Virus record (IMG/VR): IMGVR_UViG_3300028558_000016
Coordinates: 406,014 to 470,013 of that record
Reading direction: 5' to 3' (one strand)
DNA length: 64,000 nt
Source: a virus
Made by a program: the position numbers and the translations under genes. Positions within the stretch are counted from its first letter, which is position 1, and every line of letters begins with the position of its first letter. Below the pieces are notes generated by a model that did no database searches, was not told the DNA's origin, and saw nothing but the letters and a program-made list of their open reading frames with translations. This document shows positions 1-64,000 of the stretch, one piece after another.

Positions 1-59
1 AAAAAACTGTAGAAAGCAAAAAACCAGCGAAGTCGGAAAGTCACAGTACAATCGCTGAA

Positions 60-650
60 TTGGAAGTACCAAAAAAATTAAATCAGAATGCTGCTTCTGT
101 AATTGAATCCTTAAATGAGGCAACAAGAAAGAAGAACAAAGAATTTAAAGAAATGTCTAAAATGGAAAAAAGAGTTTCTATTGCCAAAGACGTTATTGCA
201 TCTTTAAAATCAAAAAAATACATTGCCGAAGCTGGCATATATGTAAATCTTGTTAATGGAAAAAACGAAGATGAAGATATAGCCATCACGCTTAGCAACA
301 TGATGAAAAAAGATGTGAAATGTGAAGTATGCGCTATAGGAAGTTTATTCTTGTCTAATTTAAAAAAATCAAAAACCAGGATAGGCGCTGATGATGATGA
401 CGACATGTGTGCATCTTTGAGTGATGTGTATACTGAAGAAGAATTGAGAATACTTGAATATTGTTTTGAAGGAGATGACATTTCATCTTCTTTTAATACT
501 GACTCTTACAGAAACATGAGACGTGATGCCTGTGATTTTTATTCGGAGAATTCGGGATTCGGTTCGGATGATGATGCGAGATTAAACGCAATTATGAAAA
601 ATATAATTAAACACGAAGGACGTTTTATACACAAAAGCATTAAAGTATAA
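60..650 (+). CDS. hypothetical protein (196 aa; may extend upstream of the window)
   Basis: Long ORF at the start of the + block; acidic D-run; no recognisable motif. Confidence 0.5.
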   Translation: MEVPKKLNQNAASVIESLNEATRKKNKEFKEMSKMEKRVSIAKDVIASLKSKKYIAEAGIYVNLVNGKNEDEDIAITLSNMMKKDVKCEVCAIGSLFLSNLKKSKTRIGADDDDDMCASLSDVYTEEELRILEYCFEGDDISSSFNTDSYRNMRRDACDFYSENSGFGSDDDARLNAIMKNIIKHEGRFIHKSIKV

Positions 651-653
651 CTT

Positions 654-968
654 ATGAAACAACTTGGAGAAACAACAAAACCAATTAAGCAAGCTGGATA
701 CCTGCTTCCATGGGATAAAGAAAATGAGCAACCGTGCATGATCATGATTGAGAATGTTCGTTTCATTCCTGTATTTTCTGATAAGGATAAGCTTGATGCT
801 CATATACAATTCACTAACTATGGATTTAAACCGACAATAAAGGAAATAACAGACACAGATGATTTTCTCGATTCTGTTCAACCTTTTAGAGTTGCATTGG
901 ATCCACGACCTACGGAAAGAAACACAACACGTTTCACCGAATTATTTTTACAAAGCAAAAGGAACTAA
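654..968 (+). CDS. hypothetical protein (104 aa)
   Basis: ORF tightly packed after the preceding gene. Confidence 0.45.
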   Translation: MKQLGETTKPIKQAGYLLPWDKENEQPCMIMIENVRFIPVFSDKDKLDAHIQFTNYGFKPTIKEITDTDDFLDSVQPFRVALDPRPTERNTTRFTELFLQSKRN

Positions 969-1495
969 TGAAAGAAAAGGAAGATAAAGAAGATTTCAGA
1001 ATTGAACCTATTGATGGAGCTCCAATTTCCTTGAAGAAGGTTTCTGACCATCTATCTAAAGAAAAGAAGAGCTTGATCAATACTTATGTTCTCATTGATG
1101 GAACAGGATCTGGATTTGTCAATGATCATCCAATGATGGCGAACATAACAATAGAGGAAAGAGAACGTCAAGCTGACTATTTCCTTGGATTAAATCTTCC
1201 AATGCCAGCATATCTTCGTCCATATTTGGAATTGATGTTCCCTGATGAAAACATCGATGGCTTGTATAAGTATGCAAAAACAAATGGTGAAATGAGACAC
1301 ATCATTGCTCTTGTTCAATTGTTTGGAGGAAGCTTAAATGTTGCTAAGAAGGAAAAGGTGGGAGTTAAGATTTACATAGAAGAACCTGAAACGAGAATGC
1401 ACCCTAAGAGAGAAGCAAAAATGATGATGCTGATTGAGAAAATAAAAAAGGATTACGGCTTTAAAGAAGAAGAAAATGGAACAGACGAAAAATAA
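968..1495 (+). CDS. hypothetical protein (175 aa)
   Basis: ORF with start/stop overlap to the upstream gene. Confidence 0.5.
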   Translation: MKEKEDKEDFRIEPIDGAPISLKKVSDHLSKEKKSLINTYVLIDGTGSGFVNDHPMMANITIEERERQADYFLGLNLPMPAYLRPYLELMFPDENIDGLYKYAKTNGEMRHIIALVQLFGGSLNVAKKEKVGVKIYIEEPETRMHPKREAKMMMLIEKIKKDYGFKEEENGTDEK

Positions 1496-2195
1496 AGAAG
1501 AGCATTTGGGTCAATTAAAAAATTTAAAGTTGAACATAGACAAACCTATGACTTTAAATTTTGACATGGAATACAACAAGCTAACTTTGCTTACCGGATT
1601 AAATGGAAGTGGAAAGTCTTTGATAATGAAACTCAATTGGGCTTTTGAAACCATCATGTCAATACTCATCCACAATCCTCCTTCAGCAGATGAGACAGTA
1701 CAATACATCATGGATTCAACATTTGAGCAACAAGATTTCAACGGAGAAATAGAAGCATTCTTTCCAAAGGGATCTTTAAAAGCACAATTTGACAATGGAA
1801 AAGTAAAACGAGTTGAGTACTTTGTAGATCCTGCTGTAAAAATCATAACTCCTTCTCTTTACATGTCTACCAATACAAGAACATTCACGCAGATCAATCA
1901 ATTCCTAAAGGTTGAAAAACTAATTAAAACAGAAGAAGAGATTCTTAGCATGTACAGATTGTATGATGTCGTCTTCGTTAATGTGCTAAAACAGAAATTG
2001 GGAAATGGATTAAAACCAACAAAAAATTTCAAGGATTCAATGGCAAATGAATTCAGCATGAAATATGATTTCGATACATTTGCCATTGAAAATGAATCTG
2101 TAGTGTTCATTGATAAAGATGGAAAAAGAACTGACCTGTCAACTTTATCGGCAGGAGAACAATCATTAATTAATATGAACTTAGCAGCGATGTAA
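1476..2195 (+). CDS. P-loop NTPase (Walker A LTGLNGSGKS; ABC-like LSAGEQ motif at the extreme C-terminus)
   Basis: Walker A GxxxxGKS near residue 40; LSAGEQ resembles the ABC signature, but the ORF ends 8 aa later with no Walker B. Confidence 0.55.
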   Translation: MEQTKNKEEHLGQLKNLKLNIDKPMTLNFDMEYNKLTLLTGLNGSGKSLIMKLNWAFETIMSILIHNPPSADETVQYIMDSTFEQQDFNGEIEAFFPKGSLKAQFDNGKVKRVEYFVDPAVKIITPSLYMSTNTRTFTQINQFLKVEKLIKTEEEILSMYRLYDVVFVNVLKQKLGNGLKPTKNFKDSMANEFSMKYDFDTFAIENESVVFIDKDGKRTDLSTLSAGEQSLINMNLAAM

Positions 2196-2196
2196 T

Positions 2197-3180
2197 ATGA
2201 TTTTAGAAATTGCAATAGGAGATGCGTACGGACGTCCATTTGAATTCAACACACCAGAATTCATAGCCAAACACAATGATGTTCTTGGTTATAAGCATCG
2301 TATTGGTGAAGAAGAAAATGGAATAGGAATTTATACAGATGACACTCAAATGTCTATTGGCGTTGCAGAACAAATGGGTTCAGACCTTCCTGGTACTCAA
2401 GTAAGATTTGCTGCACACTTTGTCACCTCTTATAAGAGAGACCCAAGAAAAGGATATAGCAAAAGAATAACGAAAGCTCTCGAGGAATCAAAACCAAATC
2501 TTCCATTTGAATTTATATTGAAAGCTAAACAGGCAGGAATGTCGAGCAACGGAAGCGTAATGCGTTCTGTTCCTCTTGGCATGATGTCTGATCCAAAGGA
2601 AATAATGCACAGGAGCATTGTTCAAACATCAACATCACATGGACACATTGATGCCGTTAATTCTGCGGTTGTTGTTGCATTGACCGCACATTTCTTTTAT
2701 CACTTATATCCTCGATTGGAAGATTACATTCAATCGGATAAATTGATAATGTATAAGGAATGGATGAATGGACAAGTTGGTTCAGCTGTGTTTAACGATG
2801 TATATGACTCTTACATCTTTAAAAGGAAAAACGATAAGTTGCAATGTGATTCAAAAACAACTGCTTCATTGTCTATCAAATTAGCATGGGGAGTTAAGAT
2901 TAGTGGTGGAAATTTAAAGACATCCGCTAAACAAATATTAAAGAGAGCTGTTGATATTGGAGGAGACGTTGATTCGTCAGCATCGATTGCAATGGGATTG
3001 TACAGCTTAAGGACTGATGCAATAATGGATCTCCCTGATGTGTTATATGAAAATCTCGAGAATGGACCTTTTGGTAGAGACTTCTTGGTTGACATGGATG
3101 TTCAAATGCAAAAGAAATTTCCAAGAAATGTAAGGGAAGAGAAAGCTGAGTCTGAAAAATTAACCGACATAATAATATAA
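2197..3180 (+). CDS. ADP-ribosylglycohydrolase family protein (ARH/DraG-like)
   Basis: N-terminal IAIGDAYGRPFEF matches the GDAxGxPxEF hallmark of the ADP-ribosylglycohydrolase family; 327 aa fits; start overlaps the ATPase stop (ATGTAATATG). Confidence 0.7.
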   Translation: MILEIAIGDAYGRPFEFNTPEFIAKHNDVLGYKHRIGEEENGIGIYTDDTQMSIGVAEQMGSDLPGTQVRFAAHFVTSYKRDPRKGYSKRITKALEESKPNLPFEFILKAKQAGMSSNGSVMRSVPLGMMSDPKEIMHRSIVQTSTSHGHIDAVNSAVVVALTAHFFYHLYPRLEDYIQSDKLIMYKEWMNGQVGSAVFNDVYDSYIFKRKNDKLQCDSKTTASLSIKLAWGVKISGGNLKTSAKQILKRAVDIGGDVDSSASIAMGLYSLRTDAIMDLPDVLYENLENGPFGRDFLVDMDVQMQKKFPRNVREEKAESEKLTDIII

Positions 3181-3183
3181 CAC

Positions 3184-3399
3184 ATGGGAAAAGAAAAAAT
3201 AATATACGTTGGTCAATTAAAAAAGAAAGACGTATCAGTAGAAGATGGAGGTCAGGCAATGGTATCAGATCCTTTCAGCACTAACGGCGATAATGGAATG
3301 TTTGTGAGAATCCAATCTTGGGACGAAAATAAAAAGCATGAGGATTTTAAAAAATTCCAAGGAAGAAAAATAAAAGTTACTATTGAAACTGTGGACTAA
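3184..3399 (+). CDS. hypothetical protein (71 aa)
   Basis: Small ORF between coupled genes. Confidence 0.4.
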   Translation: MGKEKIIYVGQLKKKDVSVEDGGQAMVSDPFSTNGDNGMFVRIQSWDENKKHEDFKKFQGRKIKVTIETVD

Positions 3400-4067
3400 T
3401 GAAATATAAATTACGTGAAATAAAAGATGGAATATTCCTTGCCGAGTTCGATAATCATTACGACTTGGCAATGACCTTTTTAAGGTATCAGGAATTTTAT
3501 GAATCTGCTAATCCCAAATTCAAGGGAAGAAGATTCATCATACTTGATTACATGGAATGGTACAGCAAAAATCATAAAGGATTATTCACATATCCTGCGG
3601 ATTGGGCAGGGTTTAATATTCCAATGAGCGTGGTATTTGAAGTTCAATCCTCTTATCCTGGAATGGGACCTATAAAAGACTTCAACAAGTATGATGAGTT
3701 GATGAAGCAGATCGTTCTCAAGATAGAAAAGAAGAAGGAAAGAAAAAGCAACGGTTACCGTTCTATGGGAAAGAAATACATCATAGGAGCTTTGGAAGGA
3801 AAAAAATCAGTTATGAAGCACGAAATAGCTCATGGCTTGTATCATGTGTATCCTTATTATAAGATTGACATGGATAAGCTTTATTCAAAACTATCCAAGG
3901 AGAGCAAGAAGAAATTGGAAGTTGAATTTGAGTCAATGGGTTATCATAAATCAGTTTGGAAGGACGAAGCTCAGGCATATCTTTCAACTGGAGATTATTT
4001 GACACCTGAAGAAAGAAAACCGTTTCAGGATTTATTAAAGAAGTTTTTAAAGGATGTCAAGCTCTGA
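3399..4067 (+). CDS. putative HExxH zinc metallopeptidase (SprT-like?)
   Basis: MKHEIAHGLYH contains HExxH followed by a second His 4 residues later; 222 aa. Confidence 0.4.
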   Translation: MKYKLREIKDGIFLAEFDNHYDLAMTFLRYQEFYESANPKFKGRRFIILDYMEWYSKNHKGLFTYPADWAGFNIPMSVVFEVQSSYPGMGPIKDFNKYDELMKQIVLKIEKKKERKSNGYRSMGKKYIIGALEGKKSVMKHEIAHGLYHVYPYYKIDMDKLYSKLSKESKKKLEVEFESMGYHKSVWKDEAQAYLSTGDYLTPEERKPFQDLLKKFLKDVKL

Positions 4068-4743
4068 AAAATATAATTTTTTTCCATTTAATATACGTGA
4101 CAAGAAGTATAAGAAAGTCACTTATAAAAATAGGTGCGTTCTTGTTCCGCTTGAAGGAAATAAAGATTATCTCAGACATTTATGTGGTTATGCAGTGTTT
4201 AAGAAAACTGACATTCCAAAAGATTGGTGGGGAAATTATAACGCACCTGGATTGCAAGAATTAAATGTGCATGGTGGAATAACATATTGCAGACAATTTA
4301 AAGTTCCAAACCAAGCTAAGATAGAAAAGAAATTTCATGATCAAATTGATGCGTTATATGACATCTCAAACAGAGAAACTTATGACCATGAAAAAGTTTC
4401 TAAAAGGATGAAAGAAGTGAAGAGGCTGGAAAAAGAATGCAACGATGAATTGTCAAAGAGCGATGAAGGATATATTGTGTTTGGTTTTGACTGTGGACAT
4501 TATAGGGATGCAGAGAATCCAAATCTAAAAGATCCTAACCATGTAATGATATTGACCGAGCAGATGGATACGCTGCTCAAAAAATTTAAGGAAAGTTACG
4601 AGGATTATAGAGATGCGGATGGAGTGACAAAACATGTAGTTAGAAAATCCATCATGGCAAACGTAAACAGAGAAGCAGAAATTCAATGTGAGTTAGGTTT
4701 TGGCGGACTTATTAATTTGCTTTCAGGAGAAACAGAAGATTAA
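4054..4743 (+). CDS. hypothetical protein (229 aa)
   Basis: ORF with no recognisable motif. Confidence 0.45.
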   Translation: MSSSEKYNFFPFNIRDKKYKKVTYKNRCVLVPLEGNKDYLRHLCGYAVFKKTDIPKDWWGNYNAPGLQELNVHGGITYCRQFKVPNQAKIEKKFHDQIDALYDISNRETYDHEKVSKRMKEVKRLEKECNDELSKSDEGYIVFGFDCGHYRDAENPNLKDPNHVMILTEQMDTLLKKFKESYEDYRDADGVTKHVVRKSIMANVNREAEIQCELGFGGLINLLSGETED

Positions 4744-4760
4744 CAAATAAAATAAATAAC

Positions 4761-6056
4761 ATGAAAAAAACAGTAATCATTATTGGAGGTGGAACAGTAT
4801 CTCACGTCAGATCACATCTCGCCTTAGCTGCAGTTGCGTATGGAACTACAGCAAGACATTTAAAAGCAATTTGCGAAAGCCATTCGGATAAATTGGACGT
4901 CAAATTACATCTAACCAAAATGGCCGAAGGTTGGGCAACAAAGGATGGAATGGAAACAGCCGAAGATGTTGCAGCCTTAGTTCAAAAATTAAAAGCTGAT
5001 GTGAATGTGAAGATCATATTCTTTAATCCCGCCTTGGTGGATTTTTCTGGAGAAGTTACCGGACATGCTGCTTATAATACTAATGACTCTTTCACTAAAA
5101 TTGAAAGCGGAAAGTATTCTAAACGTTTAAACAGCAGAACTGGAAAAACAAGCATTGAGTTGTCTCCAAAAGAAAAGATCATAAAAGAAATACGCAACGG
5201 AAGAAAAGACATCTTCCTTGTTGGGTTTAAAACAACATGTGGTGCAACACAAGATGAACAATACATAGCAGGATTAAATCTTTTGAAAGAATCGAGTTGC
5301 AATCTTGTTCTTGCCAATGATACCAAAACGAGATTGAACATGATCATAACTCCAGAAGAAGCGAGATACCATGTAACAAAAAACAGGGATGAAGTTTTGG
5401 AGATGCTTGTTGAAATGGCATACTTAAGAAGCCATTTGTCTTTCACTCATAGCACAGTGATTGCCGGTGAAGCTATTCCATGGAAATCAGAATTAGTTCC
5501 AGACTCATTAAGAAAAGCAGTTGATTATTGCATTGAGAAAGGTGCATACAAAGAATTCAGAGGTTCTACTGTTGGTCACTTTGCTTGCAAGATAGATGAG
5601 AAAACCTTCTTGACGTCTAAACGTAAAACAAACTTCAATGACCTTGAGAAGAATGGTCTTGTTAAAGTTGTCGTTAATGGCAAGGACACTGTTATTGCGT
5701 ATGGAGCAAAACCTTCCGTTGGTGGACAATCACAGAGAATAATATTCTCTGAACATAATGATTATGATTGCATCGTACATTTCCATTGTCCTAAAAAAAT
5801 AAATTCACCAGTTCCTTCTGTATCACAAAGAGAATATGAATGTGGAAGCCATGAGTGTGGCAAAAACACTTCTAATGGTTTGAAACGCTTTGGTAATCTT
5901 TCTGCTGTTATGTTAGACAATCACGGGCCAAACATTGTATTCAATCATACTATTGATCCGCAGGAAGTAATTGATTTCATTGAAGCCAATTTTGACCTTG
6001 CTGGAAAAACCGGTGGTCCAGTTAAACTTGAACAAACATTACAAACTTCGTTATGA
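4761..6056 (+). CDS. two-domain protein: CoaB-like (phosphopantothenate--cysteine ligase fold) N-domain fused to a class II aldolase/adducin-like C-domain
   Basis: The N-domain (IIIGGGT...VR...; LVGFKTTCGATQDEQYIAGLNLLKESSCNLVLANDT) parallels CoaB motifs (ITAGPT...VR; VGFAAET..EYA..KNLDLICANDV); the C-domain has DCIVHFHCP and MLDNHGPNIVFNHT, which resemble the metal-binding His motifs of class II aldolase/epimerase enzymes. Confidence 0.55.
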   Translation: MKKTVIIIGGGTVSHVRSHLALAAVAYGTTARHLKAICESHSDKLDVKLHLTKMAEGWATKDGMETAEDVAALVQKLKADVNVKIIFFNPALVDFSGEVTGHAAYNTNDSFTKIESGKYSKRLNSRTGKTSIELSPKEKIIKEIRNGRKDIFLVGFKTTCGATQDEQYIAGLNLLKESSCNLVLANDTKTRLNMIITPEEARYHVTKNRDEVLEMLVEMAYLRSHLSFTHSTVIAGEAIPWKSELVPDSLRKAVDYCIEKGAYKEFRGSTVGHFACKIDEKTFLTSKRKTNFNDLEKNGLVKVVVNGKDTVIAYGAKPSVGGQSQRIIFSEHNDYDCIVHFHCPKKINSPVPSVSQREYECGSHECGKNTSNGLKRFGNLSAVMLDNHGPNIVFNHTIDPQEVIDFIEANFDLAGKTGGPVKLEQTLQTSL

Positions 6057-6271
6057 AAAAAATAATAACATGCATCCTACTTGGAGCCGCATTGTTTTCA
6101 AGCTGTGGTCCATCTGCTGAAGAATTAGCAGTAGGCAGAAAGAAAAAACAAGACAGCTTGACATTAGAAATTCTTAAAGTACAATTACGTACTCTTGATT
6201 TGATTGGAAATCTAAACAAGAAAGTTGATGCAGTAGACAAGGATCTACAGGATCATTGTAAAAATAAATGA
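6053..6271 (+). CDS. small lipoprotein
   Basis: Signal peptide with lipobox LFSSC (MKKIITCILLGAALFSSCG). Confidence 0.5.
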   Translation: MKKIITCILLGAALFSSCGPSAEELAVGRKKKQDSLTLEILKVQLRTLDLIGNLNKKVDAVDKDLQDHCKNK

Positions 6272-6876
6272 CTCTCGAAGAAGCCATAAAATCTGCAGAC
6301 TCTCGTTCGAGGAACATGAACCTTCATTGGTTTGTGTGTGAGTGGAATGATGGTTACATCATCCATTCTTCCTCGCACATGATAAGATTTCCTGACACAA
6401 AGTATGTGTGGAGTACAGGAGAACTTCAATCGTGGAAGGTGATTTACGATGAGGAAGAAAGAAAATTTAAACATGTTGTAAAGAAATTAAAAATGGAAAA
6501 AGAAGAAGCTTTAGAAATAGCAAAACAATTCATCGACGGAGAAAAATTGTTCATGCAAATGTCAAACGCAGTTCCTGCTATAATAACCCACAGAGGAAAG
6601 CAATTGCTTGGATCTGTTTCAAGCATAATTCCAGCGGATCCTGAGATTGTGTTATGCGCACATACCAGCTTTCCAGTTGGACAGGAGATCATAGATGCCG
6701 TAAAAGAAATATCTCCAGACAGATTGTTGTTATCGATAGACGATGAACTCGATTTGGCGCCTCGTCAGGATGTTATGAGATTGGTTGGAACTAATCTAAC
6801 GAAGATGACTCCGTCCCAAACTAAAGTGGCGCAAGAGGAATTAAAAGGAAAAGACATCATTGAGATCAATGGCTGA
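6268..6876 (+). CDS. hypothetical protein (202 aa)
   Basis: ORF. Confidence 0.45.
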   Translation: MTLEEAIKSADSRSRNMNLHWFVCEWNDGYIIHSSSHMIRFPDTKYVWSTGELQSWKVIYDEEERKFKHVVKKLKMEKEEALEIAKQFIDGEKLFMQMSNAVPAIITHRGKQLLGSVSSIIPADPEIVLCAHTSFPVGQEIIDAVKEISPDRLLLSIDDELDLAPRQDVMRLVGTNLTKMTPSQTKVAQEELKGKDIIEING

Positions 6877-7108
6877 TTATTACTGTGATAATAAAAGACA
6901 TCTTGTTTGCATTCCATATTCAGTGGAGAATTTACATGAGATGGCAAAGGATCTTGAAATAAAAAAATGTTGGTATTCAATCAAGCCTTGGCCGCATTAC
7001 GATATTCCATTAAGACGAATTGATGAGATACAAAGTAAATGCAATGTTGTTAATTTCAGAGACATAGTCAACATTAAAAGAGGCACTTTTAAAAATGAGA
7101 ATAAATGA
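6860..7108 (+). CDS. hypothetical protein (82 aa)
   Basis: ORF. Confidence 0.4.
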   Translation: MRSMADYYCDNKRHLVCIPYSVENLHEMAKDLEIKKCWYSIKPWPHYDIPLRRIDEIQSKCNVVNFRDIVNIKRGTFKNENK

Positions 7109-7529
7109 AGGTGACATATTAGTATGCAAGCCTGGATATTGGGGACATGAAGATAATCCAGCAAAATCAGATAATGTAAGACCAAAAGAAAATCCAACTT
7201 ATGGTGGAGCAGGGTACATAGATGGATTAATGCAAAAAGCATCATCAAGCTATAATGGTGAAGATCCATTTGATCTTCACGTTTTTTGGAAATTTCACAA
7301 TGAAGCTGGAGTATTTTCAAGAGCTGTAAGACTTGCAAACGAAGAAGAAAAGAAAGCGTATAAAGAAGGAATAAGAAATGCTAAAGATATTCAACGAACA
7401 ACTTTCAAAATATCATACGTTTCCATTGATGGTGAAAACAAGAATGTTGAAGTAGAAGCTTTTTATGAAACTGCCGCAGTAAGCTCCATAAAAGATTTAA
7501 AACGAGTCAATTATGTCATTTCTGGTTAA
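7095..7529 (+). CDS. hypothetical protein (144 aa)
   Basis: ORF. Confidence 0.45.
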   Translation: MRINEGDILVCKPGYWGHEDNPAKSDNVRPKENPTYGGAGYIDGLMQKASSSYNGEDPFDLHVFWKFHNEAGVFSRAVRLANEEEKKAYKEGIRNAKDIQRTTFKISYVSIDGENKNVEVEAFYETAAVSSIKDLKRVNYVISG

Positions 7530-7536
7530 TAGAGAA

Positions 7537-7576
7537 AATAAATTTTTTAGTTTCAGAAATAGTTCCTATATTTGCA
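7537..7576 (+). promoter_or_regulatory. Bacteroidota-type promoter (TTTG ... TAnnTTTG); copy 1 of a conserved 40-bp module
   Basis: AATAAATTTTTTAGTTTCAGAAATAGTTCCTATATTTG, with a −7-like TATATTTG at 7567–7574; near-identical to 11101–11140. Confidence 0.6.
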
Positions 7577-7579
7577 GAT

Positions 7580-7893
7580 ATAAACATTGAAACAATTTTA
7601 AAAAGAAAAGGTATATAGTTTAGAAGATTGCTTACAGCAAAACAAAATGGTTAAAGAATCACCGAAAGGTGGTTTTTTCGGTTCGATCCCGAAGCTCTGA
7701 GATTACATCAATGAGTTTTAAGGCAATCTGAAAGACATTAGAATAACAATACAATGAAGAACAGGAATCACATACACAAGCATCAGATATGGCATAGAGA
7801 TATGTCGGGCTTGGGTGTTACCTGTACTTTGAAGTAAGTATTGGTTATTTACGAAAGTAAAACCTCAAGGCCTAAAACCTTGAGGTTTTTTTT
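7580..7893 (+). ncRNA. candidate about 300-nt non-coding RNA with a 6-codon mini-ORF (unclassified)
   Basis: Lies between a promoter and a strong terminator with no protein ORF; 7-bp hairpin ACCGAAA-GGTGGTTT-TTTCGGT; mini-ORF ATGAGTTTTAAGGCAATCTGA at 7711–7731; AAGGTATATAG block shared with the 11.1-kb module. Confidence 0.4.
7858..7893 (+). terminator. rho-independent terminator
   Basis: AAACCTCAAGG-CCTAAAA-CCTTGAGGTTT followed by TTTTTTT. Confidence 0.75.
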
Positions 7894-7901
7894 ATTTACA
7901 T

Positions 7902-7984
7902 ACGTCGGTGTCCGAGCGGTCAAAGGTAGCGGTCTCCAAAACCGCGGAGTTTCTCCATCGTGGGTTCGAATCCTACCCGGCGTG
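7902..7984 (+). tRNA. tRNA-?(CCA): class II (long variable arm) tRNA with anticodon CCA, decoding UGG; G73 discriminator; Ser/Tyr-like body
   Basis: Acceptor ACGTCGG/CCGGCGT (one G·U); D region TCCGAGCGGTCAAAGG typical of Ser/Tyr/Leu; anticodon arm GCGGT-CTCCAAA-ACCGC; variable-arm hairpin GGAG-TTT-CTCC; T arm GTGGG-TTCGAAT-CCTAC. Confidence 0.6.
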
Positions 7985-8005
7985 CAAAAATTAAAAGAAG
8001 AAAAC

Positions 8006-8350
8006 ATGAATGCAACAGATGTGAAGAAAGAGCTTTACAAAAGCAAAGTGACAGCAAAGTTAACAGACATTGTTAATGGAACAATGTTTTATTCTGTTCA
8101 ATTGGAAGATGGCTTATATCGTTTCCCAATAGTTCAGGTGAAAGAAGTTGGTGGACCATTATACAGGCTTGAGGCAAAAACACAAACAAGCCCAACAGTT
8201 TCTTTGACGTACACGAAACTCGAAGAGAAATGTTATTCACTTTCTTCTGATCTCGGAAGCACTCCTTTCTATCCTGAAATGAAAGCTTCTGAATTAAACA
8301 GGTGGATTGAAAAGGCAATAAAGGATGGAGAGTTTGTGAAGTTGTATTAA
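8006..8350 (+). CDS. hypothetical protein (114 aa)
   Basis: ORF beginning MNATDVKK, downstream of the tRNA; the annotated longer ORF overlaps the tRNA, so the start was trimmed. Confidence 0.45.
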   Translation: MNATDVKKELYKSKVTAKLTDIVNGTMFYSVQLEDGLYRFPIVQVKEVGGPLYRLEAKTQTSPTVSLTYTKLEEKCYSLSSDLGSTPFYPEMKASELNRWIEKAIKDGEFVKLY

Positions 8351-8360
8351 TGGAAATTAT

Positions 8361-8450
8361 GGTGCAGGTATCCAAGGGGTTGAAGGGACCAGGCTGTGGA
8401 CCTGGTTGAAGCGAAAGCTGAACACGCGAGTTCGAATCTCGTCTTGCACC
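8361..8450 (+). tRNA. tRNA-His(GTG): tRNA-His-like (anticodon GTG) with G-1 and C73 but an unusually long variable region (about 89 nt)
   Basis: G-1 plus acceptor GTGCAGG/CTTGCAC and C73; anticodon arm CCAGG-CTGTGGA-CCTGG; extra hairpin AGC-GAAA-GCT before T arm GCGAG-TTCGAAT-CTCGT. Confidence 0.5.
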
Positions 8451-8456
8451 CACATG

Positions 8457-8530
8457 TGGATTGTAGCTCAATGGTAGAGCGCTGGTTTGTGGAACCAGAT
8501 ATGCGGGTTCGATCCCCGTCTTTCCAACCA
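8457..8530 (+). tRNA. tRNA-His(GTG): tRNA-His (anticodon GTG), class I, encoded CCA; acceptor stem with two U·U mismatches
   Basis: D arm GCTC-AATGGTA-GAGC; anticodon arm CTGGT-TTGTGGA-ACCAG; T arm GCGGG-TTCGATC-CCCGT; 3' ACCA; acceptor TGGATTG/CTTTCCA. Confidence 0.6.
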
Positions 8531-8539
8531 AAAGAAGCA

Positions 8540-9172
8540 ATGATGAAAGAGTTAAAGTTAGATAGCACGTACAAAGGAACGAGAATTCTTGTAGGAAACG
8601 AGAAGCGTGGAATGATCAATGACATGGTCATGATTTTATTGAATCAAGGCTTCACTGAGATTTCCATTCCGATCATTCAGTTGCAAGAAACATTTGCAGG
8701 AAAGGTTGGAGAAGAAAATAACAATCTAATGTTCAATTTTAAAGATCGTGGAGAAAGGAATGTTTGCTTGGCTCCTGAATACACAGCAGTGATTCAACAA
8801 TTGGCAAAGACGAAATACAAACAAGAAAAGGACGTAAAGCTTTTCTATGTGCAAGAATGTTTTAGAGGAGAAAAGCCTCAAGCAGGAAGATACAGACAGT
8901 TTACTCAATTTGGAGTTGAAATTTTAAATCCAAAGAAAGAAACTATGGAAGGATTAAAAGAATTAGCCGTCAGCCTTTTGTCCGGTTATGATTTCAAATT
9001 CAACGTCAACAGTGATGTGACGAGAGGTTTGGATTATTACAAGGACGGAAAAGGATTTGAGATCACATGCGATGAGCTTGGATCAAGCAAACAGATTTGT
9101 GGTGGAGGTTCTTATGAAGGTGGAATGGGTTTTGCAATTGGAATTGATAGGATATTAAAAACACAGTCATGA
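8540..9172 (+). CDS. compact histidyl-tRNA synthetase-like protein (class II catalytic core, about 210 aa; no anticodon-binding domain)
   Basis: Motif 2 CFRGEKPQAGRYRQFTQFGVEIL (compare HisRS FRhERPQkGRYRQFhQ); motif 3 CGGGSYEGGMGFAIGIDRIL; N-terminal GTRILVGNE...EISIPIIQLQETF matches HisRS motif 1; about half the length of canonical HisRS. Confidence 0.75.
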   Translation: MMKELKLDSTYKGTRILVGNEKRGMINDMVMILLNQGFTEISIPIIQLQETFAGKVGEENNNLMFNFKDRGERNVCLAPEYTAVIQQLAKTKYKQEKDVKLFYVQECFRGEKPQAGRYRQFTQFGVEILNPKKETMEGLKELAVSLLSGYDFKFNVNSDVTRGLDYYKDGKGFEITCDELGSSKQICGGGSYEGGMGFAIGIDRILKTQS

Positions 9173-9900
9173 AATATTTAGTAGGAATACAGCCAACAGG
9201 AAAGATCCATATTGGAAACTATATGGGTTGCTTAGCAAAGGGGTTGAGATACCAGGAGCAGGGACACGAAGTAACGTTTCTCATTGCCAACTATCACAGC
9301 ATGACGACAGACTCATACTCTGATGTGACTGAGAAGGAATTGAGAATGCTTGGATGCAAGAACATTGTGCACCAGACTCCGGCTTACACTGAATTGTTCT
9401 TCAAGCTTTGTTGCAAGATGAACCTTGGAGTTTTGCAGAAGATGCCTCAGTACAAGGATAAAAAGGAAAGTGTTGATTTCGATATGGGGATTCTTTTATA
9501 TCCAGTTCTAATGGCAGCAGACATCATCATGAATGATCCTGATGTTGTGTTGGTTGGAAGAGACCAGGTTCCACACATGGAATTGACGAACGATATTGCA
9601 AAAAGAGTTGGAGTAACAAAGAGGTTTGAATACGAGCTTGGGGATGTTGAAAAGGTGATGTCGTTAATTGATCCAACAATGAAGATGTCAAAGTCATCTG
9701 GCGAAGCTCACGTGCTTTACCTATTTGACGAGGATTACAGTAACAAATTGAAAAGAGCAAACATGAACGGAGAAGGACTCATTAATATACAAAAGATAGG
9801 AGACTTCTTTGGAATAGAAAGAAACGATATGAATTCCATATACAAAGAAAATATAGCAATAAAACTGTCATCGGTGTTCGGCACCGTCCCGGTGACTTAA
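9169..9900 (+). CDS. compact tryptophanyl-tRNA synthetase-like protein (class Ic; 243 aa; C-terminal anticodon-binding region truncated)
   Basis: GIQPTGKIHIGNYMG matches the TrpRS N-terminus (SGxQPSGelTIGNYxG); YPVLMAADI; VGRDQVPHMELTNDIAKR; KMSKS at residues 172–176; ATGA overlap with the HisRS-like stop. Confidence 0.75.
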   Translation: MKYLVGIQPTGKIHIGNYMGCLAKGLRYQEQGHEVTFLIANYHSMTTDSYSDVTEKELRMLGCKNIVHQTPAYTELFFKLCCKMNLGVLQKMPQYKDKKESVDFDMGILLYPVLMAADIIMNDPDVVLVGRDQVPHMELTNDIAKRVGVTKRFEYELGDVEKVMSLIDPTMKMSKSSGEAHVLYLFDEDYSNKLKRANMNGEGLINIQKIGDFFGIERNDMNSIYKENIAIKLSSVFGTVPVT

Positions 9901-9922
9901 ATAAAACCGGTGCCGTCCAAAT

Positions 9923-10007
9923 GGGCGTGTACCGGTGGAATCTTATACATTCTATACCCGTAGTCTGGTCGTTGAAAACGGGGGTTCAAATCCCTCCACG
10001 CCTACCA
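9923..10007 (+). tRNA. atypical tRNA-like gene (no recognisable D arm; anticodon-like hairpin with TAT; encoded CCA)
   Basis: Acceptor GGGCGTG/CACGCCT; T arm GGGGG-TTCAAAT-CCCTC; 3' ACCA; the only 5+7+5 hairpin is GGAAT-CTTATAC-ATTCT; a 26-nt extra segment precedes the T arm; 85 nt in total. Confidence 0.4.
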
Positions 10008-10011
10008 AATT

Positions 10012-10050
10012 TAGCTTCATGAATTATGATATATAGTTCATGAAGCATTT
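10012..10050 (+). promoter_or_regulatory. 9-bp inverted repeat spanning the start codon of the downstream ORF
   Basis: CTTCATGAA-TTATGATATATAG-TTCATGAAG; the ATG of ORF 10040 lies in the 3' arm. Confidence 0.4.
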
Positions 10051-10576
10051 ACAGACATATCAGCAGCTTAACGAGAGCATGATAGATTCCAATTTGAAGA
10101 AGGAATTTGCATTTACCCTAAAACAAATGGATGAAATTTCCAATGCAATACTCAATGCAAAAGATTTCAAGAACAGGGTAAAGCTTATGAAGAAAGAAAA
10201 CCCAGATATTGGAAAAGCTATGGGAGATTACAAAGAATATCTTGATCTCGCCACCAAGGTGCAAAAAATAGTAAAACAAATTAGATCAAAAGGACTTTCT
10301 TCAGACAGAAGAAAAGCGACTAAACAATTGAGAGCCATCCAGGGGTTTTCTGGTACACTTAAAACAGTTTTCGATAATTTGAATAAGTTTGATAAAAAAA
10401 CCAAAAAGGGTTTTGAAAGCAACGAAGGAATAGCAACCATCATTGGAAATACATTAAGAAATATATTGACTGGTCAGTTCATAGTTAACATATTAAAAAC
10501 CATAAAAGGAAATTTAATGGATTCACAAGCAGAACTAACTACTGTGCAAGATGTATTTGATATAAAAGATTATTAA
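10040..10576 (+). CDS. hypothetical protein (178 aa); the N-terminus MKHLQTYQQLNE weakly resembles the MKHIKLFE leader family
   Basis: ORF with a loosely similar N-terminal motif. Confidence 0.45.
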   Translation: MKHLQTYQQLNESMIDSNLKKEFAFTLKQMDEISNAILNAKDFKNRVKLMKKENPDIGKAMGDYKEYLDLATKVQKIVKQIRSKGLSSDRRKATKQLRAIQGFSGTLKTVFDNLNKFDKKTKKGFESNEGIATIIGNTLRNILTGQFIVNILKTIKGNLMDSQAELTTVQDVFDIKDY

Positions 10577-10577
10577 T

Positions 10578-10817
10578 ATGCAAAAGATTAAGGACGCTTT
10601 AAAATGGATGGTTTGTACCAAGCTTGGATGGTTGATAATATCATTCTTATGGATTGGTGTGTTCATGATAATAAACGATAACATAGAATCTGGATGGGCC
10701 TTTTGGGTTGCAATTCCAGGATTCGCATACATCATAGGTTTATTCCTTGTCATGATGTTTTATGCGGTAAAGAATACGATAGGAGACATAAAAGAAAATA
10801 GAAATGAAAAATCTTAA
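10578..10817 (+). CDS. small membrane protein (2 predicted TM helices)
   Basis: Hydrophobic stretches WLIISFLWIGVFMII and FAYIIGLFLVMMFYAV. Confidence 0.45.
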   Translation: MQKIKDALKWMVCTKLGWLIISFLWIGVFMIINDNIESGWAFWVAIPGFAYIIGLFLVMMFYAVKNTIGDIKENRNEKS

Positions 10818-11100
10818 AAAGTTCGGTGAGTTAAACGAGGGTGGATTAGGTTATGAAAACAACAAAACGCTTCCTCCATCTGGGACACACATAAAATATG
10901 TTGCTGACACAACAGATCCAAAGACCAAAAAAATTCTCAAGATTATTTGGAATTCATGGGACGAGGCAAAAAGGAAACAGATGCTTAACAAAATGGGACA
11001 CAGCGAAAAGTATTTTGATGCTTCTTTTGAAGACCTGACAGGAGAGATCCAAGGAAAGATCGTAATGCTTGATGCCTCATTGCCAGAAAACAAGCGATAA
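10804..11100 (+). CDS. MKHIKLFE-leader family member on the + strand (N-terminus MKNLKKFGELNE)
   Basis: N-terminus matches the MKNIKxFxELNE sub-variant found in the 62–64 kb array. Confidence 0.5.
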   Translation: MKNLKKFGELNEGGLGYENNKTLPPSGTHIKYVADTTDPKTKKILKIIWNSWDEAKRKQMLNKMGHSEKYFDASFEDLTGEIQGKIVMLDASLPENKR

Positions 11101-11140
11101 AATAAATTTTTTAGTTTCAAATATAATACCTATATTTGTA
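11101..11140 (+). promoter_or_regulatory. Bacteroidota-type promoter; copy 2 of the conserved module
   Basis: AATAAATTTTTTAGTTTCAAATATAATACCTATATTTG, with a −7-like TATATTTG at 11131–11138. Confidence 0.6.
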
Positions 11141-11338
11141 AAAGATTAAGAAACAAAGAAAACCGCAAGGTATATAAGATACAAATGATGAATACAGTAA
11201 ATATTACCCGAATTATTAGGATTAGACGCAGATCAGCGACTCGCCTGGGTAGTATTATTTTATCATGAAAGTTTTAAGGATTTAGAAAACTATGAATGGA
11301 ATAAGCCCAGGACGAAAGTTCTGGGCTTTTTTCATTTT
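11141..11338 (+). ncRNA. candidate about 190-nt small RNA with a 6-codon mini-ORF; paralogous to the 7.6-kb element
   Basis: Promoter followed by AAGGTATATAAG, then a mini-ORF ATGAAAGTTTTAAGGATTTAG at 11265–11285, then terminator AGCCCAG-GACGAAAGTT-CTGGGCT followed by TTTTTT. Confidence 0.4.
11306..11338 (+). terminator. rho-independent terminator
   Basis: AGCCCAG...CTGGGCT stem followed by TTTTTT. Confidence 0.7.
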
Positions 11339-11382
11339 AAAAATATCGAAAATGAAATGGTTTAAGAAATTACAGGAAATAA

Positions 11383-11466
11383 CGGCACGTACTCAGACCA
11401 TCCTGATAAGATGGATAACTTGTAGCGGTGTTGCAAACGTGGGTTCAAATCCCTCCGTGCCGACCA
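11383..11466 (+). tRNA. atypical tRNA-like gene (anticodon-like hairpin GAT; no recognisable D arm; long extra segment; encoded CCA)
   Basis: Acceptor CGGCACG/CGTGCCG perfect; hairpin CCATC-CTGATAA-GATGG (canonical Ile-GAU loop); only 6 nt between position 9 and the hairpin; 24-nt extra segment; T arm GTGGG-TTCAAAT-CCCTC; ACCA end. Confidence 0.4.
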
Positions 11467-11737
11467 TGAAAAATATGTTGTATAAAACCGCAAGAAGGTC
11501 GTTGTCAAAAAAGACAAACAGACATTTGAGACAAACCACGTTTCTCTACGAGATGTGTGGAAATGATTTTCAAAAGCTGTTAAAGGTGGAAGAGAGATTG
11601 AAAAATTATTTTCTCTTTTATTGTCCAGGCGATCCTGAAGAAGTGGAAAAAGTTTTGGCATTGCCTGAAAAATTTTTATTGAACGATAAGAAGTGGCAAG
11701 ATGGATCAAAATATTTTTGCTTAGAAGAATTTTACGA

Positions 11738-11811
11738 CGGAATGTAGCTCAGTTGGTTAGAGCACCCGCCTGATACGCGGTAGGTCGGCAGTTCGAATCT
11801 GCCCATTCCGA
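11738..11811 (+). tRNA. tRNA-Ile(GAT): tRNA-Ile (anticodon GAT), canonical cloverleaf
   Basis: Acceptor CGGAATG/CATTCCG; D arm GCTC-AGTTGGTTA-GAGC; anticodon loop CTGATAC; T arm GGCAG-TTCGAAT-CTGCC. Confidence 0.75.
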
Positions 11812-11814
11812 CAG

Positions 11815-11960
11815 ATGTCCTTAGCTCAGTGGTTAGAGTATTATGCTGATAAAAGGTTTTAGATCTTGTAATGGAAAAATATCACGGCTCATAACCGTGG
11901 TACCAAAACAAAAATTTAAAATGCACATAAGGGTCGGTGGTTCGAATCCATCAGGACATG
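11815..11960 (+). tRNA. tRNA (Ile-GAT-like) interrupted by an about 72-nt insertion in the anticodon loop
   Basis: Acceptor ATGTCCT/AGGACAT perfect; D arm GCTC-AGTGGTTA-GAGT; anticodon-stem halves TTATG ... CATAA separated by 72 nt that begin CTGATAA and contain the hairpin CACGG-CTCATAA-CCGTG; T arm GGTGG-TTCGAAT-CCATC. Confidence 0.5.
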
Positions 11961-11969
11961 CATAAAAAT

Positions 11970-12043
11970 GCCCGCGTAGCTCAACTGGATAGAGCACCTG
12001 ACTACGGATCAGGAGGTTTAGAGTTCGAATCTCTACGTGGGTA
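11970..12043 (+). tRNA. tRNA-Arg(ACG): tRNA-Arg (anticodon ACG)
   Basis: D arm GCTC-AACTGGATA-GAGC; anticodon arm CCTGA-CTACGGA-TCAGG; T arm TAGAG-TTCGAAT-CTCTA. Confidence 0.75.
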
Positions 12044-12047
12044 CATT

Positions 12048-12121
12048 GGTTTTGTAGCTCAATTGGATAGAGCAATTCCGTCCTAAGGAAAAGGTTATAG
12101 GTTCGAGTCCTATCAAGATCA
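12048..12121 (+). tRNA. tRNA-Arg(CCT): tRNA-Arg (anticodon CCT)
   Basis: D arm GCTC-AATTGGATA-GAGC; anticodon loop GTCCTAA; T arm ATAGG-TTCGAGT-CCTAT; acceptor GGTTTTG/CAAGATC with two G·U pairs. Confidence 0.65.
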
Positions 12122-12126
12122 CAAAT

Positions 12127-12199
12127 GCCTGCGTAGCTCAGTGGACAGAGCGCCGGTCTTCGGAACCGGGCGTCGGGAGTTCGAATCTCTCCGTGGGTA
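12127..12199 (+). tRNA. tRNA-Arg(TCG): tRNA-Arg (anticodon TCG)
   Basis: D arm GCTC-AGTGGACA-GAGC; anticodon arm CCGGT-CTTCGGA-ACCGG; T arm GGGAG-TTCGAAT-CTCTC. Confidence 0.75.
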
Positions 12200-12223
12200 C
12201 TGAAGTAAAATGGAATTAAATAT

Positions 12224-12313
12224 GCCCGTGTAGCCGAGGAAGTTTTCTAAACTTTTATCCGTAATTGGAGCTGCGTCTCACGACTAATGGGGGTTCGAAT
12301 CCCTCCACGGGTA
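12224..12313 (+). tRNA. atypical tRNA-like gene (anticodon-like hairpin TCT; no recognisable D arm; 33-nt extra segment; 90 nt)
   Basis: Acceptor GCCCGTG/CACGGGT; hairpin GAAGT-TTTCTAA-ACTTT; T arm GGGGG-TTCGAAT-CCCTC; same architecture as the elements at 9923 and 11383. Confidence 0.4.
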
Positions 12314-12328
12314 CTTAAAATTAAAGTT

Positions 12329-13492
12329 ATGAAAATTGATATTGATAAAATAAAACAGATCCCCAAAGAGATTTCGGAAGAATTTGGGATGTGCGTCTAT
12401 GGACCAATCTCAGATGAGATTAAGGCATGGATGGAATTCCATGGTATGCAATCGCAAAACATGGGAAATTATACAAACATCTATACAGATAAAAACATTA
12501 TTGATCTGTTCAATAAACCAGAACCATTTGAATACATCGATGGGTTCAGTCCAAACCTAAACAAGAATCTTCACATTGGACACTTCTCAAATTTAGTTCT
12601 TGCAAAGGCTTTCGTCTCTCTTGGAATAGCAAAGAAGACTGTGGCAATATTGGGAGACACGTTAGAAGGGGATGTTTCAAAGGAAGATGCGTTGAACAAC
12701 TACAATGAGATATGTGAGAAATTCTCATACCCCGTAGATAAGATGTTCATGGCTTCTGAAATGGAATCTGATTACAACCTCGTGGATGGTGTTCATGAAT
12801 ATGAAGGAACCAAAGTGTTCTATCTTGATACGCCATTAGTTGGAATCAAAAGCGATGGGTCAACAACATATTTCTATCAGGACGTTGCATTGGCACAAAA
12901 ATTAAATGCTCCAACATTATATCTTACAGGAAGCGAACAGAACGGACATTTCAACAGCTTAAAGGAAATGTTTCCTAAAATAAAGCACATTGGACTTGGA
13001 CTTGTAAAAGCAAAAGGAGGAAAGATGTCAAGCAGACTCGGAAATGTTATTTGGATGCAAGATGTCATCGATGAAATGATGAGCAACTTTCAAGACGAAA
13101 AAGTGTGCTATAATGTTTTTGCAGGATTTATTTTGAAATCAACTCCTAAGTCTGAAAAGAACATAGACATATATCAATTGGACAATCCATTGAATTCACC
13201 TGGATTGTACTTAAGCTATACGTTAGCAAAACTAAAAAGCGCTGGAGTGAAATGTGAAGGAAAAACATTCACCTCTCAAGATCTTCAATTCAAATACATG
13301 AAGGCCTTGAACTCTCTTTCTCCAAATATTTTGCTTGAAGGTTTAATTGATCATGCAAAGAAGATAAGCGGTTTATACATCACTCACAAGATAAAAGATA
13401 ATGCGGTGAACCAGTCCATGTTTGAAATATTGGGTTCAGATTTATTATTAGGAATGAGCCTCCTGGGTTTATTTGATGTTGACAAGGTTTAA
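12329..13492 (+). CDS. compact arginyl-tRNA synthetase-like protein (class I; 388 aa versus about 570 aa canonical)
   Basis: HIGH motif SPNLNKNLHIGHFSN; ArgRS-specific KMSSRLGN in place of KMSKS (compare ArgRS kkMSTRkG) followed by ...QDVIDE; starts 16 nt after the last tRNA-like gene. Confidence 0.7.
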   Translation: MKIDIDKIKQIPKEISEEFGMCVYGPISDEIKAWMEFHGMQSQNMGNYTNIYTDKNIIDLFNKPEPFEYIDGFSPNLNKNLHIGHFSNLVLAKAFVSLGIAKKTVAILGDTLEGDVSKEDALNNYNEICEKFSYPVDKMFMASEMESDYNLVDGVHEYEGTKVFYLDTPLVGIKSDGSTTYFYQDVALAQKLNAPTLYLTGSEQNGHFNSLKEMFPKIKHIGLGLVKAKGGKMSSRLGNVIWMQDVIDEMMSNFQDEKVCYNVFAGFILKSTPKSEKNIDIYQLDNPLNSPGLYLSYTLAKLKSAGVKCEGKTFTSQDLQFKYMKALNSLSPNILLEGLIDHAKKISGLYITHKIKDNAVNQSMFEILGSDLLLGMSLLGLFDVDKV

Positions 13493-13549
13493 TTAATTTT
13501 TCGTAAATTAGTCTTGCGCATCTATTTATAAACTGATAATCTAAATCAA

Positions 13550-14506
13550 ATGGCAACCAAAACATCTAAAGCCGCAACAGGAACCGTGAAAGCACGAACA
13601 GCAGGAAGAAAAGCAACGACATCAACAAAGACACCAATGAAAGCAGAAACTACATTGGAACCAAAAAAGGCCTCGAAGATTAAAATAAGTGGAAAAGAAG
13701 TTACATTGAACGGGTATTTTAAAATTGAATTGGGAACCTTTTCGATTTTAAAGCACAACATCCGAAACAACATAAGCACTCTTTTAATAGGTCCAACAGG
13801 ACTTGGAAAAACAGATGTCGCAGTTAACATTGCGTCTGTGCTCGATGTTCCTATAACCATATTTGATATGGGAACGATGACTGACCCCATCATGGGACTT
13901 GTTGGAACTCACGTCATAGAGGTTAAAGATGGAAAAACATATTCTGAATTCAAGAAAAGCAGATTCTCTGACGTCATCCAAAAACCAGGAATAGTTTTAT
14001 TGGATGAGGTCAATCGTGCTGCATCAGCCGCTAACAACTTATTATTTCCTTGTTTAGATTTCAGAAGAGAGCTTCCAATGGAATATTCGTTTGGAGATAC
14101 TAAGCCAATTCCAATTCATCCTAAATGTGTTTTCTTTGCAACGGCAAATATAGGATCTCAGTATACCGGAACTCACAAGCTTGACAGAGCATTAATCGAT
14201 AGGTTCATGATTATTGCAGTTGATAGTCTCAACACTCAACAAATTATGTCCACGTTAGAAGTGACTCATTCTAAATTAAGTGAGACTGACAGAAAAAAGA
14301 TTGTTGACATTTACAACAAGATAAACAAAGAGCATGACGATTTCAAAATAGGTTTCAATTTGTCAATACGACATTTGAAAACTGTTGCGACACTTGTGCA
14401 AAACAAGTTCACGATATATGATGCGTATTATGCAATATGCAAAGGACTTGGTGGACCAGAAGGATTAAAAGCTATTGAATCGATCTTAAGCACCTCTAAA
14501 AAATGA
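13550..14506 (+). CDS. MoxR/CobS-like AAA+ ATPase
   Basis: Walker A LLIGPTGLGKTDVA; Walker B VLLDEVNRA (the DExNRA form typical of MoxR/CobS); K/T-rich N-terminal tail. Confidence 0.7.
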   Translation: MATKTSKAATGTVKARTAGRKATTSTKTPMKAETTLEPKKASKIKISGKEVTLNGYFKIELGTFSILKHNIRNNISTLLIGPTGLGKTDVAVNIASVLDVPITIFDMGTMTDPIMGLVGTHVIEVKDGKTYSEFKKSRFSDVIQKPGIVLLDEVNRAASAANNLLFPCLDFRRELPMEYSFGDTKPIPIHPKCVFFATANIGSQYTGTHKLDRALIDRFMIIAVDSLNTQQIMSTLEVTHSKLSETDRKKIVDIYNKINKEHDDFKIGFNLSIRHLKTVATLVQNKFTIYDAYYAICKGLGGPEGLKAIESILSTSKK

Positions 14507-16242
14507 TAGGATTTGATATTACAGGAAAGAAATCAAAAAGCGTAACTAAATGGGAAGACTCATTGTTTGGAGGCTATTACAGAACTGTAATGGATTACCC
14601 GGACGTGAAAGTTCACAGCAACGTTGATTTTGATTTTGGAACCATAGCGTATGGAAGTTACTTTTTAAAAGAGAAGATCTTGAAGATTTTCTTATCTAAG
14701 GTTAAAACACACGGTTACACTACAAAGCTTTTGGATAACTGTACTGTCGAAAGAAAACGAGATGCATGGGGTGATGAAATCACTGAGGCCACCGTAGATA
14801 ATAACAGCAAGCTCAGTACAATAAGAGCTGTGATTGCAAGAGAACCAGAGTTTGCTCCTATGTTTTCCCATTATATGAAGTTTATAATGGACACCAGAAT
14901 TTACTTTTACAAAAGCAATTCTAAAGCTCCAAGCAATGGGACTGGTTCTTCAGACGACGATTTTGAAGAATTTAAGGATGAAAACGAAAATGACGAATCA
15001 TCCGGAAAATCAGAAGAAGAAAAATCTAAAAACGGAAACTCCGGTAAAGGCAAAGAGAAAGAGAAAGAAGAAGAGAAACCAGAAGAAACCAAGGATGAAA
15101 GCTCTGGTGATGGAGAAGGAGAAGAAAAAGAGGAGCCAGAAAATTCCGAATCTGATGGTTCAAATTCTGAAGAAGAAAAGGAAGAAGAAAAAGGAGATGG
15201 AGAAGGAGAAGGAGAAGAAAAATCTCCAGAGGATAAGGCGTTGGAAGATAAATTAGAAAAAGAACTTGAGAAAAGGAAACAGGAAATAGAAGAACGAGAA
15301 CAGAAGGCAAAACAAAAACCTGTCAAAAAATTAACTCAGGCTGAAATAAATCAAATCCAAGAATCTTTCAAAAAGGCCATTCAAAGTATAGTTGAAGAGT
15401 CCATTGTTCATAGCTACATTTCAGGATTTAAAAAACCTGTTAAAGTAATTTTTGAACGACCAAATGTTAGAGACACTGAGTTTAATTACGAAGACAAAAG
15501 AATAGCCGAGAATCTCGTTAAGATGCTCGACATTTCATTTGACCCAGCGAAAGAAATAGTAAAGAACTTGCGTCTTGGCAAATTGGACATATCAAAGATT
15601 GCAGAGGTTCCAGCCGGAAATATTGCCATATACAAGCAGGATGTGGAAAATCAAACGACTAAACCATTTAGCATTGTAATATTATGTGATGAGTCAGGAA
15701 GCATGGGTTCTGGACATGAATACAAAGGACGTGGCGATAAATTGTATTCGCAATATAGAATAGTCAAACAATTGTACTTGGCATTTTCTGACATCATTCC
15801 ACAGAATAAACTCTATGTGTATGGACATTCGGGATCAGAAGAACCTGAGCTTTATGTTTATCAAGATTCTTATCGTCCAAATTTTACCAAGACGATTGAT
15901 CACATGATCCACAACCATAATCACCATTCCAATTATGATGGACCTGCAATAGAAGAAGTTTACAATCAGGTAAGAAATTCCACCGATGATAGAATAATTT
16001 TTATTTGTCTTTCTGATGGTCAACCTGCTGGAAATAATTATGGAGGTCACGATGATCAATTGAAAATGAAACAAATAATTGAAAAATGTAAGAGGGATGA
16101 ATTCGTGACTGTTGGTGTTGGAATTCAATATTTCACCGTAAAGAATCTTTATCAATACAGCACGGTGGTAACTGATCTGGATGAAATGGCTAAGAAAGTG
16201 AGTCACATAGTCAATCACGTGGTCAAAAGTGAGTTTCAATAA
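14503..16242 (+). CDS. CobT-like protein: acidic low-complexity centre plus a C-terminal VWA domain
   Basis: E/K/G-rich region EEEKEEEKGDGEGEGEEK; MIDAS motif ILCDESGSM (DxSxS); the partnership with the upstream AAA+ gene mirrors CobS/CobT and other MoxR–VWA pairs. Confidence 0.6.
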   Translation: MIGFDITGKKSKSVTKWEDSLFGGYYRTVMDYPDVKVHSNVDFDFGTIAYGSYFLKEKILKIFLSKVKTHGYTTKLLDNCTVERKRDAWGDEITEATVDNNSKLSTIRAVIAREPEFAPMFSHYMKFIMDTRIYFYKSNSKAPSNGTGSSDDDFEEFKDENENDESSGKSEEEKSKNGNSGKGKEKEKEEEKPEETKDESSGDGEGEEKEEPENSESDGSNSEEEKEEEKGDGEGEGEEKSPEDKALEDKLEKELEKRKQEIEEREQKAKQKPVKKLTQAEINQIQESFKKAIQSIVEESIVHSYISGFKKPVKVIFERPNVRDTEFNYEDKRIAENLVKMLDISFDPAKEIVKNLRLGKLDISKIAEVPAGNIAIYKQDVENQTTKPFSIVILCDESGSMGSGHEYKGRGDKLYSQYRIVKQLYLAFSDIIPQNKLYVYGHSGSEEPELYVYQDSYRPNFTKTIDHMIHNHNHHSNYDGPAIEEVYNQVRNSTDDRIIFICLSDGQPAGNNYGGHDDQLKMKQIIEKCKRDEFVTVGVGIQYFTVKNLYQYSTVVTDLDEMAKKVSHIVNHVVKSEFQ

Positions 16243-16259
16243 TTTTTTGTATATTAGCT

Positions 16260-16532
16260 ATGTTCTTTGACACGATACAAAATATTCTTCTCGCAAAGAG
16301 AAAGAGAAAAGAGTATGGATATACAGCAGTAGGAGAATTGCTTAGAAATGTTCATGGAACTGAAGCAAAAATAATAGATGTTATTTTTAATCCGGCTGGA
16401 TCCATTATAAAATTTGCTTACGATGATGACATGTTCTATTATACAACAATAGAGAAGCTCCAGACAAAATATTTTAAGATGATTGAATATTCTTCTGGTA
16501 GAATGTCAAATGAAGAATATGGAAATGAATAG
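16260..16532 (+). CDS. hypothetical protein (90 aa)
   Basis: ORF ending at the tRNA-Arg(TCT). Confidence 0.4.
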   Translation: MFFDTIQNILLAKRKRKEYGYTAVGELLRNVHGTEAKIIDVIFNPAGSIIKFAYDDDMFYYTTIEKLQTKYFKMIEYSSGRMSNEEYGNE

Positions 16533-16605
16533 GTCCCGTAGCTCAGCTGGATAGAGCACAGGTTTTCTAAACCTGCGGTCCTTGGTTCGAATCCAAGCGG
16601 GATCA
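16532..16605 (+). tRNA. tRNA-Arg(TCT): tRNA-Arg (anticodon TCT)
   Basis: Acceptor GGTCCCG/CGGGATC; D arm GCTC-AGCTGGATA-GAGC; anticodon arm CAGGT-TTTCTAA-ACCTG; T arm CTTGG-TTCGAAT-CCAAG. Confidence 0.75.
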
Positions 16606-16609
16606 CAAA

Positions 16610-16849
16610 ATGGAGAAATTTTTTAGCGACATACAGAAACACATCCTAATCGTCAGAAAAGGAAAGATGATGGGAAAGGAACTCAGCGATAAAATAAAAG
16701 ATTTATCCTCAGTTACTGACAAAATGAGAAAAAATTTGTTGAACGATCTTGAAACAAAATTTGGAATAAGGATTGAAGCAATGACAACAGTGACATTCGA
16801 TAAAAATGGAAAAGTTAAAACGGAAAGAATAATAGATTTTAAGGAATAA
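16610..16849 (+). CDS. hypothetical protein (79 aa)
   Basis: ORF. Confidence 0.4.
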   Translation: MEKFFSDIQKHILIVRKGKMMGKELSDKIKDLSSVTDKMRKNLLNDLETKFGIRIEAMTTVTFDKNGKVKTERIIDFKE

Positions 16850-17190
16850 TGGAAATAATAATGTTTATACTTGGAGCAGCCACGGTGCTGTTCATTCAGT
16901 TTTTAATGAAGAACAATTCTACAAAGAAGGTGATGAAAACTATTTATAACCCAATAGTTGAAGCCACTTATGAGAAAGGAATTATGACTGTGAAATATCA
17001 CAATGGACAAGTTTCTCGATACCAGGGAAGTTCCACAGTGTGGCATTCATATCCATTGATGCACAGGATAGGAACTTTGGGAGAAGGAAGATTGTGTGAT
17101 ATTTACCAATACATTAAAACTCATGGAAATCCTTATCCAACAGCACACAAGAAATTAGAAGAAGAAAAGAAAAACGCGTTTTACGAATAA
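16849..17190 (+). CDS. membrane-anchored hypothetical protein (113 aa)
   Basis: N-terminal TM helix IIMFILGAATVLFIQFLM. Confidence 0.45.
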   Translation: MEIIMFILGAATVLFIQFLMKNNSTKKVMKTIYNPIVEATYEKGIMTVKYHNGQVSRYQGSSTVWHSYPLMHRIGTLGEGRLCDIYQYIKTHGNPYPTAHKKLEEEKKNAFYE

Positions 17191-17561
17191 TGTTCATGTA
17201 CGGATTATATGCAAATGATGAAACCATGCGACAGTATGTGGAATTCATCTGTGCTCAAATAAGCACACGCTGTGGAGCATCCGTTAATGCGACCAGCGGT
17301 TTTCCTATGAAAGGCTATTACGTTCCCGTTAAGTTGGAAATAAAAGAAAAGCTTTCAAGATCTGCTGAAATGAAAATGACCGTGTTTGGATATGAAAAAG
17401 AATTCATATTCTTCATGAGCAGACACAAGAGTCCTGATTCATTGTTGCATGAGCTCCAAAGAAAGATCGATGAATTGACTTTGGAAGTAATAAAAGAAAA
17501 TAACATGGACCAAGACAAAATATACAATGACCATCATCCTTTAAAAAATTTAAAATTATAA
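17190..17561 (+). CDS. hypothetical protein (123 aa)
   Basis: ORF. Confidence 0.45.
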   Translation: MFMYGLYANDETMRQYVEFICAQISTRCGASVNATSGFPMKGYYVPVKLEIKEKLSRSAEMKMTVFGYEKEFIFFMSRHKSPDSLLHELQRKIDELTLEVIKENNMDQDKIYNDHHPLKNLKL

Positions 17562-17562
17562 T

Positions 17563-18255
17563 ATGTCAGCATTTAATTTAGCAGTTCCACCACATCCACT
17601 ATCCTCGTTATTACTAAGAGCAATTAACTGGGCACAGCCTGATGATCCTGAAAAGAAATATCCTATTCTTGGAAGAATGAGATATGTTTGGATCGATGAA
17701 GAGAAAAATATTAAGATTCTGGTTAGAGATGCTCCTGACTCATGGTCAGAGGAAAAGGACGAAGTGATGAAACAAATCAAAGGTCATGAAACTTTTGTGA
17801 GTGTTGAAGTTTCTGAAAAAGATTCTACACATCTAATTGCCACATTCAAGCCTGTAATGGAAACTTCTTATGACAGAAGCATTCCAATGGATGAATTCCT
17901 CGATAACATCCACATATTTGATGAGGGTGCTCAATCTAAAGGTTGGCCGTCTCTTCTTGTTGGACCATGGGAATTATTTGATATTGCTATGGAGAAAATG
18001 AAAAATGGAGAGATGAGTCCCAAGATGGAGAGATTTGGTGAGCAATTAAAAGAAATGCTAAATGAGTCGGAAGCGGAAGACAAGCTTGAAGAGATGACAA
18101 AGGAAGCTGGTATTGATGGATTTGAAACTAAGAAAATAAAAGTGATGACAGTCGACAGAGTAGGAAATTTGAGTGATGAGACTGAAAGATTCATGAAAGA
18201 AAATGACAATGGAAAAACTCCTGGACAAGATACAAGCCAAGATACTCGTTCTTAA
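17563..18255 (+). CDS. hypothetical protein (230 aa)
   Basis: ORF. Confidence 0.45.
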   Translation: MSAFNLAVPPHPLSSLLLRAINWAQPDDPEKKYPILGRMRYVWIDEEKNIKILVRDAPDSWSEEKDEVMKQIKGHETFVSVEVSEKDSTHLIATFKPVMETSYDRSIPMDEFLDNIHIFDEGAQSKGWPSLLVGPWELFDIAMEKMKNGEMSPKMERFGEQLKEMLNESEAEDKLEEMTKEAGIDGFETKKIKVMTVDRVGNLSDETERFMKENDNGKTPGQDTSQDTRS

Positions 18256-18360
18256 GCGAAAGAAACTGGCTAACATTGCAGTTTATTCAAAAGCTGTAAA
18301 TGAAAGGTTTTATGGAAACATTACGGTGAAAACATTCACAATTGAATTAAAAATAAAGGA

Positions 18361-18690
18361 ATGAAAATAATTGAAAAGGAAAATAAAGAGGTAAACGTAT
18401 TAAAGGATGTCATCTGCGACTGCTGTGGGAAAAGCTGTAACATATTCTTGGAAAAAGATCACCTTGTATCAAATTTCGAGTGCATGACACTCAAAGCCAA
18501 TTGGGGATATGGCACTAAGAAGGATATGGAAAGATGGACTGCTCAAATATGCGAAAAATGCGTGGATGAAAAATTAGTTCCATTAATTAAGTTTAAAAAG
18601 GAAGATCTCGATTTCAATACCGTTATAGGAACTCAATCAGATTATGGAAATAGATTAGAAGAAGGTCCATATCCAGGAATAGAAGACTAA
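18361..18690 (+). CDS. Cys-rich (zinc-ribbon-like) protein
   Basis: CDCCGKSC ... CEKC cysteine pairs. Confidence 0.4.
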   Translation: MKIIEKENKEVNVLKDVICDCCGKSCNIFLEKDHLVSNFECMTLKANWGYGTKKDMERWTAQICEKCVDEKLVPLIKFKKEDLDFNTVIGTQSDYGNRLEEGPYPGIED

Positions 18691-18983
18691 TGGAAAAATT
18701 TGCAAATAAAATAACCGAATTGCTCGTTTTAAAGAGAAAAAATAACAAAATCTTTAAAAACGTTTCAGGAATGGAATTTATTTGGGAAATGGCAGCAAAT
18801 TTTGGAATCCATAATATACAAACTGTTTCTATAATAGCAGAAAAAGATTTTATGACGCCGATGGTAGTTATAAATGGATTGGTTGTCGGAAACATATCGC
18901 GTGAAATGCTTCAGGATATTAAATCTAAAGGTTCACCGCCGGCATGTTGGAATGAGGAAATAATGGAAATAATGGTCCCTTAG
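18690..18983 (+). CDS. hypothetical protein (97 aa)
   Basis: ORF; the stop abuts the tRNA-Met. Confidence 0.4.
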   Translation: MEKFANKITELLVLKRKNNKIFKNVSGMEFIWEMAANFGIHNIQTVSIIAEKDFMTPMVVINGLVVGNISREMLQDIKSKGSPPACWNEEIMEIMVP

Positions 18984-19047
18984 CTCAGTTGGTTAGAGCG
19001 CCTGACTCATAATCAGAGGGTCGCAGGTTCAAATCCTGCAGGGACCA
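18974..19047 (+). tRNA. tRNA-Met(CAT): tRNA-Met (anticodon CAT; could also be an Ile2/lysidine type)
   Basis: Acceptor GGTCCCT/AGGGACC perfect; D arm GCTC-AGTTGGTTA-GAGC; anticodon loop CTCATAA; T arm GCAGG-TTCAAAT-CCTGC. Confidence 0.75.
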
Positions 19048-19048
19048 C

Positions 19049-19636
19049 ATGATAACAATTGGTATAGCTGGTGGAATGGGTTCTGGTAAGAGCCACATAA
19101 GCAAAGCATTTGCAAAGAATGGAATTCCTGTTTATGACTGTGATAGCCAAACTAAGGATTTGTTAAACAGGAATGAAAGATTAAAATCCAACATGATTTC
19201 CGCGTTTGGAGAAGGATGTTATGTTAACGGAAAATACAGCAGAGATTACATAGTCGAATTGGCATCTAAAAATCCTAATGTGGTAGATGATACTGGAAAA
19301 ATAATAGGTCCGTATCTTATTGAAGACTTCAAAACATTTAAAGAAATTAATGAGTCTTTCCATACTCCATTCATTGCTATAGAATCTGCGATACTTACTA
19401 AATCAAAAAAGCTTATGAATGAAATCAATAAGCTTCTTGTGGTGACTGCCCCATTTGAAATAAGAATGGATAGAATTAAAAAGAGAGATCCATTTAGAAC
19501 TGACGATGAAATCAAATTGTTATTAAGCAAACAGCCTGAGATCAAATTGTGTGAAATAGATTTTCTTATAGATAATGATGGAACTAAAAATGTGGATGAT
19601 GCCGTTGTGACAATTATTAATGGACTTATTCCTTAA
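19049..19636 (+). CDS. dephospho-CoA kinase (CoaE)-like P-loop kinase
   Basis: N-terminal ITIGIAGGMGSGKSHISKAF...IPVYDCD matches the CoaE signature (IGLTGGIGSGKS...VIDAD); 195 aa. Confidence 0.6.
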   Translation: MITIGIAGGMGSGKSHISKAFAKNGIPVYDCDSQTKDLLNRNERLKSNMISAFGEGCYVNGKYSRDYIVELASKNPNVVDDTGKIIGPYLIEDFKTFKEINESFHTPFIAIESAILTKSKKLMNEINKLLVVTAPFEIRMDRIKKRDPFRTDDEIKLLLSKQPEIKLCEIDFLIDNDGTKNVDDAVVTIINGLIP

Positions 19637-20165
19637 CTATCTGAATGCACTTAGGATTGAAAACGATATAGCTATAAATGTCATCTCCTTTTAAAACTGT
19701 TGCTCCATCATATTTTATGTGAACCATGTTCTTGGCAAATAAATCAGGTTTCCCTTCGTAAAATTCATCAGCTAAAATCTTATAACAGTTGTGAGCACTT
19801 CCACCATTCATGATGTGATCAATGGCTTTGAAATATGCTTCCCTTGCATTGTGATCAAACTTCTTTAATGTCTCATCCTTGTCTGGCGCATAAGACAACA
19901 TGTAAACGACGTCATCTCTTTTTGGAGGTCCTTGGTCAGAAACCATTCTTCCTAATTTAAGTTGTGCTTTGGTAACATAGGCTCCATGTTTTCTTGCATC
20001 ATTTTCCTTGGACAAAAATAATATTCCAGACACCTCATCTTTGTGTTCAAACATGTTATCAAACGTGAATCCTTTTTTCACTTCAATTCCACCATGATAG
20101 CCCACGATCATTTCAGGTCCTACCTTGTCAGGAAATCTTTCTTTGAAACGTTGAATGTATCCCAT
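19626..20165 (-). CDS. hypothetical protein (179 aa); inverted relative to the surrounding + genes
   Basis: ORF on the opposite strand, converging on the CoaE-like gene. Confidence 0.45.
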   Translation of the reverse strand: MGYIQRFKERFPDKVGPEMIVGYHGGIEVKKGFTFDNMFEHKDEVSGILFLSKENDARKHGAYVTKAQLKLGRMVSDQGPPKRDDVVYMLSYAPDKDETLKKFDHNAREAYFKAIDHIMNGGSAHNCYKILADEFYEGKPDLFAKNMVHIKYDGATVLKGDDIYSYIVFNPKCIQIVKE

Positions 20166-20482
20166 TACTTTTTAAATAATTTCTTTAAATCATTGATGCA
20201 AATCCTCTTCCATACCATGGCGTGCAATTTCAATTTTTTGAAAAAAGACTTCTCGCCAACTTTCTTAATTCTCATCCTTCTTACAAGCATTCGCTTCTCA
20301 TTCAAAAGAGCATTCGACATTTCATATTCTTCAAACTGTGTGCAGCTTTTAATCCATCTGTTCAGTAATAAAATCTTTTGATTGTCGTTTAGCTTTTTTC
20401 TTTCAGCAGAGTACCAGGCAAGAATGAATTTAACTTTGTTGCGGCTATTATTTCTATCGTTATTGTTGCTCACGTTATCCAT
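20165..20482 (-). CDS. basic hypothetical protein (105 aa)
   Basis: ORF coupled to the upstream − gene. Confidence 0.4.
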   Translation of the reverse strand: MDNVSNNNDRNNSRNKVKFILAWYSAERKKLNDNQKILLLNRWIKSCTQFEEYEMSNALLNEKRMLVRRMRIKKVGEKSFFKKLKLHAMVWKRICINDLKKLFKK

Positions 20483-20661
20483 CTATTCTATATATTCGTG
20501 ATTTTACGAAGTATTTTTCTATTATGAATATCATTTATTGAATGGAAATTTGCATGGAAATGTCATTTTGTAACTATTTGATAATCAATAAGTTACGCAA
20601 TCATTTTTATATATGGAAAATAGTTAGTATATTTACATTGTAAATCAAAACCAACCAAAAA

Positions 20662-20922
20662 ATGAGTGCAACCAAAGCGTACTATGAACAGTTCTTCCAG
20701 GAAGAACATCATGATTTTGTAGATGAATCCTCTTATGAAGATTTTCTTCGTATGGAAAGAGAACATCAACAACAAGAATTAAATCTTCTTGAAATGAGCG
20801 TCGAAGAACATGATGAAGAAATCATCGTTCAAAGAAGTCCAAAAACCCAAATAAATTGGGAAGAAAAAGCCAATGAGTTTTTGGCAGGAAGCAAAACTCC
20901 AATTCGTGACTTACCATTTTAA
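20662..20922 (+). CDS. acidic hypothetical protein (86 aa)
   Basis: ORF. Confidence 0.4.
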   Translation: MSATKAYYEQFFQEEHHDFVDESSYEDFLRMEREHQQQELNLLEMSVEEHDEEIIVQRSPKTQINWEEKANEFLAGSKTPIRDLPF

Positions 20923-20932
20923 AATTTAAAAC

Positions 20933-21397
20933 ATGAAATCATTATTGACATTAAAAGATACGGATGTTATGCAAGGATATAACACCATCATGGAAAGAAT
21001 CGAAAACGGTTTTTATGACCAATACATAGGAACCAAAACTTTCGGAAGAAAAAGCCATTATAAAAAACTAATCGATAGAACTGGAATTTCTCTTACTCAA
21101 ATGGATTCGCTCCTTTCTGTAAAAGATTACACTACTATTCAATTTCATTTTGAACAAAATTATAAACCAAAAGCTGTTAGCTTGGCTCAAGATGAATTGA
21201 AAGGAAAAAATGCAGAAATTCTAATGCAAAATAACATTGAAAATTCTGAATTGGCCGATAAAGAAGAAAGAGAAAGAATCAATGGAATTCTTTCATCTAT
21301 TCCAAGCGAAGATCTTAATGGATATGGTTATTCAGAAGGAGCAGAGATTGCAATAGCTCATATTCTGAAGAACTATAATTTAACTTTTAAAAATTAA
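20933..21397 (+). CDS. hypothetical protein (154 aa)
   Basis: ORF. Confidence 0.45.
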   Translation: MKSLLTLKDTDVMQGYNTIMERIENGFYDQYIGTKTFGRKSHYKKLIDRTGISLTQMDSLLSVKDYTTIQFHFEQNYKPKAVSLAQDELKGKNAEILMQNNIENSELADKEERERINGILSSIPSEDLNGYGYSEGAEIAIAHILKNYNLTFKN

Positions 21398-22027
21398 ATG
21401 AAAAACATAAAACCATTTTCGAAAGTTTCACTTAATGTGGAACTTTCGTACGTTTCGCCGGGTGCCTTCAAAGAAGGAAGCAATTGTTGCGATTGGAATA
21501 ATCCAACTGAAGTTGCACTCGTAAAAGCAGCTCACATGAACGATGAAGCAAAAAAGGTTTTGAACTCAACAATCAGAGCTAATTTCCATGTTGAAATCAA
21601 AACAAAGGATAAAACAATGTTTGAAGTTGTTTCAGAAATGAATAGATTAAACACAGATGAAAAAATTCAAAGGGTCATTCAGTTATCTAAAGAATTACAA
21701 GAATATATTCTGTCTGTGACAAAATCTGTTTTTCCAGACCATCCTGCAACATATCCAGAAATAGTTGAGAAAGATTGGATGGATAAAATGAAGTTCAACA
21801 AAAAGACTGTTGATTATAATACCAACATTTACAGATGGAGCACCGACCATTCAATAGAAATAAAAATTCTTGATATTCTCCAAAAGTTCGTTGATGAAGG
21901 TTTAGAAAAACATATCAATCTTACAATGCACTATAATTGTTGGGCATATTTTTATAACAACAAACAAGTGTATGAGTCTCCGTTACAGGAAATAATTAAC
22001 CACAGAAGAAAACAAATAACACTATGA
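21398..22027 (+). CDS. hypothetical protein (209 aa)
   Basis: ORF. Confidence 0.45.
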   Translation: MKNIKPFSKVSLNVELSYVSPGAFKEGSNCCDWNNPTEVALVKAAHMNDEAKKVLNSTIRANFHVEIKTKDKTMFEVVSEMNRLNTDEKIQRVIQLSKELQEYILSVTKSVFPDHPATYPEIVEKDWMDKMKFNKKTVDYNTNIYRWSTDHSIEIKILDILQKFVDEGLEKHINLTMHYNCWAYFYNNKQVYESPLQEIINHRRKQITL

Positions 22028-22218
22028 AAAAAACATCATTACACCTTTCCGGATTTTGGTTTCACATCACTTGGGAAAACGATTGCGTTGGCCATGATCA
22101 GCATGGAACAAAGTGGAACAACATTAAAAATCCACAATGCAGCAATCCAGTCATCGCTCCTATATGCGAAATAATGCATGATACAATTATAAAATTAACT
22201 AAACTGCAATTACAATAA
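22024..22218 (+). CDS. hypothetical protein (64 aa)
   Basis: ORF. Confidence 0.35.
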   Translation: MKKTSLHLSGFWFHITWENDCVGHDQHGTKWNNIKNPQCSNPVIAPICEIMHDTIIKLTKLQLQ

Positions 22219-22661
22219 TGGAAATTATATTAGATTTCGACGGAACAGTCGTAGAACACAATTACCCTAAAATGGGAAGATGCAACTTCGGTTGTTTTGA
22301 AGTTTTAAAGAAGCTGCAAGATGCAGGACATAAAATCATTCTGAATACATACAGGGCTGATTGTAACAATGGAACTCTCGAACAAGCTTTGAAATTGCTC
22401 AACGAACAATATTGGATGATGCTAAAAGACAGAAGCATGAGAGAAGATTTCGAAATGAAACCGATAACGGAATTTTATAAAAGCAAAGTTGATCCACACC
22501 CATTTGATTGGGAAGCCATCAAACGCGACAACAGAATATTCATAGATGACATCGCATATAATATTCCATTGAAGAAAGCTTGCATGGTACAAAGCGATAT
22601 GGTTGATTGGGATGAGCTTGATAAGCAGTTTGAAGAAAACGGAATGTATGAAAAATTGTAG
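22218..22661 (+). CDS. HAD-superfamily phosphatase-like protein
   Basis: Motif I ILDFDGTVV (DxDGT). Confidence 0.5.
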   Translation: MEIILDFDGTVVEHNYPKMGRCNFGCFEVLKKLQDAGHKIILNTYRADCNNGTLEQALKLLNEQYWMMLKDRSMREDFEMKPITEFYKSKVDPHPFDWEAIKRDNRIFIDDIAYNIPLKKACMVQSDMVDWDELDKQFEENGMYEKL

Positions 22662-23016
22662 AGGAGAATCAATAGGACAACCCATCGTCGGTTGTGATTG
22701 CGAATATTGCTATCCTCGTTTGAGGAAATGGTATAAGGAGAAAAGAGAAAAGGAAGCTCCACACAAAGCAAACAGATTCAAATTTGTGAAAGCTGTTGTT
22801 GAGTCTGGTATTCCTGTCGATGACAATAATTGTGAGATGATAGCTAAATGGAATCAAATCATTGGAGACGAATCAAGCTTAATGACCACAACTAATATCA
22901 TGAAAGTTCCTGCGTTGCTGTCTCGATTGAAACTTTACATCCCATTTGATGGAAGAAATTTAAAACAAGAAACCAAAGATAGAGTACGCGAAATATGGAA
23001 CAGTCTAAAAAAATGA
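22648..23016 (+). CDS. Cys-rich hypothetical protein (start uncertain)
   Basis: ORF; the annotated TTG start overlaps the previous gene, so an internal ATG (MKNCRG) was chosen. Confidence 0.35.
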   Translation: MKNCRGESIGQPIVGCDCEYCYPRLRKWYKEKREKEAPHKANRFKFVKAVVESGIPVDDNNCEMIAKWNQIIGDESSLMTTTNIMKVPALLSRLKLYIPFDGRNLKQETKDRVREIWNSLKK

Positions 23017-23279
23017 AAAACAAGCAACTGGTAATAAACTTCTTTAATCATCTGGTTGAAGGAGGAATGCGCCAGGACGTTGCGGCAAGAAAGACTGCTA
23101 AAACATATTCTATTCCCGTAAAGAAGATCAGAGCGTTACTCCTGATTAAACCCAACAAAGTCACTGACCAAAGAAATGCCCTAATTAAATACCTTCATAA
23201 AGAACACAAAATGGGTGCCGACGAGATAGGAATTATCATAGGAATGGCACCAGTTTACATTAAGAGATTTCTAAAGTAA
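22995..23279 (+). CDS. hypothetical protein (94 aa), possibly DNA-binding
   Basis: ORF. Confidence 0.4.
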   Translation: MEQSKKMKNKQLVINFFNHLVEGGMRQDVAARKTAKTYSIPVKKIRALLLIKPNKVTDQRNALIKYLHKEHKMGADEIGIIIGMAPVYIKRFLK

Positions 23280-23284
23280 TAATT

Positions 23285-23335
23285 TTTTATTTGTCATAAA
23301 AATGTTATATTTGTGACAACTTATCTATTATTAAC
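23285..23335 (+). promoter_or_regulatory. promoter-like region with a TTGTCA-N17-TGACAA palindrome overlapping a TAnnTTTG box
   Basis: TTTATTTGTCATAAAAATGTTATATTTGTGACAAC. Confidence 0.4.
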
Positions 23336-23350
23336 TAAAACAAACACAAC

Positions 23351-23911
23351 ATGATCGGAATCTTATTATTTGGAACACTGTGGTTTTGGGTATTGGTTGC
23401 AGTGGCATCAATCCTCATTATCTTCTTCTTGGAAAGAGCACTTGACGATGAATATCACGACACTGGTGGAGGATTTCCATCAACAATCACCATCCTGATT
23501 TTTATTGCACTCTACTACTTCTTGGGATCAAAACAAGACGTATATGATTTCTTCGCATACATGCGAGATTACCCTTGGTTCACTATTGGCAGAGTGGCAG
23601 CTTACATTGGAATTGGAGTTATTTGGTCCATATTCAAATGGTATTTCTTCTTGCAAAATAAGAAGTATCAATTGACGAAAAAAATGGAAGACAGAGAGAT
23701 CGATGAAATAAACGAAAGCGATATTCCTCAAGCAAAGAAAAACAAAGCAAGAATTATTTCTTGGATGTCATATTGGCCATTCTCCATGTTATGGACGTTG
23801 ATCAACGAACCTGTAAAGAAAACATTCAGATTCATCTACTCGAAAATCGAAGGCATCTTCCAAAAGATGTCCGATCGTATTTTCAAGGATTTCAAAGTAA
23901 AAAAGAAATAA
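23351..23911 (+). CDS. integral membrane protein (186 aa)
   Basis: Several hydrophobic helices. Confidence 0.45.
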   Translation: MIGILLFGTLWFWVLVAVASILIIFFLERALDDEYHDTGGGFPSTITILIFIALYYFLGSKQDVYDFFAYMRDYPWFTIGRVAAYIGIGVIWSIFKWYFFLQNKKYQLTKKMEDREIDEINESDIPQAKKNKARIISWMSYWPFSMLWTLINEPVKKTFRFIYSKIEGIFQKMSDRIFKDFKVKKK

Positions 23912-23938
23912 ACCCCATCAATTAAAATCATCATTAAT

Positions 23939-25657
23939 ATGAGCACTACCAGAAGCGAACGCAATGAGAGTTTCAAGAAGGCTTTTGTAATAAAAGCCAT
24001 TCCATTTCTCAAATCAATTTTTGCAAAAACTCAACTCGGTTACAATAGCATTGACGTCAAAAGCACTTGTGACAAACATGAAATCCCGACAAATGCCGTT
24101 CCAACGATGGTTGACCTCGGCATTTTAAAGATGCAAGGAGAAAAACGATCCGCAATGTACCATTGGAAAGGTGGTCTTATTAGTGATGATATGGCGGCAA
24201 GAATTTACGAAAGAATTCAGATGAACAAGCAACACGCCAAGATTAAAAAGAAAATGGAAGAACAACACGATAATAAGCTATCGAGCAAAAAGCTTGTTAA
24301 AGTGATTGGTTCTAAAAGACCGGTTGAATTTAAAAACGATCACGAAGCTGCCGCCATATTAAGATCAATGGTTGAAGTGTATGCTGGAACCAAGAACAAA
24401 GGAATGAAAACGGCAGGAATGATCCTCGAGATTATTAGAAAGGAAGTTAATAATGATACGTTGGCCGATAGAATTTTGAAAGGGCTTGTTGATGGAAATT
24501 ACATTACGGTCAATAAGAATTTAAACACGATCGACTTATACACCTGGAACGAAGATGAACCAAACGAGGAACATGCTCTATTTATGAAGGACATGATCAA
24601 GGAAACAGTAGGAGACGACAGACCAAACAGAATATTTAATTTCCTGATGTACCTCTATAAGTTTAAGACCTTCACACACGCTAAATTACGTTCAGAGGTT
24701 GTCAAGTTTAATTTGACTTATAATGACCAATCAGTCATCACGGCAGATGTTCTTGAATTCAGAGGTTCAAAAATCGATAGAGAGTATAAATGGAAATTGA
24801 GCGAAGCTCCATCAATACAGCTCGCAGAAGTGCTTGACCGAAAAGTAAAAGCATACGGAGCCAAATACAAAAAGGATTACACTCCTAAAAAGGAATCTCC
24901 TAAAATGGATAAACACGTCAAGGAAGAAAAGCCTAAAACAGTTGGTACAACCAACTATGGAGCTTCAACATTAACCGTGTTAGAATATCTTAAAACACAC
25001 GATCAGATGACAACTGATGAAGCGTGTGAGCTTCTTAAGCAAGACAAGCATACAATTTCCAATATATTCTGGAGATTGTGTAAGGATAAATTGACATACC
25101 GAGTTAAAATGAAAACCTATGCAATGGTTGGAAATTCAGCTCCTGTTAAAAAAGAAGAACCGGTTGTTGTAGTTCAACACGTAAACAAAGAAGTAATGAC
25201 ACATGATAATGATTTCTTAAGCAGTTTAAAATCTGCTTTGGACACCATGAGAGAGAAAGAGATTAAGCTTACAAGAGAATTGAATGATGTTAAGGAAAAG
25301 ATTAAAGAAGGTGAGGATCTTCTCGCCCTTAAGGAAAGAGAACATTCTTACATGGCTTCAATAGGAAAGTTTATAGGAAAGAAGAAAAATCCTGTCATTG
25401 ACCAAATATCGACAGCTCTTATAAAGAGCCAAGATAATGGAAGAAAGAGACACGCGCATGACAAACAAACGATACTTGATACTCTTAACAGAAAAGAACA
25501 AGTAACGCTTGATGAATTCATTGAAATATTTTATCCTGGAAAAGGTTTAAACTGGAACAGCGATGAAGTTAAATCACTATCTGCAATGATATATTCTTTG
25601 AAAAAGGATGGAAAAATTGAATCTCCGGAAAAAGCAATATACAAGTTGAAAAAGTAA
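23939..25657 (+). CDS. hypothetical protein (572 aa)
   Basis: Long ORF with no clear motif. Confidence 0.5.
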   Translation: MSTTRSERNESFKKAFVIKAIPFLKSIFAKTQLGYNSIDVKSTCDKHEIPTNAVPTMVDLGILKMQGEKRSAMYHWKGGLISDDMAARIYERIQMNKQHAKIKKKMEEQHDNKLSSKKLVKVIGSKRPVEFKNDHEAAAILRSMVEVYAGTKNKGMKTAGMILEIIRKEVNNDTLADRILKGLVDGNYITVNKNLNTIDLYTWNEDEPNEEHALFMKDMIKETVGDDRPNRIFNFLMYLYKFKTFTHAKLRSEVVKFNLTYNDQSVITADVLEFRGSKIDREYKWKLSEAPSIQLAEVLDRKVKAYGAKYKKDYTPKKESPKMDKHVKEEKPKTVGTTNYGASTLTVLEYLKTHDQMTTDEACELLKQDKHTISNIFWRLCKDKLTYRVKMKTYAMVGNSAPVKKEEPVVVVQHVNKEVMTHDNDFLSSLKSALDTMREKEIKLTRELNDVKEKIKEGEDLLALKEREHSYMASIGKFIGKKKNPVIDQISTALIKSQDNGRKRHAHDKQTILDTLNRKEQVTLDEFIEIFYPGKGLNWNSDEVKSLSAMIYSLKKDGKIESPEKAIYKLKK

Positions 25658-26154
25658 TGTCCTATGACGTCATATTAAAGGAAGTAGGTCGTGCTAAATT
25701 AGGAGTGGTTAAGACGATCATGGATCTAACTGGTCTTGGATTAAAAGACTCAAAGGACTTGGCAGATGATGTGGACCCTCGTGTTGGAAAAGGAAGAGTG
25801 ATAAGAAGAACAGATTCGCTCGAAGAAGCAGAGTCAGTAAAAATACCGCTTGAAAATGCTGGAGCAACAGTTGAAATCATGAATAATACTACATTGGAAA
25901 CAATACAATCAACATTAACGAGTTTCAAAGTTGTCACCAGCGGTTCAATATTGCAATACACATCTTCCACGCCAAGTTTAACTGGAATATTTGAACCTAT
26001 CGCTGGTACTGGGATTGGCGGGAAATCATTTCGCATTAATTACAGATCTAAAGATGGCGAAGATAAAACAGAAACAATAGAAGCTCCTACTTTAGAAATT
26101 GCTAAAACAAAGATACTTGATTTAGATTATGTTAACTACCACATGGGAGGTTGA
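25657..26154 (+). CDS. protein with an N-terminal ribosomal bL12 (L7/L12) C-terminal-domain homologue plus an about 90-aa extension
   Basis: YDVILKEVGRAKLGVVKTIMDLTGLGLKDSKDLADDV...LEEAESVKIPLENAGATVEIMN aligns closely with the E. coli L7/L12 CTD ([38 protein letters not shown]...LEEAGAEVEVK); the L10-binding N-terminal domain is absent. Confidence 0.7.
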   Translation: MSYDVILKEVGRAKLGVVKTIMDLTGLGLKDSKDLADDVDPRVGKGRVIRRTDSLEEAESVKIPLENAGATVEIMNNTTLETIQSTLTSFKVVTSGSILQYTSSTPSLTGIFEPIAGTGIGGKSFRINYRSKDGEDKTETIEAPTLEIAKTKILDLDYVNYHMGG

Positions 26155-26185
26155 AACAAGTTAACATCTGTGCCATAAAATTGAT

Positions 26186-26896
26186 ATGGCATTATTACCA
26201 CATTACAGACCTGTTATGGTCTCCTCCGAACTTGTAAAAGTTCAACCGATGTCTCCTCCCGATGGAACGGCCCTGTTAGCATATATGGATGTTAAATACG
26301 AATCAAAAATGGAAAAGAAAAGCAGAAGGAAAAGCACGATGAGACGTTTTAAAATAAAATATACAAATACAAAAGGTGTTGTAAAAACTCGTAACATCAA
26401 AGCCACAAGCGAAGAGAGGGCAATGTCTGAAATTAAAGACATGGGTCAACATCATTATACTATCGTGGAATCTCTTGATGAGCCTGATCCTGTCAATCCA
26501 TGCAAAGAAGTAAAACTTGATTTATCCAAGTTCACACGTCCCGGAATTTATTCAAGAGAAAATGATCAAAATCTTGGACGGTTGGAAAGATTAGAAAAAT
26601 GGTCAACCGTTATCACTGGTTTAGCTGGTTCTGGGAAAAGTAATCTTAGTGCTGAAAAAATAGGATGGCTTAGCGAATATGCAGCAAACCATGCACAATG
26701 GGAATCATCTTCAAATTCCATTTACACTCCATATTTAGATACTTGGGATGACAGTAGCCATGCTGCGATGAAAATAGCTGACAATTCATCGTATGGAATT
26801 TTTACTGAGTTACCTATTGCGAGACGAGTATTTTCATCACTTACGCCGCAATCGGCAATTGATGTCTCTCCTTTGAACGCGGAGAAAAAGAACTAA
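26186..26896 (+). CDS. hypothetical protein with a weak P-loop-like motif
   Basis: ITGLAGSGKSNL. Confidence 0.4.
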   Translation: MALLPHYRPVMVSSELVKVQPMSPPDGTALLAYMDVKYESKMEKKSRRKSTMRRFKIKYTNTKGVVKTRNIKATSEERAMSEIKDMGQHHYTIVESLDEPDPVNPCKEVKLDLSKFTRPGIYSRENDQNLGRLERLEKWSTVITGLAGSGKSNLSAEKIGWLSEYAANHAQWESSSNSIYTPYLDTWDDSSHAAMKIADNSSYGIFTELPIARRVFSSLTPQSAIDVSPLNAEKKN

Positions 26897-27368
26897 CGAT
26901 CCTGAATTCAATGTTTGGATTTTGTTCTTCCATTTTAGTTAATCTACTTTCAAAATTTTCATCTTTTGGATTTCTTACGATCTCTATCGATGATATAAAT
27001 CTTTTTATTCCTTTGATTTCTTTCTTAGTAATTCTTTCTTCTCTTTCATCTCCATATAATTCTCTTCTCTCCTTATAATCCATGTGTTCTGGATCATAAA
27101 ACATTGGATCTTTTTCTGGGTCATAAAGGAATGGTTCAAAATGGAATTTATCACTCATGGCATCTCCGTCAAAAGTTATTCTACAATTTCTTCTATGGAA
27201 TTTGAATAATGGATTTCGTGTGAATGAAATATAATCGAACATGGCAGATGATTCCATTCTATCTTCCTCGAGTATTCCCTCAAGCGAATCAAACAAAGTA
27301 AAATGGTAAATTGAACCTACTTGTTTTTTCTCACATACAAATGACTCGAATGTTCTCAAATGCCTCAT
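26841..27368 (-). CDS. MKHIKLFE-leader family member (N-terminus MRHLRTFESFV); inverted inside the + block
   Basis: N-terminal motif; opposite strand. Confidence 0.45.
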   Translation of the reverse strand: MRHLRTFESFVCEKKQVGSIYHFTLFDSLEGILEEDRMESSAMFDYISFTRNPLFKFHRRNCRITFDGDAMSDKFHFEPFLYDPEKDPMFYDPEHMDYKERRELYGDEREERITKKEIKGIKRFISSIEIVRNPKDENFESRLTKMEEQNPNIEFRIVSSFSPRSKERHQLPIAA

Positions 27369-27548
27369 GGTCTATATATTCAAAATCATTTATCTATTCT
27401 CTATTATACAACAGCTTAATAGCCAGTTAGTTATGTACTTCTAACTGCTTGATAATCAATAGATTAGATTTCCATTTATTAATGGAAATATTTTTTTATA
27501 TGATAAAAATTTAGTAATTTTACTATGTAAATCATTATAAACCAACTT

Positions 27549-28556
27549 ATGAAAAAGCAAACTAAAAAAACAAGCAAACCTGCTGCAAAAAAACCTGCTG
27601 CAAAAAAATCAACAAAACCTGCAAAGAAAGTTACGGCTAAAAAACCGGCAAAACCTTCTGCAAAGAAACCATCTGCTAAAAAACCAGCAAAAAAAGTTGT
27701 TGCTGCGAAACCAGCGAAACCGGTTTCTAAAAAACCATTTAAGCTGGATCCCAAAGTAGGTACAATCATTGTTTTAAGCAAACCTGTAACTGCACCAGTT
27801 AGCAAAAGCAAAAAACCACACATTTCTGGTTTTATTCCAACTGTGGCTGTTGACAAAAAACAAAAGTTTAAAAAACCTGCAATCGTTCAAACTGAACATG
27901 GTCTTGGTTTAGTTTATGAACATGAACCAAAAGTTTCTGTAAAACAAGGTCCATTTAATTCAATTGAAAAAACCATTGTTCACTTGGTGAAAGATAACAT
28001 GGAGCCAAGGACAATGAATGGTCAACCTAAAAAAATTCTGACCAATAATTTCTCAGTTATTAAACCTGCTGAAGAAATTAAAGTTGAAAGAACAAAACGT
28101 GTTAAAGGTGAACCTTCAAACAAGGATTTCAGCAAGTATAAATTCCAAGGAAAACTTTTAAGCAAAGGAAGATTGATCCTTGCAGTTATCGCAAAATTCG
28201 CTGAAGACAACAATCCTTCAATGATTGAATTGAATACCGCATTCCCTCATGAATTAATTCGTCCTTACGGTAAAGGTTTATTCGTTTCTCTTGAAGAAGC
28301 TGAGAGAATTAACACTGAGTCAAAACGTACAAGGTTCTTCACAAACAAAGAAGATGTTGTGAAAATCAAAGGTGCTAAAGTTGCGGTGTCAAACCAAATC
28401 GATGGTGAACTTGTAAAACGTTTCTTACCTATCGCGGAAAAACATGGTTGCAAAATAACCATGGAGAATTCAACAGAAGTTAAACCTGTTGTCATCGGTG
28501 GCCCAAAGGTTACCAATAACATGGAAATCGGAAGCGAAGCTTATATGAGTAACTAA
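27549..28556 (+). CDS. lysine/alanine/proline-repeat (histone H1-like) protein with a C-terminal globular domain
   Basis: N-terminal 80 aa made of KKPAAKK / AKKPAKP repeats. Confidence 0.55.
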   Translation: MKKQTKKTSKPAAKKPAAKKSTKPAKKVTAKKPAKPSAKKPSAKKPAKKVVAAKPAKPVSKKPFKLDPKVGTIIVLSKPVTAPVSKSKKPHISGFIPTVAVDKKQKFKKPAIVQTEHGLGLVYEHEPKVSVKQGPFNSIEKTIVHLVKDNMEPRTMNGQPKKILTNNFSVIKPAEEIKVERTKRVKGEPSNKDFSKYKFQGKLLSKGRLILAVIAKFAEDNNPSMIELNTAFPHELIRPYGKGLFVSLEEAERINTESKRTRFFTNKEDVVKIKGAKVAVSNQIDGELVKRFLPIAEKHGCKITMENSTEVKPVVIGGPKVTNNMEIGSEAYMSN

Positions 28557-28882
28557 TGAAAGAATTATTAACTATATTGGAAACTGCTGCCAAATCGGTA
28601 GCATTTCCGCCGACGATAAAATACATTTGTGTTTGCCGTGCGAGTTTATGCGGTGCAGAAAGAGAACGCCAATTGCCATCGTTCATTCAATCTAAAAGTG
28701 CATTAACCATAAATTTGTGGTTGATGCCAGAAGTTGCCGCTGGATTCAAATACAGAGAAGCGTGCAAAATCGCGTGTGAGGAACTCCAATCCCAATTGGG
28801 AGAAGGATATAACGTTGGAACATGTCCAACGAAAAGTGATCTAATTATGTCAAATGACAATTTTATAACAATAAACAAATGA
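28556..28882 (+). CDS. Cys-rich hypothetical protein (108 aa)
   Basis: ORF. Confidence 0.4.
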   Translation: MKELLTILETAAKSVAFPPTIKYICVCRASLCGAERERQLPSFIQSKSALTINLWLMPEVAAGFKYREACKIACEELQSQLGEGYNVGTCPTKSDLIMSNDNFITINK

Positions 28883-29022
28883 AAAAGTTTTGGAAAGAAT
28901 ACTCAGAAACATTTTGGGTAGTAACAATGATGCTGGGATGCCTTTGTGGATTATTTTTTGTTCAAGCGAGCAGAAATGAAAAAGCTGAAAAAAAGCCTTC
29001 TACATTAACCATTCCAAAATAA
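28879..29022 (+). CDS. small membrane protein (47 aa; not in the ORF track)
   Basis: ATGA overlap with the upstream stop; hydrophobic core VVTMMLGCLCGLFFV. Confidence 0.3.
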   Translation: MKKFWKEYSETFWVVTMMLGCLCGLFFVQASRNEKAEKKPSTLTIPK

Positions 29023-29079
29023 TTCTCTTTGAGTAACATGGTTGGTTAACCTTGATTTACATACTCAAAGTTGAAGAGG

Positions 29080-29107
29080 AAGCCCCGAAAGGGGCTTTTT
29101 CTTTTTT
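29080..29107 (+). terminator. rho-independent terminator
   Basis: AAGCCCC-GAAA-GGGGCTT followed by TTTTCTTTTTT. Confidence 0.75.
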
Positions 29108-29153
29108 AGAAACTTTTTGTTCTGACGGTGATATTATTTATGATATTATTTAT

Positions 29154-29573
29154 ATGATCACTGCTTGCGGCATAATTGTTTTATACGAAAACAAAGTTCT
29201 TCTTTGTCACCCAACTAATTCTCGTTGGGAAGGAACTTATGGTGTTCCTAAAGGCAGAATAGAAGAAGGCGAAGAAACAATAGATTGTGCTGTAAGAGAA
29301 TTTTTCGAAGAAACAGGCATCATAATAGATAAAGATAAATTGAATGCCAAGACCATTATTGGTTATAAGAATTATCAGTCGGGCGAAGTCTACAAAGAAC
29401 TTTGCTTATTCATACACAAAATCAATCACCTATCAGAGATAGGACTCGATAATGAGGTTATCCCACAATCTCAATTACAGATAACAGAAATAGATTGGTG
29501 CGGATTCTTAACAAAAGATGAAGCAACACCAAAAATGTTTATCAAACAAATCCCAGTATTAAATTTTCTATAA
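29154..29573 (+). CDS. NUDIX hydrolase
   Basis: Nudix box GRIEEGEETIDCAVREFFEETG; start trimmed to the ATG downstream of the terminator. Confidence 0.7.
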   Translation: MITACGIIVLYENKVLLCHPTNSRWEGTYGVPKGRIEEGEETIDCAVREFFEETGIIIDKDKLNAKTIIGYKNYQSGEVYKELCLFIHKINHLSEIGLDNEVIPQSQLQITEIDWCGFLTKDEATPKMFIKQIPVLNFL

Positions 29574-29625
29574 TTTCTTTTTTACTATATTAGCTTCAAC
29601 CATCAATCACTGATAACTGAGGCGT

Positions 29626-30075
29626 ATGAAATTGTTCCTGATAAAAGAGATTAAAAGCAAAGAAGGTGAATTACACTTTCGCAGATGGAGATTGCTTTCA
29701 ACTCCTTGGTTCAATATCTACGTTCATGGAATTTATAAAGAGGATGAAGATGCACATCTGCACGATCATCCGTGGAATTATCTCTCGATCGTGTTGAGAG
29801 GTTATTTCTCCGAGAAGACTTTGAACTATGATGTAATTACGGACGAGAAAGCAAAGGAATGGAAAAGCAGAAGAATAGAAGAAATAGTTGTTGGACCAAG
29901 CTCTTTTATTTATAGAAAAGCCGAGTCATTTCACAAGATACAAAAATTGCATTCTAAATCAGTATACACTTTGTTCTTCACTGGAAAAAGAAAAAGAGAA
30001 TGGGGATATGATGTTAATGGTCGTTGGATCGATAATGTCACATATAGGAAGATGAAGAACGAAAACAAGTTGTAA
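29626..30075 (+). CDS. hypothetical protein (149 aa)
   Basis: ORF with a His-rich patch HLHDHPWN. Confidence 0.45.
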   Translation: MKLFLIKEIKSKEGELHFRRWRLLSTPWFNIYVHGIYKEDEDAHLHDHPWNYLSIVLRGYFSEKTLNYDVITDEKAKEWKSRRIEEIVVGPSSFIYRKAESFHKIQKLHSKSVYTLFFTGKRKREWGYDVNGRWIDNVTYRKMKNENKL

Positions 30076-30090
30076 CCAAAATAAACAAAT

Positions 30091-30351
30091 ATGGCAAATC
30101 TAAGAAAAAACATCGCGCGAAAAAGACAACTCGCAAAAAGAAATCACATCATTCGCAGAAATGCAGGTGAAGCGACAGAACTACAGGTTAAAAAGAACTA
30201 CACCGTTAGAGCCGGTTCAAAGGTAGGTCTTATGGAAACTATCGAGAAAGTTAAGGTTGTTAGAAAGGATAACAATATCCCACCAACAAAACCTTCTTTT
30301 GTTTTCCACAAGTATGGGAAAAATAGCGTACGTAAATTTAAAGTTGCGTAA
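30091..30351 (+). CDS. small, very basic protein (86 aa)
   Basis: R/K-rich; composition resembles ribosomal or nucleic-acid-binding proteins. Confidence 0.4.
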   Translation: MANLRKNIARKRQLAKRNHIIRRNAGEATELQVKKNYTVRAGSKVGLMETIEKVKVVRKDNNIPPTKPSFVFHKYGKNSVRKFKVA

Positions 30352-30352
30352 C

Positions 30353-30508
30353 ATGAAGAAATTTATGGATCTCCTTGACAAGGACAAAAAGAACATTGTA
30401 CCAATCATCATGGTGACTATAATGTTCGCATGCGCGATAATCATCTCATTGAAGAATGATCGTGAAGCAAAAACAAAAATGGAAAGTAAAATAAATATAA
30501 ACAAATAA
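30353..30508 (+). CDS. small membrane protein (51 aa)
   Basis: TM helix IVPIIMVTIMFACAIIISL. Confidence 0.3.
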   Translation: MKKFMDLLDKDKKNIVPIIMVTIMFACAIIISLKNDREAKTKMESKININK

Positions 30509-30520
30509 AAACAAAAACAA

Positions 30521-30712
30521 ATGAAAACAGCAGAAAGTTTAAAAGCTCTTGTTGAGACCTTAGCGTCAGACGAGCAAAAATTCAGTGATGGAAACAATTC
30601 AGCAGGTTCTCGCATGAGAAAAACCTTGCAGGAGATTAAGAAACTCGCACAAGCCGGCCGTGTGGATGTTCTTGCTAAACAAAAAGCAAACAAGCCTGCA
30701 AAAGCGAAGTAA
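30521..30712 (+). CDS. small basic (histone-like?) protein, 63 aa
   Basis: Lys-rich C-terminus KQKANKPAKAK. Confidence 0.4.
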   Translation: MKTAESLKALVETLASDEQKFSDGNNSAGSRMRKTLQEIKKLAQAGRVDVLAKQKANKPAKAK

Positions 30713-30743
30713 TTAATTAACCGTTCGTAATCACAACAATTAA

Positions 30744-33260
30744 ATGATGACTCCAACTGAAAGAATCGGCGACCTCGTGTTGCCACAGGGAACTTACGTT
30801 CTCATTCAGGATGGATCAAACGGTCAGGTCGATGTCATTGTTGGTCCAAACAAGACTGCAATGCAGGAAACAGACAAACCTGTGATCTATAAACCTGAAA
30901 CTGGTCGGTTTGAAAAAATCTCGAATGCGCTTGATGCGGTTCAGAGTTTTTCCACCGCAAACGAAGGACAGTACATCGTCCTTCATAATCCTTCCAAAGG
31001 AAACAAAGAACACCCTAACAAGGGAAGAAACACCGAGTCCACAGAATTAAGCATTGGAAATAAGATCAACATCACCGGTCCACAATCTTTCGCTTTATTT
31101 CCTGGACAACACGCGCAAATAATCGACGGACACCAACTCAAATCAAACGAATACTTGGTTGTGAGAGTGTACAACGAGGAATCTGCAAAAGAAAACATCG
31201 CAAAAGCGATAGTTAAAGCGGCAGAAGGCGCTGAGAAAAAGAAAAGCGAAATCAAAAAGGAAGATCTTGTTAATGGAAAATTGTTCATTATCAAAGGTAC
31301 TGAGATTTCGTTCTACATTCCTCCAACCGGTATTGAAGTAGTGAAAGAGCCAACAAGCAATTCTTACGTAAGGAAAGCTGTTACTCTTGAAAGACTTGAG
31401 TATTGCATTCTTCTTGAGCAAAATGGAAACAAACGTTACGTAAAAGGTCCTGATGTTGTGTTTCCTGAACCAACAGAAGAATTCATAGGACAAAACGGAA
31501 ACAACAAGTTCAGAGCTCTTGAATTAAACGATAACATGGGTATTTATATCAAGGTTATTGCGGACTACAAAGATGGAGACAATGAACACAAAGCAGGTGA
31601 TGAAATGTTCATCACCGGAAAAGAACAAAAAATTTATTACCCACAGCCTGAACATGCCATCATTAAATATGGCGATCAAATAATCCATTATGCAATTGCA
31701 ATTCCTTCCGGAGAAGGTCGTTACATTCTTAACAAGAATAACGGAGCAGTTGAAATGGTTAAAGGTCCAAAAATGTTCTTGCCAGATCCACGTAAGGAAG
31801 TTGTTGTTAAGAGAATTCTTGATGACAAGACTGTGGAATTGTTCTATCCTGGAAATTCCGAAGCGGTGGAATACAACCGCGAACTTCAAGGAGTAATGGA
31901 CACTCTTGAAGAAGATGAAAACTCACGCTCATTCTCAAATTCCGGAAGATACTTCTCTGCTGGAAATATGGGAGGAAGCAACAGAAGCCACGCACAATTA
32001 AATGAGTTCCTCGATCTTTCTGCACAAGGAAGCTTAGGATTAGAAGGTCCTTTAGGAAACTCAACACTTTCGAGATCTAAATCTGCTTCTTCGTCCACTA
32101 TGAAGCGTTCAACCAAACACACCAAACCAAGAACCATCACCCTTGATACTAAATATGAGGGAGTTGTTTCCATGAACGTTTGGCCTGGTTACGCTATACA
32201 AGTGATTAAGAAGAATGGAGAACGCGAAGTAGTGTATGGCCCTAAGGTCGTATTGCTTGAATACGATGAGACGTTAGAAGTTCTTGAGCTTTCTACTGGA
32301 AAACCTAAGAGTGATGGAAACCTCATCAAAACAGTTTACCTGCAAACAAACAACAACATTGTTTCAGACATCATCGAGGTTGAGACCAAGGATTCTGTCA
32401 CAGTGTCTATAAGATTGTCTTACAGAGTTAACTTCAAAGAAGACGATGCGAAAAAATGGTTTACCGTATCCAACTACGTGAAGCTTCTAACACAACACCT
32501 GCGTTCAGTTGTAAGAAACAGCGTGAAGAAGAACACCATCGAAGAATTCAACAACGCGGCAACAGACATCATACGTAACATAATTCTCGGAGAACCAAAA
32601 GATGGTAAGCGCGAAGGAAAATACTTCGAGGAAAATGGAATGAATGTGTATGACGTTGAAGTATTAAACATCAAAATCGGTGACGATAGAATCGCATCGA
32701 TGTTAAAAGATGCTCAGTACAACACCGTTGAAAAGAATCTTCTCATCGCAAAAGAAAAGAAGAACCTGGAGTACGTTAAGGAAACAGAGGGATTCAAAAG
32801 AGAGAGGATCAAAGAGGAAGCAAGTACGGAAGAACAACGTATGGTAAGCTTACTCGAAAAAATACAGTCCGATGCAAAAGCTGAACTTGAGAAATTAAAG
32901 AACGAAGAAGCTGCACAAGCTTCTAAGAGCAAAATCGCCGATGATGTTCTCGAAAGAGAAAGAAAATCGAAAGAAATGATCTTGAATTTCTTAAGCAAAG
33001 AAGCTGACATCGAGATTAAGAAAGTGAAAGAGAAGATGGAAGCAGTAACTCCAGGACTTATTGAAGCGATCACATCGCTTGGTACAGTTTCGTTATCAGA
33101 AATTCTTGCTAAGAACCTCAGAGCTCAAACGAGCGGATTGCATGGAATATTCCCTGAAGGCGGAATGGATGGATTAATGCACACCATCAAAGGAACAGCT
33201 CTTGAAAAACAATTTACTGACTTGCTTAACAAGCATGCAAAAACTCCAATAACCAACTAA
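30744..33260 (+). CDS. major vault protein (MVP) homologue, 838 aa
   Basis: N-terminus PQGTYVLIQDGSNGQVDVIVGPNKTAMQETDKPV matches MVP [33 protein letters not shown]; MVP-repeat-like GDEMFITGKEQKIYYP (compare GDEWLFEGPGTYIP); shoulder-domain block DIIEVETKDSVTVSIRLSYRVNF...FTVSNYVKLLTQHLRSVVRNSV matches MVP [23 protein letters not shown]...; Glu/Lys-rich coiled coil near the C-terminus. Confidence 0.75.
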   Translation: MMTPTERIGDLVLPQGTYVLIQDGSNGQVDVIVGPNKTAMQETDKPVIYKPETGRFEKISNALDAVQSFSTANEGQYIVLHNPSKGNKEHPNKGRNTESTELSIGNKINITGPQSFALFPGQHAQIIDGHQLKSNEYLVVRVYNEESAKENIAKAIVKAAEGAEKKKSEIKKEDLVNGKLFIIKGTEISFYIPPTGIEVVKEPTSNSYVRKAVTLERLEYCILLEQNGNKRYVKGPDVVFPEPTEEFIGQNGNNKFRALELNDNMGIYIKVIADYKDGDNEHKAGDEMFITGKEQKIYYPQPEHAIIKYGDQIIHYAIAIPSGEGRYILNKNNGAVEMVKGPKMFLPDPRKEVVVKRILDDKTVELFYPGNSEAVEYNRELQGVMDTLEEDENSRSFSNSGRYFSAGNMGGSNRSHAQLNEFLDLSAQGSLGLEGPLGNSTLSRSKSASSSTMKRSTKHTKPRTITLDTKYEGVVSMNVWPGYAIQVIKKNGEREVVYGPKVVLLEYDETLEVLELSTGKPKSDGNLIKTVYLQTNNNIVSDIIEVETKDSVTVSIRLSYRVNFKEDDAKKWFTVSNYVKLLTQHLRSVVRNSVKKNTIEEFNNAATDIIRNIILGEPKDGKREGKYFEENGMNVYDVEVLNIKIGDDRIASMLKDAQYNTVEKNLLIAKEKKNLEYVKETEGFKRERIKEEASTEEQRMVSLLEKIQSDAKAELEKLKNEEAAQASKSKIADDVLERERKSKEMILNFLSKEADIEIKKVKEKMEAVTPGLIEAITSLGTVSLSEILAKNLRAQTSGLHGIFPEGGMDGLMHTIKGTALEKQFTDLLNKHAKTPITN

Positions 33261-33390
33261 ATTGGAAAGATAGTAGAGTAGTGTAGTAGTTCATGTGTTA
33301 ATGTTTATTTGGTTAGCTTGAAGGCCATTCGCGAGAATGGCTTTCTCGTTTAACAACCCTGAGTCTTGAGGGGTAAATGCACCAGCAGAG

Positions 33391-33447
33391 AGATTACGGA
33401 GTCCAACCTCTGAGTGATACTGCTGGTTTTTTTGTGATATATACTTC
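33391..33447 (+). terminator. terminator within a structured intergenic region
   Basis: ACCAGCAG ... CTGCTGGT (8-bp stem) followed by TTTTTTT; two further hairpins lie upstream (GCCATTC-GCGAGA-GAATGGC and CCCT...AGGG). Confidence 0.55.
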
Positions 33448-33462
33448 ATAATAACAAACACC

Positions 33463-33759
33463 ATGAAAGTATACCTCCTAATAAACGAAGAAGGAAAATA
33501 TAAGATCGGTTTCACAGAACGAGAAACAAAGAAGCGAATAAAAGAATTACAGACAGGATCACCATCAGAAATGAGAGTCGTCCAAGAATATGAAAGCGAC
33601 AATGCAAGGAAGATAGAAACAATCCTACACAGGTTCCTAAGGTCTAAACGAATAAGTGGAGAGTGGTTTGAATTGACGAATGAAGAGGTTGCAGACTTTA
33701 AGAACAGATGCGCCAAGATCGATTACAATATAAAATTTCTCGAAGAAAATAAAATATAA
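33463..33759 (+). CDS. T5orf172 / GIY-YIG-like domain protein
   Basis: YKIGFTER...RIKELQTGSP...HRFL...GEWFELT matches the T5orf172 (GIY-YIG-related) pattern. Confidence 0.55.
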   Translation: MKVYLLINEEGKYKIGFTERETKKRIKELQTGSPSEMRVVQEYESDNARKIETILHRFLRSKRISGEWFELTNEEVADFKNRCAKIDYNIKFLEENKI

Positions 33760-33760
33760 T

Positions 33761-34036
33761 ATGGAAAACCTAAAGACATTTGAAAGCTTCAATGATCCAA
33801 ACCAGAAAACGGTTGAGAAGATCCAGCTTTCTTCCTACATCACAAAAAGTGATTTCTTTTCTATGAAGAAGAAAAATGAAAAGGATGCTATTAAGAAATT
33901 GATTGCTGTTGGCGAAGTGCTACCAGACAAATACAAGAAAGACAGTGAAGGAAACTATGTTATAGAAACTGGAAATCCTGATGTCAAAGAATTGACAATC
34001 CCAAAGAAATTCATTTACGAAATTTTTAAGAAATAA
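33761..34036 (+). CDS. MKHIKLFE-leader family member (N-terminus MENLKTFESFND)
   Basis: N-terminal motif. Confidence 0.45.
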   Translation: MENLKTFESFNDPNQKTVEKIQLSSYITKSDFFSMKKKNEKDAIKKLIAVGEVLPDKYKKDSEGNYVIETGNPDVKELTIPKKFIYEIFKK

Positions 34037-34654
34037 TTAGAATTTATTTGGAAACTCTTTTTCGAGAGTTTTTCCAATTGATTTTTGCCCAGGAGATGTT
34101 TCTACAAAAGTTTTTAGTTCTTCTGGAAACCATTCCTTGACGGCTCTATATGCAAAATCTTCCCACGAATCACCTACTTCATAAACTTTTCTAACAACCA
34201 AGATTTTCTTGACAAGCTTATTCCAATCAGGAATAGCTTTAATACGAATTTCTGCCTCGCTGTTATCCGTTAAATTGAGAACATCAAATTTTTCTAATAA
34301 ATCTTTCATAGAAAAGACTAAACAAATGTTTGACTCTCCAGTGACTCCAGCCGAAACGTAACTTGGATCTATTGTCAGACAAACTCCAGCTGCGGTAGAA
34401 ATTCCAGAAGAAATTTCATTTGTTTCTGATCCAAGAATAAATTTTGGTTTAGGTAAAGCAGGCATCTCTACTTTTTTTCCTGTGTTTGGATTCTTTCTTA
34501 AAACGTAAGGACCTGTGTTAATGTCTGGTAATTCATATATTTGACTAAAAAGATTTCCTTCATTTACCCAATGATAGGCATAATCAATAGTAGACAAGTC
34601 TTCTATCTTGCGTTGCTCATCTCTGAATTTTTCAAAAAGTTTTAAATATTTCAT
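34037..34654 (-). CDS. MKHIKLFE-leader family member (MKYLKLFEKF), 205 aa
   Basis: N-terminal motif. Confidence 0.5.
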   Translation of the reverse strand: MKYLKLFEKFRDEQRKIEDLSTIDYAYHWVNEGNLFSQIYELPDINTGPYVLRKNPNTGKKVEMPALPKPKFILGSETNEISSGISTAAGVCLTIDPSYVSAGVTGESNICLVFSMKDLLEKFDVLNLTDNSEAEIRIKAIPDWNKLVKKILVVRKVYEVGDSWEDFAYRAVKEWFPEELKTFVETSPGQKSIGKTLEKEFPNKF

Positions 34655-34878
34655 TACAGGTTTGAAATAAGAGCCCTGAACAATACGTCTTTAGCATCTT
34701 CTACAGAAAGATTTCCGTATTCTGGTTTGTTGGCAATATCGTTAGCCAATATGTTCATGTTAATATCCTGATTGTCGGAATCATTAGCATAATCTGTAAT
34801 TCTCCTTTTTACTTCAGGAGTTAATTTAGTTAAGTCGACAGATTCAAATATTTGTGTATAAGTTCTAATATGTTTCAT
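34654..34878 (-). CDS. small protein (MKHIRTYTQIFESV), family-like
   Basis: N-terminal similarity. Confidence 0.4.
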   Translation of the reverse strand: MKHIRTYTQIFESVDLTKLTPEVKRRITDYANDSDNQDINMNILANDIANKPEYGNLSVEDAKDVLFRALISNL

Positions 34879-34879
34879 G

Positions 34880-35143
34880 TTATCTGCTTCTTCCGTTTTT
34901 TAAATCATTCCAAAACTGCATAGTTTTGTATGCCACTATAGAAGCGACAGTTGGAGCTAATCCATATCCAAGAATATCCATAACAAAATCAACTCCTGTG
35001 TCCGACTTAAAATGTCCTATCACAGAACCTATTGTTATTAGTTCATAAATCGTTATTCCGAATGCTACCAAAAATATTTGGATGAATGTGTTCTGCCACA
35101 TTATCTTGAAGAAATTCTTAAAGCTGTTGTCAAATTGTTCCAT
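34880..35143 (-). CDS. small membrane protein (87 aa)
   Basis: Two hydrophobic helices. Confidence 0.4.
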   Translation of the reverse strand: MEQFDNSFKNFFKIMWQNTFIQIFLVAFGITIYELITIGSVIGHFKSDTGVDFVMDILGYGLAPTVASIVAYKTMQFWNDLKNGRSR

Positions 35144-35427
35144 TAGTCGTTCTTAATTATTTGTGACACAGTGTGTTTTTTGTTAGCTTCTGCATCCTTT
35201 TTGATTTTAGGCCAAAGTGTTTCGCAGATGTATTGTAATTGTTCGAGAGACATTACTGCTGTTCCGCTTGTTGCAATGTCAATTCTCCAATCTGATGTAG
35301 CCATTTTCTGCAAACTGTTTCTTAATGTAACAGTACAATATCCAACATCTTTTGGTTTGATGTCGTAAGATTTTCTGATTGAATCTTGCCCCTTTAAAGC
35401 TTCATTTATGTCTTTAATGTGTTTCAT
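35143..35427 (-). CDS. family-like small protein (MKHIKDINEAL)
   Basis: N-terminal motif. Confidence 0.4.
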   Translation of the reverse strand: MKHIKDINEALKGQDSIRKSYDIKPKDVGYCTVTLRNSLQKMATSDWRIDIATSGTAVMSLEQLQYICETLWPKIKKDAEANKKHTVSQIIKND

Positions 35428-35888
35428 TAGAAATCGCTAAATTTTTTTATGTTCTTCAAACCATTTGATTTTTCAAATGTTGCGGGTTCTCCAGAAGTGT
35501 AATCCATGAGTCCAGTATCTACAGGTTCTCCTTTAACTCCAGACTGATTTCCTTTATCACCGCCTTCAGCGAATTTAACGCTGCTTGGAGCCAATTCAAT
35601 AACCTCACCGTCTTCTTCTATCTCAATGGATATGTTCTCTCCTTTTTCATCCTTCTGAACTCTAACAACACTACCTGTGTGTTCTTTAGAATCTTCAACA
35701 CCTTTTCCAGTTATGAAATCTCCTTCTTCAATTCCATCGATAACGTCATTGACAGGTTTATCAATAGAGTCTGGGGCTTTCTTGTTAGAAAGAGTATCCA
35801 ATGAACGATAACGAATCTTAAAGATGTCATTAGCGTATGTTGGATCCCACATGGATGGAAGATCTTCAAAAAGTTTTATGTGCTTCAT
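35427..35888 (-). CDS. MKHIKLFE-leader family member (MKHIKLFEDL), 153 aa
   Basis: N-terminal motif. Confidence 0.5.
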   Translation of the reverse strand: MKHIKLFEDLPSMWDPTYANDIFKIRYRSLDTLSNKKAPDSIDKPVNDVIDGIEEGDFITGKGVEDSKEHTGSVVRVQKDEKGENISIEIEEDGEVIELAPSSVKFAEGGDKGNQSGVKGEPVDTGLMDYTSGEPATFEKSNGLKNIKKFSDF

Positions 35889-36467
35889 TTAGTATATACC
35901 ATTCTTCTTGTTATCCTTAATGGCCTTGTCAAGCTTTTTTAATCTTGAATGGATCACGGCTGAGAGTTCATAGTTTTCTTCCTTCACAGATTTCACGAGC
36001 ATCTCTTTAAGAACATCTCTTTCAATCTCATCGGAATTTCCTACTGGATCTTCTTCTTCTGGTGAATTATCATTCTCACACATAACAGCACGCGTCGGAG
36101 TGAATACGATTTCAAGTCTGTATCCACTTTCTTTGTTGGACCAAAAAATAATCCAATTGTTATGCTGCAATTCATTAAAATTGCTGTCAATAACAAACTT
36201 AACAAGGTCTCTTAATTCCTTCTTAATTGCAAAGACGCTCTTCGTGGTTACGCGTACTTTTTTACCCTTTTTACTCGTAGTGTCCTCGTAAGCATCTCCA
36301 TGCTGCGTTTCAAAATACCTCATGATGTGGTCCCAATCTAAACGTTTGAACACCTCATCTATCAACTTTGAATAGTTTTCCATTTTAAATTTTTCGTTCA
36401 TTTCTAATAAACGGAAAGCGCTTTCTATTCTTACTTTATATATTTGATTTTGTATGGAAATCACCAC
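35889..36467 (-). CDS. hypothetical protein (192 aa)
   Basis: ORF. Confidence 0.45.
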   Translation of the reverse strand: MVISIQNQIYKVRIESAFRLLEMNEKFKMENYSKLIDEVFKRLDWDHIMRYFETQHGDAYEDTTSKKGKKVRVTTKSVFAIKKELRDLVKFVIDSNFNELQHNNWIIFWSNKESGYRLEIVFTPTRAVMCENDNSPEEEDPVGNSDEIERDVLKEMLVKSVKEENYELSAVIHSRLKKLDKAIKDNKKNGIY

Positions 36468-36477
36468 ATTTTCCTAA

Positions 36478-36510
36478 ATAAAAACGCCTTACAAAGTAAG
36501 GCGTTAAGTA
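36478..36510 (-). terminator. rho-independent terminator (− strand)
   Basis: AACGCCTTAC-AAAG-TAAGGCGTT with a T-run on the − strand. Confidence 0.65.
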
Positions 36511-36512
36511 TT

Positions 36513-36704
36513 TTAATCAAGTCTATTTGTGTGATGATGAGGGCTTTCCTTTCTCTCATCTTCAAGAACTTTTTTGTATGATTCAAAACAATCTTCCAAA
36601 AATTGCTTGTACTCACTTTCAGTAAATTTCGTCGAACGATCTTTACAAAAACCTTTGCTGTAGAAATAAGACGCAACATAATTTGTAAATTTATCCTGAT
36701 CCAT
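36513..36704 (-). CDS. hypothetical protein (63 aa)
   Basis: ORF. Confidence 0.35.
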   Translation of the reverse strand: MDQDKFTNYVASYFYSKGFCKDRSTKFTESEYKQFLEDCFESYKKVLEDERKESPHHHTNRLD

Positions 36705-36720
36705 TTTACATTAAATTATT

Positions 36721-37065
36721 TTACAGAACAAAAGGATACTGTTGGTATCTAAATCCAATAAAGGAAGCTCCACCATCTGCAACAAGCTTTTTCAAGTACA
36801 TGTAATAAACAACTCCTTGCTTGAAAGATCCAGCTGGATAAGATACTGCGGCAGCATCACCAAGCAATTGAACTTGTGTAGTTCCTGTTGAAGTAACTGT
36901 ACAGAACAATGCAAACACAGGAGAATTTAATCCTGCTGCTACAGTTGGACCTGGAGGAGATGTTGGTCCTAAATTTGGATCAACGTGTGTTGTTGTTTGC
37001 TGTGTTGGAGTGTAATCTGTTCCCACTGCAATTGCGATTTGCGAATAAGCTGAATTTGGATTCAT
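36721..37065 (-). CDS. hypothetical protein (114 aa), possibly structural
   Basis: T/G/P-rich ORF. Confidence 0.4.
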   Translation of the reverse strand: MNPNSAYSQIAIAVGTDYTPTQQTTTHVDPNLGPTSPPGPTVAAGLNSPVFALFCTVTSTGTTQVQLLGDAAAVSYPAGSFKQGVVYYMYLKKLVADGGASFIGFRYQQYPFVL

Positions 37066-37088
37066 TATATTTTTATTATTATTTTGTT

Positions 37089-37598
37089 TTAGTTGAATGC
37101 AAGTACTTTAACTCTCACATCAAAATTTAAGTGTGGATTAAAAATCGTAATTCCACCTGGAGATTCATCGAGTCCCCAACCTGAACCTATCTTAGTTGTT
37201 CCTGACAACATCATTATCTTTCCAATGTTTAAGTAACCGCTACCCATTGTTGGATATAAGAACTTAATGTATTTTTCTGTAGTCTCAACTATGATTTGAT
37301 TTACGTCTGCCTGAGGATATTTTACTACCAATGCGATAAATTGTACTTCTCCAGCATCATTTAAAATGCTATCAATGTCTAACAACACAGAAGCATTTGC
37401 TTTCACAACATACTCTTGGCTCATCCATTGATCAGCAGGCATGAACACGTCCTTCAAAGAGAATTCAAGAAGCGTGTCAGCTCCTTTAACAATCGACATG
37501 CTTGGATTGTTATTGGTTCCATCAAATATAAATCCCTGAAACGATGAACCATCGTCGCATTTAAGATTGTTATTTGGATTTTGATTAGGAAGTCCCAT
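37089..37598 (-). CDS. hypothetical protein (169 aa)
   Basis: ORF. Confidence 0.45.
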   Translation of the reverse strand: MGLPNQNPNNNLKCDDGSSFQGFIFDGTNNNPSMSIVKGADTLLEFSLKDVFMPADQWMSQEYVVKANASVLLDIDSILNDAGEVQFIALVVKYPQADVNQIIVETTEKYIKFLYPTMGSGYLNIGKIMMLSGTTKIGSGWGLDESPGGITIFNPHLNFDVRVKVLAFN

Positions 37599-37617
37599 TA
37601 TTCTCTTTTAATTATTT

Positions 37618-38193
37618 TTACTGGTCGTGATTTGTATAAGGAGCAATGTCATCCTCATCTGTCTTATTTATCTTTTCAGACTCAACAATTTTAGGTTCTT
37701 CCACTTTTTCATTGGAGGATTCCTTCTGTCTAAGCTTATCACCAAATTTGATGTAGTAGTTTAATGCTATCAAAGACATCATAGGAATTGAACCTCCTTG
37801 TACTATAGCCAATAATCTCCTGTGATCTACAGGAGTCCAATCTTCAAAGAACGGTTGGACGAGTTCCATCCATGATTTAAACAACGAACCATTTTGGTCT
37901 ATGTCGTTAAATTCAAAGAAGACGTTACCTATGATTTGAATGGAAGTTACAAGCGCAAATAGAAACCAAACTGACGCACGATTAATGTTTATGCTTGCTG
38001 CAGAAACAGAAGCCAATGCAAATATCTCAATTGCTATTGAAAGATAAACTGCCCAGGCAAATGGGTTTCCTAAATCATACCAGCTCACAACGTGTGAAAT
38101 GGACATTGCAACAACCAATAAAATTGGCAAAAGGAAAGAATTCTTTATAAGAACGTCTCTCCTCATGCCTTTCAACCAATTTAAAATTTTCAT
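37618..38193 (-). CDS. integral membrane protein (191 aa)
   Basis: Multiple TM helices. Confidence 0.45.
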   Translation of the reverse strand: MKILNWLKGMRRDVLIKNSFLLPILLVVAMSISHVVSWYDLGNPFAWAVYLSIAIEIFALASVSAASININRASVWFLFALVTSIQIIGNVFFEFNDIDQNGSLFKSWMELVQPFFEDWTPVDHRRLLAIVQGGSIPMMSLIALNYYIKFGDKLRQKESSNEKVEEPKIVESEKINKTDEDDIAPYTNHDQ

Positions 38194-38534
38194 TTACCAG
38201 AGCTTAATTTTTCTTGAAGCTCTTTGATCTTTTGATCGTATTCATTCATCCTGTCGTCGGGTCTCACTGTGGTCCTGACGATTGCATTCTGGTCATAGAG
38301 CATTCTCTTCGAGATTTCATATCCCTCAATGGTCATTCTTGTGTCAAGCTCTTGCTTTCCATAAGTATTGTCCTTGAGAGCCTTAACTGTCGTACTCAAG
38401 CTGTCAACCTCCTTACGCAACTTAATGTTCTCTTTTTGGTGGCTGCAACTCTGACAGCTGTTTATGCCGGTCAAAATAAGCAATAAATATATTGCTATGA
38501 CCACAAATCTGTTGAGTTTATCTAAGATGTTCAT
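38190..38534 (-). CDS. lipoprotein with a coiled-coil region (spanin-like?)
   Basis: Signal peptide plus lipobox LTGINSC; heptad-like C-terminus. Confidence 0.4.
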   Translation of the reverse strand: MNILDKLNRFVVIAIYLLLILTGINSCQSCSHQKENIKLRKEVDSLSTTVKALKDNTYGKQELDTRMTIEGYEISKRMLYDQNAIVRTTVRPDDRMNEYDQKIKELQEKLSSGK

Positions 38535-38535
38535 T

Positions 38536-39066
38536 TTACTTTTCCGGAGTTTTTTCTATTTCAATTCCATTTTCAGCAGCTGCCAATTTGCTTTCAAGTG
38601 AATTAACTTTATCCGTATCCTGCTTGATTAATTTCAAAGCTTCATCCAAAGGCTTCACAAACTTAATGTGTCTTTCTGCTCTTTGAAGTCCTTTGTCCTC
38701 AACCTTTGAAAGGAAGAAGCTTAATGCTTGGATTGGAAGAGACTGTAGAAAAATGTTTCCAGATTTTAATCCTTTTGCTTTTTCTACGTGTAATGCTTTA
38801 GAAACTTCTATTATTCCAAGAGCTTCCATGTTCTTCCATGTTGCACCATTGTCGATGAAATCGATCAAAGCTATTAGAGAAATTTCGTCTTCCAATTTTA
38901 TTGGATAAACCTTATTCTTCATGTCAGCATTTAATGCGTCAAGCTCCTTTGTGATGTCATCCACAAGCTTTTGGTCTATTGCAACCGGTTTTGATTCTGT
39001 TGGATTAGCTTCCACTGTATTTTCTGTTGATACGGCGGTTAAATCTTTGTTGTCTTCTGTGCTCAT
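38536..39066 (-). CDS. hypothetical protein (176 aa)
   Basis: ORF. Confidence 0.45.
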   Translation of the reverse strand: MSTEDNKDLTAVSTENTVEANPTESKPVAIDQKLVDDITKELDALNADMKNKVYPIKLEDEISLIALIDFIDNGATWKNMEALGIIEVSKALHVEKAKGLKSGNIFLQSLPIQALSFFLSKVEDKGLQRAERHIKFVKPLDEALKLIKQDTDKVNSLESKLAAAENGIEIEKTPEK

Positions 39067-39132
39067 TTTTATATGTTTTAAACGTTATACGGTTAATAAA
39101 TTACATTGTTTCAGCTACTTTTCTATATATTC

Positions 39133-40077
39133 TTAAAATAGGAGAGGATCACCGAAATTAAGCAGATCTCCCATCTGGGTGGCCTTCTCTAATTGGTACT
39201 CTGGAATAGAAGGTCTCACATAAGGACGCACCTTAAACATGTCTGGGTTCTTCTCTTTGAACTCAAGCATCTTAAGAACTTCATTTGTCATATCTCTGCA
39301 TTCTATTATCTGTGGGTCATCGTTATGCTCATTAAACCATACGATGTACATTTTCTCATGAAGCTTAATGTTGGTGTTCTTTTCCAACAAATACTTGTAA
39401 GTGTAAAGCTGCAAAGAATAAGTGTTAAGCTCGCACGAGTCAAGATGACTTAAGCATTCCTTCATTTGGTACTTATTGGTCCATGCCAGTTTCCTGTTGG
39501 TCTTCCAATCGTAGAGTTGTAAGGCATTAAGCTGAGTGTTATAGAACAATTGATCAATCTGACCAGCAAGCTTCAGCTCCTTTGCTCCTACGACCAATTC
39601 TGATTTAACTGGAATTAGTATTCCAGTTTCAATGTATTTCTTGTAAAAGTTATTAGCAAGCTTCTTCATCATGAAGAAGGTTTTTTCGATGTCGTCGAAA
39701 GTAACAACGTCTTGGCCGGATTTATCTTCCATTACATCCTTGTTGGCCATTAGATTTTCGAGGTAGCTGTGGATCAATCTTCCTTCGTAAATTCCATGTC
39801 TGTTCTTGTAGGTCCACTCGGCTTTTAAATCTTTCTTGTGGCGTTCGAGAGCTTGATCATAAGTTTCCAATGAAAATTCGGTAATGCCTCCAGCTGCGTT
39901 TATTCTTTCGTCAGCTTTTATCTTGAGCCATTTCTCTTCATCAAATTCCTCTGTGAATCTGTGAATTAATCCTGTGACTGAAATGACTTGCTCGTCGTCT
40001 ATGAAATAAACGTGAGGCTCATCGTAGAATTTAATGTTATTAAACTTTGAAAATTCCTTAAAGATTTCGTAATTCAT
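39133..40077 (-). CDS. PD-(D/E)xK-family nuclease (YqaJ/RecB-like exonuclease)
   Basis: Motif progression HVYFID ... IDQLF ... LYDWKT (D ... D/E-x-K). Confidence 0.5.
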   Translation of the reverse strand: MNYEIFKEFSKFNNIKFYDEPHVYFIDDEQVISVTGLIHRFTEEFDEEKWLKIKADERINAAGGITEFSLETYDQALERHKKDLKAEWTYKNRHGIYEGRLIHSYLENLMANKDVMEDKSGQDVVTFDDIEKTFFMMKKLANNFYKKYIETGILIPVKSELVVGAKELKLAGQIDQLFYNTQLNALQLYDWKTNRKLAWTNKYQMKECLSHLDSCELNTYSLQLYTYKYLLEKNTNIKLHEKMYIVWFNEHNDDPQIIECRDMTNEVLKMLEFKEKNPDMFKVRPYVRPSIPEYQLEKATQMGDLLNFGDPLLF

Positions 40078-40116
40078 CGTTGGTTTTCTTTGTTATACCA
40101 ACGACAATATTAAAAG

Positions 40117-40578
40117 TTACGGATGTATGAAATTGTATAACCAAGAGAAACCCATTCCGATTTTGTGTATTAAATCGAATTTAGATTCTGCCCACCACAA
40201 TAACAATAATATTGCAGTCCACTTGATAATCCAATAGAGAGAAAGTTCTCTGAACAAAGGAATGTATTTAACACCAAACGCATAAACGCCAGCATCAGGA
40301 TTGCATTGATCGTCGATCTTAACTGTGACAACTTCTTGCAAATTCAAAGCAGCGAGATATTCGTTGATGGGTTTTAATTGCTCTATGACATAGAGCTGGT
40401 AGTATTGTTTTTCTGATTCATAAACTTCTGGTGGAAGATTTATGACGGTGTACATTATTCCGAAATAACCAACTCTCAGATTTTTGGTTTTCCAATCTTC
40501 TGTGTTCTTGTTTTTCTTTATGGTCTTCCTAATGAAGAAGTAGTTACTGATTTCCTTTAGTATTCTGAATAATTTCAT
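40117..40578 (-). CDS. hypothetical protein with a C-terminal TM segment
   Basis: ORF. Confidence 0.4.
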   Translation of the reverse strand: MKLFRILKEISNYFFIRKTIKKNKNTEDWKTKNLRVGYFGIMYTVINLPPEVYESEKQYYQLYVIEQLKPINEYLAALNLQEVVTVKIDDQCNPDAGVYAFGVKYIPLFRELSLYWIIKWTAILLLLWWAESKFDLIHKIGMGFSWLYNFIHP

Positions 40579-41374
40579 TTTGCATTACGTAATTTACGTA
40601 CCCTTTAACGGACTCTGGTACTCGACCAAGTGCTCTCGGAAGTGAATCTCCCATTGCATAACATGCCAAAGCCATTTGCCATGCTTCTCCTTGATCCTTT
40701 TTTCTTTTATACCAATACTCATACTTTTGTTTCAGCAACAAAGAACCACAGATGAGATTGTTTAGAGATGTGTTTCCTCCTTTCAGAGAAAGGACATCGT
40801 AGAAATGTTTAAATGTGATAGGCATCATTTGCATGTAACCCATTGCGCCAGAAGATGAATTGACTGCTGATGAATCAAATCTCGATTCGTGGTGAATAAC
40901 CCTCACATAAATGGAGATAGGAATGTTCATCTTCTCAGCATTATCTTTTATGGCCAACAAGTGATTGTCAGGAACTTTGCTTGGAACTAAAATTCCGCTC
41001 TTACTGTAAATCACAAATCTTATGTATGACTCGGTGTTCATCAGAGAATCCATGCATTCATCATACACGGTTTCCTTTGCGTTTGAATAGAGATTGGAAA
41101 TTTCCTTATATGTTCCTTTGAGCTCTTGATCTTTGTTGTCTATTGTATCCATCAAGACAAAGTTGTTTAAAAGGACAGCTCCCATAAAATAAATGACTGC
41201 CATGAAGGCAGTCACTTTAAAAAATCTTTTAATTGGAAATGTTTTAGTCCTGAATTCTGGATACAAAATGTACTCACAAAAAGAGATAGCGATCCTGTTG
41301 AACCGTGTATCCTTCTCATAACCCATTCTTAATCTTCTATAGAAATTTCTGATATTATTTTTCATCTTCTCCAT
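40544..41374 (-). CDS. membrane-anchored lytic transglycosylase (SLT domain)
   Basis: IHHESRFDSSAVNSSSGAMGYMQMMPIT matches the SLT catalytic motif (ES ... GLMQ); N-terminal TM helix. Confidence 0.6.
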   Translation of the reverse strand: MEKMKNNIRNFYRRLRMGYEKDTRFNRIAISFCEYILYPEFRTKTFPIKRFFKVTAFMAVIYFMGAVLLNNFVLMDTIDNKDQELKGTYKEISNLYSNAKETVYDECMDSLMNTESYIRFVIYSKSGILVPSKVPDNHLLAIKDNAEKMNIPISIYVRVIHHESRFDSSAVNSSSGAMGYMQMMPITFKHFYDVLSLKGGNTSLNNLICGSLLLKQKYEYWYKRKKDQGEAWQMALACYAMGDSLPRALGRVPESVKGYVNYVMQNEIIQNTKGNQ

Positions 41375-41569
41375 TTTAGTATCAATTGATTATCTAATAC
41401 AAATATACTAAAAAAATGTCAAAAAAGGAAATAAATTAGTTACTTTTTTCTATAGACTTTATCTTATCCTCGATTTCCACGAGTTCTTCTGTAAGAACCT
41501 CTATTAGGTCATCCGATAGCTTTTTTAACAGCTCGTCGTTCAAGGATTCATTCATTGTAGGCATTGTGC

Positions 41570-42040
41570 TCATATTTCTTGGTTGTTGTATAATATAGTG
41601 CTTGAATGTAAGTTCAATGTTATCTCTTTAGTTCTTGCAGCCTGCAGAAAATTATTTTCTTCCAGGTGTGTGAAAAAAAGAAGATCATCAAAGTCCACGC
41701 TCATGTTGCACTCCTTATATATCAAGGTGCCTATGATTTTACCCTTCTTACCATAATCATTATCCAAAATGGAAATTATGACGTCAGACTTCTTTTGGCT
41801 GTTTTTAAGCTTCAAAAGAGAATCGACAGGAACTATCTTCCTTGTGTCATTTTGGTAATAGAGTCCAAATGTTATCTCACGAGATGAAACAGACTTCACA
41901 CAATCGTGCAAGATCTGTTTATCCTCGTCAGTTAAATCTACTGAAGTGAATTCAACATCAAAGTATGTCGAATAAATCGGTTCCAGCTTCTTCACATTTT
42001 CCTCTTGCTTCAATAATTGATTGCTCGAATTCGTCTTCAT
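41570..42040 (-). CDS. hypothetical protein (start uncertain; overlaps the end of the sigma-factor gene)
   Basis: ORF. Confidence 0.35.
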   Translation of the reverse strand: MKTNSSNQLLKQEENVKKLEPIYSTYFDVEFTSVDLTDEDKQILHDCVKSVSSREITFGLYYQNDTRKIVPVDSLLKLKNSQKKSDVIISILDNDYGKKGKIIGTLIYKECNMSVDFDDLLFFTHLEENNFLQAARTKEITLNLHSSTILYNNQEI

Positions 42041-42986
42041 CGTTATGTTGGGTTTGTTTGTTTTTATTTCGTGACTGAACGAGCTTGAAGTATTCTGGAT
42101 TGTTCTCAATGATCTGAGTTCTCGCCCTCTTTATTCTCGTCTTAACGCTGTTAATGTTTATGTTGTGCTTCTCAGCAATTGCTTTATACTTCATTCCATT
42201 TAATTCTCTGTCGATCATGATCTCCTTGTAAAATCTTGAAAGGCCATTTATCTCCTTTAAAACTTTTTCATAGACAACCTGATGAACATCTTCAGACTCA
42301 TTGAGATCCCAATCAGGATCCACTTGCACCAATTCTTCGTCAGCACCACATCTTATCAAGTTGTGCTCGCTGTATTGCATTGCTTCCGAATGATTGCTTC
42401 CAGCATTTAATGAAACCAGCATCTTATTTTTTCTGATGTGTTGCATCGCCTCGTTGTGTACTATTCTATAAGCCCAAGTCGAAAAGTTCCAGTACTTGTT
42501 GTATTGATCTATCTTGCTCCAGATCTTTGTGAATGCAATAGACACAACATCTTCTGCAGAAGCTTCGTCTTTCAATATGTTCATTGCATGGAAAATCATT
42601 CCAGGTTTTAATCTTGCGTAAAGATTATTGAAATCTCTTTCTGATCTGCTCTTGTAAAATTCAAGTGCTATCTTCTGTAATCCTTTTGCCTTGATGATGT
42701 CATCCTCGGTTACTATTAATTCCTTTGGAATTTCTACTTCTATGTCTGCAACTTTTTCTGGTAAAGCAACAACTGCAGGAAGCTTTTGACAGTCGATGTA
42801 ATTATCGAACTTCAATTCACCTTTCTTAAGTTTACCTTTGTACCATGAAATATTTCCAGGTCCAGTCCTCGATCCCATTATTCTCATCACCTCATCCGCG
42901 ATCTGCTTGTTCGTCCACTCCTTGTTGTAGAAGATCAAGTGCATTGCACAATGTGCTATGCTTGGAAATTTTTGTTCTGTTGACAT
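41958..42986 (-). CDS. sigma-70/ECF-family RNA polymerase sigma factor with an about 130-aa N-terminal extension
   Basis: Region 2-like FSTWAYRIVHNEAMQHIRKNK; region 4 HTH YKEIMIDRELNGMKYKAIAEKHNININSVKTRIKRART. Confidence 0.65.
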   Translation of the reverse strand: MSTEQKFPSIAHCAMHLIFYNKEWTNKQIADEVMRIMGSRTGPGNISWYKGKLKKGELKFDNYIDCQKLPAVVALPEKVADIEVEIPKELIVTEDDIIKAKGLQKIALEFYKSRSERDFNNLYARLKPGMIFHAMNILKDEASAEDVVSIAFTKIWSKIDQYNKYWNFSTWAYRIVHNEAMQHIRKNKMLVSLNAGSNHSEAMQYSEHNLIRCGADEELVQVDPDWDLNESEDVHQVVYEKVLKEINGLSRFYKEIMIDRELNGMKYKAIAEKHNININSVKTRIKRARTQIIENNPEYFKLVQSRNKNKQTQHNDEDEFEQSIIEARGKCEEAGTDLFDIL

Positions 42987-43022
42987 TGTTGTTACTTTTA
43001 TTTTTACGTTCCGTTTATAATT

Positions 43023-43316
43023 TTACTTTAAATCTGACATCTTCGTTGTTGATCTTAACATCAATCTTATCATGATGACCAACAAATAAGTTTTGATATA
43101 AGACAGCGGATGTTCAGTGACTACGTAATTCCAAATCCACCAAATTGCAATTGATTCTGCTGCGACAATTCCTGCCGCCCAAAATATGCTTGTCACCATT
43201 GACCTGACAGAATTTTTAACCTTATCTACTGGTGATATTTTTTCTTTTTTCTCTTCTCCAATCGGACCATCTTTTTCTATTCCTCTTCCTTGTTGGTAGT
43301 GTCTCATGTTATTCAT
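43023..43316 (-). CDS. small membrane protein (97 aa)
   Basis: TM helix. Confidence 0.4.
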   Translation of the reverse strand: MNNMRHYQQGRGIEKDGPIGEEKKEKISPVDKVKNSVRSMVTSIFWAAGIVAAESIAIWWIWNYVVTEHPLSYIKTYLLVIMIRLMLRSTTKMSDLK

Positions 43317-43704
43317 TTTTAAATTGTTTTATCATTTCCACAAAAGCTGGATTCATCCAACCTCCAAAATCATCTCTCGCTTCTAACTTTAGAATTAAAT
43401 CATAAGATTCTTTTTGTCCTATTTGAACTTGCATCTCTCTTGGTTCCATTCCAACTTGACTGTCCTCGAGTTCTCCCCAAGAATCTTGTCTTGCTTTTAT
43501 GAAAGCATTTAATGGATCTGTTGGTCCGTTGCCGTTCATTCCATAAGTCATGTTCATCATGAATGCTCTCATTCTTTCGTTTGAAGCCCTGCTGACATAA
43601 GCTTGTTTTTCTTCCTCGCTCATGTGTTTAATCATGTTGATCTTGTAATGCAAAGTTCCTATTGCACCTGGTTCAAGATCGTAAAATCCTGGTTCGGTAT
43701 ACAT
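43309..43704 (-). CDS. hypothetical protein (131 aa)
   Basis: ORF. Confidence 0.45.
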   Translation of the reverse strand: MYTEPGFYDLEPGAIGTLHYKINMIKHMSEEEKQAYVSRASNERMRAFMMNMTYGMNGNGPTDPLNAFIKARQDSWGELEDSQVGMEPREMQVQIGQKESYDLILKLEARDDFGGWMNPAFVEMIKQFKNE

Positions 43705-44114
43705 TAATCAATGTTTATTTTTTCTACTAATAATCCCTGAGACTTTAAGAAATCTATTCCAGTCGTGTCTCTGTATTCTTCACAATAAACAATTCGAGTT
43801 ATCCCGGATTGGAGAATAAGCTTGCTGCACTCCTTGCACGGTGAAAGAGTGACGTATAACGTAGAACCTATAGATGATACTGGATTTTTTGCAAGCTTCG
43901 CAAGAGCGTTTGACTCAGCGTGTAGAACTTGCCAATTAGTATTATTGTTTTCATCCTCACAACAGTTGTCCATTCCTGTTGGCATTCCATTGAAGCCATC
44001 AGAGATGATCACATTGTCTTTTACGACCAATGCGCCTACTTTATTTCTATTGCAGTGAGAATTTTGGCCCCAAATGGAAGCCATTTTCATGTATGAAACA
44101 TCAAACCTATTCAT
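43704..44114 (-). CDS. dCMP deaminase (cytidine/deoxycytidylate deaminase zinc-binding family)
   Basis: VLHAESNAL (HAE) and SPCKECSKL (PCxxC) zinc ligands. Confidence 0.75.
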   Translation of the reverse strand: MNRFDVSYMKMASIWGQNSHCNRNKVGALVVKDNVIISDGFNGMPTGMDNCCEDENNNTNWQVLHAESNALAKLAKNPVSSIGSTLYVTLSPCKECSKLILQSGITRIVYCEEYRDTTGIDFLKSQGLLVEKINID

Positions 44115-44298
44115 CAGATATTCAGGGTCTGGTTATATGCAAAGATGACAGCAATGTTTCGCGGCATTTATGCAGACAACAATGTTTGGGCAATAGGGGA
44201 TTTGATATGGATTGGAGGGCTTTTGACCCATCTGAACGAGAGTTCAGAATTTCCTGACGAGACAAATATAGATTAATTACTTGAAACAAAAAAATTAA

Positions 44299-47200
44299 TT
44301 ATGCAACAGTTTGCACTTTTAACGTTCCTTGTAAAATCATTTTTATGTCCTTCAATGCGCCAGCCATACTCGCCATGTTTGTAGTTAAATCAGTCATCAT
44401 CTGAGTTAACTGAGCATTATTTTGCTGAGCACCTGGTTTTGTTTGTGTAGCAACCTCAGCTGGTTTAACAGCAGTTTTTCCTGGTTCAGAATTTATTGCA
44501 GTTGTAGGAGTTGGCTCTGTAACAGGCGTTGCAGGTTTAGCATTACCTTTTTCATAAATGAAATTGATGAGTGCTGCACCCTTATCCGTCAATGTACTGA
44601 ACGCATTTGGATCAACCTTAGCAAAAGTAACTAATGATTGAATCAACAAGTCAGAAGTCTTAACGGTCTTTCCGTCCATCTTCTTAAATGTTCCTGCAAA
44701 CTTGTCCATGCTCTTAGCAATTCTCTCAAAAGAGTCTGCGAGCTTAGTTAATGGATCAGCAGTTGCAGCCATTCTCTCGAGATAACCAACGGCTTTATCA
44801 AGAGACGTCATGTCCATGTTAGGTTTTATTCCTGCGATGGTTGCCATTATTTTGGAAAGGCTTGATGACAATCCGCTTCCAGTTTTTTCTGTTATCTTCT
44901 TCTCTTCAACCTTAGCAAGAAGGTCAATGAAGTTTTTCAAAGGATCCACGAGGGTTCCGAATATGTTTGTTACAGCCTCAAGTTTTTCTTTATTAGGCTC
45001 AATTATTTTCGCAGCATCCAAGAATGCTTGCGGAATGACCATCAACGTTAATTTAATTCTGTTTGCTACCTGAGAGAAATCTTTAACTGCAGCGACAGAT
45101 GTAACCATCGCAGCAATTCCATTTAAGTCTGCAGAAATTCCTTGTATTGCAGCTTTACCTTTTTCAATGTCGCTGTCTCTGAACCAACCTGAATTTGCTG
45201 CTTCACCAGAACCAACATCAGCTAAAGCTCCAGTAACAGCCTTGATCATGTTGATGATGTTAGTTCTAACAGAACCACCTTCAGCCAACATGGAAGGATC
45301 AATTACAGTTACTCCGGTCTGTTTACCGTTTTTGTCGTAAATAGGGAAAGTTAAGTTTGCAGCCTTCTGAACGAAATCAGCAAGACCAACAAGATCACCA
45401 CCAATTCCTCTAATTACTTCTGCACCTTTTTCTCCGTCAGATTTACTGAACCATCCTGTCTCACCTTGAGATTTTCCAACCTCAGTTAAAGTTCCTGCAA
45501 TGGCAGTGATCAACATCTTCATGTTGGTCGTAACCTGCTGGAATTGCTTGTCGCCTATTCCGAAATATCCTGTGATCTTTCCGTTCTTATCGTAAATAGG
45601 GAATTTCAAGTCTGCCATCTTGGCAACACCTTCAGCCATTCCCTTAATAATATTTCCTACACCTGAGACTGCATCAATACCATCCTCAACATCATCCCAA
45701 TCAACTGCAGTTCCTTTTCCTCTGCTAACATCAACAAACGCATTCAACACGCTCGTCAATACTGAATTGACAGATTTGCTTACGCCTTCTATTCCTCCAG
45801 GAATTCCTCTTTGGATTATGTTTGCAAATCCTGCTAAACCACCTGCGATGCTCATCAATGCAAAACCTGCCATCAACCAAGCTGGAACTGAAGCGTAGAA
45901 TCCTAATAATTTTATTGGACCCATCACCATGCCATCGACTACTGAAGAAAGAGCTGCGTCTATATTTGTTCTTCCTTTATAAGCACTCATCGTTGATTCT
46001 TCAAACAACATAGCAGATTTCTTGTAAGCAAAATTGAATGCAAGAAGTCCACCAGTCAATGTGATCAACGCAACAGATGCTACTATCAATCCAGCGGCAC
46101 CCAATAACATGAATGCACTCTTGATTGGATTTATTGTGAATGCGCTCACGATTCCTGTAATTACAGAATTCATCATGAGCTCCTCAGGATCGTTTGGATC
46201 TTGTTTTAAAATTCCGTCCTTAGCTTTATTGAACGCAAAATTTATTGCGAGCAAACCGACAGACAACGTGATCATTGCTATTGAAGCAACGAGCAACGCA
46301 GCGGCTCCGGCAAGCATGAATACCGATTTGATTGGATTTATTGCAAACGCATCTGCAATTCCTCCGATCATTACTTCCATGTTAGATTCATCTGGATATT
46401 GCGTGCTTGGTGCGAGAAGTCCTGTCATCGCTTTTTGATAAACCGCGTTCAACGTCAAAATTCCTAATGACAACGTGATCATTGCTATTGAAGCAACGAG
46501 CAACGCAGCGGCACCCAACAATATTGGAATTGCCATCAATCCTGCAAGGAACATGGCTCCACCAACCGCAACAACTGCTGCGCCAGCCATGAGAAAATCT
46601 TCTGAAGTAATCTTAAATAATTTGAATGAACCAATTCCAAGAGCAAGCGCAATCAATGCTAATCCTCCAAATGCGAGAGCCAATGCACCTTCTTCTATTT
46701 CGCTTGCAAACATTCCTACAAGACCCATTGCCAATCCTGTTACTGCAACAGCGGCTCCGGCAATCAGGACAGATTTTATATCGATCTTTAATAATTGGAA
46801 TGAAGCAATACCGAACGCAAGGGATATTAAAGCAAGTCCCATCCAAGCGGCTGCCTTTGCACCTTGCTCAATTGGATCTGCGAATTGTCCAAGGAAATAA
46901 AACGCGAGACTGAACACAGTCAATCCAGCAATAACTATCAAAGCTCCTTCGGCGTAGGCCTTCCAGGAACCTCCAGCTAATTCTTTTGTTGCGAATAAAG
47001 CGATGGAAAATCCTACGATTCCCAACGACATCCATCCTATGGATTTTGCACCTTCTGTTATGTTCTCAGCCACCTCACCTATCTTTGAGAAGGTGTAAGC
47101 GTAAAGAGCCAACATTGGAATGATTATAAGAGATCCTATCGCGCCAATGACATAAAGAGGAGTTGCTAAAAATAAAACCAATCCAAGCTGTGCGATTCCT

Positions 47201-47658
47201 AAAGCCATCACGCTTAATCCTTCGCCACCTTCTTTTATTTTCTTCGTGTCAATGCTTTGAAATTGATCTGAGATTTTCTTTAAAAATTGTATTAAATTAT
47301 CGACGGCATCCTCTGGGATTTTTGAATAAAATTTCAAAGCAACGTTTAAAGATTTTAAACCTTCCGTCAATGCCTTGAATCCTTCTTTTAGTTTTGGACC
47401 TGCCTCAGCCAAATCAGAAAGACTGCTTGTTAAATTCTTAAATTTATTTGCTATTCCTCCCAATGCGGCTTCCTCAGCTTTTCCACCAGATTTACCGCTT
47501 CCGCCTTTACCAATAGAGTCGAGCCTGTCAGCAAGTCTGTCCAACGTGGCAGCTTGTTGTTCTGCAAGGGACTCCAACTTGTTAACTACGTGGTCCATCG
47601 ATCTTGCCGAATCGACCAACATAGATGCGGCCATTAATAATGCTTTTTCTGATGCCAT
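44299..47658 (-). CDS. large (1119 aa) multi-TM protein with an N-terminal coiled coil and internal tandem repeats; possible tape-measure or ejection protein
   Basis: More than 10 hydrophobic helices; repeated about 70-aa units (…GAAALLVASIAMITLS…); C-terminal duplicated FPIYDKNGK(I/Q)TG; 41-nt exact DNA repeat at 46270 and 46470. Confidence 0.45.
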   Translation of the reverse strand: MASEKALLMAASMLVDSARSMDHVVNKLESLAEQQAATLDRLADRLDSIGKGGSGKSGGKAEEAALGGIANKFKNLTSSLSDLAEAGPKLKEGFKALTEGLKSLNVALKFYSKIPEDAVDNLIQFLKKISDQFQSIDTKKIKEGGEGLSVMALGIAQLGLVLFLATPLYVIGAIGSLIIIPMLALYAYTFSKIGEVAENITEGAKSIGWMSLGIVGFSIALFATKELAGGSWKAYAEGALIVIAGLTVFSLAFYFLGQFADPIEQGAKAAAWMGLALISLAFGIASFQLLKIDIKSVLIAGAAVAVTGLAMGLVGMFASEIEEGALALAFGGLALIALALGIGSFKLFKITSEDFLMAGAAVVAVGGAMFLAGLMAIPILLGAAALLVASIAMITLSLGILTLNAVYQKAMTGLLAPSTQYPDESNMEVMIGGIADAFAINPIKSVFMLAGAAALLVASIAMITLSVGLLAINFAFNKAKDGILKQDPNDPEELMMNSVITGIVSAFTINPIKSAFMLLGAAGLIVASVALITLTGGLLAFNFAYKKSAMLFEESTMSAYKGRTNIDAALSSVVDGMVMGPIKLLGFYASVPAWLMAGFALMSIAGGLAGFANIIQRGIPGGIEGVSKSVNSVLTSVLNAFVDVSRGKGTAVDWDDVEDGIDAVSGVGNIIKGMAEGVAKMADLKFPIYDKNGKITGYFGIGDKQFQQVTTNMKMLITAIAGTLTEVGKSQGETGWFSKSDGEKGAEVIRGIGGDLVGLADFVQKAANLTFPIYDKNGKQTGVTVIDPSMLAEGGSVRTNIINMIKAVTGALADVGSGEAANSGWFRDSDIEKGKAAIQGISADLNGIAAMVTSVAAVKDFSQVANRIKLTLMVIPQAFLDAAKIIEPNKEKLEAVTNIFGTLVDPLKNFIDLLAKVEEKKITEKTGSGLSSSLSKIMATIAGIKPNMDMTSLDKAVGYLERMAATADPLTKLADSFERIAKSMDKFAGTFKKMDGKTVKTSDLLIQSLVTFAKVDPNAFSTLTDKGAALINFIYEKGNAKPATPVTEPTPTTAINSEPGKTAVKPAEVATQTKPGAQQNNAQLTQMMTDLTTNMASMAGALKDIKMILQGTLKVQTVA

Positions 47659-47659
47659 T

Positions 47660-47692
47660 TAATAAGAGAATTCTATTCATCCTATATATTTG
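47660..47692 (+). promoter_or_regulatory. third copy of the TAnnTTTG promoter box (+ orientation), between two − genes
   Basis: GAATTCTATTCATCCTATATATTTGG resembles GAAATAGTTCCTATATTTG at 7552. Confidence 0.4.
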
Positions 47693-47693
47693 G

Positions 47694-47725
47694 AAAAAAA
47701 GAAGCCCCGAATCTCTTCGGGGCTT
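47694..47725 (-). terminator. rho-independent terminator (− strand)
   Basis: AAGCCCCGA-ATCTCT-TCGGGGCTT with AAAAAAA on the + side (a T-run on the − strand). Confidence 0.7.
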
Positions 47726-47857
47726 AAAAGTAAGAATGCAGAGTTATTCTATTGTTTCCAATTCTTTATTAACCTTACGGTCGCAGTTTTGAGCTTTTAT
47801 AAGCGGACTAATTCCTGTTATTCCAGCACCTCCATCAGATTTTCCCTGATTGCATTC

Positions 47858-48616
47858 TTATTTATTGTCTGTATCTTTTTTCAAGTCCTTGTTCAATTCT
47901 TCCTCTTTTTCTGCACCGTTGTCAGCTATCAAAGAATCCAATGAAGCAGAATACATCCTTGAATTTGAATTAGAAGATCTCAGTTTAGAAACTGAAGCGC
48001 TCATGTTCATATATGCGGTGTTGACACCTTTTCCTGTATTGGAATAAGATAGAGTGTTTCCTGCAGAAACTCCCATGCTTCCACCTGCCTGCATAGTATC
48101 AATGTTTGCTCCAATGAATACGAAAGCCCATTTGTCTTCGTCCTGTCTTTTCTTGATGGACTCAAACACGGCTTTTTGGGTGTATTCCCTGCTGGAATTT
48201 TCCTCACCGTCTGTCATGATTAATACCACAACCTTATCCGATTTGTCTGCTGCGTCCTTCCATTGATTATAGACTGTATCGATTGTAGAACCGATTGCAT
48301 CATACATCGCTGTCATTCCTTTAGGAACGTAAGTTTCTTTGGTCAATTGAGGAATGCTTTGAATGTCAGCACGATCGTGGATTATCTCGTAAGTTTTTCC
48401 ACCACCAGCAGCATCACCGTATCCGCCGTCAAATAAGCAAAGAGTCAAAGTCGCTTTGCCGACGGCTTTCTTTTGTTCTCCAAGAAATGCGTTAAATCCT
48501 TCAATTGTTTTTTCTACCAATCCAGACGTTTGGATAGAAGTAGACCTGTCGAGAATACAGATGATGTCTGTAGTTTCGTCTTCGGCATTTTTGATTGTTT
48601 TGTGTTCCGTTGTCAT
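47858..48616 (-). CDS. VWA-domain protein
   Basis: MIDAS ILDRSTS (DxSxS) and MTDGEEN. Confidence 0.65.
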   Translation of the reverse strand: MTTEHKTIKNAEDETTDIICILDRSTSIQTSGLVEKTIEGFNAFLGEQKKAVGKATLTLCLFDGGYGDAAGGGKTYEIIHDRADIQSIPQLTKETYVPKGMTAMYDAIGSTIDTVYNQWKDAADKSDKVVVLIMTDGEENSSREYTQKAVFESIKKRQDEDKWAFVFIGANIDTMQAGGSMGVSAGNTLSYSNTGKGVNTAYMNMSASVSKLRSSNSNSRMYSASLDSLIADNGAEKEEELNKDLKKDTDNK

Positions 48617-48623
48617 TTTTATT

Positions 48624-48884
48624 TTAGTTAAAGTTTTTTGCAGATTCTAATAATTTTTTTGCTATTTCCTTGTGCTCTTCCGGCGTATGTTCGATGGTTA
48701 ACAAATGCTTGTTTTCCGTCAAAAATTCCAAACATTTATCATATTCTCCGGAATGAAAATTCTGGTAATAATCAATATGTTCTGGATTCAGATAAATATT
48801 TGTATTTATCAATGCAATTTCTGACGGTTTAAATGTTGCCATTATTTTTTCCGTCAATTCTTCCTTCGTTTTTAAAATTTCCAT
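48624..48884 (-). CDS. hypothetical protein (86 aa)
   Basis: ORF. Confidence 0.4.
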   Translation of the reverse strand: MEILKTKEELTEKIMATFKPSEIALINTNIYLNPEHIDYYQNFHSGEYDKCLEFLTENKHLLTIEHTPEEHKEIAKKLLESAKNFN

Positions 48885-48966
48885 TTGGTTTGGTTTTAAT
48901 TGTTATTAGATAATTATAGCAATATACTAAAAGAATATCCCACCTTTTTTATCAGTGGGATATTTA

Positions 48967-49323
48967 TTATTTAAACTTAGATGGCATGTTTGGCATTTTA
49001 GCTGATGGCATCTTCACGCCTTTCATAAATTTGCCTGCCTCTTGACTCGGATTCATCGAACCTGATTGAGAGCTTGTGTCTTTTTCTGCTGCCTGTTTCT
49101 TTTTAAGAACGTCAGTTAAAAGTTCCACATATTCCTCGTATTCCCAATAGGGCCAATTGTCTATTTGTTCCGGAGAGATCTGCATGTGGTACATGAAGGC
49201 AAATTTAACCTTGATGTAGTTCTCGAGATTTACTTGGAATAATCCAAACAATCCCTGCACTTCAGATTCTTCCATCAAACCTTCATCACTCTCCTCCAAG
49301 TATGTCTGCGAGAGGGTCGCCAT
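48967..49323 (-). CDS. hypothetical protein (118 aa)
   Basis: ORF. Confidence 0.4.
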   Translation of the reverse strand: MATLSQTYLEESDEGLMEESEVQGLFGLFQVNLENYIKVKFAFMYHMQISPEQIDNWPYWEYEEYVELLTDVLKKKQAAEKDTSSQSGSMNPSQEAGKFMKGVKMPSAKMPNMPSKFK

Positions 49324-50323
49324 AAAGGAAGAGGGATCGAACTCCTCCGGGAAAGCTCAGAGGTGCAGAGACCTCAGCTCCGCATTTGTTACATTGTCTC
49401 GTCAATTTCGTCTTAACTCCGAATCTTATTAATTCTACAAGCTTCAACATTGCTGAAAGCTTTTTGGTGTTCCAACCAAAAGAATCCTGTTCAGCTTTCT
49501 TGTAAGAAGCATCTGTCATTGTTCTCCAATCGGCGAACGCAAACGAAGCAACCTTTGCAAAAGTTCTGTCAAAGAATTCTTGTTTTCTTCCCTTGTCTCT
49601 CAGGTAATTCTTAATGAAAGTCGTCACTCCAAGAGATGGAATATAGAGCTTTAAAGTTCCAACTTCTTTTGAGGGAATCACGAAGCATCTTTCAGAAGGA
49701 GAATAGAATCTCATCAGCTTAGGATCTATCGTGTAGTATTCAAAATTGTCGTTGTTCAATTCGATCTTCTCGTTGTAAGAACCGTCTCCAAGGCAGGTCT
49801 GTCCGCATTTTAAATTCACGAAAAGCTTGTTCTCTCCATTCTTAAATGTCAAGGCTCTTATCGCGAAAATCAAACAGAATCTGTCCTCTTCTTTTAGGTC
49901 CTTCCAGTTTGCGTGTCTGTCTGGAAATTTAACCTGAAGACATTTGTCAACAACCATGTTAAGCTTGTCGTCCAAATCCAACGGGTCATTCTCGTCAATC
50001 GTAGAGAAGTGTCTCACCTCTGCAACGGATGCCGCTCTGATGTTGAACGTTGTTCCGTCTGGGTAGAACATGCCTCTTGATGGAAGGTTCTCTGATGGGA
50101 AAGGCTTCCATCCTATCTCAACTCCTGCAGCTTCTTCCTGAATGGTTTGCTGCTGTTTCCAACCTTCTGATTTTCCGAGTGGAGCAACCGTTTCGGCAAC
50201 TTCTTCCTTGGTCAAATCTTCTGGCTGTCCTTGCGGTTCATCGTATACTATACCTGAAGCCGCTTCCTTTTGCTTGAGAAGCTTTGCAGCATCCTCGTCG
50301 CTTATTTTCTTATTGTTATCCAT
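49286..50323 (-). CDS. hypothetical protein (345 aa)
   Basis: ORF. Confidence 0.5.
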   Translation of the reverse strand: MDNNKKISDEDAAKLLKQKEAASGIVYDEPQGQPEDLTKEEVAETVAPLGKSEGWKQQQTIQEEAAGVEIGWKPFPSENLPSRGMFYPDGTTFNIRAASVAEVRHFSTIDENDPLDLDDKLNMVVDKCLQVKFPDRHANWKDLKEEDRFCLIFAIRALTFKNGENKLFVNLKCGQTCLGDGSYNEKIELNNDNFEYYTIDPKLMRFYSPSERCFVIPSKEVGTLKLYIPSLGVTTFIKNYLRDKGRKQEFFDRTFAKVASFAFADWRTMTDASYKKAEQDSFGWNTKKLSAMLKLVELIRFGVKTKLTRQCNKCGAEVSAPLSFPGGVRSLFLYGDPLADILGGE

Positions 50324-50346
50324 TTGAATCTATTATCGTTTTGTAG

Positions 50347-51144
50347 TTATACATCTGAATCATCAGATTGTTCCTCTTGGTCATTTTCGAGGATCCTTCT
50401 TATCTTGTCTCGTACCCTTGCCGCTTCCTCATAGTCTTCATTCTCAATCAGATTCTGAAGCTCTTTCTTTAGCTTTTCTATGTCATCTCTGTCTTTGAGT
50501 TTAAATGCTTCTATCTTTTCCACGCCAAGCGATTCAAGAACCTCATCAAGGACTTTCTTCCTTGCTTCAGGATCTCCGTAATAGCTCATCTCAAAAAGAA
50601 TGGAATGGATCACCTCGAATAGCGTGAAGGCCTTCGTGCAGGAGAGAACAATCGACTCTTTTTCTGCGGAGTTTACCTTTCGTACTATGTAATTTTCGTT
50701 CAACCTAACTTCCATTTTCCTGTATGATGATACCGGAGAGAATTCGACGCTAAACAGTTCTCTGTCCTTACCAACACCTCTCATTCTTGCGACGCTGTAC
50801 AATGTCATGTCGTCATCCGTAACCGGATCTATCTCATGCGCAATCTCCATCCAGGAGAGCGTTTGATCTTGTGGGGATTCTATGTTCATTTCGTTCCAGA
50901 ACTTGATGAAGCTTTGCCCTGCAAGAGACGAATCGAAAATATAATCGGTCGTCTCGGGATTCAACGCAAGTAAAAACATGATGTCTTCCACTAAGACTCC
51001 CTCGTCAACCGTCACCGGAAAGGTGAGGTATGACACTATTCCGAGGCTTGTGCCAAGTACATCCAATGATTGTCTCGTCTCGTTTCCCTCTTCATCAATC
51101 TCAACGAATTCGAAAAAGACTCCTTCCTTTGAAATTCTTATCAT
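50347..51144 (-). CDS. hypothetical protein with a UVR-like motif (265 aa)
   Basis: ENEDYEEAARVRDKI resembles the UvrB/UvrC UVR motif. Confidence 0.45.
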   Translation of the reverse strand: MIRISKEGVFFEFVEIDEEGNETRQSLDVLGTSLGIVSYLTFPVTVDEGVLVEDIMFLLALNPETTDYIFDSSLAGQSFIKFWNEMNIESPQDQTLSWMEIAHEIDPVTDDDMTLYSVARMRGVGKDRELFSVEFSPVSSYRKMEVRLNENYIVRKVNSAEKESIVLSCTKAFTLFEVIHSILFEMSYYGDPEARKKVLDEVLESLGVEKIEAFKLKDRDDIEKLKKELQNLIENEDYEEAARVRDKIRRILENDQEEQSDDSDV

Positions 51145-51224
51145 GAGGTTCGTATTATTTGAGGCGGTAACAGAATATCTGTGGCCGTCAAATTATATAT
51201 TTTCTGGAAAATTTAGGCAAAATC

Positions 51225-51758
51225 CTACTTGTCCATCAAGGACAGATTGTGCAACTCTATCTTAGCGATGAGCTTTTTAGAATAACCTGGATCTGTTGCA
51301 TATCCAGCTTTAAGCAATCCCTCGGCCCAACCCTTATAGTCGCATGGGTCCAGTTTGAAAAGGAAAGCGTATCGTTTTGCGCCTGCAAGGAAAACTGAAT
51401 GGTCTCTGTAAGAATCGAGAACCGTCGGATATTTTCTAAAGCATTCGTCTTTTAAATCGTCAGTGTATTTGTAGGTTTCTCCCCACCAATCTCCCTTGCA
51501 TTTTATTCCAAAGTGGTTGTTGGCCTTTGTGGCAAGGTCGCTCTTTCCAGCAGCACTTTCTAACAATGCCTGAGCGAGAGTTATGCTTGCCGGAATTTTG
51601 AAGATCTTCATCTCAAGTATGGCAGCATCTCTGTATTTAGAAATGTATTCGCTCTCGGTTTTAAATTCTATCTCAGCCGAAACGGCAGGTGAAAATTCTC
51701 TATAAATGAAGAAAATAACTATGAAAGAGAAGAATAATCCTATTAATAAATTTTTCAT
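51225..51758 (-). CDS. endolysin: N-acetylglucosaminidase (GH73/FlgJ-like) with an N-terminal signal-anchor
   Basis: LAQALLESAAGKSDLATKANNHFGIK ... YPTVLDSYRDHSVFL matches the glucosaminidase family (AQAxLESGWG ... NNLFGIK); N-terminal TM helix. Confidence 0.7.
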   Translation of the reverse strand: MKNLLIGLFFSFIVIFFIYREFSPAVSAEIEFKTESEYISKYRDAAILEMKIFKIPASITLAQALLESAAGKSDLATKANNHFGIKCKGDWWGETYKYTDDLKDECFRKYPTVLDSYRDHSVFLAGAKRYAFLFKLDPCDYKGWAEGLLKAGYATDPGYSKKLIAKIELHNLSLMDK

Positions 51759-52030
51759 TTTTTCTTGTAGAAATCAAATAAATCCTGCCACATGTGCTGG
51801 TTGGTTCCAGTCTTAATGTCTTCCAAATAGGCATCAAACATTCCTCTGTCCTGTCTGTATAAGTAATCACCGGCTAAACTCTTTCTTGCTCCTGTCGCTC
51901 TGCTGCTTGCGGTCTTGTTGTCTTTTCCATAAACCTCGTTCATGAGTTTTCTCAATAAAGGAGCCGTGATAATCTTTTTAAAATTCTCAAGTTCTTGGTC
52001 AAATCCCTCGAATATTTTTAGGTATTTCAT
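51755..52030 (-). CDS. MKHIKLFE-leader family member (MKYLKIFEGF)
   Basis: Conserved N-terminal motif. Confidence 0.5.
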   Translation of the reverse strand: MKYLKIFEGFDQELENFKKIITAPLLRKLMNEVYGKDNKTASSRATGARKSLAGDYLYRQDRGMFDAYLEDIKTGTNQHMWQDLFDFYKKK

Positions 52031-52380
52031 TTGATGTTATTCTTCTTGAGAACCGCTCTGTACATCTTGGCGATGTCATTGAGCTGAGGAATTCCGTCAA
52101 ATTCCATTCTCGCCTGAGTCACTCGGTCTTTCTTAAGTTTATCCTTTCCAGAACCATCATATTCAGTGTATTCTATGAAAAGATTCTTGTTCTTGTAAAC
52201 TACCGGCTTATATTTCATTGGAGCTTCCCATGTGCTCGATTTGTCGATTACTTCCAAAGGATCTCCATCAATATCAATCGCTTTAGCAATCAAAGCATTT
52301 ACCTCTGCAACCTTCTTTTGAATTGCTGCGTCTGACATCCCCTCATTTAGGAAGTTCTCATATAGTTTTATGTGTTTCAT
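52027..52380 (-). CDS. MKHIKLFE-leader family member (MKHIKLYENFLNE)
   Basis: Conserved N-terminal motif. Confidence 0.55.
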   Translation of the reverse strand: MKHIKLYENFLNEGMSDAAIQKKVAEVNALIAKAIDIDGDPLEVIDKSSTWEAPMKYKPVVYKNKNLFIEYTEYDGSGKDKLKKDRVTQARMEFDGIPQLNDIAKMYRAVLKKNNIK

Positions 52381-52985
52381 GTAATGGAAGCTTCTACGGT
52401 AGCTTTAATTATTTTTGGCATTTCGTCTTCAAAATTCTTTGCGAGATTAACGGTATCTATATTAGACAATTCGGCAATGACATCATGCGTTGACAAGAAA
52501 GAATCCAATAATTCATCAGAAAGCTTTCCAGCAACAATGCAAATCATTACTGTTAGAGCAACGTTACCGAATGTTTTCTTTTGTTCTCCGTTCAACGAAT
52601 CTATGAAATTCTTCAAAAGAGGAATCTTATTAGAAATTCTTAAAATCAATTTGAAAATTCCTGCCGTGTATATGTCTCCTTTGTGCTTCAACCATTCAGC
52701 CATTTTAAATGTGACTCTGCCAACCTTCTCGCTTGATTCCATTCCAATATATGTCAATGCAGCACTCGCGAGATGTGCTACTTTTCCAAGACTCAATGCT
52801 GCACCTATTGCTAATGTGGCCAAAACGGCTTCATTATTTCCGTCAAGCTTTGCTACAAGCACTCCGTCTTTTTTAATCTCTTTCTCGGTATCGGAAGCGA
52901 TCTTATCGTCATCAACGATTTTTAATATCTCGTCGAAGATGTTTACGTCGATCTCAAATTCCTCAAACAGTTTTATGTGTCGCAT
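52377..52985 (-). CDS. MKHIKLFE-leader family member (MRHIKLFEEFE), 202 aa
   Basis: Conserved N-terminal motif. Confidence 0.55.
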   Translation of the reverse strand: MRHIKLFEEFEIDVNIFDEILKIVDDDKIASDTEKEIKKDGVLVAKLDGNNEAVLATLAIGAALSLGKVAHLASAALTYIGMESSEKVGRVTFKMAEWLKHKGDIYTAGIFKLILRISNKIPLLKNFIDSLNGEQKKTFGNVALTVMICIVAGKLSDELLDSFLSTHDVIAELSNIDTVNLAKNFEDEMPKIIKATVEASIT

Positions 52986-53242
52986 TACTTTTCTTCTTTA
53001 TCTGTTTCTTCCCATTCTCTTATGGTGCCTTCAGCATCCCATAGAGCACAACACATTCTCTCAGAAACCTTCTGGTCAACCTGAGGATGCTTGCACATCT
53101 TTTCTTTTAGATCTATGAATTTACAATTAGCACAGTTTGTGCCTTCAACATTTTCTGGAAGCGTGACAAGATCTGCCGCTTTTGCTCTATCGAGACGGCT
53201 TGGTTTGTCCTCTTCATTCTCGTAAATCTTTAAGTGTTTCAT
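52985..53242 (-). CDS. family member (MKHLKIYENEED)
   Basis: Conserved N-terminal motif. Confidence 0.5.
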   Translation of the reverse strand: MKHLKIYENEEDKPSRLDRAKAADLVTLPENVEGTNCANCKFIDLKEKMCKHPQVDQKVSERMCCALWDAEGTIREWEETDKEEK

Positions 53243-53244
53243 TG

Positions 53245-53574
53245 TTATCCGAGTAATTTTTCAAGCTTTTTAACGAGCGTTTCTACGGTAGTTGAATATC
53301 CGTATAAACCATTAATGTCTGTTCCAAGACTTACTCCTCTGTTTGACATTGTAATTTTGAAATTGGTTCCAAGATAGGAACATTCAAAATAATCATTGGT
53401 AAAAAAGTCTATGTCATCATTTTTAATGACAGTCTTCTTTATTCTTATTCCAGCGGCCTTCAATTGAGTAGCAACAGCGCTCATGTATTCTTTCTTTGCT
53501 TCGCTGTAGATTCCACGTTTGACGTCCATAAGATTTCCAGCAGATGCAGCCTCAAATAATTGTAAGTGTTTCAT
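53245..53574 (-). CDS. family member (MKHLQLFEAA)
   Basis: Conserved N-terminal motif. Confidence 0.5.
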   Translation of the reverse strand: MKHLQLFEAASAGNLMDVKRGIYSEAKKEYMSAVATQLKAAGIRIKKTVIKNDDIDFFTNDYFECSYLGTNFKITMSNRGVSLGTDINGLYGYSTTVETLVKKLEKLLG

Positions 53575-53575
53575 A

Positions 53576-53884
53576 TTATGCTTTAGCTCTTTTTATGTGC
53601 AAGTAAACAAACTCATCCACGTCTTCCAAGCTTCCCTTTACTTTCTTTGGAAATTTGTCAGTCACCAACTTATAAATACGTCTTGCTTCTGTCTTATCTT
53701 TATCACCTGGAGTTTCATCTCCTGTGTTACCATTTTCTCTTGTAGTCAATAGGATCTCATCATCGTCTTCCTCTTCAATGTCAAACCAACTATGTTCTTT
53801 CTTTACGAAATCACATATTTCTTTCCATTCAGTCGAGGTTGTTTCTTCGTTCAAGAATCCCTCAAATAGTTTAATGTGTTTCAT
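53576..53884 (-). CDS. family member (MKHIKLFEGFLNE)
   Basis: Conserved N-terminal motif. Confidence 0.55.
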   Translation of the reverse strand: MKHIKLFEGFLNEETTSTEWKEICDFVKKEHSWFDIEEEDDDEILLTTRENGNTGDETPGDKDKTEARRIYKLVTDKFPKKVKGSLEDVDEFVYLHIKRAKA

Positions 53885-53886
53885 AT

Positions 53887-54282
53887 TTAAGATTTTTTAG
53901 TTTGGTCGCTGATGTCTCCAGGTTCTACGTCTGCTGGAATTTCTTCCACGATGTCAACCATAGTTCTGTTATACAAAGCTGCTTCCTTTTCTGAAAAAGA
54001 ATCAGATAAAGCTTTGATGAAAGCCTTTGGAGTTTTTGGATTTAAGTTGATGCTTCTCTTATGTGAGTGTCCAATCTCAAGAGTGTAACCGAAATATCCG
54101 ATCATGTCCTCAACTGTTCCCTTCACATATTTAATTCTTGTTCTTCCTTGACCCTTGTCGTAGGTTACTTTAACGATGAAAGCTTTTCCAGGTTTTGCTG
54201 GCTTTGCAGCTGATTCAGGATTAGGTGCATCAGTGAATTTATTCTCGTTGATAAATCCTTCAAACAATTTAATGTGTTTCAT
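53887..54282 (-). CDS. family member (MKHIKLFEGFINE)
   Basis: Conserved N-terminal motif. Confidence 0.55.
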   Translation of the reverse strand: MKHIKLFEGFINENKFTDAPNPESAAKPAKPGKAFIVKVTYDKGQGRTRIKYVKGTVEDMIGYFGYTLEIGHSHKRSINLNPKTPKAFIKALSDSFSEKEAALYNRTMVDIVEEIPADVEPGDISDQTKKS

Positions 54283-55267
54283 TCTTCTTGATTATTATTT
54301 CTCTGTTACCAGGTATAACGTTGTATTCTTTTCCTAAAACATCCTGTATCATTTTGATCTTGCTCGTCATGTCACCGGTTTGTTTAACCGTAAATCTTCC
54401 AGTAGCATCGAAGGTCTTGCTGTATGTTATAGGTTTCCATGTGCTGTCTGTTCCGAAATTATGTCCAAAGCTATCTCCAAGTTTTGCTCTTAATAATTTT
54501 AATACCTCTTTATATGGATGTGTTTCTGCCGTTTTTACTATTTTTACTGGAACTTTTAATCTCGATTTTATCTTCAGCATGTTAGTGTTCTCGCTCTCGT
54601 CTGGAGTGCTTAATGCTTCCAAATAAATTTTTTCTGTAAATTTCTTAGCATCTTCTATTTGGTCCTTTTCAAATCTTTTATTCATAACCATGTTTGGACC
54701 GCTGGTAGTTTGAAATGAAATCTTCCATTGGTCAAGACCGTCTCCTCCAAGATTTGAAGCTAAAAAACCAGAATTGTATAATGATGCAACAGTCTCTCCG
54801 TGAATGGTCAAATGCCAAGCTCTTAATTCATTGTCATGGCCTATTGAAGATTTTCCATATTCTTTGGCATTCTGCTTCCAAGAAAATTTAACGGATTCTT
54901 CAGCTTCATCCAATTCCTCGTTGGATTTTCTGTCTCCCATTATGGTGTAATAAGTTCCTTCACCGTTCATGCCTTCGCCAATAATGTCAAGCTTGTAATC
55001 GCTTTTTTGTAATGCTTCTATGGCATCCCATGCGTGACCTTCTGAATCGAAGTAGTCATCGGTTCCATCAAATCCTTCATAATCGTCATCAACGGTCAAC
55101 TCGTGGATGTAAAGAGTCTCACCTGCTTTCAACCTCTCTTTTACTTCTTTAACCTCTTCCTTATCGAAATATTCTTCATAATCAGAAAAACTCTGTGAAG
55201 TTAATTTTTCAAAATCTGGGCCGAGATCATTAGGATCGAAATTTTCAAATAGCTTAATGTGTTTCAT
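54269..55267 (-). CDS. family member (MKHIKLFENFDPND), 332 aa; start trimmed to the MKHIK Met
   Basis: Conserved motif at an internal Met of the annotated ORF. Confidence 0.5.
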   Translation of the reverse strand: MKHIKLFENFDPNDLGPDFEKLTSQSFSDYEEYFDKEEVKEVKERLKAGETLYIHELTVDDDYEGFDGTDDYFDSEGHAWDAIEALQKSDYKLDIIGEGMNGEGTYYTIMGDRKSNEELDEAEESVKFSWKQNAKEYGKSSIGHDNELRAWHLTIHGETVASLYNSGFLASNLGGDGLDQWKISFQTTSGPNMVMNKRFEKDQIEDAKKFTEKIYLEALSTPDESENTNMLKIKSRLKVPVKIVKTAETHPYKEVLKLLRAKLGDSFGHNFGTDSTWKPITYSKTFDATGRFTVKQTGDMTSKIKMIQDVLGKEYNVIPGNREIIIKKNETH

Positions 55268-55269
55268 TA

Positions 55270-55530
55270 TTATGCTTTGCTTGCTTTTACCCATTCATCC
55301 CAAAAGTCTTCACCGTCCATTAAATAATAACCTATGAAGTCGGCTATCTTTTCTGGAAAATCTTCGATGCCTTTTATTTTTTTAGGATCAATTCCAAATC
55401 TTTTAGCGTTATCAAACACGAATTTACCCAAAGGCTCTTTCATGTGTCCTCTGTTTCCAAGCTCTTTTGTAACTTTTTCTACAGTGTTTAATTCTGTATG
55501 GAAGTTCTCGAATAATTTAATGTGCTTCAT
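55270..55530 (-). CDS. family member (MKHIKLFENFHTE)
   Basis: Conserved N-terminal motif. Confidence 0.55.
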   Translation of the reverse strand: MKHIKLFENFHTELNTVEKVTKELGNRGHMKEPLGKFVFDNAKRFGIDPKKIKGIEDFPEKIADFIGYYLMDGEDFWDEWVKASKA

Positions 55531-55540
55531 AATTATAAAT

Positions 55541-55837
55541 TTATTTTACCCAATCCTTAGATCTTCCGGCGTTGTCATCTCCTAAATTATTCTTGTATTG
55601 CTCGTGTTCTTTCTTGTCTTCAGGTTTAAGCAAAGGTTCAACCTCTTTATAAGTTGCATCCTGACAATCGTCAAGACTCTTTCCAATCTTATACTTGATC
55701 ATGTAATTGGTTTCTCCAGCCATGTCACCAAACGGTTCTTCCCAAAAGAACACTTTCTTTCCGTTAGTTAAGTCGTAATAGTCTGGACCCATGTTTGAAT
55801 CCTGATCGAAATCCTCAAATAATTTAATGTGATTCAT
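55541..55837 (-). CDS. family member (MNHIKLFEDFDQD)
   Basis: Conserved N-terminal motif. Confidence 0.55.
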   Translation of the reverse strand: MNHIKLFEDFDQDSNMGPDYYDLTNGKKVFFWEEPFGDMAGETNYMIKYKIGKSLDDCQDATYKEVEPLLKPEDKKEHEQYKNNLGDDNAGRSKDWVK

Positions 55838-56247
55838 TATTTAAAACTTTTAGTTAAAAAATTCCATGCAGCGTTTGCTTCAGACTCTTTCTTAATATCT
55901 ACTGATGCTATAGTTCCAGCCATTGGATCGTCGTATAGAATAGAAAATTTTCCTTCTTCATTAAAGAAGAATAGTTGTCTTTCTGACTTATCTTCGTTCT
56001 CAAGGAAATATCCATCAATAGAATTACCCTGTTTAATTTCCATATCAGATGCTTCAGAGACAGTCCATTTTCCTTTTTTTGATTTTACATCATTAGAAAA
56101 ATCTTCTAAAAATTTCTTGAAGCTCTCATACTCTTCATCATAAGTAAGAACGTCCAATGCGAACTTTCCAACTTTTTCTATAGCGTTAGCAACGTCAACG
56201 AGGATCCCCTCGTTTGTAAATTGCTCAAATAGTTTAATGTGCTTCAT
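55837..56247 (-). CDS. family member (MKHIKLFEQFTNE)
   Basis: Conserved N-terminal motif. Confidence 0.55.
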   Translation of the reverse strand: MKHIKLFEQFTNEGILVDVANAIEKVGKFALDVLTYDEEYESFKKFLEDFSNDVKSKKGKWTVSEASDMEIKQGNSIDGYFLENEDKSERQLFFFNEEGKFSILYDDPMAGTIASVDIKKESEANAAWNFLTKSFK

Positions 56248-56429
56248 TATTTCTTATTAAGGATTTCTTCTATTTTTGTCCTCTGTTCAACAGACAAAGC
56301 AATTGGTTTGCCCATGTGAATGAACGAATAAACGGTTTCGCCTGAATTTTTACCTTCAGCTCTTTCTATTCTTATTTGTTCTGGGTTAAGATAGTTTGTA
56401 TCTTTTTCGAAAATTTTAATGTGTTTCAT
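56247..56429 (-). CDS. family member (MKHIKIFEKDTN), 60 aa
   Basis: Conserved N-terminal motif. Confidence 0.45.
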   Translation of the reverse strand: MKHIKIFEKDTNYLNPEQIRIERAEGKNSGETVYSFIHMGKPIALSVEQRTKIEEILNKK

Positions 56430-56430
56430 G

Positions 56431-56916
56431 TTACTTGTTCTTTAAATATGTATCAAGCAATTTCTTGCCGCTTTTCGTCCACTTCTGTTTGTATAGGTCT
56501 ATGTCCTTCCAACGTTTCAGAGCTTCCTTAAATAATTCCATACCAGTTCCCTTTGATTGTTCTTTTGGATCGACCATGACATTTATGTTTCCCTTGTCCT
56601 CGTATGGTGGAAAATCGAACGGGTAATGATTTAAAACACCTATGAGCTTTCCTGATTTATTTCTATATAAAAGACAGTCAACCCATTTGTCTCCAACCTC
56701 ACCTTTGAAATAACTTATTCCAGGTTCTCCTTTTTTATCATATTGTCCAATCTGGTGATCCCAGAATTCCTTGAAGTTTTCAATGTCTGGAATCTCAATG
56801 ACCTTCTTCTTTGAATTCGCTTTTTCCACGTTTGCTCTAACGTGAGCCAAATCATGAGACTTTGCGTATTGGTCGTCCTTGTTTTCAAATAACTTAAAAG
56901 ACGTTAGGTGTTTCAT
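56431..56916 (-). CDS. family member (MKHLTSFKLFENKDD), 161 aa
   Basis: Conserved N-terminal motif. Confidence 0.5.
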   Translation of the reverse strand: MKHLTSFKLFENKDDQYAKSHDLAHVRANVEKANSKKKVIEIPDIENFKEFWDHQIGQYDKKGEPGISYFKGEVGDKWVDCLLYRNKSGKLIGVLNHYPFDFPPYEDKGNINVMVDPKEQSKGTGMELFKEALKRWKDIDLYKQKWTKSGKKLLDTYLKNK

Positions 56917-57140
56917 AAAGATGCAATACTTTTTTTAAATGAATCAACATCAGATTGAGACTCAGATATAAAATACTTTACGCCTGAATGTGAAGCTAAT
57001 AAAAACATTTTGTGTTCTTTTGCCAGCTTGGTGATTTTCTTGTTAGTTTCTGAATCTTTCGACCATATCTTAACACCTAAAAAATCCTTTAAAAATTCAA
57101 TATTTGAGTTTTCACCCTCAAAAAGCTTTATGTGTTTCAT
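56913..57140 (-). CDS. family member (MKHIKLFEGENSN); start trimmed to the MKHIK Met
   Basis: Conserved motif at an internal Met. Confidence 0.45.
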   Translation of the reverse strand: MKHIKLFEGENSNIEFLKDFLGVKIWSKDSETNKKITKLAKEHKMFLLASHSGVKYFISESQSDVDSFKKSIASL

Positions 57141-57160
57141 TATCGTATATATTTGGTTAT

Positions 57161-57190
57161 AAAACAAAAACAGCAGGTTTCCCTGCTGTT
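57161..57190 (-). terminator. rho-independent terminator (− strand) after the tail-tube gene
   Basis: ACAGCAGG-TTTCC-CTGCTGT with AAAACAAAAA on the + side. Confidence 0.65.
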
Positions 57191-57219
57191 CCGTTAATTT
57201 TATTGAAGTAAACCGAATA

Positions 57220-57789
57220 TTAGACGAAAGTGTCCTCCCAGTAGTCAGCTGCAAATGTCAGCGACAGAATCCAAACGTCAGTAGATTGGTAATCTAATTC
57301 CATTGGATTGATAGGAGTGATAGGCCACATTACCGGTAGTCTCACTTTTCTGTGAATGTCTCCAGCTTTGTTGAATATTGTTATTAAACCTGAACCAACG
57401 TAATCCTTCTTTAATCCCATACCACCGGTATTTGGATTGTAGATAAGGTCGCTCCATTGTCTCAAAGTCTTGAAGGTGTACATGCTGTTTGCATCGTTTA
57501 AGTTAACCTCGAAATCGATTGCTACATCGATCGTGGTTGTCTCTGGACGAGCACCTGCATACCTTCTCTTAGCGAACTTGTAGTATTGTTCCACAGTTCC
57601 AGGGTTCTTGTCTATCTCTAAACCAGATACCTTCTTAACGTGTTCCAACAATAGGTTCTGCCCGTTGTTTCCTGTTCCAGCATCAATTCCAGAGGGTGGA
57701 ATCAATGTGACTTCGAACTGATTCAAAAATACAGGTTCGAAATTTTTCATCGAAGCCTTACTATTCTTATAATGCGATAAACCTGCCAT
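57220..57789 (-). CDS. tail tube protein (T4 gp19-like)
   Basis: N-terminus EPVFLNQFEVTL matches gp19 RPNLFQVEIS; C-terminus PVMWPITPINPMELDYQSTDVWILSLTFAADYWE matches gp19 GLWPTNVGELQLDWDSNNEIQTFEVTLALDYWE; has its own terminator and a 170-bp upstream region. Confidence 0.6.
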   Translation of the reverse strand: MAGLSHYKNSKASMKNFEPVFLNQFEVTLIPPSGIDAGTGNNGQNLLLEHVKKVSGLEIDKNPGTVEQYYKFAKRRYAGARPETTTIDVAIDFEVNLNDANSMYTFKTLRQWSDLIYNPNTGGMGLKKDYVGSGLITIFNKAGDIHRKVRLPVMWPITPINPMELDYQSTDVWILSLTFAADYWEDTFV

Positions 57790-57958
57790 TATTATAAAGT
57801 GTTATTTTTCTCTTTTATTATATATCTAAACAGTTTCGAATTTCCACTTAAACCCATGAGCTGTCTTTCTTTTTGTTCCAGCACAACATTCACGTATGTT
57901 TCTGTGATTATAACCTGTTTCTCTATATATCTCGTATCTTGTATATGACAGACTTCAT

Positions 57959-58210
57959 TTACTTTATATTCCCGTCTTTATCCCAAGTTTTTTCTCCAGC
58001 CAAATTATTATCAGGTTTTATTGTCTTTAGAATGTCTTGGTATTTGATCTTGTATTGTTTAGCTATTTCTTTCGCTGCCTTTATAGTTCTTGTATTGGAA
58101 CCTAAAACCTTTTTGTATAATTCCTTTTTCAAGGAATAAAAATCTCTAAGGACTTCATCCATAACAACCTCTTCGTTCAGAAAATTTTCGTATAATTTAA
58201 TATGTTTCAT
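57959..58210 (-). CDS. family member (MKHIKLYENFLNEE); start trimmed
   Basis: Conserved motif; TAATG overlap with the upstream stop. Confidence 0.5.
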   Translation of the reverse strand: MKHIKLYENFLNEEVVMDEVLRDFYSLKKELYKKVLGSNTRTIKAAKEIAKQYKIKYQDILKTIKPDNNLAGEKTWDKDGNIK

Positions 58211-58548
58211 TATTCTGTTCTTAAAGGCCAATTCTTCTTTATTCCTTCTATGTTAGCATTAAGCCATTCCTTTGCAGCCTCTAACGTCTCAGACTCATGT
58301 TTCAATGTAATCCACTTCCACTTGCAATTAGGATTGTCATCCGTTATGGTTGTCCCGTTCTTCATGACCATGAACCTAATCTTAAATGGCTTCTCTGGGT
58401 TAATACTTCCAACTTCAAAACCTTTAAGCTTAATATGATGACTTGAACTATAGAATGATCTGTAACGTCCGGTAGGTTTTTCAGTTTTGAACGTGAACTT
58501 TTCAACTGCTTCATTCAAGAAGTTTTCATATAGTTTTACGTGTTTCAT
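58210..58548 (-). CDS. family member (MKHVKLYENFLNE)
   Basis: Conserved N-terminal motif. Confidence 0.55.
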   Translation of the reverse strand: MKHVKLYENFLNEAVEKFTFKTEKPTGRYRSFYSSSHHIKLKGFEVGSINPEKPFKIRFMVMKNGTTITDDNPNCKWKWITLKHESETLEAAKEWLNANIEGIKKNWPLRTE

Positions 58549-58838
58549 TATTTAAAGTCTTTCAGCCAGCCTTTTTGCTCTGCATATTTTGCATGTTCTG
58601 TGTCAAGCTGTGTTGTATCTCCTTCAACATCGTTCACCATCAATTGAAGCGCATCATCTATGGTTGCAGGAGTTATTTCTCCTCTTAACATTCCGAAGAA
58701 GAAATATTCTGTTCCAGCTTGCATGTCATCTAAAACTTTCTTTTGTTCTGGAGTTGCAACTGACATAACCTTCTTTGCCTTTTCTGTATTATCGGTTTTC
58801 TCGTTTAAGAAACCTTCAAACAATTTAATGTGCTTCAT
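58548..58838 (-). CDS. family member (MKHIKLFEGFLNE)
   Basis: Conserved N-terminal motif. Confidence 0.55.
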   Translation of the reverse strand: MKHIKLFEGFLNEKTDNTEKAKKVMSVATPEQKKVLDDMQAGTEYFFFGMLRGEITPATIDDALQLMVNDVEGDTTQLDTEHAKYAEQKGWLKDFK

Positions 58839-58845
58839 ATATTTA

Positions 58846-59142
58846 TTAATCTATTCTTAATGCACCTTGCATGTGGCCAAACAGGTAAACCCCGTAAGCT
58901 GATGTGAACTCAATCGTATAACCAACAAGATCTCCTCCTTTGGTGTTTCTAAATTGCTTGAATTCAGATACGTGTTTCTGGTCCTTCATTTTTGTAAGAA
59001 TGTTCTCTACGTTGGAAACCTGATCCTGACCAAATGAAACATCCAGTGTTACTGGAACTTTTTCTTTTGGAAATCCATCTCTGAATTTTGTCGTATCATT
59101 TTCTGAAGCACCAAAATTTTCAAATAATTTTATGTTTTTCAT
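58846..59142 (-). CDS. family member (MKNIKLFENFG)
   Basis: Conserved N-terminal motif. Confidence 0.55.
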   Translation of the reverse strand: MKNIKLFENFGASENDTTKFRDGFPKEKVPVTLDVSFGQDQVSNVENILTKMKDQKHVSEFKQFRNTKGGDLVGYTIEFTSAYGVYLFGHMQGALRID

Positions 59143-59423
59143 TATTTAATTTTTTCTATTTGTGAAATAATATCCTTCTTCAAAGCGGCTTTTATTCCAG
59201 GAGACAAAGCATCTCCAGCTTCATCCAATGCAGCCTTTGCTTTCTTGGTGAATTCATCAAGAGCTTTAATAAGATCTTCCACGGCTTTCTTTGGTTTACC
59301 GTATTTGTAATCATCGTACGTCAACCAATGGCTCAATTCAGCTTCATTGATTCCGCTAATTTGTGCTAATCTTGCTTTTAATTCGCTGGTATCGAATTTT
59401 TCAAATTGTTTGATGTTCTTCAT
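59142..59423 (-). CDS. family member (MKNIKQFEKFD)
   Basis: Conserved N-terminal motif. Confidence 0.55.
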   Translation of the reverse strand: MKNIKQFEKFDTSELKARLAQISGINEAELSHWLTYDDYKYGKPKKAVEDLIKALDEFTKKAKAALDEAGDALSPGIKAALKKDIISQIEKIK

Positions 59424-59716
59424 TACAATTTCTTTATTTCTTGTGCTAAGTCATCGAAGTTTGAATCTTCCAATGCGTATGAAGCAACATCTATAATCTT
59501 GTCGCCATCCCACTCACAAAACTTAGATACGATTATTCCAAGAACCTGTTCGTCAGTTATCTTTCCAGACTTCTGTGCTTCAGGCGTGAATATCACACTC
59601 TTGCAATAAGCTATAATCGGAGTTAAATGTTCCTTGATATAAGCTTCTGTGTTCTCAGGAACCTTTGTGAAAGGAGCTGAAACCTCATTTAAGAATTCGT
59701 CGAATTTCTTTATCAT
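59423..59716 (-). CDS. family member (MIKKFDEFLNE)
   Basis: Conserved N-terminal motif (shortened). Confidence 0.5.
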   Translation of the reverse strand: MIKKFDEFLNEVSAPFTKVPENTEAYIKEHLTPIIAYCKSVIFTPEAQKSGKITDEQVLGIIVSKFCEWDGDKIIDVASYALEDSNFDDLAQEIKKL

Positions 59717-60240
59717 TATGCTGCTTGTTTAAATTTACCTGCTTTCATCTGTTCTTTCCATTCCTTCCATAAATCGAAATAAGATCTCTTGAAGTAATCC
59801 TTGCCATAATCCTTAAGGAGGTCAAGGTCCTTCAACATCTGCAATTTCTCATTAGCAATCTTTGCCGTTGCAGCAAACATTACTCCTGAGCTTTGTCCTA
59901 TCATCCATTCCCAATTTGCAATTCCTTTTGTGTAACCATACTTGTCAACACAAACGTAAGAAGCTTCATCTTGTAAATACAAATCAAAATACTTTGAACC
60001 TTCTGATGCCATCATGCCAACCGGTTTTGGAGCCGGAGCCATTCTTGGTCTTACCTCATCTACGTCTTTTATTTTGTCTGCATATCTTTTCTTTTCTGAA
60101 TCATCTTCATTGACAGGTGCCTTTTCCGATTTTGCATCGAATAAATCTCCAAATGCATCATCATCCCAAGTTGTGTCAGGTTTAGTTTCTCCTGGATCTT
60201 GCTCGTTGAGGAAAGCCTCATATAGTTTTACGTGTTTCAT
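59716..60240 (-). CDS. family member (MKHVKLYEAFLNE), 174 aa
   Basis: Conserved N-terminal motif. Confidence 0.55.
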   Translation of the reverse strand: MKHVKLYEAFLNEQDPGETKPDTTWDDDAFGDLFDAKSEKAPVNEDDSEKKRYADKIKDVDEVRPRMAPAPKPVGMMASEGSKYFDLYLQDEASYVCVDKYGYTKGIANWEWMIGQSSGVMFAATAKIANEKLQMLKDLDLLKDYGKDYFKRSYFDLWKEWKEQMKAGKFKQAA

Positions 60241-60241
60241 A

Positions 60242-60577
60242 TTATTCGTCTTTTTTCATTAATTGAGCTACCTGAGATCTTTCTACTTTCACTGTGTCTC
60301 CAATTTTCACATTGTGCACGACAGCAGGATCGTTATCAAGCTTTCCTTCAAAATGATCTGCGTCAACAACCTTCTCAATGTTAACCCACATCCATTCGAC
60401 TTCCTCATCTTCTATGAAAGCAATCTTAACCCAATCTCCAATTTCTACAGGAGTCTTTGCGTTATCGTCTTGCCATTTTTTAAGTCTTGCATATCCTGCA
60501 TCCTTATGAAGAATTCCAAGATTTTCAATTGGTTCTCTTTCTTCGTTAAATTCTCCGAATTGTTTAATGCGGTTCAT
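60242..60577 (-). CDS. family member (MNRIKQFGEFNEE)
   Basis: Conserved N-terminal motif. Confidence 0.5.
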   Translation of the reverse strand: MNRIKQFGEFNEEREPIENLGILHKDAGYARLKKWQDDNAKTPVEIGDWVKIAFIEDEEVEWMWVNIEKVVDADHFEGKLDNDPAVVHNVKIGDTVKVERSQVAQLMKKDE

Positions 60578-60578
60578 A

Positions 60579-60950
60579 TTATTTTCTTTGGTTTTTGAAA
60601 TGATTATTAAACTTCATCTGTTGAATAAAATCTTGTCTCTTCAATGATTTGAGAACCGCACCATACGCTTCCCACGCATCTCCAAGGTTAATGTGTTGTA
60701 AAGTGATATTATCTCCACCATTATCTTTGGTAACTCTGTATTGTGCACGTCCGTCACCCATAGGCATCTCCCAAATAAAACCAACGAGATTTTGTTCTGT
60801 TGCTTTATCAGAAGCTTCTTCCAATTCCTTTTCTACTTTGTTATATTCAGCTTCATCTTTATCCCAACCTATGAGAGTTTCTTTAGGATACGATTCCTTT
60901 TCAAGCTTTGCTTCTCCCAAGAAGCTTTCAAATAATTTTAATCTTTTCAT
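60579..60950 (-). CDS. family member (MKRLKLFESFLGE)
   Basis: Conserved N-terminal motif. Confidence 0.55.
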   Translation of the reverse strand: MKRLKLFESFLGEAKLEKESYPKETLIGWDKDEAEYNKVEKELEEASDKATEQNLVGFIWEMPMGDGRAQYRVTKDNGGDNITLQHINLGDAWEAYGAVLKSLKRQDFIQQMKFNNHFKNQRK

Positions 60951-61558
60951 TTCTTAATTTCTTTTACTTTTGGAAGAGCTAATACTTTCTTTAAATCGTC
61001 TTCGGTGATATAGAATTTTCCTCTTGCTTCTATTCCTCCACCAAGTACAATATTCCCATCAGCATCGATCTTTGACCATGAATACATTGGAAAATGCATG
61101 TTCATTGCTTCAGTTTCTTCTTCAGTTAAATCTCTCTTTATAGGTTCTTTAGGAAGTGTTGGCTTGTCAAATTGCTTTACCAACTTCATTGCTTCAGTTG
61201 ATTCGTTTACAAACGAAACCTCAGACTCATTTATTCTTACAGTCTTTTCAAAATCGTCAAAGCTTTTCATGTTGTATATATTTTGATTATTCTCGAACAA
61301 TCCAGGATATAAATGAACCATGTCAGGCATTGGAAGGGGATCAACCTCTTGCAATAAATTCAAGATGTCATCACCTATTTCCTTTGTAGGAAAACTAACT
61401 TCGTATGTGACATCCTTGCCACTTCTGCTTTCTTCCTTAACTGAAGCTCCAAGAACTTCAAGTCTCATTATGATATTGTCATCAAGATTATACATCGTGA
61501 TTATTCCTGAATTAGCAACATTGTACTCGTTAAGGAAATCTTCAAATAGCTTTATCAT
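60947..61558 (-). CDS. family member (MIKLFEDFLNE), 203 aa
   Basis: Conserved N-terminal motif. Confidence 0.5.
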   Translation of the reverse strand: MIKLFEDFLNEYNVANSGIITMYNLDDNIIMRLEVLGASVKEESRSGKDVTYEVSFPTKEIGDDILNLLQEVDPLPMPDMVHLYPGLFENNQNIYNMKSFDDFEKTVRINESEVSFVNESTEAMKLVKQFDKPTLPKEPIKRDLTEEETEAMNMHFPMYSWSKIDADGNIVLGGGIEARGKFYITEDDLKKVLALPKVKEIKK

Positions 61559-61603
61559 TTTTTAGGTTTGGTTTTAGGTTTTTTAGGAAAGCAACACATG
61601 TTA

Positions 61604-61906
61604 TTATTTGTTTATGTCTAATAGTTCTTTGATGATGTACTTCTTATTCTTCTCATACATTTTCTTTTCATCTTCGGTGAACGATGGAGCACACATTCTT
61701 TTGTACACATCTTCAATGACTTGTATCTTTGTCTTCTCTTCAAGAAACTTAAACAGCTTATTACCCTTCATTAACCCTGAAATATCATCGTTAATGTCTT
61801 TGATTAGTTTTTCTTTAGAATCTTCCACATCATTTTTTCCAATCGCATATTTACTGTGCGTTGCATAATGAGCATCCAATCCCTCGAAAGTTTTTAGGTT
61901 TTTCAT
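61604..61906 (-). CDS. family member (MKNLKTFEGLD)
   Basis: Conserved N-terminal motif. Confidence 0.5.
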   Translation of the reverse strand: MKNLKTFEGLDAHYATHSKYAIGKNDVEDSKEKLIKDINDDISGLMKGNKLFKFLEEKTKIQVIEDVYKRMCAPSFTEDEKKMYEKNKKYIIKELLDINK

Positions 61907-62313
61907 TTGTTTTTCTTTTTTAGTTCATCTTTTATCTCGATCACAAGTCTCTCTACGTTATTCAATTGCTTCTTTATTTGTCTTATCTCTTTCTCAGCCT
62001 TCATGTCAATATCCAAATCCTGCATGGATCTCTTTCTGTCTCGCTCCTCAACTCTTCTTTGGCTCATCATAATTATGGGAGCCTGTAATGCTGCCACTGT
62101 TGATAATATCAAATTCAGTAATATGAATGGATATGGATCAAACGGCTTCCAAAGAAATTGAACAGAATTTATTATCATCCACAAGAACAAAAATCCAAGG
62201 AACGATAATATGAATGCCCAGCTTCCACCAAACTTCGATATTTTGTCAGAGACTCTATCTGCAAATGAAAGAATTTCTTCTTCGTTTCCTATTGTAGAAT
62301 TTTGGTCTTTCAT
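61903..62313 (-). CDS. membrane protein (136 aa), not a family member
   Basis: Two TM helices; C-terminal coiled coil. Confidence 0.45.
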   Translation of the reverse strand: MKDQNSTIGNEEEILSFADRVSDKISKFGGSWAFILSFLGFLFLWMIINSVQFLWKPFDPYPFILLNLILSTVAALQAPIIMMSQRRVEERDRKRSMQDLDIDMKAEKEIRQIKKQLNNVERLVIEIKDELKKKNK

Positions 62314-62537
62314 TAAATACCTTCTTTTATTGATTTAGCATCTTTTTTCGTGAGATATTGATTTATGTAAACAACCAATAAATCCGCCTTAGGATTAACA
62401 CCATCAACTTCTTCTGCGTTTGATGTTAATTGTTCCAACAAATTGTCTAATTCTTTTGTATGAAAATAAGCATCATCACCATGTGGACCTGCTTCATTTA
62501 ATTCGTTAAATCCTTTTATGTTTTTCATGTTAGTCAA
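62313..62537 (-). CDS. family member (MTNMKNIKGFNELNE)
   Basis: Conserved N-terminal motif. Confidence 0.5.
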   Translation of the reverse strand: MTNMKNIKGFNELNEAGPHGDDAYFHTKELDNLLEQLTSNAEEVDGVNPKADLLVVYINQYLTKKDAKSIKEGI

Positions 62538-63018
62538 GTCTTATATCTATTATAGATGGAATTTGTTTGTGCAATGCACCTAAAGTTCCATTGTGTCCAT
62601 ACATCATACTGCTCGTGTTTCTGAACGGTTTAGGTAGATCTTCATACGCATCTGACGGATTTAATTCATCATCCAATTTAATGAAAACAGTATTAACACC
62701 ACCAGTTGATTCTCCGTCTTCGAATATATCGTATCCTTCAACAAAAATATCCAATTCTGGAATGTATCCTAAATAAGACTCTTGTCCATCAACTTCTCCT
62801 GAATCTCCTTTTAATTGGTTATCGGCAAATTCCATTAAAACTTTCATATAGATCTTATCAAAGAATTCATTTCCTCTGTATGTCAACTTATCATGGTAGT
62901 GATCGTTGATCACCTTTGTTGCTTCTGCGTGATTCATGCCTTTAGTTGCAGTAATCTCAAACTTTTCTTTTCCAACTTTTTCACCAAGGAACGACTCAAA
63001 TAATTTAATATGTTTCAT
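62530..63018 (-). CDS. family member (MKHIKLFESFLGE), 162 aa
   Basis: Conserved N-terminal motif. Confidence 0.55.
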   Translation of the reverse strand: MKHIKLFESFLGEKVGKEKFEITATKGMNHAEATKVINDHYHDKLTYRGNEFFDKIYMKVLMEFADNQLKGDSGEVDGQESYLGYIPELDIFVEGYDIFEDGESTGGVNTVFIKLDDELNPSDAYEDLPKPFRNTSSMMYGHNGTLGALHKQIPSIIDIRLD

Positions 63019-63024
63019 AAGATA

Positions 63025-63336
63025 TTAGTTTTTTGGAATTCCATAATCATTTTGAGCTGCCTCAATGTCAGATATAATAAGATCTTTTAATTGAGAAGCA
63101 ATCTTCTGGTATTCTTCATGAAGCTTGATCATCTTATCAAACGCAGATCCATTATGTTTTCTTGCTTCGATGTATTCATCGAAGTCACCGCCAAATAATC
63201 CTTCTTCTTGTGCTATTTCAAATGCACCATAGAAATTATATTTCTCGCAAGCAGCATCAAAAAGTTTTAAACCTTCTAAGTTGATTTCGTTTTCGTCATT
63301 CTCATTGAGCTCATCAAATCTTTTTATATTCTTCAT
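63025..63336 (-). CDS. family member (MKNIKRFDELNE)
   Basis: Conserved N-terminal motif. Confidence 0.55.
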   Translation of the reverse strand: MKNIKRFDELNENDENEINLEGLKLFDAACEKYNFYGAFEIAQEEGLFGGDFDEYIEARKHNGSAFDKMIKLHEEYQKIASQLKDLIISDIEAAQNDYGIPKN

Positions 63337-63348
63337 GTTAGTTATTGT

Positions 63349-63633
63349 TTATTTCAATTCAAATAATTTTACGAACTTTTTAAGTTCTCCTGAATCTCCT
63401 TCAGAATTTTTGCTTATTACAAGTACCATATTATCCGTAACGAATTGTGCATCACAGTTTGCTTGTTCAGCAACGGATCTAATCCATTTTACTTTATTTG
63501 GAATGTTCTTATTGTTAGACAAGTAAAGAACTATAGCATTATCGTATCCTGAAATCTCTTCAGATGTTTGATAACTGTTTTGTGAACCTTCATTTAGTTC
63601 ATTTAGTTCATTGAAGTTCTTAATGTTTTTCAT
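63349..63633 (-). CDS. family member (MKNIKNFNELNE)
   Basis: Conserved N-terminal motif. Confidence 0.55.
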   Translation of the reverse strand: MKNIKNFNELNELNEGSQNSYQTSEEISGYDNAIVLYLSNNKNIPNKVKWIRSVAEQANCDAQFVTDNMVLVISKNSEGDSGELKKFVKLFELK

Positions 63634-63892
63634 AGTTCTTCATTTTATTTTCGTAATCATTGATTTGCTCCATTGACAACCATTCAGGCTTTTCTTTTAA
63701 AGCATTCCATATCTTTTTCATTTCAGCGATCTGTTTTTCAACAGACCCTTGATGTAAAACTCTTTCAGAACCTTTTCCATAATTCAAGAAATATTCACAA
63801 TCTGATTGTAATCTATTAAGCATCATGTAATCAAATTCTGTACCTTCGTTTAAAAATGCTTCGTATAATTTTATATTCTTCATGGATGTCAA
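63620..63892 (-). CDS. family member (MTSMKNIKLYEAFLNE)
   Basis: Conserved N-terminal motif. Confidence 0.5.
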   Translation of the reverse strand: MTSMKNIKLYEAFLNEGTEFDYMMLNRLQSDCEYFLNYGKGSERVLHQGSVEKQIAEMKKIWNALKEKPEWLSMEQINDYENKMKNYEKH

Positions 63893-63904
63893 TTTATTTC
63901 TATC

Positions 63905-63939
63905 AAAAAAGGCGAAGAGAATTCTCCCCTCGCCTTTTT
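63905..63939. terminator. bidirectional hairpin terminator-like element upstream of the array
   Basis: AAAAAA-GGCGAAGAGAATTCTCCCCTCGCC-TTTTT. Confidence 0.5.
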
Positions 63940-64000
63940 AGCTTTTTTGTTAGTTATGTGATTACGCGATTGTAAATCCACCAGATGCAATTGCACCTGT

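What the first reader, a model, noticed from the sequence alone, without database searches (positions are those of the whole stretch)
9923..12313. Three tRNA-like genes sharing a non-canonical architecture (acceptor, anticodon-like hairpin with no D arm, 24–33-nt extra segment, T arm)
The elements at 9923–10007, 11383–11466 and 12224–12313 all have good acceptor pairing and T arms of the form GGGGG/GTGGG-TTC(A/G)AAT-CCCTC. Two encode CCA. Only 5–7 nt lie between position 9 and a 5+7+5 hairpin whose loops are CTTATAC (UAU), CTGATAA (GAU) and TTTCTAA (UCU). A long unstructured segment follows. The T-arm and 3' halves are near-identical, which suggests a common origin. Canonical tRNAs with GAU and UCU anticodons exist in the same cluster, so these may be D-armless tRNAs, decoys for anticodon nucleases, processing by-products or regulatory tRNA-like RNAs.
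Basis: seen in the sequence. Interest (0 to 1): 0.6.

Follow-up and report, generated by a model that had tools for sequence, protein, structure and literature searches.

The report
Phage tRNAs with a rewired core
The three elements are real genes of a widespread, so far unannotated class of phage tRNA(Ile) and tRNA(Arg), in which the anticodon arm sits inside the D stem and the D loop is moved downstream, giving a three-armed rather than four-armed tRNA.

Summary
E1 (9923-10007) has anticodon UAU, E2 (11383-11466) GAU and E3 (12224-12313) UCU. The interpretation "no D arm plus unstructured segment" is wrong. About 231 distinct relatives were found in IMG/VR, GTDB and GenBank phages. Covariation across them shows that the 5-6 nt after U8-A9 pair with two blocks of the "extra" segment, forming a 4-5 bp D-like stem that encloses the anticodon arm. 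Between the two blocks lies a D-loop-like bulge, U-A-R-(N)-G-G-N. Its R covaries without exception with the Y just 5' of the T stem (G:C 59, A:U 31), like the Levitt 15:48 pair. Anticodons are almost only Arg and Ile. The base after GG is A in 89 of 89 Arg members, matching the ArgRS determinant A20. The discriminator is A in all 74 Ile members. Members usually hold the only copy of their anticodon in the local tRNA array. In Pseudomonas phage PA11 the member is the only tRNA-like gene. The best reading is working elongator tRNAs with a rearranged D/anticodon domain. ARAGORN and published annotations miss them. Ten literature searches found no prior description. Folding into an L shape, charging and decoding remain untested.

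The parts
9923..10007 (+). E1: rewired tRNA-Ile(UAU) gene, with discriminator A10004 and encoded CCA at 10005-10007
   Evidence: Rfam tRNA 33.8 bits. Family model R1 51.8 bits. Ortholog in LR756502.1 at L006 6980-7059 has the same anticodon.
9932..9935 (+). E1 D-like stem, 5' strand. The pairs are C9932:G9971, C9933:G9960, G9934:C9959 and G9935:C9958.
   Evidence: The equivalent columns covary in the Ile class: 10:48, 12:37 and 13:36.
9937..9953 (+). E1 anticodon arm GGAAU-CUUAUAC-AUUCU; anticodon UAU at 9944-9946
   Evidence: Read from the sequence. The stem covaries across the family.
9958..9979 (+). E1 3' strand of the D-like stem (9958-9960 and 9971), D-loop-like bulge UAGUCUGGUC (9961-9970) and connector UUGAAAAC (9972-9979). 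G9963:C9979 is the Levitt-like pair.
   Evidence: The R:Y pair is 100% G:C or A:U in 90 distinct sequences. Alignment to R1.
9980..9996 (+). E1 T arm GGGGG-UUCAAAU-CCCUC
11383..11466 (+). E2: rewired tRNA-Ile(GAU) gene, with discriminator A11463 and encoded CCA at 11464-11466. The final A is also the A of the next ORF's ATG.
   Evidence: Rfam tRNA 37.4 bits. R1 46.3 bits. Ortholog at L006 17726-17804.
11392..11396 (+). E2 D-like stem, 5' strand. The pairs are C11392:G11430, C11394:G11422, A11395:U11421 and G11396:U11420. U11393 is unpaired.
   Evidence: By homology to the covarying columns of the Ile class. The assignment in E2 itself is an inference.
11398..11414 (+). E2 anticodon arm CCAUC-CUGAUAA-GAUGG; anticodon GAU at 11405-11407
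11420..11438 (+). E2 3' strand of the D-like stem (11420-11422 and 11430), D-loop-like bulge UAGCGGU (11423-11429) and connector UUGCAAAC (11431-11438). G11425:C11438 is the Levitt-like pair.
11439..11455 (+). E2 T arm GUGGG-UUCAAAU-CCCUC, with one U-U mismatch
12224..12313 (+). E3: rewired tRNA-Arg(UCU) gene, with discriminator A12313 and no encoded CCA
   Evidence: Rfam tRNA 34.7 bits. R1 70.4 bits. Relatives at L006 17810-17888 and in Maribacter phage Panino at L007 3997-4076.
12233..12236 (+). E3 D-like stem, 5' strand. The pairs are G12233:C12271, C12234:G12270, C12235:G12261 and G12236:C12260.
   Evidence: Columns 10:48, 11:47, 12:38 and 13:37 of A2 are 95-100% paired, with G:C, A:U, C:G and U:A types. 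RNAalifold predicts the same pairs independently.
12239..12255 (+). E3 anticodon arm GAAGU-UUUCUAA-ACUUU; anticodon UCU at 12246-12248
12260..12288 (+). E3 3' strand of the D-like stem (12260-12261 and 12270-12271), D-loop-like bulge UAAUUGGA (12262-12269; A12269 corresponds to A20) and connector 12272-12288. The connector carries a 10-nt insertion at about 12274-12283. A12264:U12288 is the Levitt-like pair.
   Evidence: The R1 alignment places the extra 10 nt as an insertion in the connector. A follows GG in 89 of 89 Arg members.
12289..12305 (+). E3 T arm GGGGG-UUCGAAU-CCCUC

Best explanation
E1, E2 and E3 are genes for working elongator tRNAs: tRNA-Ile(UAU), tRNA-Ile(GAU) and tRNA-Arg(UCU). 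They belong to a phage-borne tRNA class with a rearranged D/anticodon domain. The order of elements is: 7-bp acceptor strand, U8-A9, 5' strand of a D-like stem, complete anticodon arm, 2-3 nt that pair back to the D-like 5' strand, a bulge with D-loop sequence (U-A-R-Y-U-G-G-N), 1-2 more pairing nt, a 7-8 nt connector (UGAAAAY or UUGAAAAY) that stands in for positions 26 and 44-48, a normal T arm, and the acceptor 3' strand.

The secondary structure is therefore a three-way junction made of the acceptor stem, one long D-plus-anticodon arm, and the T arm. The usual tRNA is a four-way cloverleaf.

Shown here: the helices by covariation, the relocated Levitt-like R:Y pair, the GG, isotype-specific nucleotides (A after GG in Arg members, A73 in Ile members), the restriction to Arg and Ile anticodons, and the way members fill an otherwise empty anticodon slot in phage tRNA arrays.

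Inferred, not shown: the bulge GG docks on the T loop and the molecule folds into an L of normal dimensions; RNase P and 3' processing or CCA addition act through the unchanged acceptor/T domain; ArgRS and IleRS charge it; EF-Tu and the ribosome use it to read AGA/AGG, CGN and AUH codons, which these A+T-rich phages use heavily.

Why the core is rewired is unknown. Escape from a host or phage tRNA-targeting enzyme is a possibility that was not tested.
For: 1. Structure of the Arg class. On a gap-free alignment of 38 Arg-type members that was not fitted to any structure, 95.8% of cells are paired, against 63% in shuffles and 38-48% when partners are slid. Pair 10:48 is GC 23, AU 14, CG 1. Pair 11:47 is CG 28, UA 4, AU 2, UG 2. 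Pair 13:37 is GC 32, AU 4, CG 1, GU 1. RNAalifold predicts the same nested helices on its own.
2. Structure of the Ile class. With 31 sequences, 99% of cells are paired. Pair 12:37 is GC 16, AU 15. Pair 13:36 is GC 15, UA 8, AU 6.
3. Tertiary signature. The R after U-A covaries with the Y just 5' of the T stem: G:C 59, A:U 31, and no exception in 90 distinct sequences.
4. Anticodons. Among 247 distinct model hits, about 231 are rewired: UCU 68, UAU 52, GAU 44, ACG 28, UCG 26, CCU 6, CAU 3-4, GCG 2, CUU 1.
5. Identity nucleotides. The base after GG is A in 89 of 89 Arg members, and U 63, G 9, A 2 in Ile members. The discriminator is A in 74 of 74 Ile members. The window's own canonical Arg tRNAs also have GGA, and its canonical Ile and Met tRNAs have GGU. 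That A20 is the major ArgRS determinant and A73 an IleRS determinant is established knowledge.
6. Decoding slot. Only 26 of 167 members have a canonical tRNA of the same anticodon in their locus. The baseline for canonical tRNAs in these loci is 395 of 2031.
7. Pseudomonas phage PA11. Its only tRNA-like gene is a member with anticodon UCU. AGA plus AGG make up 43% of its Arg codons.
8. Codon use in the window. AGA is 65% of Arg codons and AUA is 33% of Ile codons.
9. Orthologs in LR756502.1 keep the anticodons while the stems change in a compensatory way.
Against: There is no expression, processing, charging or decoding data for any member. The one published phage small RNA I checked, PAK_P3 sRNA2, is not a member.

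The L-shaped fold is inferred from sequence signatures only. The D-like stem has reversed strand polarity relative to the anticodon stem compared with a normal tRNA, so its fit to aaRS, ribosome and modification enzymes is unproven.

In this window E2 and E3 duplicate canonical GAU and UCU tRNAs, so here they are not needed to complete a decoding set.

Members were collected with sequence patterns derived from the family. The Arg/Ile restriction could therefore partly reflect shared descent of one motif lineage. A20 and A73 could be partly inherited rather than selected.

Pairs U8:G50 and A9:U49 are invariant, so covariation cannot test them.
Confidence: 0.8

Rival explanations
1. The RNAs are non-decoding decoys or sponges. 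They display an Ile or Arg anticodon loop and tRNA-like surfaces to absorb a host tRNA-targeting defence (an anticodon nuclease or a tRNA-modifying toxin) or to titrate a host factor, but they are not used on the ribosome.
For: In this window E2 and E3 coexist with canonical GAU and UCU tRNAs. The isotype range is narrow, which would suit a nuclease with narrow specificity. The unusual core might hinder ribosome use.
Against: Across loci the members usually hold the only copy of their anticodon: 141 of 167 have no canonical twin. In PA11 the member is the only tRNA-like gene. The conserved A20, A73, Levitt-like pair, GG and full acceptor/T domain are what charging and EF-Tu need, and exceed what an anticodon-loop decoy would need.
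Confidence: 0.08
2. The RNAs are charged tRNAs, but with a non-cognate amino acid or by a dedicated phage synthetase. That would make them recoding or orthogonal tRNAs, like the proposals for allo-tRNAs.
For: Miniature aaRS genes sit next to the elements in this window. The ArgRS-like ORF at 12329-13492 starts 16 nt after E3. Allo-tRNAs from metagenomes also favour AUA and AGA anticodons (PMC5389517).
Against: Most carriers are small phages with no aaRS seen, for example PA11 at 49.6 kb. Cognate identity nucleotides are conserved by isotype. There is no long variable-arm hairpin for SerRS, and the acceptor/T configuration is 7/5 rather than 8/4 or 9/3.
Confidence: 0.05
3. The RNAs are regulatory or otherwise non-translational tRNA-like RNAs, for example primers, processing signals or aaRS regulators.
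For: tRNA-like elements serve such roles in other systems (general knowledge). E2 lies just after an intrinsic terminator (11303-11338) and abuts an ORF start.
Against: Nothing requires this reading. Conservation of the anticodon loop (U33, purine 37 and a specific anticodon kept between orthologs) and placement inside tRNA arrays argue for a tRNA role.
Confidence: 0.04
4. The elements are decaying tRNA pseudogenes or chance tRNA-like sequence.
For: Generic tRNA scores are low (33-37 bits) and ARAGORN is negative.
Against: Hundreds of diverged members keep every helix through compensatory changes, and 0 of 500 shuffles reach the observed covariation. The family occurs in phages of Pseudomonas, Vibrio, Caulobacter, Maribacter and many uncultured hosts.
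Confidence: 0.01

Closest known systems
Canonical class I elongator tRNA (Rfam RF00005), specifically bacterial and phage tRNA-Arg and tRNA-Ile
   Same: It shares the 7-bp acceptor stem with discriminator, and the 5-bp T stem with UUCRAAU loop. It shares the 5-bp anticodon stem with a 7-nt loop carrying U33 and A37. U8-A9 is present. The D-loop sequence is A-R-Y-U-G-G-(A/U), as in the window's own canonical tRNAs. There is an R15:Y48-type covarying pair. A20 is present in Arg members and A73 in Ile members.
   Different: There is no D hairpin between position 9 and the anticodon stem. The anticodon arm is nested inside the D stem. The D loop is a bulge on the 3' strand, downstream of the anticodon arm. 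The result is a three-way rather than a four-way junction, and the polarity of the D-stem strands relative to the anticodon stem is inverted.
D-arm-lacking mitochondrial tRNAs (metazoan mt-tRNA-Ser(AGY), nematode mt-tRNAs; reviewed in PMC7609411)
   Same: A short connector replaces the D hairpin between the acceptor and anticodon stems. An extended anticodon helix has been proposed for some of them.
   Different: The mitochondrial tRNAs have lost the D-loop nucleotides and the G18G19/T-loop contacts, have short variable regions and are flexible. Here the D-loop nucleotides, the Levitt-like pair and a canonical T arm are all retained, only relocated. The molecules are also longer than normal (77-90 nt) and occur in phages of bacteria.
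Allo-tRNAs and (8/4) tRNA-Ser and tRNA-His of bacteria and phages (Mukai et al. 2017, PMC5389517); class II tRNAs with long variable arms
   Same: These are unusual tRNAs of 80-90 nt found in phage and metagenome tRNA clusters. They carry extra sequence between the anticodon and T arms, and allo-tRNAs favour AUA and AGA anticodons.
   Different: Those tRNAs keep a D arm, have a self-paired variable-arm hairpin, and often have 8/4 or 9/3 acceptor/T stems. Here the configuration is 7/5, and the extra segment pairs with positions 10-13 rather than with itself.
tRNA-like domain of tmRNA
   Same: An acceptor/T minihelix is joined to one long helix, and a GG-containing loop docks on the T loop. Some tmRNA 3' ends even match the search pattern (Nitrospira hits). 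There is a weak tmRNA hit on E1 (21 bits).
   Different: tmRNA has no anticodon loop, carries alanine identity (G3:U70), places its D-loop analogue 5' of the long helix, and depends on SmpB. The Rfam tmRNA score is far below the gathering threshold (21 against 47).

Membership tests
tRNA (RF00005, canonical cloverleaf) | 7-bp acceptor stem followed by a discriminator base | tested here: met
   97.9-99.5% of cells are paired, and all 7 pairs show changes on both sides.
tRNA (RF00005, canonical cloverleaf) | T arm: 5-bp stem and 7-nt loop UUCRANY | tested here: met
   96-98% of cells are paired. The loop is UUCAAAU or UUCGAAU in E1-E3.
tRNA (RF00005, canonical cloverleaf) | Anticodon arm: 5-bp stem and 7-nt loop with U33 and purine 37 | tested here: met
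   E1-E3 meet it. Position 37 is A in all but 3 of the 163 parsed members. U33 was a criterion of the parser, so it is not an independent result for that set.
tRNA (RF00005, canonical cloverleaf) | D arm as a hairpin between position 9 and position 26 | tested here: not met
   Only 5-6 nt lie there. Rfam aligns the elements only by deleting the D arm. ARAGORN fails on them.
tRNA (RF00005, canonical cloverleaf) | Core tertiary signatures: A14, R15:Y48, G18G19 | tested here: met
   They are present, but in a relocated bulge. The R:Y pair is G:C 59 and A:U 31 with no exceptions, and GG is invariant. The physical contacts themselves cannot be tested here.
tRNA (RF00005, canonical cloverleaf) | Rfam gathering score of 29 bits | tested here: met
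   33.8, 37.4 and 34.7 bits.
tRNA (functional definition) | Aminoacylation and use in decoding | not testable with these tools
   Only indirect support: identity nucleotides, slot filling, and the sole tRNA-like gene in PA11.
D-armless mitochondrial-type tRNA | D arm replaced by an unpaired replacement loop, with D-loop/T-loop contacts lost | tested here: not met
   The linker is base-paired with downstream sequence, and a D-loop-like GG bulge is conserved.
Allo-tRNA / (8/4), (9/3) tRNAs | 8/4 or 9/3 acceptor/T configuration and a long self-paired variable arm | tested here: not met
   The configuration is 7/5. No covarying hairpin was found inside the extra segment.
Intron-containing tRNA gene | Removing one contiguous insert restores a cloverleaf | tested here: not met
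   Excising the hairpin removes the only anticodon arm, and no other excision yields a D arm plus an anticodon arm. This is by inspection and of the alignments.
tmRNA | Rfam tmRNA model, tag reading frame, G3:U70 | tested here: not met
   21 bits against a gathering score of 47. The acceptor sequences vary freely.

The most novel reading that the evidence does not exclude
This is a previously unrecognised tRNA architecture: a three-way junction with the anticodon arm nested in the D stem. It is used for real decoding by many phages, including cultured Pseudomonas, Caulobacter, Vibrio and Maribacter phages. On this reading its rewired core is an adaptation. It would make phage tRNA-Arg and tRNA-Ile invisible to, or uncleavable by, a tRNA-targeting host defence or a phage-encoded host-shutoff nuclease, while the RNA still satisfies ArgRS or IleRS, EF-Tu and the ribosome.
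Probability: 0.25. Interest if true: 0.92.

Novelty: new variant of a known kind. Interest (0 to 1): 0.8.

Why it matters
The cloverleaf is among the most conserved RNA folds. The known exceptions are truncated mitochondrial tRNAs, tRNA-Sec and allo-tRNAs. A tRNA that keeps all core nucleotides but connects them in a different order would show that the L shape can be built from another topology. It would also give a natural test case for what aaRSs, EF-Tu, RNase P, modification enzymes and the ribosome really need from the D domain.

There is a practical consequence too. Standard tools miss or down-score these genes. ARAGORN calls overlap 21 of 218 instances. The TC6 paper (PMC6209634) reports "no intact tRNA genes". 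The genes are unannotated in PA11, PAK_P2, Ccr10, D419 and Panino. Phage tRNA repertoires and codon-compensation analyses are therefore incomplete for Arg and Ile. Cultured carriers such as PA11 and TC6 on P. aeruginosa make the question directly testable. The scaffold could also interest genetic-code engineering.

Tried and rejected
- I looked for a conventional or intron-containing cloverleaf in E1-E3. None exists.
- A MAFFT alignment of four members (A1) was unusable. I replaced it with gap-free seeds of equal length (A2, A6).
- My first idea was that the extra segment forms its own D-like mini-hairpin (UAGC-GGUU-GUUG). I dropped it. It fails in the Arg class (A-C mismatches), and the unbiased column-pair scan found no covariation for it. 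It found 10:48, 11:47 and 13:37 instead.
- A simple "extended anticodon stem only" model explains 12-14:36-38 but not the 10-11:47-48 pairs.
- Class II tRNA, allo-tRNA and tmRNA assignments were rejected (see the membership test).
- The search for related loci with the ArgRS-like protein found nothing. With the TrpRS-like protein it gave one locus with no tRNAs.
- The ArgRS-like ORF has no phmmer hit in the PDB, so the idea that it lacks the D-loop-binding domain could not be tested.
- Cellulophaga phage phi40:1 has no clear member.
- I checked PAK_P3 sRNA2 as possible expression evidence. It is a different, larger tRNA-like gene and not a family member.
- Many GTDB pattern hits are false positives. 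The recurrent Nitrospira hits look like tmRNA 3' ends by inspection.
- The sigma-70 promoter scan was uninformative.
- Ten literature searches found no description of this architecture (one search failed on syntax). Absence from the searchable library is not proof of novelty.

Full report
**Context.** The window resembles the 634-735 kb uncultured phage genomes LR756501-4 and LR745206. I take these to be the huge phages of PMC7162821; that link is an inference from the matching record length. The region holds a tRNA array interleaved with miniature aaRS genes. These are a HisRS-like core at 8546-9172, a Trp/TyrRS-like gene at 9169-9900, and an ArgRS-like gene at 12329-13492.

**Checking the observation.** The three elements are exactly as described. 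Each has a 7-bp acceptor stem, U8-A9, a 5-6 nt linker and a 5+7+5 hairpin. The hairpin loops are CUUAUAC, CUGAUAA and UUUCUAA. A further 24-33 nt follow, then a canonical T arm. E1 and E2 encode CCA.

ARAGORN reports none of them. Rfam's tRNA model reaches 33.8-37.4 bits only by deleting the D arm and inserting 21-30 nt before the T arm. Single-sequence folding is not distinctive, with z-scores of -0.8 to -1.8.

**Relatives.** LR756502.1 carries orthologs of all three. Each keeps the same anticodon while the acceptor and anticodon stems differ by compensatory changes. LR745206 has a UCG member. The cultured Maribacter phage Panino has a UCU member inside its tRNA cluster, under a "hypothetical protein" annotation.

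Four pattern scans of IMG/VR, built on the conserved 3' half, returned well over 200 loci. A simple parser extracted 163 distinct well-formed members.

**The structure.**
- In a gap-free alignment of 38 Arg-type members (A2), positions 10-11 pair with two nucleotides 3' of a GGA motif, and positions 12-13 pair with the two nucleotides that precede a conserved U-A.
- The counts are: 10:48 GC 23, AU 14, CG 1; 11:47 CG 28, UA 4, AU 2, UG 2; 12:38 invariant C:G; 13:37 GC 32, AU 4, CG 1, GU 1. Pair 14:36 forms in only about half the sequences.
- Overall 95.8% of cells are paired. Shuffles give 63% and slid registers give 38-48%.
- An unbiased scan of all column pairs found these same pairs. RNAalifold predicted them independently. 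It also added the invariant pairs U8:G50 and A9:U49 and a sixth anticodon-stem pair.
- The Ile class has a 5-nt linker and behaves the same way. Pair 12:37 is GC 16, AU 15; 13:36 is GC 15, UA 8, AU 6; 10:48 is CG 27, UA 2, AU 1.
- The 8 nt between the two 3'-strand blocks read U-A-R-Y-U-G-G-A/U. That is the D-loop sequence of the window's own canonical tRNAs: AACUGGA and AAUUGGA in its Arg tRNAs, AGUUGGU in its Ile tRNA.
- The R of this bulge covaries with the pyrimidine just 5' of the T stem. The counts are G:C 59 and A:U 31, with no G:U and no mismatch in 90 distinct sequences. This is the behaviour of the Levitt pair 15:48. The search patterns allowed any R/Y combination, so they did not impose the correlation.

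So the "extra segment" is not unstructured. It supplies the 3' strand of a D-like stem, a displaced D loop, and a 7-8 nt connector equivalent to positions 26 and 44-48. The connector tolerates insertions, as a variable loop does. E3 carries 10 extra nt there.

The anticodon arm caps the D-like stem, so the molecule is a three-way junction. The stack from anticodon loop to junction has roughly the same number of layers as the anticodon stem plus augmented D helix of a normal tRNA. That comparison is my inference.

**Family model.** A covariance model built from A2 scores E3 at 70.4, E1 at 51.8 and E2 at 46.3 bits. Canonical tRNAs score 25 bits or less. Across the IMG/VR loci the model finds 247 distinct hits, of which about 231 are rewired. 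Many loci hold two to four members.

**What they are.**
- Anticodons are UCU 68, UAU 52, GAU 44, ACG 28, UCG 26, CCU 6, GCG 2, CAU 3-4 and CUU 1. These are essentially only Arg and Ile.
- The nucleotide after GG is A in 89 of 89 Arg members, but U 63, G 9, A 2 in Ile members. All 74 Ile members have discriminator A. A20 and A73 are established ArgRS and IleRS determinants.
- Members are embedded in dense tRNA arrays.
- Only 16% of members share their locus with a canonical tRNA of the same anticodon. The duplication rate among canonical tRNAs in these loci is 19%. The members therefore behave like ordinary occupants of a decoding slot.
- Pseudomonas phage PA11 (49.6 kb, 44.8% G+C) has a single tRNA-like gene, and it is a member (UCU, 89.4 bits). 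ARAGORN finds nothing in that genome. AGA and AGG together make up 43% of PA11's Arg codons, and these codons are rare in its GC-rich host (established knowledge).
- In the window, AGA is 65% of Arg codons and AUA is 33% of Ile codons.

**Distribution.**
- One pattern scan of 185,579 GTDB species genomes gave 86 stretches, of which about 25 are true members. Nearly all are in metagenome-assembled genomes (Saprospiraceae and other Bacteroidota, Deltaproteobacteria and others). One is in the isolate Bradyrhizobium sp. BR13661.
- The ten of these loci I scanned with Rfam hold dense arrays of tRNA genes and no rRNA. This points to phage or mobile-element origin rather than core host tRNAs.
- In GenBank phages, members confirmed with the model occur in PA11, vB_PaeM_Ty, PAK_P2, Caulobacter phage Ccr10 and Vibrio phage D419, and Panino is a further carrier. 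All are unannotated.
- BLAST suggests many more Vibrio and Pseudomonas phages carry one. I did not verify these individually.

**Comparison with known kinds.**
- The elements fail the defining D-hairpin feature of the cloverleaf but keep its tertiary signatures.
- They are not mitochondrial-type D-armless tRNAs, because the linker is paired and the D-loop nucleotides are retained.
- They are not allo-tRNAs or class II tRNAs, because the configuration is 7/5 and there is no variable-arm hairpin.
- They are not tmRNA, which scores only 21 bits.
- They are not intron-containing genes.
- A 2020 review of non-canonical tRNAs (PMC7609411) and ten full-text searches gave no description of this arrangement.

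**Limits.** No expression or charging data exist. The 3D fold is inferred. Sampling relied on family-derived motifs, so other isotypes using different motifs could have been missed. Relatedness among sequences inflates shuffle-based statistics, although the slid-register control and the many independent pair types argue strongly for the helices. The E-values from the short calibration are rough. The reason for the rewiring remains open.

Noticed in passing
window 11815-11960: This is a 146-nt tRNA gene (Rfam 48.7 bits) with a 74-nt insert after CUGAUA in the anticodon loop. The insert folds into a long hairpin capped by CACGG-CUCAUAA-CCGUG, which itself looks like an anticodon loop (CAU). The insert is too short for a group I intron. 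Similar over-long tRNA genes occur in relatives (L002 7935-8052 and 10988-11098, L006 4573-4675, L273 3898-4054).
   Followed up: partly
window 7902-7985: This 84-nt tRNA has the class II shape: a Tyr-like D arm (UCCGAGCGGUCAAAGG) and a long variable arm. Its anticodon is nevertheless CCA (Trp). A 243-aa Trp/TyrRS-family gene lies at 9169-9900.
   Followed up: no
window 8362-8451 and 8457-8530: A 90-nt tRNA-His(GUG) with a long variable arm sits directly before a canonical tRNA-His and a 208-aa HisRS-like catalytic core (8546-9172). It may relate to the (8/4) tRNA-His that Mukai et al. 2017 described in phages.
   Followed up: partly
window 8546-9172, 9169-9900, 12329-13492: Three miniature aaRS-like genes are interleaved with the tRNAs. 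The ArgRS-like ORF (387 aa; Pfam hit only to part of the catalytic domain; no PDB sequence hit) starts 16 nt after E3.
   Followed up: partly
L001 9411-9680; L003 7863-8043; L004 7386-7651; L329 (Caulobacter phage Ccr10) 309-491: Related huge phages and phiCbK-like phages carry 82-91-nt tRNAs with Lys, Asn or Thr anticodons and long variable arms. This is another non-standard tRNA class in the same arrays.
   Followed up: no
L332 (Pseudomonas phage PAK_P3, KC862299) about 1808-1935: The published abundant late 'sRNA2' of PAK_P3 lies inside a tRNA-like gene of about 128 nt. It has a perfect 7-bp acceptor pairing (GCUGUGU/ACACAGC), a T arm and a large internal insert. It is not a member of the rewired family (below 10 bits).
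   Followed up: partly
L064 11003-11080; L032 11809-11885; L140 4321-4397; L141 4187-4267; L221 4887-4964; L035 4408-4487: These are rare members of the rewired family with other anticodons: CUU (Lys), CAU (Met or lysidine-Ile) and GCG (Arg).
   Followed up: no
window 11303-11338: A strong intrinsic-terminator-like hairpin (11 bp followed by a T run) lies 45 nt upstream of E2. The last A of E2's CCA is the A of the ATG of the next ORF (11466-11747).
   Followed up: no
L330 (Vibrio phage D419, OZ195672) 1494-1573: The record's tRNA locus tags jump from TRNA_0009 to TRNA_0011 around the unannotated rewired tRNA-Arg(ACG). A prediction at this spot may have been dropped during annotation.
   Followed up: no
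L327 1059-1511 (PA11) and L328 1589-1954 (PAK_P2): HNH homing-endonuclease genes lie immediately next to the rewired tRNA gene in two unrelated Pseudomonas phages. In PA11 the annotated CDS overlaps the 5' end of the tRNA gene by about 27 nt.
   Followed up: no

What the first reader, a model, noticed from the sequence alone, without database searches (positions are those of the whole stretch)
11738..13492. Near-complete tRNA-Arg isoacceptor set (ACG, CCT, TCG, plus TCT at 16532) immediately upstream of a compact ArgRS-like gene
The ArgRS call rests on HIGH plus the ArgRS-specific KMSSRLGN. The protein is about 190 aa shorter than bacterial ArgRS, and the tRNA-binding N-terminal and DALR regions are likely reduced. 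Carrying the amino acid's tRNAs and the synthetase together repeats the His/Trp arrangement. This suggests a deliberate three-amino-acid (His, Trp, Arg) charging toolkit. The set is notable because Arg, His and Trp tRNAs are all known targets of anticodon nucleases and tRNA-modifying toxins.
Basis: partly seen in the sequence, partly recalled or inferred. Interest (0 to 1): 0.7.

Follow-up and report, generated by a model that had tools for sequence, protein, structure and literature searches.

The report
Phage arginine tRNA set plus mini-synthetase
A huge-phage genome fragment carries tRNAs for all six arginine codons next to a stripped-down but apparently functional arginyl-tRNA synthetase. 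One of those tRNAs has an unusual rewired fold that standard gene finders miss.

Summary
tRNA-Arg(ACG), (CCU) and (UCG) lie at 11970-12200 and tRNA-Arg(UCU) at 16532-16606. The finding's start coordinate, 11738, is a tRNA-Ile.

The ORF is a genuine ArgRS relative. Its true start is ATG 12329, giving 387 aa. HIGH, KMSSR, the arginine pocket, the A20-pocket motif and the C-terminal anticodon-binding domain are all conserved. The losses are in the N-terminal domain and the catalytic-domain insertions, not in DALR.

It belongs to a large family of ~390-aa proteins found almost only on phage or megaphage contigs of up to 727 kb. In relatives, tRNA-Arg genes are enriched next to the gene.

New here: the ORF's first 14 "codons" are the 3' end of a fifth Arg-type tRNA (12224-12313, anticodon UCU). 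Its D stem encloses the anticodon arm. Covariation supports this fold. It recurs for Arg and Ile anticodons in many viral contigs, including the cultured Maribacter phage Panino.

The "three-amino-acid toolkit" and the anticodon-nuclease rationale are not supported by anything tested. Phage-encoded tRNAs and synthetases in huge phages are already known. The compact enzyme family and the rewired tRNA are the new parts.

The parts
11303..11328 (+). Terminator-like hairpin followed by a T run; ends the upstream unit, before the tRNA array
   Evidence: 11 pairs, 6 of them G-C, then TTTTCATTTT. No terminator-like site lies between it and the ArgRS gene.
11383..11463 (+). Rewired tRNA-like gene with anticodon loop CUGAUAA (GAU, Ile); first gene of the array
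   Evidence: Rfam tRNA 37.4 bits against 29; model R1 34.4 bits; missed by ARAGORN. It lies inside the mechanical ORF 11292-11747.
11738..11812 (+). Canonical tRNA-Ile(GAU); this is the finding's start coordinate
   Evidence: ARAGORN; Rfam 70.4 bits.
11815..11961 (+). tRNA-Ile(GAU) with a 73-nt insertion after anticodon-loop position 37/38
   Evidence: ARAGORN -i gives i(38,73); Rfam 48.7 bits; conserved in L047. Introns in megaphage tRNAs were reported for Lak phages (PMC6784885).
11970..12044 (+). tRNA-Arg(ACG); A after G18G19, C35, A73, G1-U72
   Evidence: (63.9 bits).
12048..12122 (+). tRNA-Arg(CCU)
   Evidence: (60.0 bits).
12127..12200 (+). tRNA-Arg(UCG)
   Evidence: (60.5 bits).
12224..12313 (+). 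Rewired tRNA-Arg(UCU)-type gene. It has a 7-bp acceptor stem, then U8 A9. Nucleotides 10-13 pair with two short segments that flank a D-loop-like bulge (UAAUUGGA). The anticodon arm (loop UUUCUAA) is enclosed by that split D stem. A linker with a mini-hairpin and a T arm follow. It ends 15 nt before the ArgRS ATG.
   Evidence: Rfam tRNA 34.7 bits; not called by ARAGORN. Ten-sequence alignment A3: 97.7% of cells paired and 9 pairs changed on both sides, with 0 of 500 shuffles as high. Model R1 scores 103 bits. Homologues sit in tRNA arrays of other viral contigs and of Maribacter phage Panino.
12329..13492 (+). Compact arginyl-tRNA synthetase, 387 aa. Motifs: HIGH = H82-I-G-H85; KMSSR = 232-236; Arg pocket = D71, N76, Y181, D185, Q204; A20-pocket motif = Y48-T-N50. 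The C-terminal anticodon-binding domain spans ~290-387.
16532..16606 (+). Canonical tRNA-Arg(UCU), 3 kb downstream of the enzyme
   Evidence: (68 bits).
7902..10004 (+). Parallel module. It holds tRNA-Trp (7902-7985, long variable arm) and tRNA-His x2 (8362-8451 long-arm, 8457-8530). These are followed by a mini HisRS-like gene (8543-9172, 209 aa), a mini TrpRS-like gene (9169-9900, 243 aa) and a rewired tRNA-Ile(UAU) (9923-10004).

Best explanation
This is an arginine decoding-and-charging module of a huge (Mahaphage-like) bacteriophage.

A + strand array of seven tRNA or tRNA-like genes (11383-12313) follows a terminator-like hairpin. It runs without any terminator-like site into a 387-aa ArgRS gene, so the array and the enzyme are probably one transcript (inferred). 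Host RNase P and RNase Z would release the tRNAs. They would leave the ArgRS mRNA with a leader of about 15 nt (inferred). A tRNA ends 13-23 nt before the start codon in at least 9 related loci, whatever the tRNA's identity.

The enzyme is a minimised but catalytically intact class Ia ArgRS. It keeps the following, and almost all of these residues are invariant across the family (shown by conservation and a confident model):
- the Rossmann core with HIGH and KMSSR;
- every residue that binds arginine in E. coli and yeast ArgRS;
- the Tyr/Phe-x-Asn motif that reads tRNA base A20;
- the whole C-terminal anticodon-binding domain.
It has shed about 165-190 aa: most of the N-terminal Add1 domain and the insertions in the catalytic domain.

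All five local Arg tRNAs carry the bacterial ArgRS identity set (A at the position after G18G19, C35, U/G36, A73). Together they read all six Arg codons.

The most likely role (inferred) is to keep arginyl-tRNA supply independent of the host pool during infection, above all for AGA, which is 67% of Arg codons. The probable hosts are Bacteroidota or Ignavibacteriota.
For: - tRNAs.
- Family assignment: Pfam PF00750 above cutoff. The AF2 model has pLDDT 91.2 and pTM 0.90. The Foldseek top 20 are all ArgRS at E 2e-15 to 5e-12; the next families (CysRS, MetRS, GluRS) start at E 2.5e-9. hhalign to canonical ArgRS gives 99.94% and E = 2.5e-37 over residues 41-386.
- Catalytic and Arg-pocket residues: D71, N76, K79, H82, H85, Y181, D185, Q204, H207 and K232 are invariant in 34 sequences that share as little as 52% identity. 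They align to yeast E148, N153, H159, H162, Y347, D351, Q375 and to E. coli D118, Y313, D317, Q341 (PMC3956977).
- A20-motif equivalent: N50 is invariant and aligns with the invariant N of GPFxNF (PMC3956977, PMC8975779).
- Family size and habitat: 103 clusters (50% identity) at E <= 1e-30, almost all full-length members 360-420 aa. Contigs reach 727 kb. There are 43 IMG/VR loci and two 634-636 kb uncultured phage genomes. Only 7 loci occur in 185,579 species genomes, and all are MAG contigs.
- tRNA-Arg linkage in relatives: p = 6.6e-6. The syntenic locus L047 confirms it.
- No terminator between the array and the gene.
- Codon usage.
- Precedent for huge-phage tRNA and aaRS complements: PMC7162821.
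Against: - There is no biochemical evidence.
- The curated equivalog model argS (TIGR00456) gives only 48 bits against a cutoff of 262. The Pfam DALR_1 and Arg_tRNA_synt_N models do not hit. The domain assignments therefore rest on profile-profile and fold comparison.
- About two thirds of related loci have no tRNA within 1 kb, so linkage is frequent but not obligatory.
- The loss of the catalytic-domain insertion and most of Add1 could alter or abolish tRNA-dependent arginine activation.
- Host and full genome are unknown, so the selective reason remains inference.
Confidence: 0.75

Rival explanations
1. Counter-defence kit. The phage replaces tRNA-Arg (and His, Trp) because host anticodon nucleases or tRNA-modifying toxins destroy the host species. 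The phage synthetase recharges nuclease-resistant phage tRNAs.
For: - A complete isoacceptor set is carried, including tRNA-Arg(UCG), which serves codons that are only 0.2% of the total. This fits wholesale replacement better than codon tuning.
- Huge phages are reported to carry genes for ligating tRNAs cleaved by host defences (PMC7162821).
- The rewired tRNA-Arg(UCU) has a different body that could escape a structure-specific nuclease.
Against: - No nuclease, RNA ligase, Pnkp or RtcB-type gene was found among about 40 window ORFs scanned.
- The host is unknown.
- The anticodon loops of the canonical and the rewired Arg(UCU) tRNAs are the ordinary UUUCUAA, so there is no evasive loop change.
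- Ile and Met tRNAs sit in the same arrays.
- The same rewired tRNA occurs in a 77-kb phage that has no synthetase.
Confidence: 0.15
2. Pure codon-usage supplementation. The phage is AT-rich and AGA-rich, the host pool of tRNA-Arg(UCU) is limiting, and the tRNAs simply top it up. The synthetase is an accessory that raises charging capacity.
For: - AGA is 67% and AGG 12% of 618 Arg codons. Window GC is 34-41%.
- There are two UCU-type genes (12224 and 16532).
- In L051 and in Maribacter phage Panino the rewired gene is the only UCU decoder in the array.
Against: - It does not explain carrying tRNA-Arg(UCG) and tRNA-Arg(ACG) for rare CGN codons.
- It does not explain a conserved, phage-restricted synthetase family.
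- Host codon usage could not be examined.
Confidence: 0.2
3. The ArgRS-like protein is a non-translational paralogue. Examples would be a regulator, an arginine sensor, or a donor for tRNA-dependent arginine transfer to another molecule, by analogy with HisZ, GluQRS or tRNA-dependent DNA modification by Mom.
For: - It is heavily truncated and scores far below curated ArgRS cut-offs.
- The neighbouring HisRS-like (209 aa) and TrpRS-like (243 aa) proteins lack anticodon-binding domains, as known paralogues do.
- tRNA-dependent DNA hypermodification exists in phages (PMC13219725).
Against: - All catalytic, arginine-binding and tRNA-recognition elements (A20 motif, anticodon-binding domain) are conserved.
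- The gene is linked to tRNA-Arg genes.
- No transferase partner was seen next to it. The conserved neighbours are a MoxR-type AAA+ ATPase and a VWA protein.
Confidence: 0.07
4. The element at 12224-12313 is not a working tRNA. It would be a cis-acting tRNA-mimic leader that lets ArgRS repress its own mRNA (as in the E. coli thrS operator), or a decayed pseudogene.
For: - It ends 15 nt before the start codon in the window, L047, L048 and L020.
- It lacks a normal D arm.
- The thermodynamic z-score is only -1.47.
- RNAalifold on its own does not recover the short core helices.
Against: - In at least 7 other loci the same RNA sits inside tRNA arrays with no ArgRS gene downstream. In L050 a terminator hairpin follows it.
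- Acceptor, core and anticodon stems covary.
- The ArgRS identity base after GG is A in all 14 Arg-type copies and U in all 9 Ile-type copies. In a wider viral sample the counts are 31/31 and 17/17.
- Other, ordinary tRNAs occupy the -15 position in other loci.
Confidence: 0.12

Closest known systems
Canonical bacterial/eukaryotic arginyl-tRNA synthetase (E. coli ArgS, PDB 4oby/5yym/5b63; yeast 1bs2/1f7u; Pfam PF03485 + PF00750 + PF05746)
   Same: - Class Ia Rossmann core.
- SPN..K..HxGH and (K)MS(S/T)R motifs.
- Identical arginine-pocket residues.
- Tyr/Phe-x-Asn A20 motif.
- C-terminal helical anticodon-binding domain ending in the conserved LLG(I/L)...(E/D)K motif.
- Best structural matches.
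   Different: - 387 aa instead of about 550-610.
- The N-terminal Add1 domain is reduced to about 65 aa.
- About 70 aa of catalytic-domain insertion are absent, plus about 15 and about 12 aa elsewhere.
- Only 13-16% identity to solved structures.
- It fails the NCBIfam equivalog cutoff.
- It is found almost only on phage contigs.
tRNA and aminoacyl-tRNA-synthetase complements of huge phages (Al-Shayeb et al. 2020, PMC7162821; Mahaphage clade, including Lak phages, PMC6784885)
   Same: - Very large phage genomes with tRNA arrays and their own synthetases.
- Predicted Bacteroidetes hosts for the largest genomes.
- The best phage-database matches are two 634-636 kb uncultured phage genomes.
- Intron-bearing tRNAs, as reported for Lak phages.
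   Different: - That work identified synthetases with TIGRFAM models and describes them as related to host enzymes. This compact ArgRS scores 48 bits against TIGR00456's 262, so it would probably be missed.
- Neither the compact family, its linkage to tRNA-Arg genes, nor the rewired tRNAs are described in the sections of those papers that I searched by term.
Synthetases of giant eukaryotic viruses (Mimivirus ArgRS, TyrRS, CysRS, MetRS; Klosneuvirus and Tupanvirus sets). Recalled from my own knowledge; not checked here.
   Same: A virus carries its own ArgRS together with tRNAs.
   Different: - Eukaryote-infecting viruses.
- Enzymes of about normal length.
- No evidence of close gene-level pairing with a complete isoacceptor set.
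Structurally deviant natural tRNAs: D-arm-lacking mitochondrial tRNA-Ser(AGY) and nematode armless tRNAs (PMC4013460, PMC7609411); 8/4 and 9/3 'allo-tRNAs' of bacteria and phages (PMC5389517)
   Same: A tRNA that departs from the cloverleaf yet keeps the acceptor stem, T arm, anticodon arm and identity nucleotides. The normal D arm is missing from its usual place.
   Different: - Here the D-stem 5' strand and a D-loop-like GG-containing segment are both kept but re-connected. Nucleotides 10-13 pair with two segments that lie 3' of the anticodon arm, so the anticodon arm emerges from inside the D stem.
- The setting is phage, not organellar.
- It is seen for Arg and Ile (and CAU) anticodons.
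- I found no description of this topology in the searchable literature.
E. coli thrS operator and other tRNA-mimic leaders of synthetase genes
   Same: A tRNA-like structure lies immediately upstream of a synthetase start codon, with the cognate anticodon.
   Different: The element also occurs as a free-standing gene inside tRNA arrays, far from any ArgRS and in a phage that has none. Unrelated ordinary tRNAs occupy the same upstream position in other loci.

Membership tests
Arginyl-tRNA synthetase (class Ia) | Rossmann-fold catalytic domain with a HIGH signature preceded by S-P/A-N..K | tested here: met
   FSPNLNKNLHIGH; S74, P75, N76, K79, H82, G84 and H85 are invariant. Pfam PF00750 scores 33 bits against 23.3. 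The fold matches ArgRS structures.
Arginyl-tRNA synthetase (class Ia) | Second ATP loop, (K)MS(T/S)R in place of KMSKS | tested here: met
   KMSSRLGN at 232-239 aligns with yeast MSTRKG. K232 is invariant and M233, S234, S235 are nearly invariant.
Arginyl-tRNA synthetase (class Ia) | Arginine side-chain pocket (E. coli D118, Y313, D317, Q341; yeast E148, Y347, D351, Q375) | tested here: met
   D71, Y181, D185 and Q204 are all invariant and fall in the aligned columns (residue roles from PMC3956977).
Arginyl-tRNA synthetase (class Ia) | C-terminal DALR-type anticodon-binding domain | tested here: met
   Pfam DALR_1 does not hit directly. Profile-profile alignment nevertheless covers P0257 residues 440-553, which are DALR_1 by Pfam, with compact residues ~290-387 up to the C-terminus. 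The model is all-helical there.
Arginyl-tRNA synthetase (class Ia) | N-terminal Add1 domain of about 100 aa (PF03485) forming the A20 pocket | tested here: inconclusive
   Only about 65 aa precede the core, and PF03485 gives no hit. Residues 41-68 align with the last strand of Add1, and Y48-T-N50 matches the Tyr/Phe-x-Asn A20 motif, with N50 invariant. The first 40 aa are unaligned.
Arginyl-tRNA synthetase (class Ia) | Curated equivalog score (NCBIfam TIGR00456 argS) | tested here: not met
   48.2 bits against a cutoff of 261.65. This reflects divergence and truncation; only residues 169-253 match.
Arginyl-tRNA synthetase (class Ia) | tRNA-dependent arginine activation and arginylation of tRNA-Arg | not testable with these tools
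   Requires an enzyme assay.
Huge-phage (Mahaphage-like) translation gene complement | Located on a phage genome larger than 200 kb that carries tRNA arrays and synthetases | tested here: met
   The window has phage-type genes, 12 tRNA or tRNA-like genes and three synthetase-like genes. Homologues lie on contigs of 360-727 kb and in 634-636 kb uncultured phage genomes. The size of this particular genome is unknown.
Canonical cloverleaf tRNA (element 12224-12313) | 7-bp acceptor stem; 5-bp T stem with a GTTCGAATC loop; anticodon stem with a 7-nt loop, U33 and purine 37 | tested here: met
   Acceptor: 6 of 7 pairs changed on both sides. Loop: UUUCUAA. Rfam tRNA scores 34.7 bits against 29.
Canonical cloverleaf tRNA (element 12224-12313) | D arm (stem 10-13/22-25 closing the D loop) placed between the acceptor stem and the anticodon arm | tested here: not met
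   Only 5 nt separate U8A9 from the anticodon stem. Nucleotides 10-11 covary with two nucleotides 3' of the GG segment. Nucleotides 12-13 pair with the two nucleotides 3' of the anticodon stem (CG/CG, CA/TG and CC/GG across families). ARAGORN does not call it, or mislabels homologues.
Bacterial tRNA-Arg identity set (A20, C35, U/G36, A/G73; PMC9976931) | A at the position after G18G19; C35; U36 or G36; A or G at the discriminator | tested here: met
   All four canonical Arg tRNAs and the rewired one have GGA, C35, U/G36 and A73. Across the rewired family, 14/14 Arg-type copies have A and 9/9 Ile-type copies have U. In the IMG/VR sample the counts are 31/31 and 17/17.
Anti-anticodon-nuclease systems (tRNA repair or replacement) | A known tRNA-targeting nuclease in the host, or phage RNA-repair enzymes, or nuclease-evasive changes in the anticodon loop | tested here: inconclusive
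   No repair or nuclease domain was found in about 40 scanned ORFs, and the anticodon loops are ordinary. The host and the rest of the genome were not available.
Autoregulatory tRNA-mimic leader of a synthetase gene | Element found only in the 5' leader of the cognate synthetase mRNA | tested here: not met
   The element occurs in tRNA arrays without a downstream ArgRS (L050, L051, L053, L059, L061, L062) and in Maribacter phage Panino, which has no such enzyme.

The most novel reading that the evidence does not exclude
Phages, especially those of Bacteroidota-type hosts, use a previously undescribed natural tRNA architecture for arginine and isoleucine (and CAU) decoding. The D-stem 5' strand pairs with two segments on the 3' side of the anticodon arm. 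As a result the anticodon arm grows out of the D stem and the G18G19-containing D loop becomes a bulge.

These RNAs keep the cognate identity nucleotide (A20 for Arg, U20 for Ile). They are sometimes the only decoder of the phage's commonest Arg codon. Standard annotation misses them or translates them as bogus ORFs.

In this window one such tRNA-Arg(UCU) is the last gene before a minimised, phage-specific ArgRS. Together they could form a streamlined, partly host-independent arginine translation subsystem.
Probability: 0.4. Interest if true: 0.85.

Novelty: new variant of a known kind. Interest (0 to 1): 0.68.

Why it matters
Phage-encoded tRNAs and synthetases are known. Three things go beyond that.

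(1) A large, conserved, phage-restricted family of ArgRS is about one third smaller than any canonical enzyme, yet it keeps every catalytic and tRNA-reading element. That defines a natural minimal ArgRS. It is of interest for the evolution of synthetase add-on domains and for engineering compact or orthogonal pairs. Curated models miss it, so synthetase counts in phage genomes are probably underestimates.

(2) tRNA-Arg genes are statistically linked to this gene across many phages. This supports co-selection of enzyme and substrates.

(3) The rewired tRNA fold, if functional, would add a new class of non-cloverleaf tRNA outside organelles. It would also show that tRNA inventories of phages are systematically incomplete. 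It occurs in a cultured phage-host pair (Maribacter phage Panino / Maribacter halichondriae), so the question is directly testable.

Tried and rejected
- Nucleotide search of 11000-17000 against 50,697 phage records: no match. Only protein-level relatives exist.
- Direct phmmer against PDB was only marginal (E 0.03). Profile and fold searches were needed.
- Cis-regulatory leader or thrS-like operator reading of 12224-12313: rejected. The RNA is free-standing elsewhere.
- Intron reading of the odd tRNA: removing the hairpin leaves no anticodon arm, so it is not an interrupted canonical tRNA (by inspection).
- A UCCG/UGGA hairpin predicted by single-sequence folding is not kept in L050 (AACG), so it was dropped. 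RNAalifold's alternative 36-45/37-44 pairs show no covariation.
- RNAalifold alone does not recover the short core helices, and the folding z-score is unremarkable (-1.47). Support for the core comes only from explicit covariation counts and cross-family comparison.
- Co-evolution of the rewired tRNA with the compact ArgRS (loss of Add1 matched by loss of the D arm): weakened. The A20 motif and A20 are both kept, and Panino has the tRNA but no such enzyme.
- Search for tRNA-repair or nuclease genes among about 40 window ORFs (Pfam, PHROGs): nothing found. PADLOC was not run.
- Literature searches for a description of this tRNA topology or of compact phage ArgRS: none found. The library lacks many subscription papers.
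- My simple parser could not resolve 23 of 79 IMG/VR pattern matches, and 8 were ordinary class II Ser/Leu tRNAs.

Full report
**Observation.** ARAGORN finds nine tRNA genes in the window. They include tRNA-Arg(ACG) at 11970-12044, tRNA-Arg(CCT) at 12048-12122, tRNA-Arg(TCG) at 12127-12200 and tRNA-Arg(TCT) at 16532-16606. Rfam scores them at 60-68 bits against a gathering score of 29. The finding's start coordinate, 11738, is tRNA-Ile(GAT). The ORF 12287-13492 (401 aa) contains NLHIGHF and KMSSRLGN.

Reading the DNA and the Rfam alignment shows that the first 14 codons of this ORF (MGVRIPPRVLKIKV) are the T arm and 3' acceptor strand of another tRNA-like gene at 12224-12313. The real start is ATG 12329, giving 387 aa. 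This agrees with the conserved N-terminus and the 388-394 aa length of homologues. One homologue, P0002, carries the same artefactual MGVRIPPRV extension.

**What the protein is.**
- Pfam tRNA-synt_1d hits above its cutoff, but only over residues 169-266. Direct comparison with PDB sequences is marginal.
- A 34-sequence family alignment (A1) gave a confident AlphaFold model (pLDDT 91.2, pTM 0.90).
- The 20 best PDB matches of that model are all arginyl-tRNA synthetases (E 2e-15 to 5e-12, TM 0.62-0.75). The next families (CysRS, MetRS, GluRS) start at E 2.5e-9.
- The family profile aligns with yeast ArgRS at the HIGH region, the Y/D/Q arginine-pocket segment, the MSTR loop, and the C-terminal domain up to the last residues.
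- Profile-profile comparison with seven canonical-length ArgRS sequences gives 99.94% probability and E = 2.5e-37. Compact residues 41-386 align with residues 66-552 of a 553-aa enzyme. In that enzyme Pfam places the catalytic domain at 90-425 and DALR_1 at 440-553.

The deletions are as follows:
- about 45 + 25 aa of insertion after the GD(T/W)G segment of the catalytic domain;
- about 15 aa after KMSSR;
- about 12 aa in the C-terminal domain;
- most of the N-terminal Add1 domain.

So the anticodon-binding domain is kept.

Residues that bind arginine in E. coli (D118, Y313, D317, Q341; PMC3956977) correspond to D71, Y181, D185 and Q204. All are invariant, as are N76, K79, H82, H85 and K232. 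N50, in the motif Y48-T-N50, aligns with the invariant Asn of GPFxNF. This is the Tyr/Phe-x-Asn motif that forms the A20 pocket (PMC3956977, PMC8975779).

The curated NCBIfam argS model gives only 48 bits against a cutoff of 262, and PHROGs has only a weak hit. Some sources accordingly call these proteins hypothetical, and some call them ArgRS.

**Family and habitat.** There are 708 relatives at 90% clustering. The top 120 are all about 390 aa and at least 51% identical. Many lie on contigs of 360-727 kb. An exhaustive profile search finds 103 clusters (50% identity) at E <= 1e-30, and almost all full-length members are 360-420 aa. Canonical-length ArgRS appear only from about E 1e-19.

Relatives lie in 43 IMG/VR loci and in two uncultured phage genomes of 634,780 and 636,363 bp. 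Only 7 loci occur among 185,579 species genomes. All are MAG contigs (Ignavibacteriales, Sediminibacterium, Bacteroidota and others), some of 375-522 kb, and these are most likely binned phage.

The window itself is 92% coding under the standard code. It has phage-type genes: a weak baseplate-hub-like match (E 5e-5), an exonuclease, a lytic transglycosylase and a CobS-like ATPase. It also has a sigma factor, an L7/L12-domain protein and a vault-protein-like gene. Huge phages of the Mahaphage clade with many tRNAs, up to 15 synthetases and predicted Bacteroidetes hosts are documented (PMC7162821).

**Linkage with tRNA-Arg.** A 92%-identical relative (L047) has the same order: tRNA-Trp, two tRNA-His, HisRS-like, TrpRS-like, Ile tRNAs, Arg(ACG), Arg(CCT), Arg(TCG), Arg(TCT), the odd tRNA, then ArgRS.

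Across 42 non-redundant related loci, 15 of 37 tRNAs within 1 kb of the gene are tRNA-Arg, against 8 of 114 farther away (odds ratio 9, p = 6.6e-6). Nine loci have a tRNA-Arg within 1 kb, and 27 have no tRNA that close. The linkage is therefore recurrent but not universal, and the loci are not independent.

A tRNA or tRNA-like gene ends 13-23 nt before the start codon in the window, L047, L048, L020, L002, L003, L013, L016 and L027, whatever its identity. A terminator-like hairpin precedes the array (11303-11328), and none separates the array from the enzyme. I infer co-transcription, with tRNA processing generating a short-leader mRNA.

**Codon usage.** In 19,038 codons of the window, Arg is 3.25%. 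The split is AGA 67%, AGG 12%, CGT 11%, CGA 6%, CGC 3% and CGG 1%. This explains a need for UCU-type tRNAs. It does not explain a dedicated tRNA-Arg(UCG). The full set looks like replacement of the whole host Arg pool rather than fine tuning. Whether host shut-off, host tRNA loss or defence drives this cannot be decided here.

**The fifth Arg gene.** The element 12224-12313 has the following parts:
- a 7-bp acceptor stem;
- U8 A9;
- only five nucleotides where the D arm should be;
- a 6-bp stem with loop UUUCUAA (anticodon UCU);
- then AUCCGUAAUUGGAGCUG, a mini-hairpin, a normal T arm and A73.

Pattern scans found homologues in IMG/VR and metagenome contigs.

In a 10-sequence alignment, the proposed structure has 97.7% of cells paired and 9 pairs changed on both sides. 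None of 500 shuffles reaches this, and shifted registers drop to 44-56% paired. Six of 7 acceptor pairs covary. So do pairs 10-48 and 11-47, which join nucleotides 10-11 to two nucleotides downstream of the GG segment.

Nucleotides 12-13 pair with the two nucleotides just 3' of the anticodon stem. These are CG/CG in the UCU family, CA/TG and CC/GG in other members.

The 5' strand of the D stem is thus retained, but its partners are split by a bulge that looks like the D loop (UAAUUGGA). The anticodon arm sits where the D loop normally is. RNAalifold alone recovers the acceptor, anticodon and T arms but not the short core helices. The folding z-score is ordinary (-1.47). The core topology is therefore supported by covariation only.

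**How widespread the rewired fold is.** A covariance model built from the alignment finds the same architecture with other anticodons:
- Arg UCU and UCG;
- Ile UAU, including window 9923-10004;
- Ile GAU, including window 11383-11463.

The base after GG is A in 14/14 Arg-type copies and U in 9/9 Ile-type copies. This matches the bacterial identity rules: A20 for Arg and U20 for Ile (PMC9976931).

Of the 79 matches examined:
- 31 parse as Arg (UCU 20, ACG 6, CCU 4, UCG 1), all with A after GG;
- 15 parse as Ile and 2 as CAU, all with U after GG;
- 8 are ordinary class II Ser/Leu tRNAs;
- 23 could not be parsed.

These RNAs sit inside tRNA arrays next to other Arg tRNAs. In L050 a terminator follows one. 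Most copies have no ArgRS downstream. That rules out a dedicated leader or operator role.

The cultured Maribacter phage Panino (PP540027.1, 77 kb) has one at 28066-28145 (85 bits, with compensatory changes in the anticodon stem). It lies between tRNA-Val and tRNA-Met and is unannotated. A hypothetical CDS overlaps it. It is the only UCU decoder in the 5-kb stretch of its tRNA array that was fetched. The phage's description reports 20 tRNAs and does not mention it (PMC11590407). Panino lacks the compact ArgRS, so this tRNA type does not depend on that enzyme.

I found no paper that describes this topology. Lak megaphage tRNAs with 'introns' have been reported (PMC6784885). The 73-nt insertion in tRNA-Ile 11815-11961 fits that precedent.

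**Interpretation.** The best-supported reading is a phage arginine translation module. It holds a complete set of Arg decoders, one of them structurally rewired. They carry the bacterial ArgRS identity elements and are transcribed together with a minimal but intact ArgRS. The steps shown are gene content, conservation, fold, identity nucleotides and statistical linkage. The steps inferred are co-transcription and processing, enzymatic activity, and the selective reason.

- the window is a small part of a probably much larger genome;
- it also carries Ile and Met tRNAs;
- a 67%-identical relative has a GluRS/GlnRS-type gene beside its ArgRS;
- huge phages carry up to 15 synthetases (PMC7162821).

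The anticodon-nuclease idea remains possible but has no positive evidence here.

**Verdict.** The finding is real, and its kind (huge-phage tRNAs plus synthetases) is already known. Two aspects are new variants. One is a large, under-annotated, phage-restricted family of minimal ArgRS. The other is a non-cloverleaf tRNA architecture for Arg and Ile that annotation pipelines miss and that is experimentally accessible in a cultured phage.

Noticed in passing
window 9923-10004 (+) and 11383-11463 (+): Two more rewired tRNA-like genes with Ile anticodon loops: CUUAUAC (UAU) and CUGAUAA (GAU). Default ARAGORN misses both. The second lies inside the mechanical ORF 11292-11747, whose 5' part is therefore probably not coding.
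   Followed up: partly
window 11815-11961 (+); L047 4461-4608 and about 4230-4460: tRNA-Ile(GAU) carries a 73-nt insertion after anticodon-loop position 37/38. The insertion contains a hairpin, CACGG-CUCAUAA-CCGUG, that looks like a CAU anticodon arm, and it is conserved in L047. Between L047's two Ile genes there is another tRNA-like gene interrupted by an insertion of about 190 nt. The splicing mechanism is unknown.
   Followed up: partly
window 7902-7985 (tRNA-Trp, 84 nt) and 8362-8451 (tRNA-His, 90 nt); L001, L002, L047, L050, L051, L059, L061: Many tRNAs of these phages have class-II-like long variable-arm hairpins although they read Trp, His, Asn, Thr, Val, Met, Ile or Arg(CCU) codons. 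Long variable arms are normally restricted to Leu, Ser, bacterial Tyr and Sec.
   Followed up: partly
window 8543-9172 (+) and 9169-9900 (+): The HisRS-like protein is 209 aa once the overlap with the tRNA-His genes is removed. It has class II motifs 2 and 3 (motif 1 not checked) and no C-terminal anticodon-binding domain. The TrpRS-like protein is 243 aa, and the trpS profile is covered only to position 224 of 328. Both score below the NCBIfam equivalog cut-offs (142 against 287 and 131 against 177). Their reading frames overlap by 4 nt (ATGA).
   Followed up: partly
window 12314-12328; L002, L003, L013, L016, L020, L027, L047, L048: A tRNA or tRNA-like gene of varying identity (Arg, Thr, Gly, Ile, Ser, Met) ends 13-23 nt before the start codon of the compact ArgRS gene. 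This suggests that tRNA 3' processing defines a short mRNA leader.
   Followed up: partly
window 11970-12044, 12127-12200, 12224-12313: tRNA-Arg(ACG), tRNA-Arg(UCG) and the rewired tRNA-Arg(UCU) share a G1-U72 wobble at the top of the acceptor stem and very similar acceptor sequences (GCCCGCG, GCCUGCG, GCCCGUG). Eight of 10 rewired Arg(UCU) homologues keep G1-U72. This may be an identity or processing signal.
   Followed up: no
L189 (Maribacter phage Panino PP540027.1) 2497-2576 = record 28066-28145: An unannotated rewired tRNA-Arg(UCU) in a cultured phage. The annotated hypothetical CDS PANI_CDS0068 (27999-28106) overlaps it and is probably spurious.
   Followed up: yes
L052 13351-13437, L056 1174-1259, L058 5905-5991, L060 1327-1412: tRNAs of 86-87 nt with a UCU anticodon, a Ser/Leu-like D arm (GACUGAGUGGUCGAAAGU) and a long variable arm. 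Either an Arg tRNA on a class II body or a possible AGA-reading Ser-type tRNA.
   Followed up: no
window 13550-14506 (+) and 14503-16242 (+); L048 1313-3942: A MoxR/CobS-like AAA+ ATPase (PF07728, phrog_249) and a 579-aa VWA-domain protein directly follow the ArgRS gene. The ATPase and a following gene of similar size (no Pfam hit on record) are in the same order in the 76%-identical relative. Any functional link to the synthetase is unknown.
   Followed up: no
window 25657-26154 (+), 30744-33260 (+), 2197-3180 (+), 19049-19636 (+), 41958-42986 (-): Other notable genes: a protein with a ribosomal L7/L12 C-terminal domain; an 838-aa protein with major-vault-protein shoulder and repeat domains; an ADP-ribosylglycohydrolase; a dephospho-CoA kinase; a sigma-70-family factor.
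   Followed up: no
window about 32000-36000: Gene orientation and GC/AT skew switch sign here. Genes are mostly on + to about 34 kb and mostly on - afterwards (one + strand exception at 52384-53118), and cumulative GC skew peaks here. This is a convergent-module boundary or a replication landmark.
   Followed up: no
L049 3204-4763: In a relative whose ArgRS is 67% identical, a 519-aa GluRS/GlnRS-type gene (PF00749 + PF19269) lies 1.2 kb upstream of the compact ArgRS, and no tRNA is detected in 13 kb.
   Followed up: no
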